Part shown: positions 1 to 64,000 of the stretch, in pieces | How positions within the stretch are numbered: position 1 is the stretch's first letter | How the letters are laid out: the number at the start of each line of letters is the position of its first letter | Assembly: GCA_020051175.1 (NCBI GenBank) | Contig: JAGVJJ010000042.1 | Span: 26,720-90,719 of the forward strand | Direction of reading: 5' to 3' | DNA length: 64,000 bases | Origin: Bacteroidia bacterium | Lineage (GTDB): Bacteria > Bacteroidota > Bacteroidia > 2-12-FULL-35-15 | The notes under the pieces: model-generated | The model's input: only the letters and a program-made list of their open reading frames with translations | Told to the model about the DNA's origin: nothing | The model's database searches: none | Position numbers and translations under genes: made by a program

Positions 1-323
1 CCAGATACCTGTGAAATATAAGCAAGGTTATTTTTAAAATAGCCTTGTCCATCCAGGGTCAATGCCATTAAACCATAGGCATTGGGCATACCTATACAGC
101 TTTCGGGAACGGTTGATGCATGCTCGAGGTGGGTAAAATGAGTATTGCAAAAAGAAACTGCTTCGAGCACCCCTTGAGGGATTTCAGGGTATTCTTCATA
201 TACCTTGCTGAAAAGCTGGGAATAGTTATTAGGGACAGCAGGGTCCTGAGAGCCGGACTGAGCTGTAGAATAGCCAAGGCCAAGAAGCGATGCAAATGCA
301 GAAATGAGTAGCTTTTTTTTCAT
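1..323 (-). CDS. Partial CDS (first 107 codons; the rest lies beyond the window edge): secreted protein, possibly SLT/lytic-transglycosylase-like
   Basis: Missing from the ORF track because it runs off the edge. My reverse-complement translation from ATG 323..321 stays open to nt 1: MKKKLLISAFASLLGLGYSTAQSGSQDPAVPNNYSQLFSKVYEEYPEIPQGVLEAVSFCNTHFTHLEHASTVPESCIGMPNAYGLMALTLDGQGYFKNNLAYISQVS. The N-terminus is signal-peptide-like. E..S...NAYGLMAL only loosely recalls SLT motifs. Confidence 0.6.
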   Translation of the reverse strand, partial: MKKKLLISAFASLLGLGYSTAQSGSQDPAVPNNYSQLFSKVYEEYPEIPQGVLEAVSFCNTHFTHLEHASTVPESCIGMPNAYGLMALTLDGQGYFKNNLAYISQVS

Positions 324-651
324 ATTATAATCGGATAGTTTTTGTTTTAATGCTTATTCAGTATAAAACTGAGGGTTATTATTTGCAATAATTTGTGTTT
401 CGTAATCTTTGATCTGAGTAAAGATAAATTATTCATTCATAAATGTCAAATTTATGACGAAGTAACTTATAAACAATATGTTAGGAGCTAGTATTGAATT
501 ATATACGTTTTTAGCAGAGCTTCAGATTTCTTAAGATTCGATTTTCATTTACTGGTTCAGATTATTTCCTGAAACCTGACAACTTTTGGCTAAAATGTGA
601 AAGAACAAAATGTCTTTCGAGGCGGTATTTTTGCATTTCACCTATATTTGT

Positions 652-2646
652 ATGATGAAATGGTTTTCTAACCTTTTACTTGTTTGCAGCATTTCTCTGC
701 TCGCACTTACAGGTTGCCAGCAAGCTAGCCAGGAACCGTCATTCTACCTTAACTCCAAACCCTGTGTGCGCTGGTGGTGGTTTGCTACGGAAATAAAAAA
801 GCCGGATGTAAAATACCAGCTCGACTGGCTGAAACAGAACAATTTTGGAGGTGTAGAGATTGCCTGGGTATACCCGTTATACCGCTACCAGAAGATGTAT
901 GAAAAAAATTATAACAGGCATTATCCAAAGGATACTTCTGCACAAAAATGGCTCAGTGAAGAATGGTCGGAAATAGTGGCTTATACCAAACAATATGCTG
1001 ATTCCATTGGCCTAGGCTGTGATTTCACTTTTGGCAGTGCATGGCCGGTAGCAGGCAGCAATATTGATAAATTCCATGCTACGCAAATATACGGAGACAC
1101 GGCTTTCCGGCAGCTGCTAACGTTTGCCTGGACATGGCCCGATACACAAATGGTCATCAACCACCTGGACAGCAATGCCTTTTACCGTTTTGCTGACCCT
1201 GTTGGCCGGGCATTGGCAAAACCGCTGAAAGGCAATAAATCAGCATTATTTACAGATTCCTGGGAAATAAAGCTGAATAGTGCCAACAAAATCTGGACAA
1301 CAGGGTTTGAAAAAACATTCTTAAAAGAATTTGGCTATGACATCATTCCATATATGAATGCAGGGCTGGACTCCTTCCCTGACGTGCGCTATGATTACAT
1401 GCTTCACCTGGACGGTTATGTGACCAATGGATTTTATAAACCTTACGTACAAAAGTGCAAAGAGCTGGGTGCATGGTCACGTGTGCAGTGCCTGGCAGCC
1501 CCTACAGATGTAATGACCACCTATTCCCTTGTTGATATACCCGAAACAGAAGCTATGCTGAACAACCCTAACTTTTCGCGCATTGTGAGTTCATCGGCAT
1601 GTCTTTCCTCCAAAAAGCTTGTTTCCAGCGAAACATTTACCTGCATGTACGGCTTCCCTGCTACCTACCTTCGCAAAGAACAAACAGCCGACCTGAAAAT
1701 GGTTGCTGATGCATTGTTTGCCCAGGGCGTGAACCATCATTTTTACCACGGTATGCCCTATAACCCAAAAGGATCAGACACCATCGATTTCTTTGCCACC
1801 ACGTATTTTGGTCCGGGCGGAAGCCTGACACCCGAACTTCCGGCCTTCAATGCCTATATGGAGAAGGTATCCGGAGTTTTACAAAAGGGAAAAACATACA
1901 GTGATGTGGCGGTTTATGTCCCTTATGAAGATGCAGTGATGAAGGGTGCCTACCCCAAAGAACGTCAACGGGTGTGGGTTTGGGGAGAATATGAACTAAG
2001 GTATGTGCATCCTCCGGATGAAACTAAAAATTATCACCCTTTGTGGATAAACAGACATTTCCTGGAAAAGGCGGAATTCAAGAATGGGAAATTGAATGTT
2101 GGGGATGCGCAATTTTCTATTTTATACATTGATGTAGAGTATATGGATATCCGGGCTCTTCAGCGGGTAGTTGAACTGGCAAAAAAAGGCTTGCCCGTGT
2201 GTTTGAAACGTTTACCCAAACAACCAGGAAAAACAAAATCCGGAAACTATACAGGACTGTGCGAGGCGTTGGCATCCCTACCCAATGTTTCCAATGAGTT
2301 TAAGAAAGTGGCTGCAAAGCCTCCGCTTATTGAAGGCGACACCATACCAGACTACTGGTGCAGAGTTGAAAAAGATGGTACTCATTATGTTTTCCTGGCG
2401 CAACCGCTTTCGCAGGATTTAAAGTACCCGGTGTATTCGGGCCAGTCGTATATGGAAAATCCTGTTTTCAGGGAACTAACCTTTCATGTTAATGGAAAAA
2501 GCACAAAACAGGCAATTGAGTTTAAACCCTACCAGTCGGTAATGCTTAAAATAAGCCCGGATGGAACAATAGCGTTTATAGACATTGCGTTTGTTCCTAA
2601 AAAACCTGTTGTAAGGCCGCGGGAAGAGCAGAAAATGTATTTCTGA
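652..2646 (+). CDS. Lipoprotein, putative glycoside hydrolase (family uncertain, GH106-like or 'glycosyl hydrolase' type)
   Basis: ORF 610..2646. Tandem ATGs at 652/655 give MMKWFSNLLLVCSISLLALTGCQQ (lipobox Cys). The motifs CVRWWWF and NFGGVEIAWVYP resemble Bacteroidota glycosyl-hydrolase-annotated proteins. Family recalled from memory only. Confidence 0.6.
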   Translation: MMKWFSNLLLVCSISLLALTGCQQASQEPSFYLNSKPCVRWWWFATEIKKPDVKYQLDWLKQNNFGGVEIAWVYPLYRYQKMYEKNYNRHYPKDTSAQKWLSEEWSEIVAYTKQYADSIGLGCDFTFGSAWPVAGSNIDKFHATQIYGDTAFRQLLTFAWTWPDTQMVINHLDSNAFYRFADPVGRALAKPLKGNKSALFTDSWEIKLNSANKIWTTGFEKTFLKEFGYDIIPYMNAGLDSFPDVRYDYMLHLDGYVTNGFYKPYVQKCKELGAWSRVQCLAAPTDVMTTYSLVDIPETEAMLNNPNFSRIVSSSACLSSKKLVSSETFTCMYGFPATYLRKEQTADLKMVADALFAQGVNHHFYHGMPYNPKGSDTIDFFATTYFGPGGSLTPELPAFNAYMEKVSGVLQKGKTYSDVAVYVPYEDAVMKGAYPKERQRVWVWGEYELRYVHPPDETKNYHPLWINRHFLEKAEFKNGKLNVGDAQFSILYIDVEYMDIRALQRVVELAKKGLPVCLKRLPKQPGKTKSGNYTGLCEALASLPNVSNEFKKVAAKPPLIEGDTIPDYWCRVEKDGTHYVFLAQPLSQDLKYPVYSGQSYMENPVFRELTFHVNGKSTKQAIEFKPYQSVMLKISPDGTIAFIDIAFVPKKPVVRPREEQKMYF

Positions 2647-2723
2647 GGATGTTTTGTCGGGTGGGACACCCCGGTAATAGGAGACGCAAGCGGGACGCTT
2701 CCGTATGCGGGGCTGCCACTGTT

Positions 2724-5093
2724 CTAAAAGAGCGAACGAACTACTATTGCCGTGCGGTATATTTTATCAGTGGCAGATAGCTCTATCGAATAAATTCCTG
2801 ATGGAATCATATTTTCAGGCCCTGTAAACATCTGAATAGAATGACTGTTATGCAGGATATCCAGTGTTTTTGAAAAAACCAACTCCCCCAGAGTATTATA
2901 TATCCGAATATGGTTGCATGCCACAAGCCCCATTATTTCAACCGTAAAAGTCCCATTATTTGGATTTGGATAAATGACTGGCATCCATGTTCTTTCTTTT
3001 GCACCAATACCATTTGTACTTGTATAATTATATAGGGAGGAGGTAGCGCTGCAACCATTTGCATCTGTAATCAAAATACTGTAATTACCGCTTTGAACAG
3101 GTGAGTAGTTTTGCGAAGTAGCTCCAGGTATACTATCCCCGTTCAAAAACCACTGATAAGTGGATGCTGTTGTTGATAACAAATCACTTCCGTTCAGAGT
3201 AATGACCGGTGCAGGTGGTAAAAGATTCACTGTTACCACCGTTGCAGAAGAGCTTGCTGAGCAGTTATTGTTATCTGTTACTGTTACCGAATAACTCCCA
3301 CCACTATTTGCTGTAAAGGTTTGTGCAGTGGCACCGGTGTTCCAGGAATAGCTTGCATAGCCCGCACCAGCATCCAGTATTACACTTCCCCCCTGACAAA
3401 ATGTGGTACTTCCGTTTGGAGTGATTACAGGGGCAGCCGGGGCGGCTGAAATGGTAAAACTGCTGCCGATGGTATGTGTATTTCCGTTCCAGATACGCCA
3501 ATAGTATGTTGTATTGGGCTGAAAGCTTAAGGTGCCGGGAGAACAAGGTGCAAAGGCAATATCACAGGCAAAGCCTGCAGGGCCACTAGTAGTTGTTTGG
3601 CCTGAAACATTTTTATTATAATAAAAACTGAAATTAGGGTCAGTAGTTACATCTACTGACCAGCCGCTACCGGAGTTGGTCCAGCTGAAATTTACGTTGC
3701 CGTTGCAATCTGTACTCGCGGAAAGATTGGTGGGTGTAACACATGGCTGAACAGTAAATGTTCCACCAAAGGTATGGACAGCATTGTTCCACATTCGCCA
3801 GTAGTAAGTGGTGTTGGGCTGGAATGTAATTGCAGGATTAAAACCTGATGGTCCACTGATAGAAGTTACATTGGAAACACTGATATTGGAATAGCTGGCA
3901 AAACCAGCATCTGTAGAAACGTCCAAAAACCAACCATTTCCCGAGTTCTCCCAATTAAAACTAACTGTACCCACACAACTTGTAACCGACTGAAGATTAA
4001 CTGGATAGCAACTAACCTGGTTTTTAAAAGCATCAAAAGATAATTTACGTTCCGAAGGTATAAAGCTACCCAGCTGATATAATCCCCAGCTGGCTCCGGG
4101 CCAGTCGGTAAGGCTGAACCAGGTTGCAAGTGCAATACGCGAATCATTTTTTAGGAGATTAAAGCCCGTTGTAAGATTATCTGCCTGTCCCTGAAAACCA
4201 ACGGCATTAGACTCCCAACCAAATTCTGACACCCATATTTTTTTATTGGTTGTACCTTCATAGCTTGCTATGCTGTTCCAGAATGCATTAATATTGGTAT
4301 TCATGGCAGCACTAACCTGTGAAGGATCTGATGTACCCTGAGCCGCGTAGATATGCATCCCGAAGCCATCCAGCGGATAAGTACCTTTATTTGCCAGAAT
4401 CCAGCTCCATGCAAAATCATTGATACCGTGACTGTATGTAGAACCGATGTAGGATGCTCCATCATCAAGCGCATGTGTAAAAATAGGCCCTGAAACTAAA
4501 TTAACCTGCCAGCTAGGATCGGTATCATGGCCGTTATAGTATTTCGTTTCCATATAAATTTCCTGAAGAATTTTGGCAAACCATTTCGGGTGTACGACAC
4601 TTACCCCATTATTCCAGTTATTGGGCTCGTTAAAAGATTCAAACGTTGTAATCCGATCTTTAAAATGCCCTACAATATCCACAAAATTAGTTACATAACC
4701 AGCTATCCAGGCATCTGTAGCAGCCTGATCATTGCTGGGATCAAATTTCAGCACATCACCCACATGCCCTGCAGCCTGATCGCTGATAAGAGCGTATACC
4801 TGAATGCCCTGAGCCAGGAAACCGTTTACTATTTCATCATAGGTTTGCTTCCATGTTTTGCCACTGTGAAGAGTTTGGTCTGATGGTGATGACCAGGGGC
4901 CTAAAATAAAGTTCAGCCTCACCCATGGCGTGCACGTAGTAGCGACTACCGCTGCAGTGGCATTAGATGCGATAGCACCTGTAATGTTATCAATGGGTTG
5001 GTTGCAATCTAAACCAAGTGCTGGCTGGGCATGACCTGTTTTTAACAGACAGATGCAGAATAGGCTAAGAATAAGAGTATTAATCTGGTTCAT
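2724..5093 (-). CDS. T9SS-secreted multidomain glycoside hydrolase (clan GH-A, GH5-like) with repeat and Ig-like domains
   Basis: The track start at 5114 is TTG. The first ATG (5093) gives the signal peptide MNQINTLILSLFCICLLKTGHAQ. FESFNEPNN (NEP acid/base) and WVSEFGW (nucleophile Glu) are clan GH-A signatures. Two Trp-rich repeats (TYYWRMWN, TYYWRIWN) and two Ig-like repeats (FCQGGSV.., YQWFLNG) follow. C-terminal T9SS sorting domain: IYPNPNNGTFTVE...GIYSIEL. Confidence 0.8.
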   Translation of the reverse strand: MNQINTLILSLFCICLLKTGHAQPALGLDCNQPIDNITGAIASNATAAVVATTCTPWVRLNFILGPWSSPSDQTLHSGKTWKQTYDEIVNGFLAQGIQVYALISDQAAGHVGDVLKFDPSNDQAATDAWIAGYVTNFVDIVGHFKDRITTFESFNEPNNWNNGVSVVHPKWFAKILQEIYMETKYYNGHDTDPSWQVNLVSGPIFTHALDDGASYIGSTYSHGINDFAWSWILANKGTYPLDGFGMHIYAAQGTSDPSQVSAAMNTNINAFWNSIASYEGTTNKKIWVSEFGWESNAVGFQGQADNLTTGFNLLKNDSRIALATWFSLTDWPGASWGLYQLGSFIPSERKLSFDAFKNQVSCYPVNLQSVTSCVGTVSFNWENSGNGWFLDVSTDAGFASYSNISVSNVTSISGPSGFNPAITFQPNTTYYWRMWNNAVHTFGGTFTVQPCVTPTNLSASTDCNGNVNFSWTNSGSGWSVDVTTDPNFSFYYNKNVSGQTTTSGPAGFACDIAFAPCSPGTLSFQPNTTYYWRIWNGNTHTIGSSFTISAAPAAPVITPNGSTTFCQGGSVILDAGAGYASYSWNTGATAQTFTANSGGSYSVTVTDNNNCSASSSATVVTVNLLPPAPVITLNGSDLLSTTASTYQWFLNGDSIPGATSQNYSPVQSGNYSILITDANGCSATSSLYNYTSTNGIGAKERTWMPVIYPNPNNGTFTVEIMGLVACNHIRIYNTLGELVFSKTLDILHNSHSIQMFTGPENMIPSGIYSIELSATDKIYRTAIVVRSLF

Positions 5094-5139
5094 ATTCTGT
5101 GAGATGTATAACAAATAAAACTCTTATCTGTTAAAAATG

Positions 5140-5147
5140 CAAATTTA
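5140..5147 (-). promoter_or_regulatory. Bacteroidota -7 promoter box (TAAATTTG on the minus strand)
   Basis: Plus-strand caaattta is TAAATTTG on the minus strand and matches TAnnTTTG. It lies 26-47 nt upstream of the candidate starts of the GH5-like gene. Confidence 0.4.
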
Positions 5148-5259
5148 TATTAAATAAAACATCATTTGTCGCAAAAAAACAGCTAACTGTAAGTCAGCTC
5201 AAGAAATTATCTGTATTCCGTAATACTCACTCTCAAAAATATAACTTATTGTATATGTC

Positions 5260-5297
5260 CAGATTCACAGATACCGGATAATAAATCTGTGAATCTG
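5260..5297. promoter_or_regulatory. Perfect 13-bp inverted repeat CAGATTCACAGAT-N12-ATCTGTGAATCTG (candidate operator or hairpin)
   Basis: Read directly: left arm 5260-5272, right arm 5285-5297, in the divergent promoter region 48 nt upstream of ATG 5345. The same 13-mer recurs at 6155-6167. Confidence 0.5.
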
Positions 5298-5344
5298 TAG
5301 CTAATTTCCTAATATTGCTCTCTGTCAGCTTTTAATCTGCACGT

Positions 5345-6136
5345 ATGTATAAAAATCCTTTTCAAAAACCGGGTGATATTATACAGGAAAACCACTTTCT
5401 GTATGTGCGCGTCATTGCTTTCGTTTGTTTCTTTGGACACGGGCTGGTTTCACTGGATATAAGCCCTGGTTATCAATTACATTACAATATCTTTTCAGCA
5501 GTCAACTTTTTTGGGCTGGATGCACATTTTTTTCTAAGATTGCTGGCTGCATTTGATATCTGTATGGCTTTTCTTTTTTTATTCAATGTAAAATTGGTCT
5601 ATATCATACCGGTTATTCTTTCTTACCTTTTTATGGTGGGACTTGCAGGCGGTATTTTTTACATGAAAAAAACGGGAGGCTTTTTTGGTATATCTGAATT
5701 TTTCAGACGGCTTCCCTGGATGTTTACTGTGCTTTTTGTTTGGTTTAAGTTAAAAAAAGAAAAGGACTATTTCTTTTTGCTCCGTACAGGACTAGCTTTT
5801 GCGTTTATTGCTCATGGCCTTTCATCGCTTGAATTTCTTGGCTTGCGGGGTGGGCATATTGAGCTGGCTTCTCAAATCATGACTTCAGATTCTGCTACCA
5901 AATTTGTGTACTGCAGTGGCTTTTCGGATACAGTTATAGGGCTGTTGCTAATTACCGGTCTTTTCTCACGCTGGGCCGCGGCTATAGGATGCCTCTGGCT
6001 GGTTTTTATTGTCTACCTGTCGTTTCTCACGGGATTGCCAGAAGGCATATTCAGAACAGGTTTTTTATTGATCTGTCTTTATGTTGCAGTTGATAAACGT
6101 TGTCATCAATGGAAAAATTCAGGAAAAAGCATCTGA
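5345..6136 (+). CDS. Polytopic inner-membrane protein, function unknown
   Basis: 263-aa ORF with an ATG start and about 8 hydrophobic segments (FVCFFGHGLVSL, LAAFDICMAFLFLF, IIPVILSYLFMVGLAGGIF, and others). No motif I recognise. Confidence 0.7.
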   Translation: MYKNPFQKPGDIIQENHFLYVRVIAFVCFFGHGLVSLDISPGYQLHYNIFSAVNFFGLDAHFFLRLLAAFDICMAFLFLFNVKLVYIIPVILSYLFMVGLAGGIFYMKKTGGFFGISEFFRRLPWMFTVLFVWFKLKKEKDYFFLLRTGLAFAFIAHGLSSLEFLGLRGGHIELASQIMTSDSATKFVYCSGFSDTVIGLLLITGLFSRWAAAIGCLWLVFIVYLSFLTGLPEGIFRTGFLLICLYVAVDKRCHQWKNSGKSI

Positions 6137-6152
6137 AAGAGATTGTTTCAGC

Positions 6153-6168
6153 CACAGATTCACAGATT
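6153..6168. repeat. Tandem octamer CACAGATT x2 just after a stop codon (contains the 13-mer of the 5260 inverted repeat)
   Basis: cacagattcacagatt lies 17 nt after the TGA at 6134-6136. Confidence 0.6.
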
Positions 6169-6196
6169 ATAGAATCGAAAACAGGTAACTGAAATT

Positions 6197-6469
6197 TTAT
6201 TTTTTTAGCACATCAGGTAAATTTTCTTTTGTGAGCTCACCTTTACCGATTTTCAATAAAAACACATTTTTACCGGTCATTAAATCTTCGTGCATTTCTT
6301 TTCGGAGTGCCTCCATCAGCACATCGTATTCTCCAAAAAGCTGGGTACTTAGCCCATTCACTTCGGCCCGGATACCAGGATACTTTTTTACACGCTGTAT
6401 AAAACCAATAATCTTATTGGCATAATCATCAGTAAGAGCGTACATACTTATTTCTATGGTTGCGAGCAT
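6197..6469 (-). CDS. Small conserved protein, tentatively YkoF/MTH1187-like (ACT-fold, thiamine/HMP-binding family)
   Basis: 90-aa ORF with an ATG start. IEISMYALTDDYANKIIGFIQRV...T.LFGEYDVLMEAL resembles the YkoF-type pattern. Weak, memory-based assignment. Confidence 0.5.
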   Translation of the reverse strand: MLATIEISMYALTDDYANKIIGFIQRVKKYPGIRAEVNGLSTQLFGEYDVLMEALRKEMHEDLMTGKNVFLLKIGKGELTKENLPDVLKK

Positions 6470-6477
6470 ATGAAGAG

Positions 6478-6667
6478 GGTTATTGGGTATTGGGTGTTAT
6501 TGGGTTATTGGTTATTGGTTATTGGTTATTGGTTATTGGTTATTGGGTTATTGGGTTATTGATTTATTAATTATTAAGTTTTGGTACCTTAGTTAACTGC
6601 TAACTTAATAATCAACAGCGTTAACTGTTAACCAATAACTAATAACTGTTAACTAATAACTGATAAC
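6478..6667. repeat. Heptamer-word imperfect palindrome: (TTATTGG)n left arm, (AACTAAT/ACCAATA)n right arm
   Basis: About a dozen tandem TTATTGG-type heptamers occupy 6478-6578, the centre is near GGTACC at 6583-6588, and about ten complementary-type heptamers occupy 6591-6667. The last word overlaps the cyclophilin stop codon. Contains no ORF. A twin lies at 46026-46175. Confidence 0.85.
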
Positions 6668-7314
6668 TACTTATTTAGTTCCGCAAATACTTTCGCAGCT
6701 TTAAATTTCTTTGCTGCCCGGCCTTTGCGGATAATTTTAACTTTAACAATTGTATCGCCTTGCTGAATCGAATCCACAACATCCTGTCCGGTTATAACAT
6801 GACCAAAAATGGTATGCTTCATGTTTAACCATGGAGTAGCTACGTGAGTAATAAAAAACTGGCTGCCATTGGTTCTTGGACCGGCATTTGCCATTGCTAA
6901 AATACCAGGGCCGGTGAATTGCATGTCGCTAAAGCATTCATCTTTAAAAGCATATCCTGGTCCGCCCATACCAGTTCCCTGTGGGTCACCACCCTGGATC
7001 ATAAATTTAGGAATAACCCGATGAAATTTTAAACCATCGTAAAATGGAGTACCTTCCGGTTTTGCACTGTTTTTAATTTTTCCTTCGGCCAAACCCACAA
7101 AATTGGCAACTGTTAAAGGTGTTTTTTCCATCTCCAGCTTTACCAATATTTTACCCCGGCTGGTTTCTATTTCGGCATACAGGCCCTTTTCCAGCTTGGG
7201 CTTTTTTTCTTTAACAAGTATTACCGGCTTTGTGGTTACATGAAGCGGGTTACCAGCATAGGTGGTAAGATTAACAAATAAAAAGAGGCTTAAAACAAAC
7301 AGTATTCTTTTCAT
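6667..7314 (-). CDS. Peptidyl-prolyl cis-trans isomerase, cyclophilin type, secreted/periplasmic
   Basis: FHRVIPKFMIQGGDPQGTGMGGPGY.FKDE, LAMANAGPRTNGSQFFITHV and HTIFGHV are canonical cyclophilin motifs. Signal peptide: MKRILFVLSLFLFVNLTTYA. Confidence 0.95.
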   Translation of the reverse strand: MKRILFVLSLFLFVNLTTYAGNPLHVTTKPVILVKEKKPKLEKGLYAEIETSRGKILVKLEMEKTPLTVANFVGLAEGKIKNSAKPEGTPFYDGLKFHRVIPKFMIQGGDPQGTGMGGPGYAFKDECFSDMQFTGPGILAMANAGPRTNGSQFFITHVATPWLNMKHTIFGHVITGQDVVDSIQQGDTIVKVKIIRKGRAAKKFKAAKVFAELNK

Positions 7315-7325
7315 AATTGTAATTT

Positions 7326-7472
7326 TTAGTGATTTTTATTATTCTTTTTTGCAGCTTCCATCAGCGCACATTTGCTGCAGGCCTGTTTTTTTCTGATGCT
7401 GGCGTATGTGCGGTAAACAACATAAGAGCAAGCCAGTGCCAGGAATGTATATGTAATTATATTTTGAATCAT
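7326..7472 (-). CDS. 48-aa small membrane protein, FeoB-associated Cys-rich-like (not in the ORF track)
   Basis: Manual translation: MIQNIITYTFLALACSYVVYRTYASIRKKQACSKCALMEAAKKNNKNH*. It has one TM helix, a basic stretch and a C..C pair. ATG at 7472, TAA at 7326-7328. It fits the gap better than the overlapping 98-aa plus-strand ORF. Confidence 0.45.
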   Translation of the reverse strand: MIQNIITYTFLALACSYVVYRTYASIRKKQACSKCALMEAAKKNNKNH

Positions 7473-7493
7473 GGTAAAAGGTGTTTCATCCCC

Positions 7494-7560
7494 TGGTCTT
7501 CGACAAGCTTAGTTCCGATAACTATCGGAAGACCTACCCACATTCAAAAGCTTTTGTGGG
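7494..7560. repeat. Double-hairpin intergenic element; its first ~40 nt recur at 10508-10549
   Basis: Hairpin 1 is ggtcttcgacaagcttagTTCCGATAacTATCGGAAgacc. Hairpin 2 is tacCCACAttcaaaagcttTTGTGGgt. GTCTTCGA-N7/8-AGTTCCGATA.CTAT is shared with the nth/TonB-receptor spacer. Confidence 0.6.
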
Positions 7561-7645
7561 TCATCAAAATTAAGAAAAATATTTCCGTCAGCGGCTGGTT
7601 TATTTTTAATAATTTTACTGTCTGACAAAGCCATTACATTCTACT

Positions 7646-9643
7646 ATGATAACATCAACAACTCCTGTCCGTTACGACAGAAAAAAATATAAGGACGATA
7701 CCCTGATAGCACTTTACAAAGGTGTTTTGAAGCCAAGGATGATCGAAGAAAAAATGCTGCTGCTGCTGCGCCAGGGGAAAATAGCGAAATGGTTTTCCGG
7801 TATTGGTCAGGAAGCAGGCTCTGTAGGTGCAGCCATGGCGTTGGAGAAAGATGAATACATTTTGCCGATGCACCGCAACTTGGGGGTTTTTACCACACGC
7901 GAAATTCCGTTGAACCGTTTATTTTCGCAGTTCCAGGGCAAGCCGGGCGGCTTCACCAAAGGACGCGATCGCTCTTTCCACTTTGGAACCCAGGAGTATA
8001 AAATTGTGGGGATGATCTCCCACCTGGGCCCTCAGCTGGGCCTGGCTGACGGGATTGCTTTGGGCAATATCCTGAAAAAGAACAACAAAGTAACCCTGGT
8101 GTATACCGGTGATGGTGGTGCCAGCGAAGGCGATTTCCATGAATCATTGAACGTAGCTGCCGTTTGGGATTTGCCCGTGATATTTGCAATAGAGAACAAC
8201 GGCTACGGTTTGTCCACTCCCAGCAACGAACAATTCAGATGTAAACAATTCATTGACAAGGGAATAGGCTACGGAATGGAAGCGATTCAGGTGGATGGAA
8301 ACAATATCCTGGAAGTATACGATACGGTGAAAAAAATAGCAGAGTCCATCCGTCAGAAACCCCGCCCGGTATTGCTGGAGCTGATAACGTTCCGGATGCG
8401 TGGACATGAAGAAGCTTCCGGAACCAAATACGTTCCGAAGGAATTGCTGGAAACATGGGGTAAAAAAGATCCTTTGAACAATTATGAGCGCTTTTTGCTG
8501 GAAGAAGGTGTACTGGATGAAAAAATGGTAGAAACTTTCCGTGCTGAGATAAAAGAAGAAATTGAAAAAGGCCTTGAAATTGCTTTTGCCGAAACATTGC
8601 CACCTCCTGATACAGAACTGGAATTAAAGGATATGTATTATCCTTTTGAGCTAAAAGAAACCAAACCATCCGGCAATAAAACCAACAAACGTTTTATAGA
8701 TGCTATTTCTGACGGTTTGCGCCTGGCCATGCGCAAGCACCAAAACCTGGTGCTGATGGGTCAGGACATTGCGGAATATGGTGGTGTATTTAAAATTACC
8801 GAAGGCTTTGTTGAGGAGTTTGGGAAACAACGTGTACGCAACACGCCTTTGTGCGAAGCAGCAATTGTTGGAAGCGGTTTTGGCTTGTCTATAAACGGCA
8901 TGAAAGCCATGGTGGAAATGCAGTTTGCCGATTTTGTTACCGAAGGGTTTAACCAGATTGTGAACAACCTTGCCAAATCACACTACCGCTGGGGGCAAAA
9001 TGCCGATGTAGTGGTGCGTATGCCTACCGGTGCGGGAGTTGCAGCGGGTCCGTTCCACTCTCAAAGTAACGAAGCCTGGTTTGTACACACCCCGGGGTTA
9101 AAAGTGGTTTACCCGGCTTTCCCTTCAGATGCAAAAGGTTTATTGCTTACCTCTTTTGAAGATCCAAACCCGGTAATGTTTTTTGAACATAAAGCATTGT
9201 ACAGGAGTATTACTGAAGATGTGCCGGATGATTATTATACAATTCCATTCGGGAAAGCGAAATTCATTACGGAAGGAACTGATTTAACAGTAGTTACTTA
9301 CGGACTGGGCGTCCACTGGGCAATGGAAATCTTAAAAAAGCACCCTGATATTAAAGCTGACCTTATTGATTTGCGCACACTTTTACCTTATGATAAAGAA
9401 GCGATTATCAATTCGGTAAACAAAACAGGAAAAGCGATTGTATTGCACGAAGATACACTGGTAGGTGGTATTGGCGGAGAACTTGCGGCAGTTATTACAG
9501 AACATTGTTTTGAGCGGCTGGATGCGCCTGTGATGCGTTGCGCGAGCCTGGATACCCCAGTGCCTATGAATGCTGATTTGGAAGTGAATTTTCTGGCGAA
9601 ATCACGATTTGAAGAGAAACTACTCGCGTTGTGGAATTACTAA
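7646..9643 (+). CDS. Fused 2-oxoacid (branched-chain alpha-keto acid) dehydrogenase E1 component, alpha+beta subunits
   Basis: The N-terminal half has the TPP-binding motif GDGGASEGDFHESLNVAAVWDLPVIFAIENNGYGLST. The C-terminal half is transketolase-like beta (GQDIAEYGGVFKITEGF, RVRNTPLCEAAIVG). The 665-aa fusion is typical of Bacteroidota. Confidence 0.9.
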   Translation: MITSTTPVRYDRKKYKDDTLIALYKGVLKPRMIEEKMLLLLRQGKIAKWFSGIGQEAGSVGAAMALEKDEYILPMHRNLGVFTTREIPLNRLFSQFQGKPGGFTKGRDRSFHFGTQEYKIVGMISHLGPQLGLADGIALGNILKKNNKVTLVYTGDGGASEGDFHESLNVAAVWDLPVIFAIENNGYGLSTPSNEQFRCKQFIDKGIGYGMEAIQVDGNNILEVYDTVKKIAESIRQKPRPVLLELITFRMRGHEEASGTKYVPKELLETWGKKDPLNNYERFLLEEGVLDEKMVETFRAEIKEEIEKGLEIAFAETLPPPDTELELKDMYYPFELKETKPSGNKTNKRFIDAISDGLRLAMRKHQNLVLMGQDIAEYGGVFKITEGFVEEFGKQRVRNTPLCEAAIVGSGFGLSINGMKAMVEMQFADFVTEGFNQIVNNLAKSHYRWGQNADVVVRMPTGAGVAAGPFHSQSNEAWFVHTPGLKVVYPAFPSDAKGLLLTSFEDPNPVMFFEHKALYRSITEDVPDDYYTIPFGKAKFITEGTDLTVVTYGLGVHWAMEILKKHPDIKADLIDLRTLLPYDKEAIINSVNKTGKAIVLHEDTLVGGIGGELAAVITEHCFERLDAPVMRCASLDTPVPMNADLEVNFLAKSRFEEKLLALWNY

Positions 9644-9652
9644 ATGTTCCAC

Positions 9653-9720
9653 GTTTCAAGTTGCAAGTTTAAAGTTGTATTTAAGCAATAACGGAAACTT
9701 GAAACCTGAAACTTTCAAGT
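9653..9720. repeat. Heptamer-word imperfect inverted repeat (GTTTCAA/GTTGCAA/GTTTAAA vs AAACTTG/AAACCTG/AAACTTT)
   Basis: gtttcaagttgcaagtttaaagttg (9653-9677) and aaacttgaaacctgaaactttcaagt (9695-9720) lie 10 nt after the E1 stop and 7 nt before the nth start. Possible terminator-like hairpin. Confidence 0.7.
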
Positions 9721-9726
9721 AAAGAA

Positions 9727-10374
9727 ATGACAAAAAAAGAACGCTTCGAAAAAGTAATTGGCTATTTCAGTGAGCATCAGCCAATTGCGGAAACAGAACT
9801 GAACTATAATAACCCTTATCAATTACTAGTGGCGGTTATCCTTTCGGCCCAATGCACTGATAAGCGGGTGAATATGATTACGCCTGCCCTTTTCAAAGCT
9901 TTTCCTGAGCCGGAAGTGCTGGCAGCTGCCAGCAGCGATGAAGTGTTTCAGTACATCAAAAGTATCAGTTACCCAAATAACAAGGCAAAACATCTTGTGG
10001 GGATGGCCAACATGCTCATTGATGAGTTTGGTGGCGTTATTCCTTCGGAAGTAAATGAGCTTGTGAAACTGCCCGGAGTGGGTCGCAAAACGGCCAATGT
10101 GATTGCTTCTGTGATTTATGATCAACCGACCATGGCGGTGGATACCCACGTATTCAGGGTAGCAGCCCGCCTGGGACTTACCACCAATTCAAAAACGCCA
10201 CTAGATACTGAAAAACAGCTGGTTAAATACATACCTACCGATAAAGTTGCCATTTCCCATCATTGGCTTATTCTTCATGGTCGTTATATTTGTGTGGCGC
10301 GTACACCCAAGTGCGAAATTTGTCCGCTGACCGCTTTTTGTAAGTATTATGAGAAGGTTAGGATTAAGATGTGA
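9727..10374 (+). CDS. nth: Endonuclease III (DNA-(apurinic/apyrimidinic site) lyase)
   Basis: HhH-GPD motif LPGVGRKTANVI, catalytic region AVDTHVFRV, and C-terminal 4Fe-4S cluster C-X6-C-X2-C-X5-C (CVARTPKCEICPLTAFC). Confidence 0.95.
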   Translation: MTKKERFEKVIGYFSEHQPIAETELNYNNPYQLLVAVILSAQCTDKRVNMITPALFKAFPEPEVLAAASSDEVFQYIKSISYPNNKAKHLVGMANMLIDEFGGVIPSEVNELVKLPGVGRKTANVIASVIYDQPTMAVDTHVFRVAARLGLTTNSKTPLDTEKQLVKYIPTDKVAISHHWLILHGRYICVARTPKCEICPLTAFCKYYEKVRIKM

Positions 10375-10395
10375 GATGTGAGATGAGATGTGAGA
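10368..10395. repeat. Tandem heptamer GATGTGA array overlapping the nth stop codon (left arm of a split inverted repeat)
   Basis: gatgtga gatgtga gatga gatgtga gac. The nth TGA (10372-10374) lies inside the first word. The partner is at 10671-10694. Confidence 0.75.
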
Positions 10396-10670
10396 CATAA
10401 GATTTGAAACGTTAGAAGTGAGCCAAGAGCCAGGGGTTGAAAATTGAAAGACACTTAGAGTCTTTGCGTCTTTGTGCCCAATTTTAAACTTACACATGCC
10501 TGTCCACAGTCTTCGAGCAGGCCCAGTTCCGATAGCTATAGAACACAACACACGACCACCTTTAATTTATAATCCACCTTGGTAATTTTCCAATCACTAA
10601 TTTCAAGAGCATTCGCAATTCAATGGTTAACAACACATTACAAACAAACTTATATGTGCTGCATCCCAAA

Positions 10671-10694
10671 TCCCATATCTCATATCTCACATCT
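10671..10694. repeat. Right arm (TCCCATATCTCATATCTCACATCT) complementary to the GATGTGA array
   Basis: The reverse complement AGATGTGAGATATGAGATATGGGA matches the array at 10368-10395. The arms bracket about 275 nt of ORF-free, hairpin-rich sequence. Confidence 0.7.
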
Positions 10695-10767
10695 AACCTC
10701 TGATAAACAAAAATATTCTATATTAGCCCTGTATTTTAATCTTGTAATACGGTTTTATCCAGCATCT

Positions 10768-13593
10768 ATGAAACAGAAAGCTACTTCAATTTTATCAGCA
10801 TTTTTTATTGGTTTGACATTGCTGTCCTTTCACTCGGCAAACGCCCAGCAGTCGGTAAGTGGTACAGTAAAAGATTTTAAAACCAACGAAGCGCTCTTTG
10901 GGGCAACAGTGGTGGTGAAGGGAACAACTGAGGGTGGCGCAACGGATATGGATGGGAACTTTAAGTTCAATACAACTGCTACTCCCCCGTTAACACTGGT
11001 AATTTCTTATCTTGGATACATTACTTTTGAGCAAACAGTAAGCTCGCTGGATAAACCCATATCTGCTAAAATAAAGCCAAACGAAACATTATTGAAAGAG
11101 GTGGAAGTTGTGGGCGACAGGATTACAGAAAAACAAAAAGAGTCTCCTCTTACCATTGAAGCCTTAGATGTACTCGCCATCAAAGAAACCCCGGCAGCCA
11201 ACTTTTATGAAGGTTTAGGACAGCTGAAAGGAGTGGATATCATTGCTGCCAGTATTGGTTTCAGGGTAGTAAACACACGTGGTTTCAATAGCACATCGCC
11301 CGTAAGGTCCTTGCAGATAATTGACAATGTGGATAACCAGTCGCCCGGGCTGAACTTTTCGCTGGGTAACTTTTTGGGCTCATCGGAACTGGATGTACAA
11401 AAAGTAGAAATCATTGTAGGCGCCAGTTCTGCTTACTATGGTCCAAACGCGTTTAACGGTGTGGTAAGCATGACTACTAAAAATCCGTTTATCAAACCAG
11501 GAATTTCTGCATTTGTTAAGGTTGGGGAGCGTAATATGCTGGAAACAGCAGTACGTTATGCCGAAGTATTTAAAAATAAAGCAGGAGAAGACAAGCTGGC
11601 TTTTAAACTGAACTTGTCGTACATGCGTGCCAATGACTGGGAAGCAGATAATCTGGATCCTGTTTACCAATCTGCAGACGGTAAAAGCAACCCTGGCGGG
11701 TATGATGCAGTTAACCGCTATGGTGATGAGAATTTAACAAGCGGGCAAAACAATGCGACCAGCAATGGACAGCAGATACAGTATCCTGGATTAAAACGCT
11801 GGTATAGAACTGGTTACGAAGAAAAAGATCTTGTAGATTACAATACCAAAAACCTGAAAGTTGCTGCTGCAGTACATTACCGCATCAAACCGGAAACAGA
11901 ATTAATTTATGCTTTTAGTCTTGGTTCAGGCACCACTGTTTACCAGGGAGATAACCGATACAGCCTCCGTGATATCTTGTTTTACCAGAACCGTATTGAG
12001 CTGCAAAAAAAGGATAAGTACTTTATACGTTTTTACAATACCCAGGAAGACGCAGGCCGTTCTTACGATGCTGTATTTACAGCTTTCCAGCTTCAGAACA
12101 GGTCAAAAAACAATGGGGACTGGGGAAGAGATTACCGTAATTTCTGGGCCGGAGCAGTACCGAATACAACACCGAACTGGTCGCAGGGAGGTATGAGCAA
12201 AAATGTAAAGGATTTGCCTGGTTTTCCTACACAGGGTGGCCCTCCTGATTATTATTATGATTATGCCCAGGCCGATGCAGTTATGGCCCAATATTCTGAT
12301 TCCTTAATGCTATGGCACTCCTATGCGCGGGGGTATGCTGACAACAACCGCCTAGTCCCTGGAACCCAAGCCTTTAAAGATGCTTTTGAAGAAATTACCT
12401 CCAAAGCTACTTATGGTGAAGGTGGAACCCGTTTGCTGGATCGTTCTGCATTGTACCATGTGCATGGAGAATACAAATTCACTCCAACCATTATGGACAT
12501 TACAATTGGTGGAAACGGAAGGCTGTATACACCTAATTCCAGCGGTACCGTGTTCAGCGATACAGGAAATGTAAAAATTACCAATTATGAATATGGTATT
12601 TATGCCGGTATTGAGAAAAAGATAATGGAAGAAAAGTTCAAGTTCAACCTGACCACACGTGTAGATAAAAATCAGAACTTCAACTTTGTGGTTTCCCCTG
12701 CAGCATCTGTTGTTTATAACATCAACAAGAAAAACATTCTTCGTTTGTCTTTCTCATCCGCTGTGCGTAACCCAACACTGGCTGACCAGTACCTGTACTA
12801 CAATGTAGGAAGGGCAATACTTATAGGGAACGTAGATGGTTTTGATTCGCTTGTAACCATCGAATCTATTAGAGATTACTACAGTGTGGCGCTCCCGCAA
12901 AAAAGCTCTCTTGTGTATTTTGATGTAGACCCGGTACGTCCGGAAAAAGTAAAATCGGCAGAAATAGGTTACCGCACTACATTGTTTGAGAATTTGTTTT
13001 TTGATGGAAGCTGCTATTATAGCTACTATACCGACTTTATTGGTTATAAACTTGGAGGTGATGTAAGCTTCGCAGCTCCACCGCTGGATAACAACATTAA
13101 CGGTATTACCTTTTACAGGGTAGCAGCAAATGCTGACAATGCAGTAACTTCGCAAGGCGCTTCTGTCGGGCTTACCTATTATTTCAGAAAATTCTTTTCC
13201 ATCAATGGGAACTATTCATATAATACACTGAATAAAAAAGGTTCCGATGATCCTATTATTCCAGCCTTTAACACGCCTAAACACAAGTTTAATATTGGTG
13301 TAAGTGGCAGGGAGATTACTTCATCTTTCAAACCACTTAACAATACCGGATTCAGCATTAACTACCGCTGGGTAGAAGGCTTCCTGTTTGAAGGCTCACC
13401 ACAGTTTACGGGCTATGTTCCTACTTATGACATGGTAGATGTTCAGATAAGCAAATATGTCCCTAAAATCCACAGCACTTTTAAACTGGGGGCTTCCAAC
13501 CTGCTTAACAATAAAACCTACCAGGTATATGGCGGACCAAGAATAGGCCGTATGGTTTATTTTTCCGTTCTGTTTGAGTTGGATAAGAATTAG
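10768..13593 (+). CDS. TonB-dependent outer-membrane receptor with N-terminal carboxypeptidase-regulatory-like domain
   Basis: ATG 10768 gives the signal peptide MKQKATSILSAFFIGLTLLSFHSANAQ. SGTVKD..T.E.L.GATVVVKGTTEGGATDMDGNFKF is the CarbopepD_reg-like domain. A plug region follows (EALDVLAIKETPAANFYEGLGQLKGV), and the protein ends in a beta-barrel (...GRMVYFSVLFELDKN). The 63 codons upstream in the track ORF cover the repeat element. Confidence 0.9.
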   Translation: MKQKATSILSAFFIGLTLLSFHSANAQQSVSGTVKDFKTNEALFGATVVVKGTTEGGATDMDGNFKFNTTATPPLTLVISYLGYITFEQTVSSLDKPISAKIKPNETLLKEVEVVGDRITEKQKESPLTIEALDVLAIKETPAANFYEGLGQLKGVDIIAASIGFRVVNTRGFNSTSPVRSLQIIDNVDNQSPGLNFSLGNFLGSSELDVQKVEIIVGASSAYYGPNAFNGVVSMTTKNPFIKPGISAFVKVGERNMLETAVRYAEVFKNKAGEDKLAFKLNLSYMRANDWEADNLDPVYQSADGKSNPGGYDAVNRYGDENLTSGQNNATSNGQQIQYPGLKRWYRTGYEEKDLVDYNTKNLKVAAAVHYRIKPETELIYAFSLGSGTTVYQGDNRYSLRDILFYQNRIELQKKDKYFIRFYNTQEDAGRSYDAVFTAFQLQNRSKNNGDWGRDYRNFWAGAVPNTTPNWSQGGMSKNVKDLPGFPTQGGPPDYYYDYAQADAVMAQYSDSLMLWHSYARGYADNNRLVPGTQAFKDAFEEITSKATYGEGGTRLLDRSALYHVHGEYKFTPTIMDITIGGNGRLYTPNSSGTVFSDTGNVKITNYEYGIYAGIEKKIMEEKFKFNLTTRVDKNQNFNFVVSPAASVVYNINKKNILRLSFSSAVRNPTLADQYLYYNVGRAILIGNVDGFDSLVTIESIRDYYSVALPQKSSLVYFDVDPVRPEKVKSAEIGYRTTLFENLFFDGSCYYSYYTDFIGYKLGGDVSFAAPPLDNNINGITFYRVAANADNAVTSQGASVGLTYYFRKFFSINGNYSYNTLNKKGSDDPIIPAFNTPKHKFNIGVSGREITSSFKPLNNTGFSINYRWVEGFLFEGSPQFTGYVPTYDMVDVQISKYVPKIHSTFKLGASNLLNNKTYQVYGGPRIGRMVYFSVLFELDKN

Positions 13594-13762
13594 TTCATTG
13601 GTTCATTGGTTCACTGGTTTATTGGTTATCAGTTATTGGTTATTAAGTGACAATAGACAATAAGCAATAAACAGTTGGGCAGTTGGCAGTTGGGCAGTTG
13701 GGCAGTTGGCAATAAAGTAATTGTACAACTAAACTAATGAACCAATGAACTAGTGAACTAAC
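13593..13762. repeat. Nested word-repeat palindrome: GTTCATTG-type arms enclosing (CAGTTGG(G))x5
   Basis: The left arm gttcattggttcattggttcactgg starts on the last base of the TAG stop. The right arm ctaatgaaccaatgaactagtgaactaac ends at 13762. The interior holds TTATTGG words, gacaatagacaataagcaataa and five CAGTTGG(G) copies (13672-13710). Confidence 0.85.
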
Positions 13763-13839
13763 TCCCGCTGTTCATAATCCCTTTCTATTGTTAATGAACT
13801 TTTCGCTAATTTTATTCCGGTAATTTATATTTCTAGACT

Positions 13840-15495
13840 ATGCTTCAACATCTTTCTATACAGAACTATGCTTTAATTGATAAACTGGACGTTGACTTTT
13901 CAAACGGGCTGACTATCATTACAGGTGAAACGGGTGCCGGTAAATCCATTTTGCTAGGTGCTTTAGGATTGATTGCGGGCAACCGTGCCGATACACAGGC
14001 TTTACAGGATAAAGCAAAAAAATGCATTGTTGAAGCATCTTTTAATATTAAAGAATATGCATTAAAAGATTTTTTCTGGGCAAATGAGCTGGACTATGAA
14101 GTAGTGACAAGCATCCGCAGGGAAATAACCCCTGAAGGTAAATCACGTGCCTTTATTAACGACACGCCAGTTACATTGGCTCAACTGAAAGGACTGGCAG
14201 AGCGGTTAGTAGACATTCACAGCCAGCACCAGACATTAACTATTAATGGCAGCGAGTTCCAGCTTTCAGTAGTAGATGCGTATGCTAGCCATGCAGATGC
14301 GCTGAATGAATATTCCACACAATACAAACAGTACAAAGTGCTTGAAAAAGCACTGAATGAGCTTGTAAACAAAGAGGCACAGGCAAAAAAAGATCTTGAC
14401 TATTTTCAGTTCCAGTTCAATGAACTGGAAGAGGCGGGCTTAAAGTCCGGTGAGCAGCAGGATATGGAACAGGAACTGGAAACACTGAACAATGCTGAAG
14501 ATATAAAGCTTAACCTTTCTAAAGCCGCTGCAGGTCTTAATGGCGGGGAACAAAACCTGATTTCGTCACTGAATGAAATAAAGGCCCTTCTTACGAACAT
14601 AGCCAAATTTAAACCTGAAATAAACGATCTGAGCACACGCCTTTCCAGCGCTTATATAGAGCTGAAAGACATCAGCAATGAGCTGGAAAGTATTGAGCAG
14701 GACATTGTTTATGATCCTAAACGTATTGAAACCCTGAATGAGCAGCTGGATGCCATTTATCGACTGCAACAGAAACACCAGGTAAAAACGGTGGAAGAAC
14801 TGATTGCGATTAAAGATGAGCTGAGCGGTAAGCTCCTTGAATTCAGCTCTCTTGAGCATGAAATTGAAAAAACAAAAAAAGAGCTGGATACGATTCAGAA
14901 ATCATTGGCAGCACTTGCCAAAAAGATTGCCGGCAACCGTAAAAAAGAGATCCCGAAAATAGAGAAAGAGATAGCCTCCCTTCTCTCCTCCTTATCCATG
15001 CCGAATGCACAGCTAAAAGTAGAACATACCGAAACAGGTATTTTAGGACCTCATGGAACGGACAAAGTAAACTTTCTTTTCTCTGCCAATAAAGGCAGCG
15101 ATTTTAAAGAGCTGAACAAAGTTGCTTCGGGCGGTGAATTATCCCGCCTGATGCTGAGTATTAAATCACTGATTGCACAACTCACTGCACTGCCAACCAT
15201 AATTTTTGATGAGATAGATACAGGTGTTTCCGGTGATGTGGCTGATAAGGTGGGCAGCATCATGAATGTTATGGCGAAAGCAATGCAGGTGATAACCATA
15301 ACGCACCTGCCACAAATTGCCAGCAAAGGCGGCTCGCATTTGTTTGTTTATAAGGAAGACAAAAACAACAAAACCTATAGCAATATAAAAAGGCTGAATG
15401 CGGATGAACGCGTGCAGGAAATAGCAAAAATGTTAAGCACAGGAACTCCTACAGCGGCAGCTATCAGCAATGCGAAGGAGTTGTTGAAGAACTGA
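13840..15495 (+). CDS. recN: DNA repair protein RecN
   Basis: The N-terminus MLQHLSIQNYALIDKLDVDFSNGLTIITGETGAGKSILLGAL carries the Walker A motif. A long coiled-coil middle follows, and the C-terminus has the SMC signature ASGGELSRLMLS plus Walker B IIFDEIDTGVSG. Confidence 0.95.
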   Translation: MLQHLSIQNYALIDKLDVDFSNGLTIITGETGAGKSILLGALGLIAGNRADTQALQDKAKKCIVEASFNIKEYALKDFFWANELDYEVVTSIRREITPEGKSRAFINDTPVTLAQLKGLAERLVDIHSQHQTLTINGSEFQLSVVDAYASHADALNEYSTQYKQYKVLEKALNELVNKEAQAKKDLDYFQFQFNELEEAGLKSGEQQDMEQELETLNNAEDIKLNLSKAAAGLNGGEQNLISSLNEIKALLTNIAKFKPEINDLSTRLSSAYIELKDISNELESIEQDIVYDPKRIETLNEQLDAIYRLQQKHQVKTVEELIAIKDELSGKLLEFSSLEHEIEKTKKELDTIQKSLAALAKKIAGNRKKEIPKIEKEIASLLSSLSMPNAQLKVEHTETGILGPHGTDKVNFLFSANKGSDFKELNKVASGGELSRLMLSIKSLIAQLTALPTIIFDEIDTGVSGDVADKVGSIMNVMAKAMQVITITHLPQIASKGGSHLFVYKEDKNNKTYSNIKRLNADERVQEIAKMLSTGTPTAAAISNAKELLKN

Positions 15496-15799
15496 TGTTA
15501 TCTGTTTTTTTTCCTACCTGTATCTTGAAAAGTTTGCAAAATGGCAACAGTTGAAAAGCGATCAGCTTCCGGTTCCATTGTTATACCATAACTACTTCCA
15601 TTTTTACACATAATTTGTTGGTAAAAAACAACAATTTACAGTTGGTTCTTCTGCAATAAACCCAATTTTGAGAAATTTTAGTTGCAAAAACTGCAAATTA
15701 ACCTACTGCCTGAAGATTCTCTAAAGTTTTTTTTGCACTTTCTAACTAAAAGAAGTTATCAACAGCAATTGTCAGTTTTCAAGGGTTGGTTTACCAGCC

Positions 15800-15807
15800 T
15801 AAATTTG
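15800..15807 (+). promoter_or_regulatory. Bacteroidota -7 promoter box TAAATTTG upstream of the HMGR operon
   Basis: Matches TAnnTTTG and lies 67 nt upstream of ATG 15874, inside a 378-nt ORF-free leader. Confidence 0.4.
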
Positions 15808-15873
15808 CATCGTAAATAATATTATATTGCATACAAAACCTAACGAAGAAAAAACTTATTAATACTTTAAAAT

Positions 15874-17154
15874 ATGGCATCATCATCGGACAAAGCAAGT
15901 AAAGCATTGCACATACTGGAAAGCTTTAACAGTGTAGAAGGTATTATTGAAAAAATTAAAAACCACACAACAATACCTTCTAAAAACGACAGGCTTCCTG
16001 TAGAACTGAATGCCTCTGAAGAAGGCACGAAAAAACGAATGGAATTCGTTGCAAACGAAACCGGCAAAACGATGGAATTCCTGACCGGGAAGAAAAAGTT
16101 TGAGGATTTTAAACAGTTGGAAGGCAATATTGAAAACTACATGGGTATGTCAATGATCCCAACCGGTATTATTGGCCCGGTAAGGGTTATCGGTTCAGCT
16201 GCCCAGGGCGATTTTTTTGTGCCACTTGCCACTTCTGAAGGTGCCCTGGTGGCTTCTTACCACAGGGGAGCAAAAGCGTGTTATCTTGCAGGTGGCGCTA
16301 CATCCATCTGTATTGTTGAAGGTGTTCAGCGAAGCCCGGTATTCAAGTTTACCAATATTGGTGAATTAGGCCTTTTCCTGGCCTGGGTTCTGCAACGCGT
16401 AGAAGAGTTCAAAAAAATAACTGAAAGCAGCAGCCGCTATGCCAAACTTACTGATCTGAAAGCGAACATAGAAGGCAATCACCTCATTTTAACTTTTGAG
16501 TACCATACCGGTGATGCATCCGGACAAAACATGGTGACCTTGTGTACTGATGCTATCTGTAAATATATAATTGAAAGCGCCCCTGTTAAGCCATTGTTCT
16601 GGTTCATTGAAGGCAATTACTCCAGCGACAAAAAAGCGACTGTACTTTCTTTTACCAATGTACGTGGTAAAAAAATAACAACAGAAGTAGTGCTTTCTGA
16701 AAAAATTGTAAATGAAGTTTTAAAAAGTACACCAGAAGCAATGGCAGAGTACTGGCGTTCTTCCACCATGGGAATTATTCAAAGTGGGGCGGTTGGTGCG
16801 CAGGGGCATTACGCAAATGGCTTAACAGCACTATTCATCGCAACCGGACAGGATGCCGCCTGCGTTGCCGAAGCAGCCACAGGAATAACACGTATGGAAT
16901 TGAATAAAGATGGTTCATTATATGCTTCTGTTACCCTTCCAAACCTTATTGTTGGGACGGTTGGTGGCGGCACATCATTACCCACACAAAAGGAGTGTTT
17001 GGAATTAATGGATTGTTACGGAGCGGGCAAATCAAGGAAATTTGCCGAAATATGTGGAGCGGTAGTGCTGGCAGGTGAATTATCCATCGCTGCGGCCCTT
17101 TCTGCAGGGCACTTTTCATCTGCACATAAAAAGTTTGGAAGGAAGAATACATAA
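15874..17154 (+). CDS. Hydroxymethylglutaryl-CoA reductase (catalytic domain only)
   Basis: ENYMGMSMIPTGIIGPVRV, VPLATSEGALVASYHRGAK, TGDASGQNMVT, GTVGGGT and a C-terminal H (GHFSSAHKK) are characteristic HMGR catalytic-domain motifs. Confidence 0.9.
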   Translation: MASSSDKASKALHILESFNSVEGIIEKIKNHTTIPSKNDRLPVELNASEEGTKKRMEFVANETGKTMEFLTGKKKFEDFKQLEGNIENYMGMSMIPTGIIGPVRVIGSAAQGDFFVPLATSEGALVASYHRGAKACYLAGGATSICIVEGVQRSPVFKFTNIGELGLFLAWVLQRVEEFKKITESSSRYAKLTDLKANIEGNHLILTFEYHTGDASGQNMVTLCTDAICKYIIESAPVKPLFWFIEGNYSSDKKATVLSFTNVRGKKITTEVVLSEKIVNEVLKSTPEAMAEYWRSSTMGIIQSGAVGAQGHYANGLTALFIATGQDAACVAEAATGITRMELNKDGSLYASVTLPNLIVGTVGGGTSLPTQKECLELMDCYGAGKSRKFAEICGAVVLAGELSIAAALSAGHFSSAHKKFGRKNT

Positions 17155-17203
17155 TGGGAAGTCAGAAGTTAGAAGATAAGAAGGTTAACTTAATTTTTTT
17201 ACT

Positions 17204-18172
17204 TTGAAAATAGTGCAACATAACGAGTTCAGCAAAACAGAAGAAAACAATGCTTCTTTTCTAAGGCGGCTCTATCTATATCAGAAAGAACGTTTCCCGG
17301 TTCTGGGGCACGGATTACTGGTAGCGTCCTTCAGCTTTTCCGCTATTGCCTACTCGCGCATTTGCAGAGGCGCTGAAGGTTTTGTGAACTGGCAAACCTA
17401 TCTTGTTGGCATATTCATTACCATCACGCTGTTTATGCTTGTACGGATTTTTGACGAGTTTAAGGATGCGGAAGATGATGCCCAATACAGAAAACACCTG
17501 CCAGTACCAAGAGGACTGATCAGCTTCAAAGAGCTAAAAATAATGGCCATTGTTATCATTGTGTTGCAGATTGCTGTCAACCTGCTGTTTTTTCCTAAAA
17601 TGCTATTGATATACATTGGTATCATCACGTACCTTTCTTTAATGGGTAAAGAGTTCTTTATAGCCGATTGGCTAAAAAAGCACCAGTTCTGGTACATTAC
17701 CTCGCACATGTTTATCATACCTCTGATTGACATCTATGCCAGCGGCCTCGACTGGTTAATTGAGGGTGCAGATGCGCCAAAAGGATTATTATTTTTCTTT
17801 GCTGTATCTTACATGAACGGTATAGTGCTTGAAATAGGCAGAAAAATACGCACACCTGAAAGTGAAGCAAGAGGAGTACTGACGTATACATCCATGTTAG
17901 GAGTAACCCATGCCATATTGTTGTGGATAGGAGTCCTTTTTGTTACGCTATGCCTGGGCATTGCAGCATCACATTACGCGGGTTATGGCTCAACAGCCCT
18001 CTGGGTGCTAGGTTCCATCTTTTTTATCTGTATGATTCCGGCACTTCTGTTCCTTAAAAATAAAACAGAAAAATTATCCAAAGCTTTGGAGCTTTCTTCC
18101 GCATTATGGACAATTTCCATGTACCTGTCTTTAGGCGGGATCCCTATGATACAAAAATTATTTTTTCATTAA
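17204..18172 (+). CDS. UbiA-family integral-membrane prenyltransferase
   Basis: About 8-9 TM segments and an Asp-rich motif FDEFKDAEDDAQYR after TM2 (UbiA-type D..KD...D). No in-frame ATG near the 5' end; candidate starts are TTG 17204 or GTG 17213 (in-frame stop at 17186). Confidence 0.75.
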   Translation: MKIVQHNEFSKTEENNASFLRRLYLYQKERFPVLGHGLLVASFSFSAIAYSRICRGAEGFVNWQTYLVGIFITITLFMLVRIFDEFKDAEDDAQYRKHLPVPRGLISFKELKIMAIVIIVLQIAVNLLFFPKMLLIYIGIITYLSLMGKEFFIADWLKKHQFWYITSHMFIIPLIDIYASGLDWLIEGADAPKGLLFFFAVSYMNGIVLEIGRKIRTPESEARGVLTYTSMLGVTHAILLWIGVLFVTLCLGIAASHYAGYGSTALWVLGSIFFICMIPALLFLKNKTEKLSKALELSSALWTISMYLSLGGIPMIQKLFFH

Positions 18173-20787
18173 TGAAATATATAAGTCATACACAGGGCGA
18201 AATAGCTCTTGAATATACTATCGGTGGAAAAGCCAGGAACTTGTACAGATTGAAGGAAATAGGGCTTTCAGTGCCGGAATGGATTGTTATTCCACAGGAG
18301 GAACTGAGCCAGATGGTTCCGATGGAAATACAGGCAGCACCCTATTCGCAAATAGCGGCTTATATTGATAATTTGTCCATTGCAGATACATTTATAAAAG
18401 ACATAATTACACACTTTGGCGACTCGCTCTTTTTTGCTGTACGCTCATCAGCTATAGACGAAGATGGAAGCGACTTTTCTTTTGCCGGTCAGTTTGAATC
18501 GCATTTGTTTGTTGCCAAAGAACAGCTTGCCGATTCCATTAAAAAAGTATGGAAATCAGCGTTTTCAGAGCGCGTTTACCAATACAGGCAGAACAACAAG
18601 CTGGATCATAAATTTGGTATTGCAGTTATTATTCAGAAGATGATCAATGCAGAGGTTGCGGGTGTGGCCTTTGGAGCTAACCCTGCTAACGGTGACAGGA
18701 AAGCAAAAGTAATCAGTGCCGTTTACGGTATTGGTGAAGGACTTGTATCAGGCGAGCTGGACTCCGATAATTTTATTCTGAAAGACGGAACTGTAACTGC
18801 CCAACTGGCAAATAAAACGCATAAGATAATGCTTGATTCCAATTCCAGCGGTGGGACAAAGAAAGCAGCCGTGCCTCCCGAAAAGCAAGTATTACCTTCC
18901 CTTCAAAATCAACAACTGCTGGAAATTGCATCGATACTGGATACATGTTATAGGGAATATGGTAAAGCTCAGGACATGGAGTTTGCAGTGGCAAATGATA
19001 AAATTTATTTGTTGCAATCACGCCCTGTTACCAACCTGCATAAAATCGCAGATACAAACGGAGATTACATATTATGGGACAACAGCAACATCATTGAATC
19101 TTATCCAGGTGTCACCACTCCCCTCACCTTTTCATTCATCAGTAAATCCTATGAAGGGGCATATAAGCTATTCTGCGGTTTTATGGGAGTGGATCAAAAA
19201 GTAATACAACAAAATGAACGGGTATTCGCAAATACGCTTGGGTTGATTAACGGACGTGTATATTATAACCTGAAAACCTGGTACCATATGCTTGCTATGT
19301 TGCCCGGCTACAGCATCAACGCTCGCTTTATGGAAAAGATGATGGGTGTAAAAGAACGGTTTGACATTCCTGAAAGCTACCGTCTTTCAAAAGGCGCTGC
19401 CTGGTGGAGCATTGTAAAAATGGGGATAAAAATGTATGGCCGGTTTCTTTCGCTTCCCCGAAAAAGAGCTGAGTTCATGCAGGTTTTAAACACAACAATT
19501 GCTCATTATAAAAGCATTAATTTTGAAGAAAAGAATGCAAATGAGTTAATGCAGCTATACCTTGAGTTTGAAAAAACTTTACTGAACGAATGGAAAGCTC
19601 CGCTGCTCAACGATTTCTTCGCAATGATTTGGTTTGGGATGCTTCAGAAACAATGCGAAAAATTTGCCATCAGCAAAAACCCCAACATACACAACGATTT
19701 GCTGTGCGGCAGCAGTGATATTATTTCCGTACAGCCTGTACACCGTACCATAGCTATTGCTACGGCTGTTTCTTCCGACAAAGAATTAAAGGAGCTGTTT
19801 GCCTCCAACAATGAAACTGGTATATGGAAGCTGTTAGCAAACAACAATAAAAATAATTTTGCCGCTTTAAAAAAAGAAATAGACAGATACATTGTTGATT
19901 TTGGTGAGCGCTGCATTGGTGAGTTAAAACTTGAATCCATTTCCTATACCCAGGATCCAACAAGATTTGTAAAAATTGTAAAGTCGTACGTTGATTCCGG
20001 AATAACCTCAGAAAAAACATCTGGCAAAATAGAGGAAGAATTGCGCAGAAATGCGGAACATGAATTAAACACCGCATTAAAAAACAATTTCATAAAAAAA
20101 TGGCGCTTAAAGCGCACATTAAAAAATGCACGGGAACTTGTAAGTTCGCGTGAAAACCTTCGTTATGAACGTACCCGCGCATTTGGGATTGTAAGAGAAA
20201 TATTCTCGCATATGGGAAAAAGATTTTATGCAGAAGGAATCATAGAGCATTCGCGTGATATTTTTTATTTGACAAAGGAAGAAATATTTTCCTTTATCGA
20301 AGGAACATCCGTTACCCAAAACGTAAAAGCATTGATTGCTCTCCGTAAAAAAGAATTTGAGTCCTATCAACAGCAACTGCCTCCTTCCGAGCGTTTTGCC
20401 AGCTACGGCCCTGTTTACCATGCAAATGACTTTTTCAGTATAAGCCGGGTTGAAAAAATTGAGGGCGATTTAAAAGGCATTGGTTGCTGCCCCGGCCGGG
20501 TAAAAGGAAGGGTTAGAGTAATCCTGAATCCGAATGAAGCCAGCTCTCTTGATGGGGACATACTCGTAACTTCGAGTACCGATCCAGGTTGGGTGACTTT
20601 GTTCCCTAGTGCTTCAGCAATTATTGTAGAGCGTGGCAGCTTGCTCAGCCATTCAGCAATTGTTTCGAGGGAAATGGGAAAACCCTGTATAGTAAGTGTT
20701 ACAGGGCTATTAAAAACATTGAAAACAGGTTATGAAATTGAGATGGATGGCAGTACCGGAGAGATCAAAATATTAAACAAGGCCTGA
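18172..20787 (+). CDS. PEP-utilising (PEP synthase/PPDK-like) phosphotransferase with rifampicin-phosphotransferase-like domain order
   Basis: ATG 18172 overlaps the upstream stop (TAATG). N-terminal PPDK_N/ATP-grasp: GGKARNLYRLKEIGLSVPEWIVIP, AVRSSAIDEDG..SFAGQ, MEFAV...IYLLQSRPVT. A middle region of about 450 aa has no motif I recognise. C-terminal swivel His domain: ILVTSSTDPGWVTLFPSASAIIVERGSLLSHSAIVSREMGKPCIV. Confidence 0.85.
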   Translation: MKYISHTQGEIALEYTIGGKARNLYRLKEIGLSVPEWIVIPQEELSQMVPMEIQAAPYSQIAAYIDNLSIADTFIKDIITHFGDSLFFAVRSSAIDEDGSDFSFAGQFESHLFVAKEQLADSIKKVWKSAFSERVYQYRQNNKLDHKFGIAVIIQKMINAEVAGVAFGANPANGDRKAKVISAVYGIGEGLVSGELDSDNFILKDGTVTAQLANKTHKIMLDSNSSGGTKKAAVPPEKQVLPSLQNQQLLEIASILDTCYREYGKAQDMEFAVANDKIYLLQSRPVTNLHKIADTNGDYILWDNSNIIESYPGVTTPLTFSFISKSYEGAYKLFCGFMGVDQKVIQQNERVFANTLGLINGRVYYNLKTWYHMLAMLPGYSINARFMEKMMGVKERFDIPESYRLSKGAAWWSIVKMGIKMYGRFLSLPRKRAEFMQVLNTTIAHYKSINFEEKNANELMQLYLEFEKTLLNEWKAPLLNDFFAMIWFGMLQKQCEKFAISKNPNIHNDLLCGSSDIISVQPVHRTIAIATAVSSDKELKELFASNNETGIWKLLANNNKNNFAALKKEIDRYIVDFGERCIGELKLESISYTQDPTRFVKIVKSYVDSGITSEKTSGKIEEELRRNAEHELNTALKNNFIKKWRLKRTLKNARELVSSRENLRYERTRAFGIVREIFSHMGKRFYAEGIIEHSRDIFYLTKEEIFSFIEGTSVTQNVKALIALRKKEFESYQQQLPPSERFASYGPVYHANDFFSISRVEKIEGDLKGIGCCPGRVKGRVRVILNPNEASSLDGDILVTSSTDPGWVTLFPSASAIIVERGSLLSHSAIVSREMGKPCIVSVTGLLKTLKTGYEIEMDGSTGEIKILNKA

Positions 20788-20818
20788 TTGGCGCATAAAT
20801 TAGCATCAGAAAATAATT

Positions 20819-21910
20819 ATGGCTAAACAACTAACAGAAAAAGTATCTTTTGACTTTATACGCTATGCGAATTGCTGGGAAGACGCGGACATTCTGATAA
20901 AAGGACTGAACCCTTCTCCGGGAAGCAAAATACTATCCATTGGTTCAGCGGGTGACAACAGTTTTTCCTTACTTACTACTAATCCTCAGGTAGTAGTGGC
21001 AGTTGATGTAAATAAAATTCAACTTTACCTTATTGAATTAAAAAAGATATGCATTCAACATCTGACTTATGAAGAATTATTGAATTTCCTGGGTTTCAGG
21101 CCATCTGATAAACGAGAAGTAACATTTAATGGGCTAAAGCAGTACTTAAACAAAGAAACCAGGGAATATTGGGAAAAGAACATTCAACAACTACGGGAGG
21201 GAATTATATCACAAGGGAAGTTTGAGAAATATTTTCAGCTTTTCAGCGGTAAGATTCTGCCATGGATACATTCATCTGCAACTACAGAGAAGCTTTTGAG
21301 TACCAAAAGTGAAGCAGAGCAAAAAGCTTTTTACGATACCACCTGGAACTCCTGGAGATGGAGGCTTTTATTTAAAATATTTTTTAGTAAGTATGTAATG
21401 GGCAAATACGGACGCGACCCGGAATTCCTGAGAGAAGTGAAAGTTCCCGTTGGGGAACATATTTTCCAGAAAGCAGGTAGACATTTGCAAAGCACAGGTG
21501 CACAAAACAACTTTATTCTGCGTTATAACCTTACCGGCACCTTCGGCAATCTGTTGCCACATTACCTGCAACCAGAAAACTATGAAAAAGTAAAGCTCAA
21601 CCTTAATAGGTTGGAAATACTGGAAGGTTATGCTGAAGATGCAATAAAAAAGCATGGAAGCTTTCACAGCATGAACCTTTCCAATATTTTTGAATATATG
21701 GACAGCACTTTATTTTCGAAAACCGCCAAACAGCTTGTTGACGCTACTGAACCAGGAGGCCGACTTGCATATTGGAACCTGATGGTACCCCGAAGGATAT
21801 CGTCTGTTTTCAAGGAACAAACGATATACGATGAAAACCTTTCAAAACAGCTTTCAGCAATTGACAAAGGATTTTTTTATAACCAGTTTATTATCGATCA
21901 GGTAAAATGA
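20819..21910 (+). CDS. DUF3419 / BtaA-like S-adenosylmethionine 3-amino-3-carboxypropyl transferase family protein
   Basis: FIRYANCWEDADILIKGLNPSPGSKILSIGSAGDNSFSLL...VVAVDVNKIQLYLIELK matches the DUF3419 N-terminal pattern (WED...SaG.N...vD.N..Q). Recalled from memory. Confidence 0.75.
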   Translation: MAKQLTEKVSFDFIRYANCWEDADILIKGLNPSPGSKILSIGSAGDNSFSLLTTNPQVVVAVDVNKIQLYLIELKKICIQHLTYEELLNFLGFRPSDKREVTFNGLKQYLNKETREYWEKNIQQLREGIISQGKFEKYFQLFSGKILPWIHSSATTEKLLSTKSEAEQKAFYDTTWNSWRWRLLFKIFFSKYVMGKYGRDPEFLREVKVPVGEHIFQKAGRHLQSTGAQNNFILRYNLTGTFGNLLPHYLQPENYEKVKLNLNRLEILEGYAEDAIKKHGSFHSMNLSNIFEYMDSTLFSKTAKQLVDATEPGGRLAYWNLMVPRRISSVFKEQTIYDENLSKQLSAIDKGFFYNQFIIDQVK

Positions 21911-22578
21911 CAAAAACAGATCTCTTAAATACTGCAATACTTGCAGGCGCATTCCTTTTGCTGTTTGGCTTTGCCGAAATCCTGTATCATTATTTCAAAG
22001 CAAAGGTAGAAATCACACGTAAAATTGTCCATTTTGGAACAGGTATACTCACACTGTTGTTTCCATTGATGCTTGACGATCACTGGCTGGTGCTTCTACT
22101 CTGCGGAAGCTTCGCGGTAATATTAATAATTAGCATACGGTATAATTTTCTGAAATCAGTAAATGCCATTGATCGTGAATCAGTCGGAAGCATTGCCTAT
22201 CCTGTGTCGGTTTACGGCTGCTATCTTGCATTCAATTATTTTGATCACCAGTATGCTTATTTTTATATTCCCATTTTAATTTTAGCCATTTGCGACCCTG
22301 TTGCAGCACTGGCTGGTAAAAAATGGCCTTTAGGAAAATATAAAATAGGAAACAGTAGCAAAACCCTGATGGGTTCAGGAATGTTTTTTCTATCGGCATT
22401 TATTGTAATTGTTGTGCTCTCACTCATGGAACACAATATGACAAGAATTGTTATGCGGGGGCTTATTATTGCCTTGTTTTCAACGGTTTCAGAAGCTGTA
22501 AGCGGGCGTGGCTATGACAACATTACAATACCGGTTTCTGTGCTTGCAAGCCTGATTGTTATTGACCAACTTACATAA
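21907..22578 (+). CDS. SEC59/DGK1/VTE5-family (CTP-dependent polyprenol/phytol kinase or cytidylyltransferase-like) membrane protein
   Basis: ATGA overlap with the upstream stop. 6-7 TM segments. TRKIVHFGTG and CDPVAALAGKKWPLGKY...SKTLMGSGMFF resemble the phytol/dolichol kinase and CdsA-type motifs. Confidence 0.65.
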   Translation: MTKTDLLNTAILAGAFLLLFGFAEILYHYFKAKVEITRKIVHFGTGILTLLFPLMLDDHWLVLLLCGSFAVILIISIRYNFLKSVNAIDRESVGSIAYPVSVYGCYLAFNYFDHQYAYFYIPILILAICDPVAALAGKKWPLGKYKIGNSSKTLMGSGMFFLSAFIVIVVLSLMEHNMTRIVMRGLIIALFSTVSEAVSGRGYDNITIPVSVLASLIVIDQLT

Positions 22579-22584
22579 ATTGTT

Positions 22585-23589
22585 ATGCAGATCATTCAGA
22601 CACTTCCCGGTGACGAAAATTTTCATTTATTCGAAAGCATTCCCAAACTGCTCTATCCGGCAAATAGCATTCGACACCTGCAATCGGACAGCATCAATAA
22701 TGAATTTCTTACTGGTTGCTTTGTACTATTGACAAATGGTATACCACAGGCAAGAGCTGCACTTTATCACAACCCGCAGCTTTCGTATAAAGGATTGCAA
22801 AGCGCATGCATAGGGAATTATGAATCTACTGACAATAATGAAGCGGCAGAACAACTACTGAAATCAATTTTTAGTAAGGCTAAAAACAATGGTGCCCGAT
22901 TCATAATAGGGCCTATGAATGGCTCCACCTGGGACAACTACAGATTCAGCACACATCATAATTTTGCCAACTTCTTATTAGAGCCCTATCATCATCTTTA
23001 TTATAATAAACAGTTTTCTGACGCAGGCTTCTTACCTATTTCTGAATACACCTCGAGTCTGGAGACAGAATTAGAAAACAATCATCCAGATGTACTTAAA
23101 CGTGAAACAGAGCTATTAAACGAAGGTGTAATTATCAGGAATATTGACATGAGTGATTATGAGGGAGAACTAAAAAAGTTATACCCAGTAATCAGCAGTT
23201 CTTTCAAAAGCAATTTTCTATACACTCCAATAAAATGGGAAACTTTCCTTAAAAAATACCTGGAAGCAGCAAAAATCATTAACCCTGAATACGTGCTGAT
23301 AGCGGAAAACATACAAGGTGAAATTATCGGTTTTTTATTTGCTTACGATGATTTATTCAGCAAAAGCGAAAAAAGACTTGTGGTAAAAACACTGGCGCGT
23401 AATGAATCCAGGCAATGGGCAGGACTTGGGCAGGTACTTGCAAACCGGATAGTAAATAGTGCTAAAACAAAAGGCTATCAATCGCTAGTACACGCATTTA
23501 TCATCGAACAAGGAACTTCGAGGGGGGCATCCGAAAAATTTCACGGCAAAGTTTATAAAAACTACGTTCTTTACGGAAGGGAACTTTAA
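22585..23589 (+). CDS. GNAT-fold acyltransferase-like protein (334 aa)
   Basis: The C-terminal part IIGFLFAYDD...VVKTLAR....QWAGLGQVLANRIVNSAKTKGYQSLVHAFI fits GNAT motif A (R/Q-x-x-G-x-G/A). I do not recognise the N-terminal half. Confidence 0.55.
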   Translation: MQIIQTLPGDENFHLFESIPKLLYPANSIRHLQSDSINNEFLTGCFVLLTNGIPQARAALYHNPQLSYKGLQSACIGNYESTDNNEAAEQLLKSIFSKAKNNGARFIIGPMNGSTWDNYRFSTHHNFANFLLEPYHHLYYNKQFSDAGFLPISEYTSSLETELENNHPDVLKRETELLNEGVIIRNIDMSDYEGELKKLYPVISSSFKSNFLYTPIKWETFLKKYLEAAKIINPEYVLIAENIQGEIIGFLFAYDDLFSKSEKRLVVKTLARNESRQWAGLGQVLANRIVNSAKTKGYQSLVHAFIIEQGTSRGASEKFHGKVYKNYVLYGREL

Positions 23590-23631
23590 AAATATTCTTT
23601 TTAAATAGCAACTGAAAAACAGCGAACCAGG

Positions 23632-25164
23632 ATGGAAACGTTTAATATTGTTGATTTATTCTTTGAGTCGGCTAAAAAATATCCCGATAAAACAGCAATC
23701 ATATACAGGGAAAATGAAATCAGCTTTTCCGAGTTTAAAGCCCAGGTGCAGGATACTTCTACCCATTTTGCAAATAAAGGAATTAATCGTGGCGACAGGG
23801 TATTGATTTTTGTTCCGATGAGTATTGATTTATACCGTATCGTGCTGGCATTATTTAACATTGGAGCAACAGCGGTTTTCCTGGATGAATGGGTGAGTAA
23901 AAAAAGAATGGAAGAATGCTGCAAAGTAGCACAATGTAAAGCCTTTATAGGGATATTTAAAGCACGTATTTTTTCTTTTTTTTCATCGGAATTAAGAAAA
24001 ATACCTATAAAGCTAAGCGCAAACTACTCCAGAACTCCGGATAAGATGGTCGGGACTGTAAAAACACAGCTATCTGATACAGCCCTTATAACTTTTACCA
24101 CCGGCAGTACCGGAACTCCTAAGGCAGCCAAAAGAACACATGGCTTTTTGAAAGAGCAGTTCAATGCATTGCTTGAAAAGATTGATCCTCAGCCGGATGA
24201 TGTTGACATGCCTGTTTTGCCGATTGTTCTGCTTATTAATCTGGGAGCAGGCTGTACATCAGTTATTGCGGAGTTTAAAGCCAGCAAACCAGATGAAATG
24301 AACACAGCTAAAATCATTCAACAAATACAGACATATAAAGTTACGCGATTGGTCTCTTCGCCCTTTTTTATTAAACGAATCGCCAAACACAGTATTGCAA
24401 CGGGCACTTCATTTCCACTACTAAAAAAGATATTTACCGGTGGCGCACCTGTATTTCCTGCTGAAGCCGAACTTTATACGAAAGCTTTTCCACAAACAAA
24501 AACTGAAATTGTCTATGGTTCCACAGAGGCAGAACCAATAAGCTCGATTGAGGCAAAGGAACTGGTAAAAGAAAAAGAAAATATTTTACAGAAAGGTTTG
24601 AAAGTCGGGCAACCTTACCGTAAAGCAAATGTAAAAATCATAGAGATCAGAGAGGACATTATTTCCTGTACCGCTGAAGAGGAATTAAGCAGACTTGTTC
24701 TGCCTGAAGGAAAAATTGGAGAAATTATTGTAAGCGGACCGCATGTACTGCGTGAGTACTTTAATAATGAGAAGGCATTAAAACAAAATAAAATATTTAT
24801 AAATGAACAGTGCTGGCACCGTACTGGCGACAGCGGTTATGTAGATTCAGAAGGAATCTTGTATTTAACAGGACGCTGCAACACACTTATATACAGGAAT
24901 AATTTAACCATAGCCCCATTCATCTACGAAAATTACTTTCAAACGCTTGAGAATGTTGAAATGGGAACACTTTTACAATTGAACAACAAGCTTACAGCAC
25001 TTGTTGAGGTTAAAAACGAAAATGCAAAAACTGAGGTCAGGGAAAAAATAAATACGCTGGATATACTACCTGATGCAGTGGTATTCATCGAAAAAATTCC
25101 ACGTGACCCAAGACATAATTCCAAAATTGATTATGCAAAACTGAGTAGCCTGGTTTCAAAGTAA
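23632..25164 (+). CDS. Adenylate-forming enzyme (AMP-dependent synthetase/ligase; acyl-CoA-synthetase or OleC-like)
   Basis: Core motifs TFTTGSTGTPKAAKRTH (A3), YGSTEAEP (A5), HRTGDSGYVDSEGILYLTGRC (A7/A8) and IPRDPRHNSKIDY (A10 Lys). Confidence 0.9.
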   Translation: METFNIVDLFFESAKKYPDKTAIIYRENEISFSEFKAQVQDTSTHFANKGINRGDRVLIFVPMSIDLYRIVLALFNIGATAVFLDEWVSKKRMEECCKVAQCKAFIGIFKARIFSFFSSELRKIPIKLSANYSRTPDKMVGTVKTQLSDTALITFTTGSTGTPKAAKRTHGFLKEQFNALLEKIDPQPDDVDMPVLPIVLLINLGAGCTSVIAEFKASKPDEMNTAKIIQQIQTYKVTRLVSSPFFIKRIAKHSIATGTSFPLLKKIFTGGAPVFPAEAELYTKAFPQTKTEIVYGSTEAEPISSIEAKELVKEKENILQKGLKVGQPYRKANVKIIEIREDIISCTAEEELSRLVLPEGKIGEIIVSGPHVLREYFNNEKALKQNKIFINEQCWHRTGDSGYVDSEGILYLTGRCNTLIYRNNLTIAPFIYENYFQTLENVEMGTLLQLNNKLTALVEVKNENAKTEVREKINTLDILPDAVVFIEKIPRDPRHNSKIDYAKLSSLVSK

Positions 25165-25168
25165 TATT

Positions 25169-25888
25169 TTAATGTGATATGATTGCCGTAGCAGCTTCCA
25201 GTTGTGTGGTAGAAAGCGGCTCATTGGTGATAACTTCTGAATCAGTCCTTTCCATTCCCCTTATCCAGATACATTTACCCTCCTTATTCATTTTGCAGGC
25301 AAAAACTCCTGTATGGTTCTCTGAAACAAGCCTACTCCTGCCCTTGCTTGTATTAAAATCAATTTTGCCCCAGTAACATCCGGTAATGCAAAGCATCCCT
25401 TTTTCATCTATTGTTATTGCCCTCGCATTTATTCCCGCTGCATCTGAATTGTTAAGGCATTCCGTCCAAACAATTTCACCACTGGCATTTAGCATCACCA
25501 CAAAACTACACCAACCATCTACCGATGAAATTCTATTGTATGAAATATAAACATTACCTGAATCATCAAGCACTGCCGCAGGTTCACAATATTCATAAGT
25601 AGTTATACCCCTTAATTCCTTTTTCCATAAAATATTACCTGAAGCATCCGATTTGCTCACAAAAACATTGCTATTGTCTATAGAAGAATAAGTACCGGTT
25701 TCAGAATTTATTATTGGTGGGGAACCCAGAATAGCCACGTTATAAGTACTGCCTGAGGCATCTGATACCGCAGCCGAACAAATCTCCGCACTTTTTTTTC
25801 TAATTTGTTCAATTTCCTTAGGGTTCTGAGCAAAAACAAAACCAGGAACAAAAAAACACCAAACCCAAAGTATCCATTTAAAATCCAT
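25169..25888 (-). CDS. Secreted beta-propeller-repeat protein, function unknown
   Basis: The track start (25927) is TTG. ATG 25888 (or 25900) gives MDFKWILWVWCFFVPGFVFAQ. A blade-like motif repeats six times: D(A/D)SGN(I/V).W... (DASGSTY, DASGNILW, DDSGNVYI, NASGEIVW, DEKGMLCI, NKEGKCIW). Confidence 0.7.
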   Translation of the reverse strand: MDFKWILWVWCFFVPGFVFAQNPKEIEQIRKKSAEICSAAVSDASGSTYNVAILGSPPIINSETGTYSSIDNSNVFVSKSDASGNILWKKELRGITTYEYCEPAAVLDDSGNVYISYNRISSVDGWCSFVVMLNASGEIVWTECLNNSDAAGINARAITIDEKGMLCITGCYWGKIDFNTSKGRSRLVSENHTGVFACKMNKEGKCIWIRGMERTDSEVITNEPLSTTQLEAATAIISH

Positions 25889-26063
25889 AACCACACGCAT
25901 TTCTACGGTATTAAAAGTAAACAGCAAAAAAAATGCTAAGACCTATTTTCGGCAAACCGGTTGTTAAACAAGCCGGTTCCCTAAAGAAATAAAGTAAGGG
26001 ACATAGTAATAAAGGTTATAATTCTGAACCGGTTCTATATACCCGATTTTAAGTATAAAATAC

Positions 26064-26071
26064 TATATTTG
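26064..26071 (+). promoter_or_regulatory. Bacteroidota -7 promoter box TATATTTG upstream of fabI
   Basis: Perfect TAnnTTTG ending 30 nt before ATG 26101. Confidence 0.5.
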
Positions 26072-26100
26072 TACTGGTAACTTAATAAACTAAAAACACT

Positions 26101-26913
26101 ATGGCCTATAACTTATTAAAAGGAAAACGTGGAATAATTACCGGTGCTCTGGATGCAAATTCAATTGCCTGGAAAGTAGCAGAAAAGGCGCATGAAGAAG
26201 GCGCAACGTTTGTGCTTACAAACGCTCCAATCGCAATGCGCATGGGAGAAATAAAAGTGCTTGCCGAAAAAACAAAATCAGAGATTGTACCAGCTGATGC
26301 AACCAATATTGAAGAGCTTACTACTCTTTTTACAAAATCACAGGAAATTTTGGGAGGTAAGATAGATTTTGTACTGCACTCCATTGGTATGAGTGTGAAT
26401 ATACGCAAGAACATTCCTTATGTAGAATCCAACTACGATTATTTTATGAAAGGGATTGATGTATCGGCTATGTCACTGCATAAAATGCTCAGTGTTGCAA
26501 AAAAACTTGATGCAATTAACGATTATGGAAGTGTGGTGGCACTGACTTATATGGCAGCTCAACGTACCTACCCGTTTTATACCGATATGGCCGATATAAA
26601 GGCAATGCTTGAATCAATTGCACGTAGTTTTGGGTACCACTATGGCAAAGAGAAAAAAGTGCGTATTAATACTGTTTCACAATCTCCGACCAAAACAACC
26701 GCAGGTACTGGTATTAAAGGGTTTGATGATTTTTACAATTTTGCTGATTCAGTTTCCCCATTGGGCAATGCAGATGCGGAATCCTGTGCAGATTATTGCA
26801 TAACATTGTTCTCAGATTTGACCAGAATGGTTACAATGCAGAACTTGTATCATGATGGAGGCTATTCATCAACAGGTGTAAGTGCTGAAGTAATGGCAAA
26901 ATTTGGAGAATAA
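26101..26913 (+). CDS. fabI: Enoyl-[acyl-carrier-protein] reductase (NADH), FabI
   Basis: LLKGKRGIITGALDANSIAW (Rossmann motif), HSIGMS, and the Y-x6-K region (YMAAQRTYPFYTDMADIKAMLE) are typical of FabI. 270 aa. Confidence 0.9.
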   Translation: MAYNLLKGKRGIITGALDANSIAWKVAEKAHEEGATFVLTNAPIAMRMGEIKVLAEKTKSEIVPADATNIEELTTLFTKSQEILGGKIDFVLHSIGMSVNIRKNIPYVESNYDYFMKGIDVSAMSLHKMLSVAKKLDAINDYGSVVALTYMAAQRTYPFYTDMADIKAMLESIARSFGYHYGKEKKVRINTVSQSPTKTTAGTGIKGFDDFYNFADSVSPLGNADAESCADYCITLFSDLTRMVTMQNLYHDGGYSSTGVSAEVMAKFGE

Positions 26914-26924
26914 GTCCTGAAGGC

Positions 26925-27293
26925 ATGAAGCAAGGGTCAATCAACAAAAATTTCATGATGGGATTGCTTATTTATATTGGAATTTTTGTTTTGGCGGCCT
27001 GTATTGCCAAATACCTTTTTAAAGTAAATGTTCTGATTTTATTGCCTTCACTTGCTTTTTTGCTGATATATATCGCCAGTGTTTCTTTAGCTGGTTTCAC
27101 AGAAGGCGGTGCTCAGGATACGCTTTTTAAAATCTGGAATATACTTATTATCCTCGCAAGCATAATCAGCATTGCAGTGTGCATGAAAGCAAAAATTCCT
27201 GTAACAGCAATCTTATGGTCCTTGTTGTTTCAGGTACCTTATTGTTTTGTTCTTTATTATTATGGAGGAATTATCTTCACACATAAGTTTTAA
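26925..27293 (+). CDS. Small membrane protein (4 TM), unknown function
   Basis: 122-aa ORF with an ATG start and four hydrophobic helices. It begins 11 nt after fabI and is followed by a strong terminator. Confidence 0.6.
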   Translation: MKQGSINKNFMMGLLIYIGIFVLAACIAKYLFKVNVLILLPSLAFLLIYIASVSLAGFTEGGAQDTLFKIWNILIILASIISIAVCMKAKIPVTAILWSLLFQVPYCFVLYYYGGIIFTHKF

Positions 27294-27311
27294 TACCGAA
27301 AACATTTCAAT

Positions 27312-27344
27312 AAAAAAGCCGTTTCGCAATGAAACGGCTTTTTT
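27312..27344. terminator. Bidirectional rho-independent terminator
   Basis: AAAAAA-gccgtttc-gcaat-gaaacggc-TTTTTT: a perfect 8-bp stem (27318-27325 / 27331-27338) flanked by an A-run and a T-run, lying between convergent genes. Confidence 0.85.
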
Positions 27345-27762
27345 ATTTACCGGAAGGTTCTTTTTCAAAAAAATGTTCAATATCCTCCTTGAAATTTTTC
27401 CAGTCTTTAGATACGTTTCCTTTTATCATTTCCAACCGTTCCTGAAGATATTTCCTGCTCTTCTCACGGTCCTGAATTGATATTGAATAAGAATCTTTTT
27501 TTGCTTTATCCTTTTCCTTTTCCCGTTCAACATTCAATCTGCCTATTTCTTCATCGTACTCGGTTATCCTTTCTGAGATCCGGCTTCTATAATTTTCCAT
27601 TTCAGCAGCAATAAGCGCAGTATCAACACTTACAGAAACAACAGTTTTGTCCTGTGCCAAACTAACACTGTCAACAGGGCTGTTTTCAGGATTGTTGTTC
27701 TTGCTGCCACAGGCAGCAAGAACAAACATTAAACATAAAAGATGAATGTAAATACGTATCAT
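27343..27762 (-). CDS. Lipoprotein with coiled-coil region, unknown function
   Basis: MIRIYIHLLCLMFVLAACGSKNN (lipobox), then a charged helical sequence. The gene starts 10 nt after the LytTR regulator stop, so it is probably in the same operon. Confidence 0.7.
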   Translation of the reverse strand: MIRIYIHLLCLMFVLAACGSKNNNPENSPVDSVSLAQDKTVVSVSVDTALIAAEMENYRSRISERITEYDEEIGRLNVEREKEKDKAKKDSYSISIQDREKSRKYLQERLEMIKGNVSKDWKNFKEDIEHFFEKEPSGK

Positions 27763-27772
27763 TAACCAGGAA

Positions 27773-28474
27773 TTAAATCATATTTAATCTGCGCAACAAA
27801 TCTTTTTTAAATTGTCCGGCAATAGGCAAAGGGTGTTTTCCGGTATATGCAGAATTTTCCTCAATATTATCGATGTGGTTTAAAGCTACCAGGTAAGAGC
27901 GGTGCAAACGGAAAAATTTATCAGCGGGCAGCTTTTCTTCAATATTTTTCAATGTAATATGAACAGTATAGCGTTTTTCAGTAGTATAAATGTTAACGTA
28001 ATCGCCAATTGCCTGTACATACTGGATACTGTCGATCTTTATTTTAATAAGGATACCGCCTGAGCGAACAAAAATGTAATCCTTACTGCGCGCATCGTTT
28101 ACAACCTGTCTTGGTTCTTTTTTCTCAAACAGATCCTTTGCTTTGTTAACGGCAACCATGAATCTGGGCAGAGATAATGGTTTGATAAGATAGTCCACAA
28201 CATTCAGGTCAAAAGCTTCTGCGGCATATTCCTTCTTTGAAGTAATCAAGATAATAATTGGAGGCTTCTCCAGATTTTTTATCAACTCCAGGCCAGTCAT
28301 TCCAGGCATTTCAACATCCAGAAAAATGAGATCCACCGGCTCTTTTTTCAGATAATTAAATGCTTCCACAGGTGTTTCACACTCCTGTACAAGATTTAAA
28401 AATTCAAACTGTGCAATCAGGGGCTTGATGGCCGCACGGGCAATTTTGCTGTCGTCAACTACTATACAATTCAT
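27773..28474 (-). CDS. LytTR-family response regulator (REC + LytTR DNA-binding domain)
   Basis: ATG 28474 gives MNCIVVDDSKIARAA.. The REC domain has DLIFLDVEMPGMTGLE and ILITSKKEYA. The C-terminal LytTR domain has IFVRSGG..IKIKIDSIQYVQAIGDYVNIYT...FFRLHRSYLVALNHI. Confidence 0.9.
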   Translation of the reverse strand: MNCIVVDDSKIARAAIKPLIAQFEFLNLVQECETPVEAFNYLKKEPVDLIFLDVEMPGMTGLELIKNLEKPPIIILITSKKEYAAEAFDLNVVDYLIKPLSLPRFMVAVNKAKDLFEKKEPRQVVNDARSKDYIFVRSGGILIKIKIDSIQYVQAIGDYVNIYTTEKRYTVHITLKNIEEKLPADKFFRLHRSYLVALNHIDNIEENSAYTGKHPLPIAGQFKKDLLRRLNMI

Positions 28475-28609
28475 GGTTTTTATATTATTTATTAATATTG
28501 AACTTGATTTAGTACGATTAAAAATGTATGATAAAAAAAGATGCCAGAAGAAACAATTCAAGCCTTGTGATAAAAAAAAGTATCGCTAAAAGAAATCTAA
28601 TTTTTTTGT

Positions 28610-30691
28610 TTATTTGATAAACTCCCTTTTTATCTCATCACATCTTCTTTTACAGGCCTCATCAATTATATAAAATAACTCTCTTAATTTTTCAGGATGC
28701 TGTTGTTCAGCCGCATATTCTTCAATAGTCCTTGCAATAAATTCATATTCTTTTTCAATTCCCATTAATGCAAAGCACGGAACAATGGAATGAGCTGCTC
28801 TTTGAATCATCTTCCAGTCCCAGATTTCAATCCCGGTTCTTATAGCGCTAGTCAATTGTGGAATTTCTTCCAGGTATGCAGATACGATTTCGGTAATGGC
28901 TCTCGGATCCCCATTTGTTATTTCAACCAGATACTCGGAATAATAAGCTTGATTTATTGCCTGCGAAGACTGTTCCAAGCCTTTAACAATTCCAGCTTCA
29001 TTGGATTTCCGGTTTATGAATTTTAAAATTTTAGAATACAGGATCTTTTCGTCAACCGGCTTTGAAATATAATCGTTCATTCCAAGTGTTTTGCACTTTT
29101 TTGCATTCATTGTTGTAACATCTGCAGTAAGCGCGATTACCGGAATATCCAACTGCATTATTTTTCGAATATATTCAGTTGCTTCAATACCATTCATTTC
29201 AGGCATTTGCAAATCCATCAATACTACATCATAAGAGTTATCATACAGTTTTTCGATTGCAATCCTGCCGTTATCAGCAATGTCTATAACACATTTGTAC
29301 TTTTCAAGTAGGGTTTTAATCAGCAGCTGGTTTGGACGAATATCCTCTACAAGGAGTATTCGTGAGCCGGTAATAGCACCTTCCGCCAAAACAGGGCCTT
29401 CAACAGCTTCAGGTTTATGCTCGATTTTCTCCTGTGTTTTTTTGAAGCCAAGAAGAAAACTAAATGTAGAACCTTTGTTTATTTCACTGCTCACTGAAAT
29501 CCTTCCACCTTGCAGCTCAACCAATTGCTTCACAATAGCCAATCCTAAGCCTGTTCCACCCGAAACATTTTTTCCGGTATTTCCTGCCTGCTGAAATTTC
29601 TCAAAAATATTTTTCTGGTCGCTTTCTGGAATTCCAACACCAGTATCGCTGATATCAAAGCGGATAGTCACCTGTTCAGCGTCATCTTTAATCTTACTAA
29701 TACTTACTTTAATGTGTCCTTTGGATGTAAATTTTACAGCATTTCCAACAAGGTTCAGCATAATCTGGTTCAAACGTACAGGATCACCTACCAACACATC
29801 CGGTATTGAATGATCGTATTCCGTGATCAGCTCTAAATTTTGTTCGGAAATTTTTGTTTCAAAAAGCTGAAGCACCTCAGAAATGGATGAATACAAATAG
29901 AAAGGTGACGATTCAAATGTCATTTTTCCTGATTCAACCTTAGCTAGGTCAAGGATATCATTAATAAGTACAATCAAGATATCACCTGATACTTTTATGG
30001 TGGTCAGGTATTCCTTTTGTTTTTCTGTTAAAGGAGTTTCAAGCAATACTTTCGTAAAACCAATAATGGCGTTCATTGGTGTACGGATTTCATGGCTCAT
30101 ATTCGATAAAAAATGTGATTTTGCTTTCGCAGCCTCTTCAGCAATTTTCGCAGCATGTTCCGCATTGTTTTTAGCCTTAATCAACTCATTTTGAGATCGT
30201 TCCAGCTTTTCAAGTGTTTCTTCCAATATTATAGTACGGCTTCTTACCCTCTTTTCCAAAGCAGCGTTCAGCTCATTCATTTCATTCCTGTGCTTTGCAT
30301 TTGCAATTGCATAGCGGATAGAACGTTCCATAACCTGGCTTGAGATTGTTCCCTTTACAAGATAATCTGCTGCACCGGCACTCATTGCCTGCTTATCTAT
30401 TTCAAAGTTGTTTTCTCCGGTAAGAATAATCAGTGGAGCTTCACATCCTAAGTCCAGAGCTTTTTTGATAAGCTCAAGGCCCGTTCTTCCCCCCAATTTA
30501 TAATCAACAAGGTAAACATCGTGTGCTTTTTCGGAAATAGCTTTCAGGCCGGAATCAAATGATGGCCTCCAGTCTATTGTATATTTGTGGTGTACAACAC
30601 CTCTTAAGATAATGTCCCTAACAATTAAGAAATCCTCCTCATCGTCATCAATCATCAGAATCTTAATTTCATTTTGTATCATGTCCTCCAT
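28610..30691 (-). CDS. Hybrid sensor histidine kinase / response regulator (REC-coiled coil-HisKA-HATPase-REC-Hpt), cytoplasmic
   Basis: N-terminal REC (ILMIDDDEEDF, DVYLVDYKLGGRTGLE); H-box FLSNMSHEIRTPMNAIIGF; N/G boxes NLVGNAVKFT, DTGVGIP, GGTGLGLAI; second REC (DVVLMDLQMPEMNG); C-terminal Hpt-like AAHSIVPCFALMG. No TM segment. Confidence 0.9.
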   Translation of the reverse strand: MEDMIQNEIKILMIDDDEEDFLIVRDIILRGVVHHKYTIDWRPSFDSGLKAISEKAHDVYLVDYKLGGRTGLELIKKALDLGCEAPLIILTGENNFEIDKQAMSAGAADYLVKGTISSQVMERSIRYAIANAKHRNEMNELNAALEKRVRSRTIILEETLEKLERSQNELIKAKNNAEHAAKIAEEAAKAKSHFLSNMSHEIRTPMNAIIGFTKVLLETPLTEKQKEYLTTIKVSGDILIVLINDILDLAKVESGKMTFESSPFYLYSSISEVLQLFETKISEQNLELITEYDHSIPDVLVGDPVRLNQIMLNLVGNAVKFTSKGHIKVSISKIKDDAEQVTIRFDISDTGVGIPESDQKNIFEKFQQAGNTGKNVSGGTGLGLAIVKQLVELQGGRISVSSEINKGSTFSFLLGFKKTQEKIEHKPEAVEGPVLAEGAITGSRILLVEDIRPNQLLIKTLLEKYKCVIDIADNGRIAIEKLYDNSYDVVLMDLQMPEMNGIEATEYIRKIMQLDIPVIALTADVTTMNAKKCKTLGMNDYISKPVDEKILYSKILKFINRKSNEAGIVKGLEQSSQAINQAYYSEYLVEITNGDPRAITEIVSAYLEEIPQLTSAIRTGIEIWDWKMIQRAAHSIVPCFALMGIEKEYEFIARTIEEYAAEQQHPEKLRELFYIIDEACKRRCDEIKREFIK

Positions 30692-30819
30692 ATTATTCCA
30701 ATTTTATAGTGGTATAAATACTTATTATTGCCCGGTTTACTTAATAATTGCAAAGGTGAACAACAACAGCAAAACAATTGTTACATTCTTACAGGATAAT
30801 GTTATATTATCTGCATAAT

Positions 30820-32478
30820 TTATTTTAAAAGGGCTTCTATGAAGCCGGTGCCCGATTTGAAATATTCATTATTCAGAATGAATTTTATATATGCATCCCT
30901 TGATTCTACTGAGGAATTTATCCTGAAAGACTCTTTTTCATTGAACCAGGATATTAATTTAACGTTTGACATATCGGTTTGAAGTGCAATACTCATTTGC
31001 TCTATCCATTCTGCTTTACTTTGTGAGCCAGCTGGTTCTTTTTTCTGGCGCTCCCGGGATGCGACTTCACATACCAATAAAGGCTTATGTGGCAGCTTCT
31101 CCGTAAGTATAAAATAATTTTCAATTCCTTCTTTCCTGAATGAGCGCCAAACGGGCATTTCCTGGCCAGCCCCATTGTAAATGTCCAACCCCACAAAATC
31201 TACATATTCATCACCCGGGTATGCGTCCATAATAAAATTCCAGGACTCCTGTGGGAACGATATAGAATTAGGACACCATATATATTTTACATTGTTCACC
31301 TGCTGTTCGGTAAAAATAGTATGGATATGACGGAACGCTTTTGCGAGCAGCTCAGGGTCATTATTGTTTTTTGAAATGCACCAGGGATACCAGTCACCAT
31401 TAAATTCGTGGAGGAGCCTGAGCAGCACCAGGCCATTTACTTTTTTTATTTCATGTGCCCATTGTTTAAAAAATGAATCAAAATGTCCTTCAACAATACT
31501 GTACAAATTAGGCTGTTTCACTCTTGGCCTTACGTTTACAAAATAGTCTTCCAGTGTAATCATAGGCAAATAGCCCCTTTTAATGATTTTATTAATCCCG
31601 GACGGCTCCGGAAAATTATTGAGAGAAGTGGAACCGTCTACCGCCAGAGGAAGAAAAAAATGCACAACGGCAAGCCTTTTATCAGATTTGTTCTTAAAAC
31701 TTTTTTCAAAACTGTTGGCAATATCAATAAAATCTGCGGTTACCCCCTCCTTGGACCAGATACCCAAACTACAATGTGCATTTACAGAAAAATCCGGTAA
31801 ACCTACAACAGGATTACCTGTTGGCAATTTACCTTTTGAGAAACAAATAAAATCAATAAAGCAGTTTACAGGTATTTCCTCTTTATGATTTGAATTGTCC
31901 TTAAAACTAAAAATCAAACAAAGTAGTTTCCCTTGTTTATAACTTACATTAAATACACCATCACCACCAGGATTGTTATCAGTAAAAGCACTTAAAGCAA
32001 GCGATTCCAAAGTCCATGGCAAATCAGTAGTTCCTGACTTTATCAAATCAGTAAATTCCCAAACATCATCAAATTCCTTATCAAATGTACCATTGCCATT
32101 ATCGTCCTCCTGAATTTGGATTTTTACAGGAATTGTATTTACTTTTGATTGAAAGAAAAAATTCAAATAATCCGTTTGTAAAGCCAACTCTACGTATGAG
32201 CCCACAGCCTTGCCCCAACCGCCAAAAACAGCAGATGTACCTTTGTTCAATTGCAAAAATCGTTGTCCTATATAATCCGGTGAGCTATGTTGCAATACAA
32301 CAGAAGCTTTAACATTACCGTAAGCAAAAAAACCGTTGAGCCTGTTATCTGAATCAGAATAGCCTTCCGCACAGCCTTCAAAATCTTCAATCAGAAATTT
32401 TAACTGAGCAAATGATTCCTGGATAAAAAAAAAGGAAAAAAGAAATACCGAAAAAAAAACAGTTCTTTTGTACGACAT
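30820..32478 (-). CDS. Secreted GH26-like glycoside hydrolase (beta-mannanase family) with N-terminal beta-sandwich/CBM-like domain
   Basis: Signal peptide MSYKRTVFFSVFLFSFFFIQESFAQ. LLRLLHEFNGDWYPW matches the GH26 acid/base motif (HE.NG.W..W), and PLLVCEVAS is the candidate nucleophile strand. Confidence 0.7.
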   Translation of the reverse strand: MSYKRTVFFSVFLFSFFFIQESFAQLKFLIEDFEGCAEGYSDSDNRLNGFFAYGNVKASVVLQHSSPDYIGQRFLQLNKGTSAVFGGWGKAVGSYVELALQTDYLNFFFQSKVNTIPVKIQIQEDDNGNGTFDKEFDDVWEFTDLIKSGTTDLPWTLESLALSAFTDNNPGGDGVFNVSYKQGKLLCLIFSFKDNSNHKEEIPVNCFIDFICFSKGKLPTGNPVVGLPDFSVNAHCSLGIWSKEGVTADFIDIANSFEKSFKNKSDKRLAVVHFFLPLAVDGSTSLNNFPEPSGINKIIKRGYLPMITLEDYFVNVRPRVKQPNLYSIVEGHFDSFFKQWAHEIKKVNGLVLLRLLHEFNGDWYPWCISKNNNDPELLAKAFRHIHTIFTEQQVNNVKYIWCPNSISFPQESWNFIMDAYPGDEYVDFVGLDIYNGAGQEMPVWRSFRKEGIENYFILTEKLPHKPLLVCEVASRERQKKEPAGSQSKAEWIEQMSIALQTDMSNVKLISWFNEKESFRINSSVESRDAYIKFILNNEYFKSGTGFIEALLK

Positions 32479-32482
32479 TTTA

Positions 32483-33481
32483 TTACCAGGTCCAGTTTGC
32501 TAAAATTCTAAAGCTTCCGTCCAAAAAGCCGTAGTGTGGATAGCTTTTTTCATTCCATGGAAACCTGTTGATAGCCCAGTTACCATAAGTTATTGAGAAA
32601 CGGAAAGAGCGCCAGTCAAAATATCCGAAACCATAAGTGTAATCAGGATCCCATGGTTGCTTTTTCAGTTTGGCTTCAGGGTAATAATAAAAGGCCGATT
32701 CTATATAAAGTCTTTTTACAATAGTATACCTGAATCCAACACCCAGCGTGGCTTTTCCGGAAGTAAAGCCTCCATGCATCACCTCAAATTTATCCCGGTA
32801 TTTAATAGCATAGCGGGCAAAATATGTGATTTTAAAATTGGTAGTCTCGTCCAGCTTAATCTTAGAAATCCTGTCCTCCGAAAGGTTATGGTTATAAGAA
32901 ATAAAATAATAACCCTCCATAAACCTTTGTTTCATTACCTCCCAGTTATCCGAATATCGGTTATTCAAATAGTTTTCATAGCCAAAATTCAATTTATTCG
33001 GCCTCCAGTTATATCTCCCAATAGCGTATGTATAGTTAGATATCCATCTGGCCGAAGCTTTAGGATTAAAATCTATGTAAAACGTAGTATTGATACTGAA
33101 TTCTTCCAAAAACCGGATACGGGTATAAATTCCCAAAGCATTTCTTATTTCGTATTTCAAAGGGCTTCCATCTACATCATCCAGAAGCACCCTTCCTGTA
33201 TTGTATGAAAAATTGCCGCTGATTCGCTTTTTCCCTAATAAAAACTTATCCTTATGGAATACATCGCGAAAATCCTTCATATCACTGAATTTCTCAACCC
33301 GCTTGGTTCTATCATAGTATAGCCGCTTGCCCTCTTCTTCAATGATTATCTGGGCCTGCGTATTTATCTGCATACCAATAATTAGAAACAACAAAGTATA
33401 AATGGAAGAATAAGTCTTTTTATTAATCACCACCTTTAAACGATATTTATTTATAATAATTTTTAACTCTGCTATCTGCAA
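32483..33481 (-). CDS. Outer-membrane beta-barrel protein, unknown function
   Basis: Alternating aromatic/polar beta-strand pattern throughout, with a C-terminal aromatic residue (..RILANWTW). Signal-like YSSIYTLLFLIIGMQINTQAQ. No ATG upstream of the signal; candidate starts are TTG 33481 (10-nt overlap with the TPR gene) or GTG 33433. Confidence 0.65.
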   Translation of the reverse strand: MQIAELKIIINKYRLKVVINKKTYSSIYTLLFLIIGMQINTQAQIIIEEEGKRLYYDRTKRVEKFSDMKDFRDVFHKDKFLLGKKRISGNFSYNTGRVLLDDVDGSPLKYEIRNALGIYTRIRFLEEFSINTTFYIDFNPKASARWISNYTYAIGRYNWRPNKLNFGYENYLNNRYSDNWEVMKQRFMEGYYFISYNHNLSEDRISKIKLDETTNFKITYFARYAIKYRDKFEVMHGGFTSGKATLGVGFRYTIVKRLYIESAFYYYPEAKLKKQPWDPDYTYGFGYFDWRSFRFSITYGNWAINRFPWNEKSYPHYGFLDGSFRILANWTW

Positions 33482-34641
33482 TATACTATCAGACTGTTAT
33501 AAGCCAAATCACTACCCAATTTTACCGCCTGACTCAAATCCTGGCACCCCCCGGCCTTATCCCCTTTTTCATATTTTGCGAGGCCCCTTTTTGTATAGGC
33601 ACTTTCATAATCAGGCTTATATTCAATAGCTTTGGAGTAATCAGCAATCTCACCTTCAAAGTCCTCTAGTTTATTCTTAGCTAAACCCCTGTTGTAATAA
33701 GCCAGTGAATAGTCCGGACGGATTTTCAGGGCCTTGTTATAGTCCTCAATTGCGGACTTATAGTCTTTCAACTCATATTTCAGATACCCCCTGTTTACAT
33801 AAGCCGCATAATAATTACTGTCCGTTTTAATTGCTTTTGTAAAATCCTCAAATGCTCCTTTGTAGTCTTTCAGCTTACTTCTCACGTTCGCTCTTCTGGT
33901 ATAGGTTTCAGCGTCAGGGCTTATACGCAGTGCCATATCATAATCATTCAGTGAAGCACGGTATTCATCAACGGCAGAATAAATCAAAGCTCTGTTAAAA
34001 TAAAACTGGGCGTTTACCGAATCAAACTCAATTGCTTTGTTAAAGTCTTTAATCGCCTCATAATAATTACCCTGTTTTGATTTCACAATTCCCCTGCTAT
34101 TATACGCATCAGCATCTGTTGGCTTAAGATAGAGCACCCTGTTTATATCCAGCAGTTCACCGTCCAAGTCACCAATACGTCCCTTAAGTATACTTCTGTT
34201 GTAATAGGCATCTGCAAATTCGGGATTCAACTTGATCGCATAATTGAAATCGGCCATCGCATCCTTTAAATTATCCAACATTGCCTGGGTAAGCCCCTTA
34301 TTAAAATAGGCTTCGTAGGCTTCTTCCCAGGTCAATTTCAGCTTCAAGGCACTAGAGTAATCGGCCAGTGCCCCTTTATAATCCATAAGTTTATTCCTGA
34401 CATATGCCCTGCTCAGGTATGCCGAAGCCAGTTGTGGATCGTTCTCAATTGCTTTGGAAAAACATTGAACCGCTGCCCTGTAATCCTTTTCATTCATTTT
34501 TGCATTCCCGGCTTCGCAATAAACCTTTGCTGAATCATCAGGTAAGTCATTAAACTCAGCTTCAACGGCATTATTACCTGCCAGCAGGGTGAAAGAATTA
34601 ATTGTTATCATCACCGTTACTAAAAACACATTTGTTTTCAT
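33472..34641 (-). CDS. Secreted tetratricopeptide-repeat (TPR) protein
   Basis: ATG 34641 gives MKTNVFLVTVMITINSFTLLAG. About ten consecutive 34-aa TPR units follow (A.YYNRG....L.DY.GA..D..KAI...P....AY). Confidence 0.85.
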   Translation of the reverse strand: MKTNVFLVTVMITINSFTLLAGNNAVEAEFNDLPDDSAKVYCEAGNAKMNEKDYRAAVQCFSKAIENDPQLASAYLSRAYVRNKLMDYKGALADYSSALKLKLTWEEAYEAYFNKGLTQAMLDNLKDAMADFNYAIKLNPEFADAYYNRSILKGRIGDLDGELLDINRVLYLKPTDADAYNSRGIVKSKQGNYYEAIKDFNKAIEFDSVNAQFYFNRALIYSAVDEYRASLNDYDMALRISPDAETYTRRANVRSKLKDYKGAFEDFTKAIKTDSNYYAAYVNRGYLKYELKDYKSAIEDYNKALKIRPDYSLAYYNRGLAKNKLEDFEGEIADYSKAIEYKPDYESAYTKRGLAKYEKGDKAGGCQDLSQAVKLGSDLAYNSLIVYCR

Positions 34642-34727
34642 ATTTCCTCCTTCCTGGACATATTTAAATGACCAATTATTCAATTAAGCAGATGAAATAA
34701 CAACTATAAACAAAGGACTAAAAAACC

Positions 34728-37211
34728 TTAAGCAGAAAGCAAAACTTTCAATTTCGGACGCCTGACCTTTTTTCTTTTTGCGGCCTGCATGCGGGCAGAG
34801 TGATACTTCTCAATTGAAAGAACATAGTTCGCGGTTTCCCATGTATCTGCATCATGCCAATAAAATGTGTAACATATTTTTTGCTCATAATCCATCTCAG
34901 AAGTGGAGAGATCCGCATAATAAATACCTACACCGGAATCAAGCGTAACAACATCGTGATATGACAGCCAGTTGTCAGTTGACCATCGTACAGTGGCAGG
35001 AGCCAGACAATGGATTCTTAATGTTTTTCCTTTAGGAATATATTTATAGTTATTATTAAAATGCCAGATAAAAATATTGGAGTCGGTTTTTTCCACCAGG
35101 TACCGTTGCCTGGTTTGTGCAGGCATATCAAAAATCTGCTTCGCTTTTACAGAACGACAAAGTTTAAGGTATTCTGCATGTGCCCATACCAGAGGCATTG
35201 CTGCGCCTGTTGGTTTGCCACGAAACAGTTCAAGCTCAGGAATATCATCAGAATCCCATATTTGTTCTGATATCATGCCCGTTTCAGTAGCAAAATTTTC
35301 TATCGTCTTTAGAAGTTCCGCTGCGTAGGGTAAATTACCGGCAGCAATTTCATAATGCGCACGCTCCCCGGTTAGTAAAGGCCAAGGTCTGCCAACACCA
35401 GTTCCATTAAATGGTTTACCATCTGTATGCTCACCGTATCCATCTCGGTTGTATCTGTACCAGGCGGGCCCCATTGGAGTATCCATTTTTAATGTTGCAT
35501 CAATTACCTTTAAAGTATTCAGGATGCGGGGGTCATTCGCCTCGCGCAATCCAAAACGCACCAAAGCCAATGCATCCGGACTTACCATTTCATTTGCCAG
35601 ACAAACGTTTTCACCAGGCAAGCGATTATTAATCGTAATCATTTCCTTGCCTGAATAATCGGCATCGAAAGATTCTTTTGAATTTATGCGTACGTAATAG
35701 CCATCCACTCCTACCTTTTTAGCTAGGTCAGTTCCCATAACGTATGTCCATCGTTCAACACTTGAATTCCAGGCATCAGCGGTCTGTCTGAAAAATTCAG
35801 CAACCTGAGGCTCGTTGTTCCACTCTGCATATTCAGCGGCCACAACTAAGGCAGAAATCTCAGTAGCCAAAGTAAAAGTGGAATAACCCATATTTTCTTC
35901 CCATCTGTCCTGCTGGGTTATTGGGCCATGTGTAACAAGGTAACTAGCGGCCTTCCGCATCATTGGCCAGAAATGTTTGCGTTCCTCATCTGTGAGCTGT
36001 GTTTCACGGTTAACTAAATCAACAAGCAAAATAGGCAAGGCAGTTTGATCCATTTGAATTCCCGACCAGTAAGGCGAACCATCCAGCCACATATTCTGAG
36101 GCCAGTGCCCGTCCTCCTCCTGAGTAACCATCAGGTAATTCAATACCCTTCTGGCATCTTTATAAGCTCTTGCTGCAAGCAGTCCACCGGCAGTTTGTAC
36201 CATATCGCGCGGCCACACTAAATGATAACCACCCAAATCATCATCCCCCTTATTAAAGCCCCAGGGAATTGAAAGACTAGCAATCAAAGCGCCTGGATGG
36301 CGCTTTGACTCATGCACTTTCAACATTGCAGCGCTGATGCTGAAAAACTTATTTGAATTGTTCCTTTTGGAATTAAGGTTAAGCTTCTTCTGCCAATTTA
36401 TCCATTCACTGATAAATTGGGTTTTGGCAGATTCAAAACTTTCCAGGATACTGGCCCTTGCACGTTGTCCGGCTTCTTCAGGATTTCGTCCAAAGCCAAG
36501 AGCAACAACAAAACTGTTATTATTTACTTCATCGAGATCAATCTCTCCGGTTAAAGCAACATTACCATTTTCGGCACGCTCAAATTGCCATAACATTTGT
36601 TTATGACGCATCAAATCCTGCCATCCGTCAGAACTACCAACAAAACCAGCAGATCCTTTTTTCCATGGCACAGAACAAGCAAGAGCCAATGATGTTCCAC
36701 CCCGTTGGGCAAACAACATCGGAATACCTTTATAATCCCCCACCCATGCAGTATTGCCAGCACCCGAATTACCAAGGTGTGGAGCAAGCAGCATGAACAG
36801 TTTAAAATCTTTGTTTTTTTTCTTCAAAGGAAAAAACTGTATCCTTTGCAATACTGTATCTCTTACAGGATCCGAAATAATCTCTTTCTCAATTCTATAG
36901 TAACGGGAGTTGCAGCTGTTCGTAACATGATAGCCCGGTACACCCTCTGATAAATATTTTACCTGGTGAGAGGTGTCTTTTTTTTCTTCTGAGAAAAATT
37001 GTTTCCCATCTGTTACAATTAAGCCTAAATCACTTGTGCAGGCCTGGTCTACCTGTGGATAATATATTTCATTCAATATACCATGACTGATAGAATACCA
37101 TACTTTACTTGCAGGGTTAAGAGCTGTACCAACTCCACTTTTTGCACTGGATGTCCAGCGAGCTTCAATACCCGGCCAACCAAACGCATATTTTTCTTTT
37201 CTAAATAACAT
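34728..37211 (-). CDS. Glycoside hydrolase family 15 (bacterial glucoamylase/glucodextranase-type) with extra C-terminal ~130-aa domain
   Basis: GGYHLVWPRDMVQTAGGLLAA, DGHWPQNMWLDG.PYW.GIQMDQTA, TQQDRWEENMGYSTFT and EQIWD are GH15 (alpha/alpha)6-barrel motifs. A beta-sandwich domain lies N-terminal. No signal peptide. Confidence 0.85.
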   Translation of the reverse strand: MLFRKEKYAFGWPGIEARWTSSAKSGVGTALNPASKVWYSISHGILNEIYYPQVDQACTSDLGLIVTDGKQFFSEEKKDTSHQVKYLSEGVPGYHVTNSCNSRYYRIEKEIISDPVRDTVLQRIQFFPLKKKNKDFKLFMLLAPHLGNSGAGNTAWVGDYKGIPMLFAQRGGTSLALACSVPWKKGSAGFVGSSDGWQDLMRHKQMLWQFERAENGNVALTGEIDLDEVNNNSFVVALGFGRNPEEAGQRARASILESFESAKTQFISEWINWQKKLNLNSKRNNSNKFFSISAAMLKVHESKRHPGALIASLSIPWGFNKGDDDLGGYHLVWPRDMVQTAGGLLAARAYKDARRVLNYLMVTQEEDGHWPQNMWLDGSPYWSGIQMDQTALPILLVDLVNRETQLTDEERKHFWPMMRKAASYLVTHGPITQQDRWEENMGYSTFTLATEISALVVAAEYAEWNNEPQVAEFFRQTADAWNSSVERWTYVMGTDLAKKVGVDGYYVRINSKESFDADYSGKEMITINNRLPGENVCLANEMVSPDALALVRFGLREANDPRILNTLKVIDATLKMDTPMGPAWYRYNRDGYGEHTDGKPFNGTGVGRPWPLLTGERAHYEIAAGNLPYAAELLKTIENFATETGMISEQIWDSDDIPELELFRGKPTGAAMPLVWAHAEYLKLCRSVKAKQIFDMPAQTRQRYLVEKTDSNIFIWHFNNNYKYIPKGKTLRIHCLAPATVRWSTDNWLSYHDVVTLDSGVGIYYADLSTSEMDYEQKICYTFYWHDADTWETANYVLSIEKYHSARMQAAKRKKVRRPKLKVLLSA

Positions 37212-37300
37212 AAAGGAAATACAATTAAAAGATTAAAGGATAGTAATGAACCTTATTTATAATATTGGTTCTGTGAAATACCACAGAGAATATAATATGT

Positions 37301-38005
37301 CTATTTAGCAGTTTCTCCGCCTTTTTCAGCTTTCACCTGCGTGCTAACCGATTCTGTTTTATTGCCGGAAATAACAGCTGGCCCCGACAAATCATCAAAG
37401 TAATAAGTATCGGAACTGGATGAATTAGGATTAAACAATAAAGTAATCTGATTTACCTGGGTAGATGTAGTTTTACTGCCTTCCGGAATTTGTGCAAATT
37501 TAAATTCCAGTTCTTCCCAGGCATTGCTTACAGTTGTATGTGCCTGAAACTGGCTGTGTGTTCCGTCAGGATAAGCATTATTCCCGGTTTTATCACCTAA
37601 AAGAATTTCAACGAGCGTTCCTGCCGGAGCAGTAGTATATAATTTCAATTTAATTTTTGGTGGTATACCTGTATAAGTAGCATAACTGCTTACATCCGAT
37701 AAGTTGCCGGACACATTCATTTTAATATTGTCGAATTTTTTACCTCTGTTTCTCACATACATGGCGCATTTGGCAGATGTATTAACACCAGAAGAAGAAG
37801 GATTCTTAGCAGCTGTATCCAACACTCCGTTTTTTGAGCCATAGGTTACAAATTTTTTTCCTTCAAAATCATCATACGTTTGTGTCTGGGCATTTGTGTT
37901 TCCAGCATAAATAAAAAAAGCAAAAAGAAGAGCAGTTGCGGTTTCCATTTTACCTGCAATCAATTGTTTCCAGTAGCTCTGGGCATTTTTTGTCTGAGTG
38001 TTCAT
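37301..38005 (-). CDS. Secreted CBM-like beta-sandwich protein, unknown specificity
   Basis: The start is ATG 38005 or, more likely, M20 (37948), which gives METATALLFAFFIYAGNTNAQ. DDFEG...KC..Y.R......NI......L......Y....LK.Y...P.G..V...L and a YYFDDL ending are typical of carbohydrate-binding-module-like domains. Confidence 0.6.
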   Translation of the reverse strand: MNTQTKNAQSYWKQLIAGKMETATALLFAFFIYAGNTNAQTQTYDDFEGKKFVTYGSKNGVLDTAAKNPSSSGVNTSAKCAMYVRNRGKKFDNIKMNVSGNLSDVSSYATYTGIPPKIKLKLYTTAPAGTLVEILLGDKTGNNAYPDGTHSQFQAHTTVSNAWEELEFKFAQIPEGSKTTSTQVNQITLLFNPNSSSSDTYYFDDLSGPAVISGNKTESVSTQVKAEKGGETAK

Positions 38006-38337
38006 AAGTTTAAATGAGTTTTAGGTTTGTAAGAAGTGTTGTTTTACTTAAACATCGGGGCAAAACTAGGGCTATACACATCTATACCTATTTCTTATTC
38101 GATGATACAAGCCTTTGTATAGCTGAAATCTTAAATATCATTGTTTGGAATTAGTCAGGATTTAAGTGAAAATAAACCAATACCTAATTCCCTGAACACA
38201 AATACTTTTAGACTTGTATTTTGGATTGTTTAACTATAGAAAATAAAGTATGAACGAATATGAATTCGCCTCCTTCTACAATTAAAATATTTTTGAACCC
38301 AATTCTATTTAATTCCAAAACCAATTCAGTTACACTT

Positions 38338-39348
38338 ATGAAAATAATTATACCAATGGCCGGTATGGGAAAGCGCATGCGTCCGCATACTTTAACAACT
38401 CCTAAACCTCTTTTGCCAATTGCAGGAAAGTCAATTGTTCAAAGACTTGCAGAAGACATTGCAAAGGTTTCGCCAGAAAAAATTGATGAAATCGCTTTTG
38501 TAACAGGACATTTCGGAAAAGAAACTGAGAATCATTTATTAAAAATTGCTTCCGATATGGGTGCAAAAGGCTCTATTTATTATCAGGAAGAGGCATTAGG
38601 AACAGCACATGCTATTTTATGCGCTCAAAAAGCACTGAAAGGAAAAGTAATTGTAGCTTTTGCAGACACCTTGTTTAAAGCAGATTTTAAACTTGACGAT
38701 ACACAGGATGGTATTATATGGGTGCAAAAAGTTGCCGATCCAAAGCCGTTTGGTGTAGTAAAAATAAATAAGGAAGGCCATATTACGGATTTTGTGGAAA
38801 AACCGGAATATTTCGTTTCTGATCTTGCCATAATTGGAATCTATTATTTTAAAGACGGAGCTAACCTGAAGCAGGAGCTGCAATACCTTATTGACAATAA
38901 AATAAAGGATAAGGGAGAATTCCAATTAACAAATGCTCTGGAAAACATGAAGAACAAAGGATTAAAATTTGTTCCCGGAAGAGTGACGGAGTGGTTGGAT
39001 TGCGGCAACAAAGACGCAACAGTTTACACAAATCAGAGGGTTTTGGAATTCGATAAGAAACAACCCCTTATCTCCAATACGCATGTATCTCAGAACTCTG
39101 TTATTATCGAGCCTTGTTATATTGGAGAAAATGTGCAGCTCATCAATTCTATTGTGGGCCCTTATGTTTCAATTGGACATAATTCTATTATCGAAAACTC
39201 TGTGGTAAAAAACAGCATTGTTCAGACCAATACCAAAATTTCATGCGCTAATATTCATAATTCAATGCTCGGAAATTACGTTGAGTTCAGCAATCACAGC
39301 CTCGAGTTAAGTATTGGCGATTACAATATTCAGCAACATAAGTCATAA
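38338..39348 (+). CDS. Sugar-phosphate nucleotidyltransferase (NTP_transferase domain + left-handed beta-helix C-terminus)
   Basis: ATG 38338 gives MKIIIPMAGMGKRMRPHTLTTPKPLLPIAGKSIV (G-x-G-x-R-x-n-K-P motif). C-terminal hexapeptide-like repeats: IIEPCYIGENV.L.NSIVGPYVSIG.NS.IENS.V.NSIV. Confidence 0.8.
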   Translation: MKIIIPMAGMGKRMRPHTLTTPKPLLPIAGKSIVQRLAEDIAKVSPEKIDEIAFVTGHFGKETENHLLKIASDMGAKGSIYYQEEALGTAHAILCAQKALKGKVIVAFADTLFKADFKLDDTQDGIIWVQKVADPKPFGVVKINKEGHITDFVEKPEYFVSDLAIIGIYYFKDGANLKQELQYLIDNKIKDKGEFQLTNALENMKNKGLKFVPGRVTEWLDCGNKDATVYTNQRVLEFDKKQPLISNTHVSQNSVIIEPCYIGENVQLINSIVGPYVSIGHNSIIENSVVKNSIVQTNTKISCANIHNSMLGNYVEFSNHSLELSIGDYNIQQHKS

Positions 39349-39381
39349 ATTTCTCTATCTATAAACTCAATTCCTGCACAT

Positions 39382-41160
39382 ATGAATATTACTGACCAAC
39401 TTACTCTTGAACTGGGAAAATACCAAGCTAATTTTCAAAGCCGTTTGAAGCTGCTGAATGAACAGAACTTTGTTGAACGCTTCTGGAACAAGGATGAAAG
39501 CCTTTGGAAAGATAAAGATGCAACCGCATTTATGGGTTGGCTGACCGTTGTCGATAAAATGATCGAAGCATTGCCTTCCATAGAAGAATTTTGCCAATGC
39601 AAGGCAGTTTCAGGCTTTAAGCATGTTGTATTATTGGGAATGGGTGGCAGTAGCATGACACCGCTGGTGTTTCAGCAAACATTCAAAAAATCAGGAAAAG
39701 GATTAAAGCTGCTGGTTATAGATACAACAGATCCCCAAACCATACAAAATGTAGAAAAGGAAATCAACATCGCCAAAACGCTATTTGTAGTTTCCAGCAA
39801 ATCGGGAAATACCGCAGAAATAATGGCTTTGTACGATTACTTTTTTGATCGTGTTTTTAAAATAAAGGAAGATCGTGCTGGTGAGAACTTTATTGCCATT
39901 ACTGATCAGAATTCTCCTTTGACCGGTATTGCCAAAAGAAGGCAGTTCAGAAAAGTATTTATTAACTTTTCTGATATCGGAGGCCGGTTCTCTGCATTAT
40001 CGTACTTCGGGATTGTGCCTGCAGCACTTATGGGAATTGACGTTCGTCAATTGCTGGAACGCGCACGCACAATGATAAAAAGCTGTGGCCCTGAAGCCCC
40101 GGTTTATGAAAACCCGGGAGTAACTTTAGGAGCAGCGATTGCTGAAATGGCTATGCAGGGCTGTGATAAGCTTACATATCTTACCCCACCCAATATGAGC
40201 TGCTTTGGGCTTTGGCTTGAGCAGCTTATTGCTGAAAGTACAGGTAAGGAAGAAAAAGGCATTTTACCAGTAAATGGCACACCACTGATTGAGCTTGAAA
40301 CGTACGGGAAAGATCGTTTTTTTGTATCCATGCAGATGGCATCCAAACAAAACGATATAGAAAAACTGAAAGAGTTGATAGCTGCAGAATTTCCGGTAAT
40401 AAATATCTTAATTCAGGATCCTTTGGATATAGGACAGGAATTCTTTCGCTGGGAAATAGCAACTGCAGTTGCCGGAGCTATACTTCATATCAATCCGTTT
40501 GACCAGCCTAACGTGCAGGAAAGTAAAACAAAAACAAATCAGCTATTAAAAAAAGTAGAGCTACATGGCAGTTTACCGGAAATGGAACCGGTGCACATCG
40601 ACAATAATCTGCACTACTATGTTTCACCTGTTGAAAACAACATTATTGATGAGAAACTGGATGGAAAACTGCTGCTCGAAAACTTTCTGGCCTTATCCAA
40701 AACAGGCAACTATATAGCCCTGCAGGTATATTTACCCCAGGAAGCCGAAGTGGAAAAATATTTACTTGACATTCAGCTTACTTTACAACGAAGTCTTCAT
40801 ATTCCTGTAACTGTTCAATTCGGGCCACGCTATCTCCATTCTACAGGTCAATACCACAAGGGCGGCCCAAACAATGGATTCTTTATCCAGTTTACCGGTA
40901 ACTCATCAGAGAGTCTTGCAATTCCTGGACAAACTTACACTTTTGGTTTGTTAAAAAGAGCTCAGGCAATTGGTGATATGCAAGCTTTGATCGAGCACAA
41001 TAAAAAAGTAATGCTTGTTGACACCGGTAAAGATTATATAAATGGACTGAATGCATTTAAACAGATCGTTAAAAAACTAAAACCTTTAAAAAAGAATATC
41101 CAGAAGAAGAGCACAACTTATCCTAACCAGGAAGAAAATGTTCTATCACTGGCTGTCTAA
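39382..41160 (+). CDS. pgi: Glucose-6-phosphate isomerase (SIS-domain PGI of the type fused to transaldolase in other bacteria)
   Basis: RFWNKDESLWKDKD...GWL, VVLLGMGGSSMTP, LFVVSSKSGNTAE, IGGRFSALS.FG. VPAAL, and PFDQPNVQESK near the C-terminal part. Confidence 0.7.
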   Translation: MNITDQLTLELGKYQANFQSRLKLLNEQNFVERFWNKDESLWKDKDATAFMGWLTVVDKMIEALPSIEEFCQCKAVSGFKHVVLLGMGGSSMTPLVFQQTFKKSGKGLKLLVIDTTDPQTIQNVEKEINIAKTLFVVSSKSGNTAEIMALYDYFFDRVFKIKEDRAGENFIAITDQNSPLTGIAKRRQFRKVFINFSDIGGRFSALSYFGIVPAALMGIDVRQLLERARTMIKSCGPEAPVYENPGVTLGAAIAEMAMQGCDKLTYLTPPNMSCFGLWLEQLIAESTGKEEKGILPVNGTPLIELETYGKDRFFVSMQMASKQNDIEKLKELIAAEFPVINILIQDPLDIGQEFFRWEIATAVAGAILHINPFDQPNVQESKTKTNQLLKKVELHGSLPEMEPVHIDNNLHYYVSPVENNIIDEKLDGKLLLENFLALSKTGNYIALQVYLPQEAEVEKYLLDIQLTLQRSLHIPVTVQFGPRYLHSTGQYHKGGPNNGFFIQFTGNSSESLAIPGQTYTFGLLKRAQAIGDMQALIEHNKKVMLVDTGKDYINGLNAFKQIVKKLKPLKKNIQKKSTTYPNQEENVLSLAV

Positions 41161-41238
41161 TCAAACATTTAATACATGTTTTAAGCTACCAAAATACAGT
41201 TGCTATCGAATATAAACCTTAAGGCCTTAAAACAGATG

Positions 41239-41246
41239 TAATTTTG
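41239..41246 (+). promoter_or_regulatory. Bacteroidota -7 promoter box TAATTTTG
   Basis: Perfect TAnnTTTG 42 nt upstream of ATG 41288. Confidence 0.45.
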
Positions 41247-41287
41247 AATCAGGAATTATAACATAAAATATAAAAACTATAAATATC

Positions 41288-41746
41288 ATGGAAACAGTAA
41301 AAGAAGTAAAAAGCGTGGATGCATTAAAAGAGTTGATTGTCATTAACAATGACCGTTATGAAGGTTATAAAACTGCATCCAAAGAAACTAAAGATCCCGA
41401 CTATAAAGCGCTGTTTGCCGAATTCAGCTTACAAAGTAAACGATTTGGCGATGAGCTAAGAAAATTGATACCATTTACCGAGGAAACTCCTGACAGAGAT
41501 GAAACCAAAGCTTCCGGCAAAATCTACAGGGTTTGGATGGACGTTAAAGCTGCACTAACCGCTAATGATACCAAATCAATTTTGGCTTCATGCGAATTTG
41601 GTGAAGACGTTGCACTTAAAACGTACAACGATGTTCTTGAAGAACCCGAAGAAATTTCAAGCGAGCTTTTAGAGTTAATCAAAAAGCAGCGCGCAGAGTT
41701 GCAAAAGAGTCATGACCTTATAAAAGCTAAACGGGACATGGTTTAA
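41288..41746 (+). CDS. PA2169-family (TIGR02284/DUF2383) four-helix-bundle, ferritin-like protein
   Basis: L.ELI..NNDRYEGYKTA........YKALF.EF..QS.RF..EL...I........ET.....IYRVWMD.K......D.K.IL.SCEFGEDVALKTYNDVL fits the family pattern as I recall it. Confidence 0.65.
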   Translation: METVKEVKSVDALKELIVINNDRYEGYKTASKETKDPDYKALFAEFSLQSKRFGDELRKLIPFTEETPDRDETKASGKIYRVWMDVKAALTANDTKSILASCEFGEDVALKTYNDVLEEPEEISSELLELIKKQRAELQKSHDLIKAKRDMV

Positions 41747-41827
41747 TCCCGGGGAAAATTAATTGGATAAATTAATTAAACCAAGTTGTCATGAGGAGTG
41801 GCATTAGTATTTGCTCTATCAATAATA

Positions 41828-41863
41828 AACGGCAAGGGATTTATTCCCTTCCGTTTTCTTTTT
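41828..41863 (+). terminator. Rho-independent terminator
   Basis: aacgg(c)aaggga-tttat-tcccttccgtt: an 11-bp stem with one bulged C, followed by ttctttttt. Confidence 0.75.
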
Positions 41864-41909
41864 AAAAATATTTTTCTTCTTCTGGTTATTAATTAAAAGT
41901 GTGAGCACA

Positions 41910-43985
41910 ATGAAACGTAAATCCTACCTTCTAACCACACTGTTTTCAATCTTACTGCTTCACAATTCACTGTGTTATGCTCAATGGGAAACAGAAGGAC
42001 CACACGGTGGCCCTGTTAACGCTCTTATTACTGTAAACAATACTGTTTACGCAGGAACGAACAATGGTGTTTTCCGGTCGGGAAACAATGGTGTTACCTG
42101 GCAAAAAGCAAACAACGGTATTGAGAGAAAAGCAGTTGCTGCACTCACAGCAAAAGGTACAATGCTGTTTGCTGGTGTTTATGATCACGGAGTTTATGTA
42201 TCTGTAGACAATGGTTCCACCTGGGCACCAAAAAACAATGGACTTGCCAACTTTTATATCAGTTCAATATTCACAGCCAGTAACGGAAAAATATTTGTTG
42301 CGACTTCGGATGGAGTTTTTGTTTCCACCAATAACGGAGATTCCTGGAACCTTGCCAACACGGGGATTCCAGCTACCTATTCCATTTATACTTTCGCACA
42401 GATGGGTGATACCGTTTACGGTGGATCTTATGGAATGGGACTTTATCGAACAGTAAATGATGGAACAACATGGACCAGCGTGACCGATGGTTTCCCGACA
42501 AACTGTTTTGTTTATGCAATTATTTCAAACGCTAATACATTGTATGCCGGTACCAGCGCAGGTATTTTTAAATCTGAAAACCGCGGACAAACGTGGATAA
42601 GCTCTAATACCGGATTCCCATCCTATATGTGGGCCAAAGCATTTGCAGTAAAAGAAGGGTTCATTTTTGCAGGAACTTATTCCGAAGGTATTTTTGTTTC
42701 AGCAAACAATGGCAATAGCTGGAACCCTGTAAATACAGGCATTCCTGATATGCCGTTCCCAACAGGGTTACCGCACAATTATCCTTCTGTTTATAACCTG
42801 CTGAACACCGGAACAGCTTTATTGGCATCTACCGTAAATGGCAATTACATTACATTTAATTACGGTGTAGCTTGGGCCGAATCAAACCAGGGTATTGAAG
42901 GAACAGATGTAAAAGCCATTACTGCGAACGGAAATGGCGTATTGGCAGGCACTGAATTAAATGGAATATACAAGCTTCAAACCAACGGGCACAACTGGAT
43001 ATCCGACAATGCAGGACTCAGCTCTCACGATATTTATGCCTTAACCTCCAAAGGAAATACAGTATTTGCTGCAACAATGAACGAAGGTGTTTTTAAATCC
43101 AATAACAATGGAAGCAGCTGGCAGCAGGCCGATGCAGGACTTACAAGTGATGCCGTAACTTTAGAAGCCGGAAGTTCGGCTGTTTTCGCAATTACCAGAG
43201 GAGCTATAGCCACGCCATCGGCCTTATATTATACTACAGATGAAGGGAGTAGCTGGATAGAAATACCTACAGGTTTTGCAGGTGGTATGAGTGCCCTGCA
43301 CGTAAAGGATACAGTGCTTTTTGTTGGAACAACCGCAGGCACCTTGTACACCTCAGCATATAACTCAATTCAATGGCAAAATATAAGCACCGGATTACCT
43401 GCTGCAAAAATAAATGCTGTTTTAAAATACAACGACCTGCTATATGCCGGAACCGAAGCGGGGTTATATAAATCTACCGACAATGGGAATAGCTGGTTAC
43501 CAGCATCCACAGGCCTTACTAACGACACCATTACCGATCTCCTTGAACAAAGCGGCATTTTATATGCTTCTACCTGGGGCGATGGTGTCTTTATTTCATA
43601 TAATGCGGGTGTAAGCTGGCTGCCTTATAACAACAACCTGTACAATCCGTTCATATATTCTATGGTACAGCACAACGATAAACTATTTGCGGCTACAAGT
43701 AGCGCAGTATATAGCGCGCCATTGGTAACTACAGGTGTTGGGAAGCCGAATAAGGAAATAGCAATCAAATTATATCCTAACCCTGCTAACGGGCTTATAT
43801 ACTATAAAGTGGAGACCACTGACGAAATAACCCTGCAGGCAACCAATTCCAAAGGAGAGTTGGTTTACAGTTATAAAGGGGCCGCCAGAGAATACATTGA
43901 TTTGAGCAGCCTGGCTTCAGGAGTTTATTTCATAAATATCCAAACAGATAAAGGAATGGTAACCGACAGGATAATTATTCAATAA
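41910..43985 (+). CDS. T9SS-secreted BNR/Asp-box (sortilin/Ycf48-like) double beta-propeller protein
   Basis: ATG 41910 (the track start 41901 is GTG) gives the signal peptide MKRKSYLLTTLFSILLLHNSLCYAQ. There are more than 12 S.(D/N)(N/G)G.(S/T)W Asp-box repeats (SGNNGVTW, SVDNGSTW, STNNGDSW, TVNDGTTW, ...). C-terminal T9SS domain: LYPNPANGLIYYKVE...GVYFINIQTDKG. Confidence 0.85.
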   Translation: MKRKSYLLTTLFSILLLHNSLCYAQWETEGPHGGPVNALITVNNTVYAGTNNGVFRSGNNGVTWQKANNGIERKAVAALTAKGTMLFAGVYDHGVYVSVDNGSTWAPKNNGLANFYISSIFTASNGKIFVATSDGVFVSTNNGDSWNLANTGIPATYSIYTFAQMGDTVYGGSYGMGLYRTVNDGTTWTSVTDGFPTNCFVYAIISNANTLYAGTSAGIFKSENRGQTWISSNTGFPSYMWAKAFAVKEGFIFAGTYSEGIFVSANNGNSWNPVNTGIPDMPFPTGLPHNYPSVYNLLNTGTALLASTVNGNYITFNYGVAWAESNQGIEGTDVKAITANGNGVLAGTELNGIYKLQTNGHNWISDNAGLSSHDIYALTSKGNTVFAATMNEGVFKSNNNGSSWQQADAGLTSDAVTLEAGSSAVFAITRGAIATPSALYYTTDEGSSWIEIPTGFAGGMSALHVKDTVLFVGTTAGTLYTSAYNSIQWQNISTGLPAAKINAVLKYNDLLYAGTEAGLYKSTDNGNSWLPASTGLTNDTITDLLEQSGILYASTWGDGVFISYNAGVSWLPYNNNLYNPFIYSMVQHNDKLFAATSSAVYSAPLVTTGVGKPNKEIAIKLYPNPANGLIYYKVETTDEITLQATNSKGELVYSYKGAAREYIDLSSLASGVYFINIQTDKGMVTDRIIIQ

Positions 43986-43998
43986 TCCTCACTCCTGC

Positions 43999-44412
43999 TT
44001 AACCCGCTGCAGCAAGCTCTTCAAAAAGGCTAACGGCATCGGGTGAGGCAGGTTTACTATCCAGGGGCTTAATGATATACCCGCTCACACCTAGTTTTTT
44101 TGCCGTTATCTGATCATATTCCTCGCTGGAGGTTGTCATAATATATACCTTAATACTCTTTAAGCTGTAATAATTTTTAATTATCAGCAGAAATTCAAGG
44201 CCATTCATTTTGGGCATGTTTATATCCAGCAAAATGATGTCTGGTGTTATTTTCTCTTTGTCCGGATTATTTCCGTTTAACAAAGCAAGTGCCTCCACCC
44301 CGTTATGAGCCACTTTCAACACATGATTGGTTTTCATTTTTCCAAGAACCCGTTGAACACTCATTATATCGAGATAATCATCCTCTATGAGCAAAATTGT
44401 TTTTGAATCCAT
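43999..44412 (-). CDS. Stand-alone response regulator (REC domain only)
   Basis: ILLIEDDYLD, PDIILLDINMPKMNGLEFL and VYIMTTSSEEYD are canonical D-D-K REC residues. 137 aa. The gene starts 5 nt after the kinase stop. Confidence 0.9.
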   Translation of the reverse strand: MDSKTILLIEDDYLDIMSVQRVLGKMKTNHVLKVAHNGVEALALLNGNNPDKEKITPDIILLDINMPKMNGLEFLLIIKNYYSLKSIKVYIMTTSSEEYDQITAKKLGVSGYIIKPLDSKPASPDAVSLFEELAAAG

Positions 44413-44417
44413 ATCTA

Positions 44418-45887
44418 TCAGTTTATTTTATTATTCTTTTTAGGCCAGGTGAAAGTGAATGTTGTTCCTTTTCCAAATTCTGATTCAACCTTAATTGTTG
44501 CTTTCTGATCATCAATAATTTTTTTCACTATTGCCAGCCCCACCCCTGTGCTTTCAAAAGCATCACGCTCACGCAGGGTCTGGAAAATCATAAATATTTT
44601 ATCATAGTACTCTGACTGTATTCCTGCACCATTGTCCCTTACTTCAAACTGGTAATAACTTTCCAGCTCAATACACAAAATTTGAATATTGCCCTTCTCC
44701 TTATCGGAATATTTTACTGCATTTGTGATAAGATTTGAAAACACCTGTTCCAGCCTTAATCTTTCTGTAGTAAAAACGGGCATTTCACCAATTTCCACAT
44801 CAAATTTTTTAGGTACAAGCACCTCTACCAGATCAGAAAGCATATTTTTCACATTCACTGTTTCCAGGGCCATATTGGTACGCCCAATCCGGGCGTATTC
44901 CAGCAGACCGTTAATCATACTTTCTAACCGCAAAGCACGGCCCTTAATTAAATCAATATGTTTTTGTATTTCAGGAGTCATATCCTTATGGTGATCCTCC
45001 TCCATCCATTTGGTAATATTTATAATACCTCTCAAAGGTGCTTTTAAATCGTGTGATACGATGTAAGCAAACTGATCAAGCTCTTTATTTTTAAATGTTA
45101 AATCGCGAAAATTTTTATCCAGCGTTTTCGACATCAGGTTCAGCGATTCCGACAGCTTCTGCAATTCATCCTGCTTATTGTCTGAAATCGCTTTGAAATT
45201 CCCTTTAGAAATTTCCTGTGCAAGGGTCACCATTCTTGAAATACGGTTAGTGATAATCCTCACAATATAAAAGCAGGTGATGATGGCCAGTGAAAGTGAA
45301 AACAGAGTAAGCGCGAGGTTAATATTCCCGGTGCTGACCAAGGAACTTTCCAGCGCTTCCCTTCTAAGTTTTCTTAAACTGTATTCATGTCCGTCAAAGG
45401 CAATAAATATTCTTCGGATTTCATCATTCAGCTTTTTGCCGACTTCCTTTTTTAAACGCGTTTCAAAAAGTTCCTTGTATTTTATTCCCGATTCAGGCAG
45501 TGTATCTCTTTTAGTTGAGATGAGATCATTCGCATAATTTACCCACCTGGTATGCAATACATTAATGGAATCCAGGCGTACTTTTTGCTTTGGGGCAGTG
45601 ACAAGGGCACGCTGTTGCTTCAATAATGGAGGCACCTTTTCAATTCCATCATTATAAGTTGAAAGGAAAACTTCCTGCCCGGTAAGCAGGAAGCCCCTGA
45701 AACCACTTTGCATATCAGTCATCGACTTATTTAGCAAGTCCGAATTCCTGAGCACAGTTTCCGACTCTCCCAGGTAAACTATATTCTTTTTCACCTCGCG
45801 GGAAAGACTCTGATTCACCAGGAAATTAATTAAGAAAATGACTATCAGAAATGCAAAACCAATAAAAAGCCTTAAGCGTATTGTCAT
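44418..45887 (-). CDS. Sensor histidine kinase with CHASE3 periplasmic domain, HAMP, HisKA, HATPase_c
   Basis: N-terminal TM segment, then the CHASE3 pattern (MQSGFRGFLLTGQEVFLSTYNDG). Second TM segment plus HAMP. H-box FAYIVSHDLKAPLRGI; N box NLITNAVKYS; G boxes DNGAGI, GVGLAIVKK. Confidence 0.9.
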   Translation of the reverse strand: MTIRLRLFIGFAFLIVIFLINFLVNQSLSREVKKNIVYLGESETVLRNSDLLNKSMTDMQSGFRGFLLTGQEVFLSTYNDGIEKVPPLLKQQRALVTAPKQKVRLDSINVLHTRWVNYANDLISTKRDTLPESGIKYKELFETRLKKEVGKKLNDEIRRIFIAFDGHEYSLRKLRREALESSLVSTGNINLALTLFSLSLAIITCFYIVRIITNRISRMVTLAQEISKGNFKAISDNKQDELQKLSESLNLMSKTLDKNFRDLTFKNKELDQFAYIVSHDLKAPLRGIINITKWMEEDHHKDMTPEIQKHIDLIKGRALRLESMINGLLEYARIGRTNMALETVNVKNMLSDLVEVLVPKKFDVEIGEMPVFTTERLRLEQVFSNLITNAVKYSDKEKGNIQILCIELESYYQFEVRDNGAGIQSEYYDKIFMIFQTLRERDAFESTGVGLAIVKKIIDDQKATIKVESEFGKGTTFTFTWPKKNNKIN

Positions 45888-46025
45888 ACTTTATCTATTG
45901 GATTGCAAAATTGCGGAAAAAAAAAGGAAGATATTTACAGATAAAACTACAAAGTTTACATTCTGAAGTTATTCCTTAATAATGGGAAGAAGGCTGATTT
46001 ACAAGCTGAGAATTCAGGTCTATCT

Positions 46026-46175
46026 TTATTGGTTATCTGTTATTGGTTATTGGTTATTGGTTATCTGTTATCTGTTATCTGTTATCTGCTATCTGTTATC
46101 TGTTATGGATTATTAGAGTTAACTAATAGCCAATAAACTAATAACTAATAACTAATAACCAATAACTAATAACAG
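46026..46175. repeat. Heptamer-word imperfect palindrome, same family as 6478-6667: (TTATTGG/TTATCTG)n vs (AACTAAT/ACCAATA)n
   Basis: The left arm (46026-46108) is a tandem array of TTATTGG and TTATCTG words. The right arm (46118-46175) is an array of AACTAAT/AACCAAT words. It lies 15 nt beyond the stop of the upstream (minus-strand) gene at 46191. Contains no ORF. Confidence 0.85.
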
Positions 46176-46190
46176 TCAACACATAATCCA

Positions 46191-47633
46191 CTACGGCCTG
46201 ACAGAAACAGAATAGGGATCTACAGAGACTTCAACCTTCTTGTCGTTTACACCTTCTTTTACAAGGCTGAGTGTATTCATATCAATAAAGGTTATATATC
46301 CGTTTCGGCCGGCACAAACACTTGAATGGTGAGGTACGGGTCCATCCTGCGTAGCATTGCGGTTTGCCACATATACCATGTTTTTCGAGTCGTCAGCAGC
46401 AAGCCCGTGCGGTTGATGACCGGTATAAATTGTTTTTACCAGCGTATTGGAACTCATATTGATTACGGCAATGGAACCTGTTTTGCCGGGAAAAGAAGTA
46501 ACGTCTTCCATGCAGCTTACAAACAGGTAATCAGAAGCTGCAGAAACAGTCATTTCAGAAGGCATGGCCCCTACCGGTATTACAGCCAGTAATTGATCTG
46601 TTCCTTGTTGAAAAATACGCAATTCGGAAGTACCCTGGCAGGTAACAAAATATTTGCTTCCATCGGGCGAAAATAGAACTTCATGTGGTTTAAGCGCACT
46701 GGCAGGTGGTGATGAAAACAAATCGATTTCAACAAATGACGAAAAATCACTTACTGGTAATTTATACATTTTGCTTCCCTCCTGCTGTGTCACATACAAT
46801 GTATCCCCAGCGGGATTAAGACAAGAGCCATGAGGAAAATTAAATCCTGCATTGTGTTCAACCGTAAGCGAATTTAAATCAACAATTGCAATATCACCTG
46901 TAGCGCTCCAATCCACAACGTAAGCCTTTTGCCCGTCATTGCTGATGGTTAAAGTATTCCAGTAATGAACACCAAGTATGGCTTCACCCACAAAACCATC
47001 ATCGCTGGTGCGGTACTTTTGAAGGGAATTGCCATTCAATGAAATTACGTACCAGTACTGCCCGTCTGGCGAAACCTTAATCATGTGTGGTGCTTCTATA
47101 CCTCCCGTATTGCCGGCATCAATGTACCGCATGGGCAATAATGTTTCCTGGTCAAGTACTGTAACTACATCACAGCCCTGGTTAACCACATATATTTTTT
47201 TCCGGTTAGGGTTATCAGCAAATTTAATATTCCCTTCCCTATCTGGTGCTCCGTTGGCAATCCATTGTTTGATCATCACTACTTCCTCACGTGACAAGGG
47301 TTCCTTATTAAAAGGCATGGTTGGCACATGTGCAAGGCCCAGATCAGAAAAAGTATTTGTATAGGTAAAAAAAGAACTGTACTCAGGCCGGAATGGAATA
47401 ACCGCTGCACTTCCTGTACCTCCCTCAAACAATTTGTCCCAGCTTTCCATCGATATCCCTGCAGCGGCAGCTTTGCTGGCATCTGTATGACAGCCGGGAG
47501 TGGCGCATTTTGTAAAAACAAGCTTACCTATGTCATTGGGATATTTGTTGTAATCAGGTATGCCTTTGTCGCGGCTACAGCCAGTAACAAACAAAACAAA
47601 GACAAATAGATAAAAAAAAGGATATTTTTCCAT
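46191..47633 (-). CDS. Lipoprotein: N-terminal cytochrome-c-like (PSCyt-like) module with CX4CH + YVTN-type beta-propeller
   Basis: ATG 47633 gives MEKYPFFYLFVFVLFVTGCSRD (lipobox). LVFTKCATPGCHTD...GG.GSAAVIPFRPE.S resembles planctomycete-type cytochrome c domains. The rest has YVTN/LVIVD-like blade repeats (IYVVNQGCDVVTV, YVVDWSATGDIAIVDL, LYVTQQEGSKMY, MVYVANRN). Confidence 0.7.
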   Translation of the reverse strand: MEKYPFFYLFVFVLFVTGCSRDKGIPDYNKYPNDIGKLVFTKCATPGCHTDASKAAAAGISMESWDKLFEGGTGSAAVIPFRPEYSSFFTYTNTFSDLGLAHVPTMPFNKEPLSREEVVMIKQWIANGAPDREGNIKFADNPNRKKIYVVNQGCDVVTVLDQETLLPMRYIDAGNTGGIEAPHMIKVSPDGQYWYVISLNGNSLQKYRTSDDGFVGEAILGVHYWNTLTISNDGQKAYVVDWSATGDIAIVDLNSLTVEHNAGFNFPHGSCLNPAGDTLYVTQQEGSKMYKLPVSDFSSFVEIDLFSSPPASALKPHEVLFSPDGSKYFVTCQGTSELRIFQQGTDQLLAVIPVGAMPSEMTVSAASDYLFVSCMEDVTSFPGKTGSIAVINMSSNTLVKTIYTGHQPHGLAADDSKNMVYVANRNATQDGPVPHHSSVCAGRNGYITFIDMNTLSLVKEGVNDKKVEVSVDPYSVSVRP

Positions 47634-47725
47634 CACAAAATCACCACATCAACAACTATTGTAGATGTATATAAAGATAATCAATTTAAATGAAAAAAGT
47701 AAATTCATTCATTTAAAACTGCCAG

Positions 47726-47744
47726 GACAATACCTGACAATACC
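47726..47744. repeat. Tandem word (T)GACAATACC x2 just downstream of a minus-strand stop codon
   Basis: gacaatacctgacaatacc lies 22 nt beyond the stop at 47766-47768. Confidence 0.5.
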
Positions 47745-47765
47745 AATAGCCGTTTTCAGGAAAAC

Positions 47766-48137
47766 TTATTCCGAGATAGGTACATCCGTTATTTTGGCTT
47801 CAGTCTTTTTTAGCACTATCCCTATCCCGCCATTCAGGCTCTGCATATTTAAAGTGTCAAAAGCGGTGGCGTACAAATAGTAATCGCCTTTCTGCAAATT
47901 CGTAAATTCATATTTTGCATTGGCATCTGCCACGGTTGATGCATCATAAATTGCTACTTCCTCGCCCGGAAACTCGGTTGCCCCATATTTAATATATACT
48001 ACTGCATGAGGGACTACCATTGCGTGATGTTTTACAAAGCCGCTCACGCTGGCCCTTCCTCCCAAACCTTCTTTTCTGCAGGAAGCAAACAAAATACCGA
48101 TACCTGCTACTAAAATTACTTTGCTTAAAATTTTCAT
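47766..48137 (-). CDS. Small lipoprotein with carboxypeptidase-regulatory/Ig-like fold, unknown function
   Basis: MKILSKVILVAGIGILFASCRKEG (lipobox). SVSGFVKH....VPHAVVYIKYG resembles CarboxypepD_reg-like strands. Confidence 0.65.
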   Translation of the reverse strand: MKILSKVILVAGIGILFASCRKEGLGGRASVSGFVKHHAMVVPHAVVYIKYGATEFPGEEVAIYDASTVADANAKYEFTNLQKGDYYLYATAFDTLNMQSLNGGIGIVLKKTEAKITDVPISE

Positions 48138-48208
48138 CGTTTATATTTTATTCAAATTTCTTAAAAACAAAAGGCTAACATAATCTCTATACTCATCGAA
48201 CCAAAGCA

Positions 48209-48244
48209 TCAACCTTAAACTTTAAACCTTCAACCCTTCAACGG
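48209..48244. repeat. Tandem heptamers (TTnAACC x5) spanning the stop codon of the sigma-54 activator gene
   Basis: atcaacc ttaaact ttaaacc ttcaacc cttcaac gg. On the coding (minus) strand this reads CCG TTG AAG GGT TGA AGGTTTAAAGTTTAAGGTTGAT, so the last four codons and the stop are part of the array. No inverted partner seen. Confidence 0.7.
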
Positions 48245-49396
48245 CCTGGCATAGGCAATCACATCTTTATCCGTAATGGTTTTATCACATAAAATAATCA
48301 ACCGTTCTACAACGTTTCTGAACTCGCGTATATTGCCGGTCCAGTTCAATTTCTGGAGTTCTTTTATCGCATCTTTTGTAAACGACTTAAGCGGCATACC
48401 ATAATCCTCGCAAACCAGCTTCAAAAAATGTTCTGCCAGAAGTGGAATATCTTCTTTCCGCTCATTCAATGATGGCACATGAATAAGGATAACACTTAGA
48501 CGGTGGTACAAGTCTTCACGGAAATTGCCATTGGCAATTTCTTTTTGCAAATCTTTATTTGTTGCAGCCACTACACGCACGTTTACTTTTATTTCTTTCT
48601 CGCCCCCAACGCGTGTGATTTTATTTTCCTGTAAGGCGCGCAATACTTTTGCCTGGGCCGGCAAACTCATGTCCCCTATTTCGTCCAAAAAGAGCGTTCC
48701 TCCTTCGGCTTGTTCAAATTTACCTTTTCGCTGGTTTACTGCTGAAGTAAATGCTCCTTTTTCATGCCCAAACAGCTCACTTTCAATTAGTTCACCGGGA
48801 ATGGCAGCACAATTCACCTCTACCAACGGAGCTCCCGAGCGGTGGCTCTTTTCATGCAACCACCTGGCAACCAACTCTTTACCACTCCCATTACCACCGG
48901 TTATCAATACACGGGCATCGGTTGGGGCTACGCGTTCAATCATTTCCTGTATCTGCACAATGGCTTTCGATTCACCAACCATATCGAACGTTTTGCTCAC
49001 TTTCTTCTTCAACACCTTGGTTTCTGTCACTAGGGTAGATTTATCCATCGCATTGCGTAAAGTCACCAGCAACCTATTCAAATCCAGCGGTTTAGCAATA
49101 AAATCAAACGCGCCTTTTTTTACTGCTTCTACCGCTGTTTCAATGGTTCCATGTCCGGAGATCATTACCACAGGAGTATCTGCCGAAAGCTGCATCACTT
49201 TATCAAGCAATTCAATACCATCCATTTTTGGCATTTTAATATCGCACAATATCATGTCAAATTTACCTTTTTGGATCATCCCAAGTCCCTCAACACCATC
49301 TGCGGCCTCTTCTACCTGGTATTTTTCATATTCAAGGATTTCACGTAATGTTTTACGGATGCTTTTTTCATCGTCAATTATCAGTACTTTCTTCAT
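48230..49396 (-). CDS. Sigma-54-dependent response regulator (REC + AAA+ activator) lacking a C-terminal HTH domain
   Basis: REC domain: VLIIDDEKSIR, DMILCDIKMPKMDGIELL, GAFDFIAKP. AAA+ domain: Walker A GGNGSGKE, ESELFGHEKGAFTSA (GAFTGA variant), Walker B LFLDEIGDM, R-finger region FREDLYHRL. The protein ends right after the AAA+ lid at aa 388. Confidence 0.9.
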   Translation of the reverse strand: MKKVLIIDDEKSIRKTLREILEYEKYQVEEAADGVEGLGMIQKGKFDMILCDIKMPKMDGIELLDKVMQLSADTPVVMISGHGTIETAVEAVKKGAFDFIAKPLDLNRLLVTLRNAMDKSTLVTETKVLKKKVSKTFDMVGESKAIVQIQEMIERVAPTDARVLITGGNGSGKELVARWLHEKSHRSGAPLVEVNCAAIPGELIESELFGHEKGAFTSAVNQRKGKFEQAEGGTLFLDEIGDMSLPAQAKVLRALQENKITRVGGEKEIKVNVRVVAATNKDLQKEIANGNFREDLYHRLSVILIHVPSLNERKEDIPLLAEHFLKLVCEDYGMPLKSFTKDAIKELQKLNWTGNIREFRNVVERLIILCDKTITDKDVIAYARPLKG

Positions 49397-49605
49397 AGTT
49401 TTTATGGAAACAGTTTCAATGTTTATTCAAAAGTTTACCCAAATCATTCCACCAGCACATTCCGGCTGATTTTTACACCCGGACCAATGTTTTTTACAAA
49501 TCTTCACAAGCTTCCTCAAACAAAAATAAAGCTTTTTTGCAATAAACCTTGTTTTTACCATCCTGTTTTATTTACCGCAAAGGTTGATTTATCTTCTGCT
49601 TTTTA

Positions 49606-49613
49606 TATATTTG
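49606..49613 (+). promoter_or_regulatory. Bacteroidota -7 promoter box TATATTTG
   Basis: Perfect TAnnTTTG 43 nt upstream of ATG 49656. Confidence 0.5.
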
Positions 49614-49655
49614 CATCTGGTAGTTAATTAGTTAAATTAGAATAAAACCTATAGA

Positions 49656-51173
49656 ATGAGAAAATTTTTACTTGCTTCCGTACTTTCCTGCTTCCTGCTT
49701 CAGGCCAATGCACAAACTCCTATCACCATTACATCTGCAGATATGCCTATGCCTGATAAAATGCTTATAAAAGCAAAGGATACACTCACAGCAGTGGCTC
49801 TAGGAATGCCTGATACAGCAGCACAAGCATGGAACTTCACTGCCGTAACAGAGCACACAAGGGATACGTCTATTGTTATGTCGTATGCAGATTTTCCAAA
49901 CTCCCTGTTCTCTACAGCAAATACTGTTATACGCCAGGGGAACAGCACATTTTATGGTTACCTGATTAACTCATCATCCAGCTTTTCATTGATTGGAGGC
50001 AGCGGTTTGGTGGATATACAGGGCTCCCTTACACCAATTAATCAAACAAGCGACCCGGCAGAAATCCTGTTTACCTTCCCTGCATCGTATGACAGCAGCT
50101 ATACCAATAATTTCAGCACAGACGCAAAATTCTATTTCGGACAAGTGGTTTCGGGCTTTACAATCGACTCGATACACCGAATATCATCTATAGAAAAAAC
50201 AGCAATAGTGGATGCCTGGGGTACTTTAACAACACAGATGGGCGGCCCGTATGATGTTATCCGTGTAAAAGAGGTAAAAACAAGCTACGATACTGTTCTG
50301 GCGTACTTTTTTGGCGACTGGAACAATGTTCCGGGAGGTATTACCGCTACCCAAACTACCAATTATTACTGGTGGGCAAATGGCATTGGAACTGCTTTAG
50401 CTTCAGCAGCTGTAGATTCAAGCGGCAATGTTGTGAATTTTGAATGGCTTACCGAATATCCAGGTACACCACCCGTTGCAGCCAGCGTTACCTCAGCCGA
50501 TGCTTCCTGCCCCGGACAATGCGATGGTAGTGCTACCGTTACGGCCAAATGGGGAGCTGCTCCATATACATATTCGTGGAACACCAGTCCGGCACAAACA
50601 ACAGCAATGGCAACAGGTCTTTGCCCGGGAACTTATACTGTAACTGTAACTGATTCAATGTCGGTTTCAACCACTCAAACAGTAACTATCGGTATGCCTG
50701 ATGCAGTTGCTATAACTGCCAGCGGTGCTACTTTAACTGCTACAGCAGGAACCAGCTATCAGTGGTACATGAACGATACCCTCATCACTGGCGCTACGGC
50801 CATGACGTATACTGTTTCACAGAACGGGAATTATACGGTTGCGGTAACCACCGGCAGCTGTACCGATACATCAGCGGCATACAGCTTTACTACAATTGGA
50901 ATTGCTGAAAATTCTGCGTTTGCAAACATCAGCGTATACCCTAACCCGGTTAACAGCATAGTTACCATCGCTTTTGATGCGTTTAACACCAAACAGCCTG
51001 TTACAGTTGAAGTTAAGAACGAACTTGGCCAAAGCCTGAAAAAAACAGTAGTAAGCCCTGCTGCCCTTAACAACAAGGTATCTTTTGATATGAGCGCGCT
51101 GCCACAAGGCATTTATTTTGTAAGCATGAAAGACAATGCTACTGTAATCAATAAAAAATTTATAAAACAATAA
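49656..51173 (+). CDS. T9SS-secreted protein with SprB-type repeat and Ig-like repeat
   Basis: Signal peptide MRKFLLASVLSCFLLQANAQ. SprB-like repeat: CPGQCDGSATVTAKWGAAPYTYSWN...GLCPGTYTVTVTD. YQWYMNDTLITGAT repeat. C-terminal T9SS domain: VYPNPVNSIVTIAF...GIYFVSMKD. Confidence 0.8.
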   Translation: MRKFLLASVLSCFLLQANAQTPITITSADMPMPDKMLIKAKDTLTAVALGMPDTAAQAWNFTAVTEHTRDTSIVMSYADFPNSLFSTANTVIRQGNSTFYGYLINSSSSFSLIGGSGLVDIQGSLTPINQTSDPAEILFTFPASYDSSYTNNFSTDAKFYFGQVVSGFTIDSIHRISSIEKTAIVDAWGTLTTQMGGPYDVIRVKEVKTSYDTVLAYFFGDWNNVPGGITATQTTNYYWWANGIGTALASAAVDSSGNVVNFEWLTEYPGTPPVAASVTSADASCPGQCDGSATVTAKWGAAPYTYSWNTSPAQTTAMATGLCPGTYTVTVTDSMSVSTTQTVTIGMPDAVAITASGATLTATAGTSYQWYMNDTLITGATAMTYTVSQNGNYTVAVTTGSCTDTSAAYSFTTIGIAENSAFANISVYPNPVNSIVTIAFDAFNTKQPVTVEVKNELGQSLKKTVVSPAALNNKVSFDMSALPQGIYFVSMKDNATVINKKFIKQ

Positions 51174-51201
51174 AACTGAATAGAATTTAAATAAACAAAA
51201 T

Positions 51202-52143
51202 ATGAAAAAAATACTACTTACTGTTTCTGTGCTTGCTTCGTCAGCGGCAGCCATGATGGCACAAACCACACCTGATTTTAGCTTTGAAACATGGAACAAT
51301 GTTCCATTCAGCACTACTGTACAGGACCCGCAAGGCTGGGCCAGCTTAAATGTTTTAAATGTATTTACAGCCACTCAGCTTTCTGTATTTAAAGAAACAA
51401 CCAGTCCTGCAGAAGGGGCAACAAGTGCCAAAATAAGTACTGTGAAAATTACTGGTGCGGCTATCCCTAATCCGTACCAGACCGGTAATTTGGATACTGC
51501 CGGACTTCTGGCAATTGGTCAGCTGATTACCGCTCCTTCACCTGGCATTAAATATGGTTTTAACTATACCTGGAGGCCAACAATACTTTCATTCCAGTCG
51601 AAATACACACCTATGACTGGTGATTCAGCCTTTGTATTTGCCCTTCTTACGAAGTGGAACGGTACTGGTCGTGATACTATTGCATGGGGAACTTATGCAA
51701 CAGGCGATGCAACTACCAGCTACTCTCTAAACAGCTTAAATATGACATACAATCCCAGCTTTTCAATGGTATCTCCTGACTCTCAGCAGGTATTCATTTC
51801 TTCCAGCGTTTTCAGGCACGATGGAGCTAAAATAGGAAGTACTTTTTATATTGATGATATGGAATGGACTGGCTGGAACAGCATCAGCGAACTAAATGGC
51901 TCAAATGCAACCGTTACTGTGTACCCTAATCCAGCCACAACCGAAATTAATTTTAGCTGCAGTACAGATATGGCTTCAATCGAAGTTTCTGATATTACTG
52001 GTCGCCTCATTGGTACATACCCGGCAAACCAGAATAAGGTAAGCGTAGCTACCGGCAATTTTGTTGCAGGCATGTATATCTATACCGTAAAAGATGAAAA
52101 CAAACAGATTATTGGCAGAAGCCGCTTTGAGATAACAAAATAA
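51202..52143 (+). CDS. T9SS-secreted PCMD-like (putative carbohydrate-metabolism domain) protein
   Basis: Signal peptide MKKILLTVSVLASSAAAMMAQ. DFSFETWNN.....VQDPQGWASLNV resembles the PCMD domain start. C-terminal T9SS domain: VYPNPATTEINFSC...GMYIYTVKD. Confidence 0.7.
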   Translation: MKKILLTVSVLASSAAAMMAQTTPDFSFETWNNVPFSTTVQDPQGWASLNVLNVFTATQLSVFKETTSPAEGATSAKISTVKITGAAIPNPYQTGNLDTAGLLAIGQLITAPSPGIKYGFNYTWRPTILSFQSKYTPMTGDSAFVFALLTKWNGTGRDTIAWGTYATGDATTSYSLNSLNMTYNPSFSMVSPDSQQVFISSSVFRHDGAKIGSTFYIDDMEWTGWNSISELNGSNATVTVYPNPATTEINFSCSTDMASIEVSDITGRLIGTYPANQNKVSVATGNFVAGMYIYTVKDENKQIIGRSRFEITK

Positions 52144-52246
52144 TTTTTACGAACAAGCAGTTGCTTTTTAGCTGAACTTTTATATCTTTACCTTAAAATT
52201 AAAACCTGGTTTACAAGGATTTACTAATTAAAGAATAGTTAAAACA

Positions 52247-53116
52247 ATGAAAAAACCATTACTTATCCTTACATGTCTTATGTTTGGTGCAGCTAGTGTA
52301 AACGCTCAGTTTACTGGCTTTACCGGATTTTCCGGTTTCTCAGGGTTCAGTGGCAGCAGTGGCGCTACCAGTTCCAGCGGAACAAGTGGCACAAGCGGGA
52401 CAAGTGGTACCAGTGGAACAAGCGGAACAAGCGGAACAAGTGGTACAAGTGGCACCAGTGGGTTTTCTGGCTTTTCAGGTTTTTCCGGGTTCTCAGGTTT
52501 TTCTGGCTTTTCGGGAACTTCAGGTACTTCAGGCACTTCAGGTACTTCAGGCACCAGTGGTACAAGCGGTACAAGCGGATTCTCCGGCTTTACAGGTTTC
52601 ACTGGTTTTACCGGCTTTACAGGTTTCAGCGGTTCATCCGGCAGTTCAGGAACATCTGGTACAAGTGGGTTTACAGGATTTAGCGGTTCGAGTGGCTCTA
52701 CAGGTTCAACAGGGTCAAGCGGATTTACAGGGTTTACCGGCTCAACGGGCTCATCCGGATTTACAGGATTTACAGGAAGCACAGGTTCTACCGGCTTTAC
52801 CGGTTCCAGCGGAATGACTGGTACTTCCGGGATGACAGGTAATACAGGCACTGCTATCATGGATGTAAAAGAAGCCAGTAACTTTGTGGTGGTGTTCCCG
52901 AATCCCGCATCTAATTTCATAAATTTCAAATACCTTACAGAGGCAAGCCAGATCGAAATTTATGATATAACCGGACGTTTAGCTGGCACTTATTCCGTAA
53001 CCAGTGAAACAGTGAATATTTCCACAACATCATTTGAACCGGGAACGTATTTTTATACTGTTTTAAATAATAAAAAGTCCTACATCGGAAAGGGTAAAAT
53101 ACTGATTATCAAATAA
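52247..53116 (+). CDS. T9SS-secreted collagen-like protein: ~58 G-(F/T/S)-(S/T) triplets + C-terminal sorting domain
   Basis: Signal peptide [21 protein letters not shown]. Residues 24-198 are almost pure GFS/GFT/GTS/GSS/GST triplets. C-terminal T9SS domain: [14 protein letters not shown]...[10 protein letters not shown]. Confidence 0.85.
52316..52840 (+). repeat. Coding 9-nt (triplet-of-codons) tandem repeat tract of the collagen-like gene
   Basis: Runs of ggcttttca/ggtttctca (GFS), ggaacaagc/ggtacaagt (GTS) and ggctttaca (GFT). It generates spurious long ORFs in other frames and on the opposite strand. Confidence 0.9.
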
Positions 53117-53133
53117 CTCCCCCCCCAATTACT

Positions 53134-53168
53134 AAAAGGCATTAATGGTAGACATTAATGCCTTTTTT
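53134..53168 (+). terminator. Rho-independent terminator
   Basis: AAAA-ggcattaatg-gtaga-cattaatgcc-TTTTTT: a perfect 10-bp stem (53138-53147 / 53153-53162) 18 nt after the stop. Confidence 0.9.
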
Positions 53169-53271
53169 GTTTCATCTTATCCTCAAAACCATTTATTTCC
53201 TTATTGCTGCCGAATACTTGACAAAAGCAGCTGATATTCGTCATGTTCAGCATACATATTCTGGCTTTAGC

Positions 53272-53279
53272 TAATTTTG
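53272..53279 (+). promoter_or_regulatory. Bacteroidota -7 promoter box TAATTTTG
   Basis: Perfect TAnnTTTG ending 19 nt before ATG 53298. Confidence 0.45.
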
Positions 53280-53297
53280 TGTGTATAAACTGCCCCA

Positions 53298-54149
53298 ATG
53301 TTGTTTAACCGTGTTTTCCTGACTTTTCTGATGTATATTCTGTTGTACACAGGAAATAGCTTTGCGCAGGACGAAATATGTGATTGCCCTTCCATGAGCA
53401 AAAAAGGCAAAGGCAGCTTTTACTTTTCCTGGGGGTATAACCGCGACTGGTATTCCAAAAGTGATTTGCATTTCAAAAATACTTCAGGGGACTACAATGC
53501 CACTACCGGCAATTACGATTCGTATGATTTTACCATTTATGATGTAAAAGCAAAGGATCGCCCTGGCTTTCGCGATATTTTACGAACAGACTTAACCATA
53601 CCACAATACGTTTACCGCCTTGGGTACTACTTTAACAACAAACGCGATTTAGGCATTGAAATAAACTTCGACCATGCCAAATACGTGATGGTAGGATGGC
53701 AGACGCTGCGTGTAAAAGGCACTATCCATGGACAACAGATAGATAAAGATACGCTTGTAAGCCCAGATAGTTTTCTACATTTTGAACACAGCGATGGCGC
53801 TAACTTCCTGATGCTAAACGCAATGAAACGCCAGCGTTTACTTGTAAGTAAAAACAAAAAACTATGGTTAAGCGGGGTAATTAAAGCGGGGGCAGGTGCA
53901 GTAATCCCACGTACGGATGTAACGCTCTTCGGGCAGCGCCTGAATAACCGCTTTCACGTAGCCGGATATATTGCAGGCGTTGAAACAGGCATTCGGATTG
54001 ATGCTTACAAACATTTTTTTCTGGAATATACTGCAAAAGGAGCTTATGCCAATTATATGAATGTGCTTGTGATTGGAGCTGGCAAGGCACACCATCATTT
54101 CTGGGTGTTTGAGAACATTCTTACGCTGGGGCTGCAGTTTGGGGTGTAA
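53298..54149 (+). CDS. Putative outer-membrane beta-barrel protein, unknown function
   Basis: Signal peptide MLFNRVFLTFLMYILLYTGNSFAQ. Alternating-pattern strands (FYFSWGYNRDWY, YRLGYYFN, LGIEINFDHAKY, FFLEYTAKGAYANY, LTLGLQFGV). No recognised motif. Confidence 0.55.
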   Translation: MLFNRVFLTFLMYILLYTGNSFAQDEICDCPSMSKKGKGSFYFSWGYNRDWYSKSDLHFKNTSGDYNATTGNYDSYDFTIYDVKAKDRPGFRDILRTDLTIPQYVYRLGYYFNNKRDLGIEINFDHAKYVMVGWQTLRVKGTIHGQQIDKDTLVSPDSFLHFEHSDGANFLMLNAMKRQRLLVSKNKKLWLSGVIKAGAGAVIPRTDVTLFGQRLNNRFHVAGYIAGVETGIRIDAYKHFFLEYTAKGAYANYMNVLVIGAGKAHHHFWVFENILTLGLQFGV

Positions 54150-54376
54150 CTGGTTTAGTATTGGTTTTTAGGCCGTCTTATTGGTTTATATCTCCAAATT
54201 TCAAAAATCGTTCGTTGGTGTAGATGTGATGACCATGAGAACTTTCTCCCCACTGATAGTTTACGATTTCAAAAATACCGTATAAAAAAAAGAATTTATT
54301 GTCTTCGGAGATATAAATCTTAAACTGATTTAAGTTTATGAATTGGGTTCCGCTGTGGTAACAATTTGAGAATTTT

Positions 54377-56251
<1,875 letters not shown>

Positions 56252-56287
56252 ACTATTAATGCTTTTTCTTAATATTTTATTCTAAGA

Positions 56288-59200
56288 TTACTTTTCGGAA
56301 CTTATCCCAAGTATAATTCCCTCCAGACGTGTAATACGTGATTCCTGTTTTTCAACCTCCGATCGTAGTTTATTGTTATCGGCCTTATAAACGTTGTTTT
56401 CATTTTTTAAATTTTCAATTTCCGACTGAAGCTTCTCAATTACCTTCTCCTGCATATTGTTTAGATGCGAAAGTTCCTGAATGGCTGCAATACCAATCGT
56501 AAATATTCTGTCGTAATCAATCGTTTTGTAATCTTTTACTTCTTTACCATAAACAAATATTTTTGCCGTTGTTGCTACACTATCAATAACAGAAAGTGTT
56601 ACCCGGTTCTCATTTATAGCGGCAACTGCCCATTTATATTCATTTCCGTCTTCGGTTATTATCTTTAGTTTATCCCCTACACTAACCTCGTTTACTCTTT
56701 TTAATTCAAAAGACAGCTGATTGTTTTGCATGTGTGTGTGCTCTACAAACTCCATGATATTTGGAATTACATCTGCATTTGTATTGATTACTTCCGGCAG
56801 CACCTGCTCCACTTCCTGGGCAATAAAGCCATCCTCAAACAAGTGTGTCGATTTGCTTCTATCGATCCAGTTATATGTTACCGGATTTAATTTATCTATC
56901 AAATCCAGTGCTTCAGCAGAATTTCGCCTCAAGATATTTTCTTTTGCTCTTCTGTCCGATGTCGCATAAAACCCACCCACAGCCCAAACAGCAGCATTGG
57001 ATTTTATAGCTATATTAGGTGTTACATTGGCTGGAGGACCGGAAGTATTATCTGAACCGGAAGTAAAGTAGGTCATGCTGGTGCTTGGAATTACGGTTCC
57101 GCTAGATACTTCCAGCGAATAACCTGGTGTAGTGGTGCCAATGCCTACATTTCCACCACCTGATTCAACTATCAAGGCGTACTTATTGTTCACTGTTCCA
57201 CTTGGAACATCTACATACAAACCATACCAGGTTCCTACGGTACCGGAATTAGAAAGATTAGAGCGCAATCCATAAGCTGTTGTAACGCTTCCCCCAACAT
57301 CCTGGTTTCTAATGATGGAATATACCCCATAAAGCGTTGGTACAGAAGTAGAAGTACTTTTTATGGCCTCAATCCGCGCTCCATAACCGGTTGTAAGCGT
57401 TCCGGTAGAATTATTATCAACACTGCTATATATTCCGTAGGCAGTTCCTATTGACCCTGAAGAAGCGTTAGAAACATAAGCTCTGATACCATAAGCTGTT
57501 GTTACAGTTCCGGTACTCTGGTTATACACCAGTCCACGTAATCCTTGAGCATTGTCAATGGTTCCGGTCCCAAGATGGTCCACTCTCGATTCGGTTCCAA
57601 ACAAACCACCAGTAAAATTTTGTGCATTTCCGGATTGAGTACTTTGATATGATCTGAAACCATAAAAGCTACCCGCACTGGCACCAGCTGGATTCAGAGT
57701 ACTAACAATATTCTGGGTATAGTATGAGCTGGCAGCAACATCGGTACGGGTTTCTGAGATATGTAACTTATTCGTTGGATTGCTGGTACCTATCCCAACA
57801 TCTCCGTCTGGGTCGATTCTCATTCTTTCAATACCGGTATCATCTGTTTCCGTATATGTTGGTGCAGTAAAAAAACGGATTACCGTTGCATCCGGCCGGG
57901 ACCAACCTGCCCCGCCTATATACACTTGAAGATCTGTACCATTATCCCAGGTTGCAAAGCCGGAAAACGGAGTATTTGTCTGCGTTTTTCTTTTCCCTGT
58001 AATGATAGCTCCATTATTGTTTCCTGAGGTAACATCATATCCAAGGGTTAATGCATTATAATCAGCAGAAGCTTTTATTTCTAATTTTCCCTGTGGACGT
58101 GTTGTTCCAACACCAACTTGAGTACCATATATATTAAAAGTCGTAGGAGAATTCCAACGCCCCATATTCATAGTGTTTGTGTCTACACGAATAATATATT
58201 GGTTTCCACTGTTATTTGTTTCATTGATTCTCAGGTAGGGTGATGGTGCCTGAATAAATACATCACCTCCGTTTACCATTAGTTTATAAGTAGAACTGGT
58301 AGTTCCAATACCAACGTTTGTTCCGTCATCGTATATGATACTGTTCCCTAAGGTTGCACCATCAGGTGTCCATTTAGGAAGATAATTTAATGTACCGCTA
58401 CCCGTAATAACACCGGCTGTTGTGGCTGTTGTGGCTGAGAGGTTGCCATTTGCATCAGCTATTACAAAACGATTACCTGTACCGGTTAGGGTTTGAAAAC
58501 GAACTCCACCAGTTGTGTGGAATTGTGTTGATGGAGAAGATGTACCAATTCCAACACTTCCAGTATGGGTAATTATCATTTTTTCCGAGTGATCACCATT
58601 TGCAGTGTAAAAACGTAAATCAGCTGCATTACCTGAAATTGCCTGAACAGACTTGATGGCTGCTGCTCTTATGTTTCCGGAAGCCCCATTAGGAACAAAG
58701 TATAATCCGACAGCCGTATTGGCAACATTTGCTGTATTATTTCTTAAAACAGCAGTCGCTCCCTCGGCACCGGAAACATTGTAATTAATTTCAAAGTTCC
58801 CACCAGGACTGGTTGTTCCCAAACCAATATTGCCTGCAAAATAATTTTTTTGAATTGTTCCAGCCTGATAGATACCATAATCATTGGTAGCGCTACCAAC
58901 AAACGAAGCTATTCTTAGACCATATCGATTGACAGCTGAACCACCAGCATCAACAGAAACTTTCTTTATGTCTACACCAAGCAAATCTGTCACCGTACTT
59001 CCTCCCGTCTGAACATCCACCCAAGCCCCGGTTTCAGTCGCAATTGTAGTTCCTGCATTCCCACCAAAAGCCCCTGCATATAAGGCAGACATTGTGGTAA
59101 TTGTATTGCCTGTACCCTCGTCCCAAACCTCACCGTCAAGTCCCCAAATCCCTCCAGCACCAACAGTAATTCCATTCGCCTGATTATAAGCATAAGCCCC

Positions 59201-60475
59201 TAAGCCTTCTATTCCTAAAACATTTTTATTATTTGATGAAGGAACAACAATTTCGGAGTAATTGGCAAAAATACCTGCATTGATACTGGCACCATAGTTT
59301 GCCGAAGGAGAATATGTTATTTGTGTATTCATTCCTCCAGCAGTCCACGAACCAGGAATAGACGTATTTGTTCTTACTAAATGCATGGGTGTTGAAGGAC
59401 TGGTTGTTCCGAAACCAACATTCCCACTTGCATCTTCGAAGATAGGTGCAGTTGTACAGATTGCAGCCGTGCCATCCGATTTCATTATATAATTTGCCGA
59501 AGCACAACCTACGGGCCCTGTAGCACCTGTTGAACCCGTGCTTCCGGTTGGGCTTGTAGTACCCGTTGCTCCCGTACTTCCGGTTGAACCGGTATTGCTT
59601 GTTGCGCCCGTGCTCCCAGTTGAGCCAGTATTACTTGTAGCACCTGTGCTGCCCGTTGAACCAGTACTGCTTGTTACACCAGTGCTTCCGGTTGAGCCAG
59701 TATTTGATGTTGCTCCCGTACTTCCGGTTGAGCCTGTATCTCCTATTTGTCCTGTACTACCCGTTGAACCGGTATTGCTTGTTACGCCCGTGCTTCCTGT
59801 TGAACCGGTATTACTAGTTGCTCCGGTACTTCCGGTTGAGCCTGTATCTCCTATTTGTCCTGTACTACCCGTTGAACCGGTATTGCTTGTTGCTCCCGTG
59901 CTTCCGGTTGAACCAGTATTACTTGTTGCTCCGGTACTTCCGGTTGAACCGGTATCTCCTATTAATCCTGTACTACCCGTTGAACCAGTATTACTTGTTG
60001 CTCCCGTACTTCCTGTTGCGCCTGTTGAACTTGTCGCACCGGTATTTCCTGTTACACCTGTATCTCCTGTTCTACCCGTTACACCAATAGTTCCGGTTGG
60101 GCCAGTTACACCGGTAGTTCCGGTAGAACCTGTATTGGCTGTTGCACCCGTAGAACCTGTGCTTCCTGTTGCCCCGTTAATTCCTAAACCACCTGCAACC
60201 GACTGCCAATAAGTGCCATTGAAATAATAGAATGTATTATTTGTGGTGAGGTAAATCAATAGTCCTGTTGCAGGAGAAGATACGGCATTCGTATCCGCAA
60301 TACGGGGTGCAAGAAACCCTTTATCGGCAGACGTAAGATCCAGTAATGAGCTTGAATGAGGATTTATGGTTCCAATGCCTACGTTGTTTTGAGCATAAGC
60401 TTTATGAAAACCAAACTGCCAAATATCTGAGAAGCAAATTAAATAACAAGCTAAATAAATTATTCTTGAGTTCAT
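56288..60475 (-). CDS. Secreted tail-fibre-like protein 2 (1395 aa): conserved head, ~74 collagen-type triplet positions, long VGIGT-motif body, peptidase-S74 domain, coiled coil
   Basis: Head: [35 protein letters not shown]...[26 protein letters not shown]-rich region at aa 101-322. Junction: [41 protein letters not shown]. Eight (N/S/D/Q)VG(I/V/F/L)GT..P motifs. S74: [10 protein letters not shown]...NPVTYNW...[15 protein letters not shown]. The last ~60 aa are coiled coil ([12 protein letters not shown]...RLEG). Confidence 0.9.
56786..56959 (-). other. Peptidase S74 intramolecular chaperone domain of protein 2
   Basis: [58 protein letters not shown]. The Ser codon is at 56957-56959 (plus-strand cga). 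Confidence 0.8.
59510..60175 (-). repeat. Collagen-like coding repeat with 36-nt and 108-nt higher-order periodicity
   Basis: The 12-aa unit [12 protein letters not shown] sits within a 36-aa unit (..[36 protein letters not shown]). The string ccggttgagcctgtatctcctatttgtcctgtactacccgttgaaccggtattgcttgtt starts at both 59724 and 59832 (offset 108). Confidence 0.9.
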
Positions 60476-60528
60476 ACCTTTAAATATATTTAGTACATCA
60501 AAAAATTGGAATCATTCTGATAATTAAA

Positions 60529-63657
<3,129 letters not shown>

Positions 63658-64000
63658 ATATCAGAGTTAAAATACCGGTAAATTAAAAATCGGCAACTGC
63701 TTAGGAACAGATACGCAATTTTAGAAACTTTAATGTTAAAATGAATTGAAACCTTAGGTTAAAAATAAGCAAAAGATGCGTCTAATGCAACTTTTGAGGT
63801 CAATCTTACGGTATATACGTTTAATCTTCCCGGAAGGTTCAAATGGCTCAGAATTAGAAAAGATACTTTCTATCGATTTATTAACAATGGAGAAAAGAGG
63901 CAACAATAAAAAAGCAAACCGCCCCAGGTACAACCAATCTTCAGGGGGAAATGACTATTTTTTTGCTTCTATGCCAAGCTGCATTTTAATTTTTTCGATA

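What the first reader, a model, noticed from the sequence alone, without database searches (positions are those of the whole stretch)
6478..6667. 190-nt palindrome built entirely from the 7-nt word TTATTGG and its complement; prototype of a word-repeat element family that starts at stop codons
Between the cyclophilin stop (the last word overlaps it) and the next gene's start there are about a dozen tandem TTATTGG-type heptamers. A centre near GGTACC (6583-6588) follows, then about ten complementary-type heptamers (AACTAAT/ACCAATA/AACTGTT). The transcript could therefore fold into a very long imperfect hairpin made of 7-nt words. The same word and layout recur at 46026-46175. Differently worded relatives occur at 9653-9720 (GTTTCAA), 10368-10694 (GATGTGA), 13593-13762 (GTTCATTG and CAGTTGG), 17157-17200 (GAAGTTA), 47726-47744, 48209-48244 (GTTGAAG/GTTTAAA) and 5260-5297/6153-6168 (CAGATTCA). 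All begin within ~20 nt of, or inside, a stop codon. They are not CRISPR, because there are no unique spacers. They are not a classical REP/BIME or single MITE family either, because the word changes from locus to locus, and no transposase or RAYT gene is nearby. Canonical compact terminators also exist in the window (27312, 41828, 53134), so these are a second, distinct kind of gene-end structure. I do not recall this class being described.
Basis: partly seen in the sequence, partly recalled or inferred. Interest (0 to 1): 0.6.

Follow-up and report, generated by a model that had tools for sequence, protein, structure and literature searches.

The report
Heptamer-armed hairpin between two operon genes
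The 190-base palindrome is real; it is one of about 124 fast-changing hairpin or array elements built from 7-base repeats that fill gene-to-gene gaps in this Bacteroidota genome, apparently a gene-less relative of cassettes carrying a small four-helix-bundle gene, and it does not look like a terminator.

Summary
At 6477-6561 there are about 11 GGTTATT units. At 6622-6668 there are about 7 TAACTGA/TAACTAA/TAACCAA units. Together they run from the TAG stop of a cyclophilin gene to 9 nt before the ATG of a conserved 90-aa ORF, both on the minus strand.

It is one of 124 period-7/8 loci in this 4.05-Mb genome, about 90% of them intergenic. All 22 paired loci have the G/T-rich arm first and the A/C-rich arm second. 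G/T arms abut stop codons and A/C arms abut start codons.

In related species the same junction is either empty (stop, 2 nt, ATG) or filled with quite different words. So the sequence is not conserved, and a terminator role is unlikely.

All four TIGR02436/PF05635 four-helix-bundle genes of this genome lie inside such heptad arms, each with its own word. The same holds for 24 of 26 loci in the genus and 19 of 29 across the phylum. Deletion intermediates occur, and the genome-wide abundance of a word tracks presence of the cassette that carries it.

Heptamer repeats in Bacteroidetes were already described (MacGregor 2015). I did not find the paired layout or the gene link in the searchable literature. 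This scan has noted the same class before on other DNA, including elsewhere in this genome.

The parts
6622..6669 (-). 5' arm on the sense (minus) strand. It holds about 7 units reading TAGTTAT/CAGTTAT/TAGTTAA/TGGTTAA (plus strand TAACTGA/TAACTAA/TAACCAA). Its first unit contains the cyclophilin TAG stop.
   Evidence: sense-strand print of L006.
6562..6621 (.). Central part and loop of the palindrome. It is AT-rich with GGTACC at 6583-6588. It holds no ORF and no PF05635 remnant.
   Evidence: tblastn with the five PF05635 proteins, E up to 10, finds no hit here.
6477..6561 (-). 3' arm on the sense strand. It holds about 11 units of AATAACC(C) (plus strand GGTTATT) and ends 9 nt before the ATG of the next gene.
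6667..7314 (-). Cyclophilin-type peptidyl-prolyl isomerase, the upstream gene.
   Evidence: PF00160, E 3.5e-43; orthologues in 26 of 30 relatives.
6197..6469 (-). Conserved 90-aa ORF of unknown function, the downstream gene.
   Evidence: 58-73% identity in 11 same-genus loci, same position after cyclophilin; no Pfam or NCBIfam hit.
46021..46173 (-). Second palindrome of the same word family: TTATTGG/TTATCTG x12, then TAACTAA/TAACCAA x7.6. On the minus strand it starts 17 nt after the stop of ORF 46191-47636.
   Evidence: z -8.8 / -6.3.
9644..9720 (+). Stop-to-start heptad hairpin (GTTTCAA/GTTGCAA ... GAAACTT/GAAACCT) between the E1 dehydrogenase gene and the endonuclease III gene.
   Evidence: The word family is the same as the arms of this genome's PF05635 gene at C79.
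10367..10694 (+). GAGATGT arm (10367-10422), a loop of about 250 nt, then an ATCTCAT arm (10670-10694), between the endonuclease III gene and the TonB-dependent receptor gene.
   Evidence: The word family is the same as the arms of the PF05635 gene at C62. No gene remnant was detected in the loop.
13589..13761 (+). Nested element: outer arms GTTCATTG x5 (13589-13644) and CAATGAAC-type (13732-13761), with an inner unpaired CAGTTGGG x5 array (13672-13709).
   Evidence: z -7.7 / -7.3.
48209..48244 (-). Single G/T-rich arm (GTTGAAG/GTTTAAA x5 on the minus strand) overlapping the stop of ORF 48230-49396. It has no partner arm.

Best explanation
The palindrome is a gene-less member of a family of fold-back elements. 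Each has two arms made of tandem 7-nt (sometimes 8-nt) units. A G/T-rich arm (here GTTATNN) comes first and its A/C-rich complement (NNATAAC) second.

Complete versions of the family carry one small gene in the loop. It encodes a 120-145-aa TIGR02436/PF05635 four-helix-bundle protein, of the same family as the ORF found in 23S rRNA intervening sequences and related to the Avd protein of diversity-generating retroelements. These cassettes sit in the same orientation as their hosts, exactly between the stop of one operon gene and the start of the next.

Shown here:
- The elements occupy junctions that are only 0-6 nt long when empty.
- The arms change quickly, including by 7-nt insertions and deletions.
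- The gene can be lost by internal deletion, leaving a hairpin or a single arm.
- Arrays with a given word are abundant in genomes that hold a cassette with that word.

Inferred:
- The 6477-6669 element is either such a decayed cassette or a copy spread in trans. It carries the GTTAT/ATAAC word of this genome's cassette at contig C26:121737-122174.
- In the polycistronic mRNA the two arms pair, so the insert folds out between the cyclophilin stop and the next start. By analogy with rRNA intervening sequences it may be cut by RNase III.
- The A/C-rich, G-poor arm next to the ATG resembles the native A-rich, G-poor leaders of this Shine-Dalgarno-poor genome. That would explain why only the G/T-first order survives.

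On this reading the element is a tolerated selfish or neutral insert, not a terminator.
For: 1. Family and layout. There are 124 period-7/8 loci, 12 of them at contig ends. All 22 paired loci have the G/T arm first (binomial p 5e-7). The G/T-at-stop versus A/C-at-start split gives Fisher p 7e-8.

2. Gene link in this genome. There are five PF05635 hits. Four are TIGR02436-type and each is bracketed stop-to-start by complementary heptad arms with its own word: GAGATNT, GTTTCAG, CAGTTGG and GTTATNN. The fifth is a DGR Avd next to a reverse transcriptase and has no arms. All four words recur as gene-less arrays in the window.

3. Gene link beyond this genome. PF05635 is present in 40 of 41 genomes of the genus. 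Flanks are complementary (z > 4) at 24 of 26 loci, and period 7 is the best period in 48 of 52 flanks. Across the phylum the figures are 19 of 29 loci and period 7 or 8 in 50 of 58 flanks, with the upstream flank G > C in 28 of 29.

4. Gain, loss and decay at one junction. In 30 genomes the fadB-like to thiolase junction is empty (3-6 nt) in 6 and holds a cassette in 9. It holds internally deleted cassettes with gene remnants in L066 and L084, and gene-less hairpins or single arms of related words in L059, L063, L076 and L081. The next junction shows the same series, including the decayed cassette L072.

5. The cyclophilin junction. It reads TAA-AA-ATG or TAA-AC-ATG in two relatives. In nine others it is 48-334 nt with unrelated words.

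6. Arms travel with the gene. Protein clades share a word family across different junctions: L049 with L031/L038/L040 and the own C26 gene, and L041 with the SufB-SufC clade.

7. Word abundance follows the cassette. GTATCAR windows number 72, 18, 59, 104 and 28 in genomes with that cassette, against 4, 7, 22, 11 and 0 without. GAGATRT windows number 107, 68, 65, 127 and 31 with, against 4, 33, 3, 4 and 20 without.

8. Arms evolve faster than the gene. Between L057 and L058 the gene is 98.6% identical, while the 5' arm carries 7-nt and 11-nt indels.

9. Leader composition. Native leaders at -20 to -1 are 39-41% A and 12-13% G.
Against: - This locus has no gene remnant in its loop.
- None of the 11 other relatives whose cyclophilin-to-ORF junction could be read has a PF05635 gene at that junction.
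- Loops of gene-less copies share no conserved core.
- No target-site duplication is visible.
- No transposition enzyme or mechanism is known for these cassettes.
- Replication slippage alone can make heptamer arrays; Mrazek 2007, as summarised in PMC4679880, proposed this.
- Several word families in this genome (GAAGTCC, TGAACCAG, AATTGGAG) have no matching cassette, although the assembly is only 82% complete.
- The word-versus-cassette comparisons use 5 versus 5 related genomes and are not phylogenetically independent. Two cassette-free genomes still hold 20-33 GAGATRT windows.
- One relative shows the reverse arm order (L083).
- At this locus the antisense strand folds better than the sense strand.
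Confidence: 0.6

Rival explanations
1. The arrays are pure mutational by-products. Heptamer arrays arise in place by replication slippage, and the inverted partner arises and is kept similar by template switching within quasi-palindromes. The four-helix-bundle genes are merely trapped in, or prefer to insert into, such hairpins. The arrays have no dedicated function and no mobility.
For: - Every species has a different word at the cyclophilin junction.
- Loops are not conserved and there is no target-site duplication.
- Copy numbers range from 3 to 34 with a long tail.
- Indels come in 7-nt steps.
- Many loci are single arrays (97 of 124).
- There is no sense-strand folding bias.
- Heptamers are the commonest long simple repeats in many bacteria (Mrazek 2007, as cited in PMC4679880).
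Against: - All 22 paired loci share one arm order. Symmetric slippage and template switching do not predict that.
- Arms run exactly from stop to start.
- Word families follow protein clades across different junctions.
- Word abundance follows cassette presence.
- Deletion intermediates with gene remnants exist.
Confidence: 0.2
2. The arrays are cis-regulatory RNA sites. An RNA-binding protein or the ribosome recognises the tandem A/C-rich units just upstream of start codons and tunes translation. This is MacGregor's proposal for TAACTGA repeats. The paired arm would modulate access to the site.
For: - A/C-rich arrays end a median of 9.5 nt before start codons.
- Their composition resembles native A-rich, G-poor leaders.
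- MacGregor 2015 reports the same position in Beggiatoaceae and in Flexibacter litoralis.
Against: - The word differs between loci and between species at the same gene, and some orthologous junctions have no array at all. No conserved regulon or binding word is therefore apparent.
- Arrays also occur next to stops in convergent spacers.
- Arm position is largely explained by the ancestral spacer being only 0-6 nt long.
Confidence: 0.12
3. One reading: a second class of gene-end structure that acts as a transcription terminator or as a 3' stabiliser of the upstream mRNA.
For: - G/T-rich arms start at or within stop codons.
- Long hairpins are predicted.
Against: - The elements lie inside operons whose downstream genes need read-through (fad, suf and infC-rpmI junctions).
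- Stems are AT-rich, lack a T-tract and are not picked up by the terminator scan.
- They are not enriched in convergent spacers.
- Neither sequence nor presence is conserved in sister species.
- The sense strand does not fold better than the antisense.
Confidence: 0.06

Closest known systems
Intergenic TAACTGA and mixed heptamer direct repeats of Beggiatoaceae, Cyanobacteria and some Bacteroidetes (MacGregor 2015, PMC4679880), and heptanucleotide long simple sequence repeats (Mrazek 2007, as cited there)
   Same: - Tandem 7-nt units, almost all intergenic.
- The same word type: TRF consensus TAACTGA at 6622-6668, and TAAC-core words genome-wide.
- The A/C-rich reading lies just upstream of start codons.
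- Long mixed arrays occur in Bacteroidetes, and close relatives lack them at the same spacer.
   Different: - That paper treats direct repeats of a single word and reports only one indirect repeat in its main genome.
- Here the unit is a pair of complementary arms with a fixed order that fills the spacer from stop to start.
- Many word families coexist in one genome.
- The arms bracket TIGR02436 genes, a link not made in that paper.
23S rRNA intervening sequences that carry a PF05635 'S23p' ORF (Coxiella burnetii, Warrier 2016, PMC4990558; Leptospira, from my own knowledge)
   Same: - A small PF05635 gene sits in the loop of a long stem formed by terminal inverted repeats.
- The element is inserted in a transcribed region and co-transcribed with the host.
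- The authors regard it as a selfish element. Its ORF tends to decay, and it is acquired horizontally and then kept vertically.
   Different: - The host site here is an mRNA operon junction, not rRNA helix 45 or 25.
- The stems here are tandem heptads.
- The locus under study has no ORF.
- RNase III excision is shown for Coxiella but is untested here.
REP/REPIN elements with RAYT (Y1) transposases, and MITEs
   Same: Short, non-coding, palindromic, intergenic repeats in many copies, with a plausible gene-carrying parent and gene-less derivatives.
   Different: - The arms are AT-rich tandem heptads of variable copy number, not a fixed 20-40-nt GC-rich palindrome.
- There is no conserved core and no target-site duplication.
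- The two Y1 transposase genes of this genome are flanked by other repeats.
- The candidate partner protein is a four-helix bundle with no known nuclease or transposase activity.
Cyanobacterial STRR heptamers (Mazel 1990, from my own knowledge; not retrievable in the paper library)
   Same: Tandem heptanucleotide repeats in several word families, intergenic and sometimes in inverted orientation.
   Different: The words and the phylum differ. To my knowledge no published link to a gene exists.

Membership tests
Intergenic heptamer direct repeats (TAACTGA type, MacGregor 2015) | Two or more tandem copies of a 7-nt unit, intergenic | tested here: met
   TRF finds 11.1 and 6.7 copies of period 7 in the spacer between two ORFs.
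Intergenic heptamer direct repeats (TAACTGA type, MacGregor 2015) | The unit is TAACTGA | tested here: inconclusive
   The array at 6622-6668 has TRF consensus TAACTGA but mixes TAACTGT, TAACCAA, TAACTAA and TAACTGA. The other arm is AATAACC on the sense strand.
Intergenic heptamer direct repeats (TAACTGA type, MacGregor 2015) | Forward (TAAC-reading) orientation a few nt upstream of a start codon | tested here: met
   The AATAACC array ends 9 nt before the ATG at 6469. Genome-wide, 28 of 40 A/C-rich arrays lie within 20 nt of a start.
PF05635/TIGR02436 four-helix-bundle cassette with heptad arms (rRNA-IVS-like) | PF05635 ORF between the arms | tested here: not met
   The loop at 6562-6621 is 60 nt. 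tblastn with the five PF05635 proteins of this genome finds nothing here.
PF05635/TIGR02436 four-helix-bundle cassette with heptad arms (rRNA-IVS-like) | G/T-rich heptad arm first and complementary A/C-rich arm second, reaching from the upstream stop to the downstream start | tested here: met
   The layout is the same at the four cassettes of this genome and at 24 of 26 in the genus.
PF05635/TIGR02436 four-helix-bundle cassette with heptad arms (rRNA-IVS-like) | Arm word shared with a gene-carrying copy in the same genome | tested here: met
   The cassette at C26:121737-122174 has GTTATTG/GTTATCT and ATAACAG/ATAACGG arms.
23S rRNA intervening sequence | Inserted in a 23S rRNA helix and excised by RNase III | tested here: not met
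   The element lies between two protein genes. Rfam finds no rRNA or any other family in the window. Excision cannot be tested with these tools.
REP/REPIN-RAYT | The same repeat flanks a Y1 (RAYT) transposase gene in the genome | tested here: not met
   The two PF01797 genes (C75, C104) are flanked by unrelated GC-containing palindromes.
MITE | Terminal inverted repeats with a target-site duplication and a conserved internal sequence | tested here: not met
   The arms are inverted repeats. No duplication is seen when empty and filled junctions are compared, and loops differ between copies.
Intrinsic terminator | Short GC-rich stem followed by a T-tract | tested here: not met
   No terminator-like site is reported within 6470-6680. 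The stems are AT-rich with no T run.
CRISPR array | Direct repeats separated by unique spacers of similar length | tested here: not met
   The units are head-to-tail with no spacers.

The most novel reading that the evidence does not exclude
Heptad-armed hairpins and arrays such as 6477-6669 are the non-autonomous progeny of an unrecognised class of mobile or self-propagating cassettes. Their only gene is a TIGR02436 four-helix-bundle (Avd-like) protein, which recognises its own heptad word. If so, three unexplained things would share one cause: bacterial heptanucleotide repeats (STRR, TAACTGA, long simple sequence repeats), ORF-bearing rRNA intervening sequences, and the widespread 'four helix bundle protein' genes.
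Probability: 0.35. Interest if true: 0.8.

Novelty: new variant of a known kind. Interest (0 to 1): 0.6.

Why it matters
Heptanucleotide repeats are the commonest long simple repeats in many bacteria, yet they have had no accepted origin or role. TIGR02436/PF05635 genes are present in 92 of 121 Bacteroidota genomes sampled here and also have no known function.

This work shows that the repeats are the arms of cassettes carrying these genes. It shows that gene-less hairpins arise from cassettes at the same operon junctions, and that a word's abundance follows the cassette carrying it. Together these turn two descriptive puzzles into one testable hypothesis about a protein and its repeat.

There is also a practical side. 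The arrays break assemblies (12 of the 124 loci lie at contig ends), they inflate operon spacers, and they can be mistaken for terminators or small-RNA genes.

Tried and rejected
- Cyanobacterial origin: rejected. HIP1 (GCGATCGC) occurs once, and the genes are Bacteroidota-type, with a T9SS sorting domain and a CarboxypepD_reg TonB receptor.
- Known RNA family: none in the window at Rfam gathering thresholds.
- Pseudogene remnants of PF05635 in the loops of this genome's gene-less elements: none found by tblastn (E up to 10) or by a custom HMM.
- Selection on the sense RNA, tested through G-U asymmetry: no bias, 7 versus 6 loci.
- RAYT/IS200 partner: two Y1 genes were found, but each has its own unrelated repeats.
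- Target-site duplication: not seen at the three junctions compared.
- Orthologous array in the two closest relatives: not informative, because gene order differs there.
- The search for related loci with a 4-protein alignment failed because no stretch was conserved enough. I used the genome search at phylum level instead.
- Literature searches for a published link between PF05635/TIGR02436 and heptamer repeats found none. The STRR papers are not in the searchable library.

Full report
**What is there.**
The window is part of contig C38 of a 4.05-Mb, 117-contig, 40% GC Bacteroidota assembly that is 82% complete. At 6477-6561 TRF finds 11.1 copies of GGTTATT. At 6622-6668 it finds 6.7 copies of a TAACTGA-type unit. 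An AT-rich centre separates them and contains GGTACC.

Both neighbouring genes are on the minus strand. One is a cyclophilin (6667-7314, PF00160). The other is a 90-aa ORF (6197-6469) that is conserved after cyclophilin in 11 same-genus genomes. Read on the sense strand, the element starts with the cyclophilin TAG stop itself (TAGTTAT CAGTTAT TAGTTAA ...). It ends with AATAACC units 9 nt before the next ATG.

Both strands fold far better than shuffles, with z -7.0 and -6.7. The antisense strand folds better than the sense strand, at -65.1 against -39.7 kcal/mol.

- 46021-46173, 13589-13761, 9644-9720 and 10367-10694 are genuine heptad elements.
- 48209-48244 is a single arm on a stop codon.
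- 17157-17200 and 47726-47744 are marginal.
- 5260-5297 is an ordinary perfect hairpin.

**A genome-wide family with a strict layout.**
Period 7 and period 8 dominate short tandem repeats in this genome. They are almost all intergenic: 100 of 120 period-7 rows and 45 of 46 period-8 rows, where about 14% of the genome is non-coding. Merged, they form 124 loci, and 12 of those lie at contig ends, so long arrays break the assembly.

About half of the words have a TAAC/GTTA core. Other families are GAGATNT, GGCAGTT/CAGTTGG and GTTTCAG.

All 22 loci with two opposed arrays have the G/T-rich arm first and the A/C-rich arm second (binomial p 5e-7). This order reads the same on both strands, so it is a property of the element and not of its orientation.

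In co-directional spacers:
- Single G/T-rich arrays lie a median of 3.5 nt after the upstream stop (18 of 22 within 20 nt).
- Single A/C-rich arrays lie a median of 9.5 nt before the next start (28 of 40 within 20 nt).
- The split gives Fisher p 7e-8.

Divergent and convergent spacers mostly follow the same rule. The loci are spread over spacer types roughly as the spacers themselves are, with convergent spacers somewhat under-represented (8 of 102, against 14% of spacers).

**Comparison with sister species.**
The cyclophilin to 90-aa-ORF junction is conserved in 12 genomes of the genus including this one, with cyclophilin 52-77% identical to ours over the tblastn alignments in the eleven others. 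In two of them the junction is simply TAA-AA-ATG or TAA-AC-ATG. In the other nine relatives it is 48-334 nt long and carries unrelated words, for example CAACCAT x9 abutting the ATG, GGAGTTN with ATTCGTA, GTTTTATTG/CAATAAAAC, and GGTTGTGG/CCACAACC.

So the junction is a hot spot, the sequence is not conserved, and the element is dispensable. This argues against a conserved terminator or a conserved regulatory word.

It also explains 'starts at the stop codon'. The ancestral spacer was about 2 nt long, so any surviving insert must run from stop to start.

**The gene link.**
I tested that independently.

This genome has five PF05635 matches. Four are TIGR02436 'four helix bundle protein' genes, and the nearest solved structure is 2gsc. 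Each of the four sits between the stop of one gene and the start of the next. Each is bracketed by a G/T-rich heptad arm and its complement, and each has a different word: GAGATNT, GTTTCAG, CAGTTGG and GTTATNN. These four words are also among the most frequent array words in the genome, and they are the same four found as gene-less elements in the window.

The fifth match scores best as a DGR Avd. It lies 1 kb from a reverse transcriptase and has no arms.

The four armed proteins are only 27-35% identical to one another, so they are old lineages rather than recent copies.

In the genus, 40 of 41 genomes have such genes. At 24 of 26 fetched loci the two flanks are significantly complementary, and period 7 is the best period in 48 of 52 flanks. 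Across the phylum, 92 of 121 genomes have the gene. At the fetched loci, 19 of 29 show complementary flanks, and 50 of 58 flanks have best period 7 or 8.

**Turnover at two fad-operon junctions.**
In 30 genomes the fadB-like to thiolase junction takes these states:
- empty (3-6 nt) in 6;
- a cassette with GAGATNT/ATCTCAN arms in 9;
- internally deleted cassettes that keep the C-terminal coding remnant in L066 and L084;
- gene-less hairpins or single arms of related words in L059, L063, L076 and L081;
- unrelated GC-rich hairpin pairs in L060 and L062.

The thiolase to acyl-CoA dehydrogenase junction shows the same series, including a decayed cassette with an N-terminal remnant (L072).

In 8 of the 9 cassette-bearing genomes the upstream stop is TAG and forms part of the first heptad. 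Five of the six empty sites use TAA.

Between two genomes whose cassette genes are 98.6% identical, the 5' arm differs by 7-nt and 11-nt indels.

**Do the arms belong to the gene?**
In a tree of 48 proteins, clades follow both junction and arm word. Three times a clade spans different junctions while keeping its word family. The GTTGGTT/GTTGTTA/GTTATNN clade occupies the enoyl-CoA hydratase, Paa and pyrimidine-operon junctions. The AGTTTAA clade occupies SufB-SufC and one other junction.

Matching 20-nt windows per genome (up to 3 mismatches) also follow cassette presence:

| Word | Genomes with that cassette | Genomes without it |
|---|---|---|
| GTATCAR | 72, 18, 59, 104, 28 | 4, 7, 22, 11, 0 |
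| GAGATRT | 107, 68, 65, 127, 31 | 4, 33, 3, 4, 20 |

These genomes are related and the groups are small, so this is suggestive rather than proof.

**How it most likely works.**
Shown:
- The layout of the family.
- The position of the arms at stops and starts.
- Rapid turnover between species.
- Decay from cassette to hairpin at two junctions.
- Co-orientation of the gene with its host operon at every junction examined.

Inferred:
- The 6477-6669 element is a gene-less derivative, or a copy spread in trans, of the GTTAT-word cassette.
- In the operon transcript the arms pair and fold the insert out between stop and start. RNase III processing, as in rRNA intervening sequences (PMC4990558), is possible.
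- The fixed arm order may reflect selection on the leader. Native leaders here are A-rich (39-41%) and G-poor (12-13%), and only the G/T-first order puts an A/C-rich, G-free arm in front of the ATG on either strand.

Against any strong RNA-level selection, sense transcripts fold better than antisense in only 7 of 13 paired loci.

How cassettes reach new junctions is unknown. I found no transposase, no target duplication and no conserved core.

**What is known and what is new.**
MacGregor 2015 (PMC4679880) described tandem TAACTGA and mixed heptamer arrays in Beggiatoaceae, Cyanobacteria and five Bacteroidetes. That paper noted their place just upstream of start codons, their absence from the same spacer in close relatives, and 7-nt indels. 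It proposed translational regulation or a role in rearrangement. The class is therefore not undescribed.

Three things did not turn up in the searchable literature:
- the paired layout with a fixed arm order;
- the stop-to-start fit;
- the tie to TIGR02436 genes.

This scan has noted the same class repeatedly on other DNA, including elsewhere in this genome. I treated those notes as leads and re-tested the gene link here.

**Limits.**
- No transcript or read data were available.
- Gene calls are my own simple ORF model.
- The assembly is incomplete and breaks at long arrays.
- The relatives are not independent samples.

Noticed in passing
G000 contig C31:917-2967 (outside the window): A likely diversity-generating retroelement. 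An Avd-like gene (best NCBIfam hit DivGenRetAVD, 64 bits) lies about 1 kb upstream of a reverse transcriptase (PF00078, E 2.4e-17). It is the only PF05635-like gene in the genome without heptad arms.
   Followed up: partly
G000 contig C62:11682-11856 (outside the window), and loci L057, L058, L060, L062, L064: A second, unrelated kind of junction filler. Pairs of GC-rich hairpins (CCTCCCC..GGGGAGG type, 24 such hairpins in this genome) occupy the same operon junctions that hold heptad cassettes in sister species.
   Followed up: partly
G000 contigs C75:9934-10278 and C104:12279-12578 (outside the window): Two Y1 (IS200/RAYT-like) transposase genes. Each is flanked by several copies of its own palindromic repeat (GCGGCAGAGCCGCGAAACATTTGTAG type and GGTCGGGATTTGCAATCCCGACC type), unrelated to the heptad arrays.
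   Followed up: partly
G000 contig C102:123381-123988 (outside the window): GAGATNT and ATCTCAN heptad arms bracket a hypothetical protein of about 180 aa with a hydrophobic N-terminus, instead of a four-helix-bundle gene. Cargo other than PF05635 may therefore occur.
   Followed up: no
G000 contig C53:33150-33330 (outside the window): TCTCATA/TCTCACA heptad arrays lie inside the 5' end of an ORF and would encode part of a duplicated signal-peptide-like segment (…ILTSHISFLTS… / …ILISHISHLTS…).
   Followed up: no
window 5260-5297 and 6153-6168: A perfect 13-bp hairpin (CAGATTCACAGAT ... ATCTGTGAATCTG) lies upstream of the DoxX-like gene (5345-6136). Two tandem copies of CACAGATT lie just downstream of it. 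The same word brackets this one gene. It is not heptad-built.
   Followed up: partly
window 52374-52777, 55544-55808, 59528-60177, 62615-63363: Long coding repeats with 9/18/27/36-nt periodicity (GGT-NNN-NNN type on one strand). This suggests collagen-like Gly-X-Y or similar repeat proteins.
   Followed up: no
locus L083 (genome G047), fadB-like to thiolase junction: A heptad hairpin with the reverse arm order (CACTAAG units first, CTTAGTG units second). It is the only clear exception seen to the G/T-arm-first rule.
   Followed up: no
G000 contig C56:32589-32964 (outside the window): Ribosomal protein L35 gene (rpmI) has a heptad array before it (TTTAGAA type) and a complete small octamer hairpin after it. 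The elements therefore also sit inside the infC-rpmI-rplT operon.
   Followed up: no

Follow-up and report, generated by a model that had tools for sequence, protein, structure and literature searches.

A conserved seven-gene operon headed by HMG-CoA reductase in Bacteroidota and a Verrucomicrobia-like lineage: a possible route to a membrane polar lipid

Introduction

What does a cluster of seven genes headed by HMG-CoA reductase (HMGR) make, and does the reductase serve the same pathway as the genes behind it? These questions are raised by a locus in the 64,000-nt stretch of DNA analyzed here (the window), in which an earlier note had seen a reductase embedded in a dedicated unit with no characterized product known to its author. 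Our search of the searchable literature likewise found no published description of the cluster.

Results

The seven genes lie on the + strand from 15874 to 25164, and the ORF listing and junction sequences bear out the operon-like layout that had been described, from coordinates to convergent 3′ gene. Genes 2 and 3 overlap by 1 nt (TAATG at 18170–18174) and genes 4 and 5 by 4 nt (21907–21910), and the remaining intergenic gaps are, in order, 49, 31, 6, and 42 nt. Gene 7 is followed after 4 nt by the end of a convergent gene (25169). Upstream, recN (13840–15495; TIGR00634, E = 6e-141) directly precedes a 378-nt leader (15496–15873, + strand). Within the leader, TAAATTTG at 15801–15808 is a candidate Bacteroidetes-type −7 box, matching the TAnnTTTG consensus of Bacteroidetes promoters. 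No Rfam family matched the leader with E ≤ 1, and a scan for sigma-70 and terminator sites gave a count no higher than in shuffled sequence. A near-identical relative (L002) has a TPR+SpoIIE gene inserted in the leader region. Shortly 3′ of the cluster, both in the window and in one Saprospiraceae relative, lie genes for a response regulator of the LytTR type and for a histidine kinase. Among the window ORFs of at least 150 aa outside those already assigned, there is no further mevalonate or MEP pathway gene, as the earlier note had stated for the mevalonate route. All seven of its family assignments also held; no Pfam match passes the threshold for genes 5 and 6, and deeper tests agree with their placement.

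All seven genes, with their order unchanged, are present in 32 species-representative genomes of GTDB, namely, Bacteroidota of four orders and a single MAG labelled Verrucomicrobia; contig ends truncate another nine loci. The carriers include Dyadobacter, Sphingobacterium, Parapedobacter, Rhabdobacter, Fluviicola/Crocinitomicaceae, Cryomorphaceae, Saprospiraceae, Cytophagales, and Bacteroidia MAGs, and in Dyadobacter fermentans, the cluster has overlapping stop and start codons. A second, Verrucomicrobia-like lineage carries it in 19 metagenomic contigs, each of at least 9 kb. With more than 50 independent loci showing this order, chance is a very poor explanation of the arrangement. Furthermore, the seven proteins co-diverge, with correlated pairwise distances (r = 0.71–0.94). 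The seven genes thus travel together in fixed order in two phylum-level lineages. Conservation of this order in relatives, on which the earlier note had staked its operon, shows that the cluster is a real functional unit.

Some variants carry accessory genes. A CdsA-like protein bearing the canonical signature is encoded at 16 loci, a CDP-alcohol phosphatidyltransferase (CDP-OH_P_transf) at 13, and a lipid-binding protein of the SRPBCC type at 10 and also at L006. The cytidylyltransferase, which is CdsA-type (PF01148) and not CarS, and the phosphatidyltransferase are in some variants placed directly after the reductase. No polyprenyl synthase, GGGPS, G1P dehydrogenase, or BtaB methyltransferase was found in or beside any variant. 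Is the product then a diffusible specialized metabolite, such as a prenylated signal, a pigment modifier, or an antibiotic, and not a structural membrane lipid? Some Verrucomicrobia-like versions come with a cytochrome P450, the distribution within families is patchy, and enzymes of the Rph/PigC type, like ANL ligases, turn up often in natural-product pathways; the nearby LytTR regulator and kinase would also suit such a product. However, no variant contains a transporter or exporter, NRPS, PKS, or terpene cyclase, and the accessory genes encode textbook phospholipid enzymes. In addition, the cluster is present in all Dyadobacter and Sphingobacterium loci recovered with a contig running past the 3′ side of the reductase. 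We consider a diffusible metabolite rather improbable.

Gene 1 (15874–17154, 426 aa) matches Pfam HMG-CoA_red (PF00368) with E = 2.5e-114, while its score against TIGR00533, 336.9 bits, is under the cutoff of 441.8. Among solved structures, it matches the archaeal HMGR 6hr7 best (281 bits), against 213 bits for human HMGR. All canonical catalytic and cis-loop residues are present, and the counterparts of E559, D690/K691/K692, N755, D767, and H866 are kept throughout the cluster-linked HMGR clade. On these residues, gene 1 encodes a class I HMG-CoA reductase with its catalytic machinery intact.

This enzyme could simply be the ordinary housekeeping HMGR at the head of an operon in which the remaining six genes make up a separate pathway that draws on isoprenoid precursors in a general way, with co-regulation as the link. 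Isoprenoids in the Flavobacteriaceae are made solely via the mevalonate pathway (PMC4026382), so each such genome needs one HMGR, and a non-exhaustive scan of cluster-bearing genomes showed no second one. The retention of all canonical residues agrees with this, and the cluster HMGR shares a clade with solitary HMGRs of Neolewinella, Bernardetiaceae, and others that sit among unrelated housekeeping genes. In Flavobacteriales, the other HMGR-like type (L054/L056) has lost the catalytic Glu, so the working enzyme there may be the Chryseobacterium HMGR, which falls into the cluster type. However, the Verrucomicrobia-like loci keep the reductase at the cluster head, flanked by unrelated genes and no other mevalonate genes; Verrucomicrobia use the MEP route. 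The reductase also co-diverges with the other six genes. Some Spirosomataceae and Saprospiraceae genomes without the cluster have an HMGR that is 42–45% identical and of a different clade, which speaks against a housekeeping role for the cluster enzyme but fits a paralogue and a displacement equally well. We regard a purely housekeeping reductase as unlikely, and the gene order conserved in relatives supports the dedicated unit of the earlier note. Nevertheless, the reductase is not strictly obligatory, because four metagenomic contigs (L108, L115, L120, and L133) carry the cluster without it and some loci (L165, L090, and L093) have the HMGR and the UbiA-like gene only. The HMGR/UbiA-like pair is the minimal conserved core of the cluster.

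[quoted passage not shown] In its first Asp-rich motif, D84, D88, D92, R96, and P102-R103-G104 are invariant. The family profile finds DGGGP synthase (6m31) with E = 0.006 and chlorophyll synthase with E = 0.02 in the PDB, and the identity to DGGGPS is 14%. The top Foldseek matches of the AF2 model (pLDDT 81.9) are DGGGPS (7bpu/6m31), followed by ApUbiA and AfUbiA, with TM of 0.5–0.6. The model and the motif thus point to a UbiA fold with the first Asp-rich motif, and the closest relatives appear to be the O-prenylating enzymes DGGGPS and chlorophyll synthase, although the similarity to DGGGPS is weak. UbiA-fold proteins also comprise terpene cyclases and phosphoribosyltransferases.

Gene 3 (18172–20787, 871 aa; ORF 18106/18172–20787) has the architecture of a rifampin-phosphotransferase/PigC-type enzyme: PPDK_N (E = 7e-61), PEP-utilizers (E = 3e-22), an Rph_4th domain, and the His-domain motif LLSHSAIVSRE. 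It aligns with Listeria Rph (5fbs) at 253 bits in two segments. Like Rph and PigC/RedH, it combines an ATP-grasp domain, an Rph_4th substrate domain, and a swivel His, and no C-terminal PEP/pyruvate-binding domain was detected. This architecture is that expected of an ATP-driven phospho-His phosphotransferase acting on a bulky hydroxyl substrate. In contrast to these enzymes, its NCBIfam scores are all under the equivalog cutoffs (NF004881, 775.8 bits, cutoff 883; PigC and RedH models, about 310–330 bits). In addition, the central substrate-binding region does not align to Rph with phmmer, and the context is biosynthetic and not one of resistance.

Gene 4 (20819–21910, 363 aa) matches DUF3419 (PF11899) over its full length (E = 6e-66, profile positions 6–382 of 385) and has no match among solved structures or NCBIfam models. 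This is the Pfam family of BtaA, which moves 3-amino-3-carboxypropyl from SAM onto a lipid hydroxyl in the betaine-lipid synthesis of Rhodobacter sphaeroides and rhizobia (BTA1 in algae). Membership of DUF3419 does not prove aminocarboxypropyl transfer by gene 4, since the fold is a methyltransferase fold. Furthermore, the BtaB-type N-methyltransferase of that pathway is absent from all variants, and the neighbors of gene 4 are isoprenoid-type and acylating enzymes, which are missing from the DGTS pathway.

What is the relationship of gene 5 (21907–22578, 223 aa) to lipid kinases? The window protein, a polytopic membrane protein, has no significant Pfam match, but 8 of its 28 orthologues match PF01148 (best E = 2e-6). 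The motifs D130-P-x-A-A-x-x-G-K, K152-T-x-x-G-S, and E196-A...D204-N205-x-x-x-P are invariant and presumably resemble those of VTE5 and dolichol kinase. The family is large (3009 representative clusters at E ≤ 1e-3), and its alignment to the CdsA-like family by hhalign is weak (probability 3.7%). The matches of the orthologues place gene 5 as a distant, dolichol/phytol/DAG-kinase-like member of the CdsA/dolichol-kinase superfamily (CTP_transf_1). Some family members are fused to a CdsA-like domain; gene 5 is thus functionally tied to the CdsA-like cytidylyltransferase through neighborhood and gene fusion. A kinase-like gene 5, a further phosphotransferase (gene 3), and a UbiA enzyme (gene 2) recall the phytol salvage of plants and cyanobacteria, in which the phytol kinase VTE5 and the phytyl-phosphate kinase VTE6 feed VTE2/ChlG. 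However, the place of the second kinase is taken here by an Rph-type His-swivel enzyme and not by VTE6/DUF92, there is no homogentisate or chlorophyllide context, and gene 5 of the window falls under every Pfam threshold.

Gene 6 (22585–23589, 334 aa) reaches E = 0.0024 against Pfam GNAT, under threshold. The top Foldseek matches of its AF2 model (pLDDT 92.8, pTM 0.87) are tandem GNATs, namely, glucosamine N-acetyltransferase 5kgh, MAB_4324, and mycothiol synthase MshD (E = 1e-13 to 1e-11, TM about 0.6), and the model indicates that gene 6 is itself a tandem-GNAT acyltransferase. Its C-terminal half has a conserved Q-W-A-G-L-G, with W278 invariant and G280, L281, and G282 nearly so. Gene 7 (23632–25164, 510 aa) matches AMP-binding (PF00501, E = 2e-44), scores 380.9 bits against the fatty acid CoA ligase family NF006754 (PRK09274; cutoff 478) and about 204 bits against OleC models, and has generic ANL matches only among solved structures. 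It is predicted to be an adenylating ligase forming acyl-CoA or acyl-AMP.

Is mevalonate, or another alcohol made by the reductase from a CoA thioester, a building block and not a step toward IPP? The ligase could make mevalonyl- or hydroxyacyl-CoA for transfer to an amine by the tandem GNAT, as in fungal SidI/SidF siderophore synthesis; alternatively, as the earlier note had proposed, it could make the thioester that the reductase reduces. The reductase without lower-mevalonate neighbors in the Verrucomicrobia-like lineage, the minimal HMGR/UbiA-like core, and the moderate similarity of the ligase to OleC, a β-hydroxy acid enzyme, are consistent with a building block. However, the full HMG-CoA catalytic set is kept, nothing suggests a new substrate, and gene 6 has no match to the siderophore transacylase Pfam family. 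Furthermore, a building block would not account for membrane enzymes of the UbiA-like, CdsA-like, and lipid-kinase-like kinds. A building-block role is likewise rather improbable, and for its ligase-to-reductase version, we found no specific support.

Discussion

We take the seven genes to form one co-inherited biosynthetic operon and tentatively suggest as its most likely task, at a little short of an even chance, the building of a membrane polar lipid with a mevalonate-derived chain and an amino-acid-type head group. The membrane-lipid theme is favored by the polytopic proteins of genes 2 and 5, the accessory lipid genes, the fusions of gene 5 to CdsA-like domains, and the lack of transporter, NRPS, or PKS genes in the variants. 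In such a pathway, the reductase would raise or dedicate mevalonate flux, and the prenyl diphosphate would come from housekeeping enzymes encoded elsewhere; alternatively, genes 5 and 3 could phosphorylate a prenol or lipid alcohol stepwise, as do plant VTE5 and VTE6. The UbiA-like enzyme would O-prenylate a hydroxyl acceptor, be it of the glycerol type or not, or a carboxyl acceptor, and the BtaA-like enzyme would add 3-amino-3-carboxypropyl from SAM to a free hydroxyl. The tandem GNAT would then N-acylate the new amine with acyl-CoA from the ligase. In variants with the CdsA-like protein and the CDP-alcohol phosphatidyltransferase, the same backbone may also lead to a phospholipid via a CDP-activated intermediate.

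One close parallel to this membrane-lipid pathway is that of archaeal-type ether phospholipids (GGGPS, DGGGPS, CarS, and CDP-alcohol transferases), which has unexplained homologues in bacteria of the FCB group. Gene 2 is nearest to DGGGP synthase by both profile and fold, and cluster variants add a cytidylyltransferase together with a CDP-alcohol phosphatidyltransferase. However, the profile similarity is marginal, GGGPS and G1P dehydrogenase are missing in and near the cluster, and the cytidylyltransferase is of a different type. GGGPS and DGGGPS homologues without a known role have been recorded in Bacteroidetes (PMC6431249), but by "DGGGPS orthologue" these earlier papers probably mean another protein than gene 2. 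The ebo operon, in which a UbiA-type EboC accompanies five other genes in Bacteroidetes (including Dyadobacter), cyanobacteria, and eustigmatophyte plastids (PMC5133447), is similarly widespread, long uncharacterized, and centered on a divergent UbiA-family enzyme. By contrast, its sugar-phosphate cyclase, TatD-like hydrolase, TIM-barrel protein, and phosphodiesterase are all absent here.

The cluster is an uncharacterized operon, and its conservation is a new result of this work. From the chemistry of the families, we infer that a reasonable candidate for its product would be an isoprenoid-bearing, N-acylated homoserine-type polar lipid.

Results

The cluster comprises seven plus-strand ORFs, at the positions claimed in the earlier note, which encode an HMG-CoA reductase (gene 1), a UbiA-like enzyme (gene 2), an Rph-like enzyme (gene 3), a DUF3419/BtaA-like protein (gene 4), a CTP_transf_1-like protein (gene 5), a tandem GNAT (gene 6) and an ANL ligase (gene 7). 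The tight packing that the note had described was also found: the stop codon of gene 2 and the start codon of gene 3 share 1 base (TAATG at 18170-18174), genes 4 and 5 overlap by 4 bases, and the remaining gaps are 49, 31, 6 and 42 nt. The recN gene upstream ends at 15495 (TIGR00634, E=6e-141), so that the leader before gene 1 is indeed 378 nt long, and a convergent gene of 252 aa ends 4 nt past gene 7.

The leader gave no Rfam match in a search for riboswitches and regulatory RNAs, and an element of this kind was dropped from consideration. A scan for sigma-70 promoters and intrinsic terminators gave site counts that were not above those of shuffled sequence. The leader holds TAAATTTG at 15801-15808, which fits the Bacteroidetes -7 consensus, TAnnTTTG. 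At one relative's locus, whose cluster proteins are 93-100% identical to those of the window, a gene for a 637-aa TPR+SpoIIE-phosphatase protein (L002:2807-4720) is inserted between recN and the reductase, at the place matching the window leader (15496-15873). What lies upstream of the operon thus varies. Recent horizontal acquisition of the cluster was rejected, as its GC content (0.38-0.43) is no different from the window's.

Among the long ORFs of the window outside those already assigned, Pfam found T9SS-tailed proteins, glycoside hydrolases and two-component systems, which are ordinary Bacteroidota genes. The absence of other mevalonate genes from the window, on which the earlier note had relied, was confirmed in this search, and MEP genes are likewise absent. 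A short way downstream of the cluster, the window (27773-30691, minus strand) and a Saprospiraceae relative (L007:13405-15907) each have a response regulator of the LytTR type and a histidine kinase, a pair that may be a conserved regulatory neighbour. Four consecutive genes at 52247-63657 encode collagen-triple-helix-repeat proteins. Of the three large products, those of 624 and 1395 aa also have a Peptidase_S74 (endosialidase chaperone) domain, that of 1042 aa matched Collagen alone, and the fourth gene encodes a T9SS sorting tail. An exact-sequence look-up of two further window proteins returned no record.

All seven family assignments of the earlier note stand on Pfam/NCBIfam, orthologue and fold comparisons, that of gene 5 tentatively. 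Judged by its sequence, gene 1 is a class I (NADPH-type) HMG-CoA reductase with the catalytic set intact. It matches PF00368 over profile positions 3-368 of 368 (E=2.5e-114), and its best solved match is the archaeal HMGR 6hr7 (281 bits). When it is aligned to the human and archaeal enzymes, the equivalents of human E559, the cis-loop D690-K691-K692, N755, D767 and H866 are all kept, and they are conserved in every cluster-linked reductase. The TIGR00533 equivalog cutoff is not reached (336.9 bits vs 441.8), which places the predicted enzyme in a divergent HMGR subclade. Two of the human enzyme's contacts to the HMG carboxylate are changed: S684 is Glu, and K735 is Ser, with an Arg one residue earlier. 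These changes are not diagnostic, because solitary HMGRs of other bacteria also have Glu at 684 and a residue other than Lys at 735, and a dedicated reductase with altered substrate specificity was rejected on this ground. HMGR-like proteins of 426 aa in a Flavobacteriales MAG (L054:10001-11281) and in a MAG labelled Chryseobacterium gleum (L056:3179-4459) have Gln for the catalytic Glu (STSQGS) and EKM in place of DKK in the cis-loop; such a paralogue could be inactive or repurposed.

Gene 2 encodes a predicted UbiA-superfamily intramembrane prenyltransferase that passes the Pfam gathering score narrowly (39 bits vs 34.2). Its model (pLDDT 81.9) has the UbiA fold, with Foldseek matches to DGGGPS, ApUbiA, AfUbiA and UBIAD1 at TM 0.5-0.6. 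Among solved proteins, archaeal DGGGP synthase comes closest by both sequence profile and structure, and chlorophyll synthase and the archaeal UbiA homologues come next; all are weak matches, and the similarity to DGGGP synthase (profile E=0.006, 14% identity) is below the level of orthology. The first Asp-rich motif is clear, with D84, D88, D92 and R96 invariant. The second is atypical, with an invariant D176 and N205-G...E210-x-G-R-K where DxxxD is expected. Gene 3 is an Rph/PigC-type phosphotransferase with ATP-grasp, Rph_4th and swivel His domains and no PEP/pyruvate-binding domain. It matches Listeria Rph with 253 bits, and its His lies in an LLSHSAIVSRE motif that aligns with the Rph swivel domain. 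Gene 3 falls under all of the curated equivalog cutoffs (Rph, PigC, RedH, PEP synthase), with scores of 312 vs 999 for the Rph model, 333 vs 1300 for PigC and, at best, 775.8 bits vs 883 for NF004881.

Gene 4 encodes a full-length DUF3419/BtaA-family protein (PF11899, E=6e-66, profile positions 6-382 of 385). No methyltransferase that could be a BtaB partner, or of any other kind, was found in the window cluster or its conserved variants; the one variant with a methyltransferase, that of Chryseobacterium, itself has no gene 4. Gene 6 is a tandem-GNAT acyltransferase (AF2 pLDDT 92.8; Foldseek E=1e-13 to tandem GNATs), whose modelled fold resembles those of glucosamine N-acetyltransferase and mycothiol synthase. 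Its Pfam GNAT sequence score is under threshold (18.6 vs 20.7), and its C-terminal half has a conserved Q-W-A-G-L-G, which is the Q-x-x-G-x-G CoA-binding motif. Gene 7 encodes a PRK09274-type adenylating ligase of the ANL family (PF00501, E=2e-44).

Gene 5 itself has no Pfam match, and 8 of 28 orthologues reach PF01148 (best E=2e-6). The family is large, with 3009 representative clusters in an exhaustive search, and its profile found nothing in the PDB. Its invariant motifs are D-P-x-A-A-x-x-G-K, K-T-x-x-G-S and E-A...D-N-x-x-x-P, which presumably resemble those of phytol and dolichol kinases. In hhalign, the match to the CdsA-like proteins found next to some relatives' clusters is weak (3.7% probability), with a shared D..A...G...KT..G motif aligned. 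The CdsA signature K-R-x4-K-D...H-G-G-x-x-D-R-x-D is present in these accessory proteins and absent in gene 5, in line with gene 5 acting in a kinase-like way and not as a cytidylyltransferase. Several representative proteins fuse a CdsA-like domain to a gene-5 domain in a single polypeptide, and another set, including the Verrucomicrobia-like cluster version, has a C-terminal membrane domain (about 240 aa) fused to it that matches nothing in Pfam. Fusion proteins of the gene-5 family include the representatives P0367, P0434, P0486, P0494 and P0499, as well as P0488, P0498, P0505, P0510 and L071:15614-16936.

The earlier note would have been refuted by a gene order that is not conserved in relatives, and the order proved to be conserved. 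One genome per GTDB species was scanned with the reductase and then searched by tblastn with all seven proteins; the reductase scan is pattern-limited and keeps the best 80 of 126 matches. All seven genes occur in the same order in 32 species representatives, from Dyadobacter, Sphingobacterium, Parapedobacter, Rhabdobacter, Fluviicola/Crocinitomicaceae, Cryomorphaceae, Saprospiraceae and Cytophagales and Bacteroidia MAGs, with one Verrucomicrobia-labelled MAG among them. Nine more loci, cut by contig ends, are consistent with this order. In Dyadobacter fermentans the stop and start codons overlap. Homologues of gene 6 lead to the same seven genes in Saprospiraceae MAGs and to a split, extended version in Fluviicola; in Fluviicola riflensis an insertion (L004:5966-8151) splits the cluster and brings in a small PsbP-like gene and a toxin-antitoxin pair of the HipA/HipB type. 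A scan of metagenomes that started from the most distant gene-2 sequences added 19 contigs, each at least 9 kb long, on which the seven genes keep the canonical order; these contigs come from a second, Verrucomicrobia-like lineage. Across the seven proteins, pairwise distances correlate at r=0.71-0.94; the reductase is the best conserved of them and the GNAT the least. Given the conserved order and this co-divergence, the cluster is a co-inherited unit. It is a real, strongly conserved, uncharacterised biosynthetic operon that combines known kinds of enzyme in a new way. Our literature search found no paper describing the seven-gene combination, and the database names of the proteins are generic ("UbiA family prenyltransferase", "hypothetical protein").

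The operon also occurs in extended and reduced forms. A CdsA-like cytidylyltransferase with the full catalytic signature directly follows the reductase in 16 loci, a CDP-alcohol phosphatidyltransferase is found there too in 13 loci, and an SRPBCC lipid-binding-type protein lies between genes 6 and 7 in 10 loci and in Botryobacter. In Chryseobacterium-labelled MAGs and a Cyclobacteriaceae MAG the cluster is reduced to the reductase, gene 5 and the CdsA-like gene, in some cases with the CDP-alcohol transferase; in the Chryseobacterium-labelled ones, a distant Rph-like gene, a methyltransferase gene and a gene for a fatty-acid desaturase lie upstream. The Chryseobacterium-labelled loci (L048-L050) are a different operon around the same reductase type, running in L049:4902-12682 from the distant Rph-like enzyme through an unknown 251-aa protein, the SAM methyltransferase, the desaturase, the reductase and the CdsA-like gene to the gene-5 homologue. 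The accessory genes, together with the CdsA-like/gene-5 fusions, point to a membrane-lipid pathway, in which a lipid alcohol would be phosphorylated by gene 5, after which CDP activation and the addition of a head group could follow. At L165, L090 and L093 the reductase and UbiA-like genes occur as an adjacent pair only, followed by unrelated genes, which suggests that these two are the cluster's core. There is a loose parallel to the partnership of HMGCR and UBIAD1 in animals, and 8djk is among the fold matches of gene 2.

Is the reductase dedicated to this operon, or is it an ordinary housekeeping enzyme that merely heads it? Flavobacteriaceae make isoprenoids by the mevalonate route alone (PMC4026382), which favours a housekeeping role. 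The sole other HMGR-like type seen in Flavobacteriales lacks the catalytic Glu, and therefore the cluster-type enzyme may well be the working reductase there. Four metagenomic contigs that hold the cluster without the reductase, and three loci with the reductase and UbiA-like gene only, argue in the same direction. However, in the Verrucomicrobia-like lineage the reductase still heads the cluster, the flanking genes are unrelated, and no further mevalonate genes lie close by. Verrucomicrobia generally use the MEP route. HMG-CoA synthase, mevalonate kinase, the decarboxylase and IDI are absent from the window, from the recurrent neighbours of the 51 genome loci and from the metagenome loci. In a neighbour-joining tree the cluster-linked reductases form one clade, outside which branch the solitary reductases that lie amid unrelated genes (Neolewinella, Bernardetiaceae and others). 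Runella and some Saprospiraceae and Cytophagales MAGs have a reductase of another clade (42-45% identical) and no cluster; one of this type (L089:6987-9966) lies between a LigB-family dioxygenase and an enoyl-CoA hydratase, not with mevalonate genes. When a second, Runella-type HMGR was sought in Dyadobacter and Sphingobacterium, the names among the 120 matches listed were Runella, Emticicia and Spirosomataceae, and most of these matches carried no name. We consider an ordinary housekeeping reductase at the head of the operon somewhat unlikely. If the reductase is instead an orphan mevalonate enzyme in MEP-using hosts, this would in itself be an unusual use of HMGR.

Discussion

Each of several known systems has one enzyme type in common with the cluster. 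The cluster does not qualify as a mevalonate operon, since no other genes of that pathway are linked. It shares the full-length DUF3419 gene with the BtaA/BtaB betaine-lipid system but differs from it in having no BtaB. Nor is it the archaeal ether-lipid pathway, because no GGGPS occurs in or near any cluster locus, genomic or metagenomic, the cytidylyltransferase of the variants is of the CdsA rather than the CarS type, and the similarity of gene 2 to DGGGPS is marginal. Although gene 3 has the Rph architecture, this is not a rifampin-resistance cluster. The ebo operon, also considered, is unrelated.

We tentatively propose that the cluster makes a membrane-bound polar lipid with a mevalonate-derived chain, a reading to which we give somewhat less than an even chance. 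The pathway is built on observed family memberships and linkage, and we infer every substrate in it. The reductase would supply or boost the precursor, and the prenyl diphosphate would come from housekeeping enzymes. Alternatively, gene 5 (CTP-dependent) and gene 3 (ATP, His-swivel) could phosphorylate a lipid alcohol in two steps, as VTE5/VTE6 do. The UbiA-like enzyme would then O-prenylate an acceptor, the BtaA-like enzyme would add an aminocarboxypropyl group, and the ligase and tandem GNAT would carry out N-acylation. The accessory lipid genes and fusions are consistent with a product of this kind, and a diffusible specialised metabolite seems to us quite unlikely. That mevalonate, or another reduced thioester, is itself the direct building block we regard as about equally unlikely.

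Knowledge of the polar lipids of Bacteroidota is incomplete. Bacteroidetes carry homologues of archaeal-type prenyl-lipid enzymes whose function is unknown, and their use in the FCB group has been explicitly left open (PMC6431249), which makes the cluster a relevant lead. This unit of seven to ten genes is conserved over four Bacteroidota orders and a second phylum-level lineage. With a mevalonate enzyme, a DGGGPS-like and a BtaA-like enzyme, enzymes of the lipid-kinase/cytidylyltransferase type and an acylation pair, it is a specific candidate, open to experimental test, for a new class of lipid. Its presence in cultured Dyadobacter fermentans and several Sphingobacterium species should make knockout-plus-lipidomics experiments feasible.

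In its most complete form, which we hold to be doubtful, the proposal is of a new membrane-lipid class in many Bacteroidota and the Verrucomicrobia-like lineage. An isoprenoid would be ether- or ester-linked by the DGGGPS-like UbiA enzyme, the backbone would carry an N-acylated homoserine-type (aminocarboxypropyl) head group, and some taxa would have a CDP-activated phospholipid branch. The pathway's own HMG-CoA reductase would be the sole mevalonate enzyme in MEP-using hosts and would supply it directly. If this is true, the organisms would have a bacterial pathway that mixes archaeal-style prenyl-lipid and betaine-lipid chemistry.
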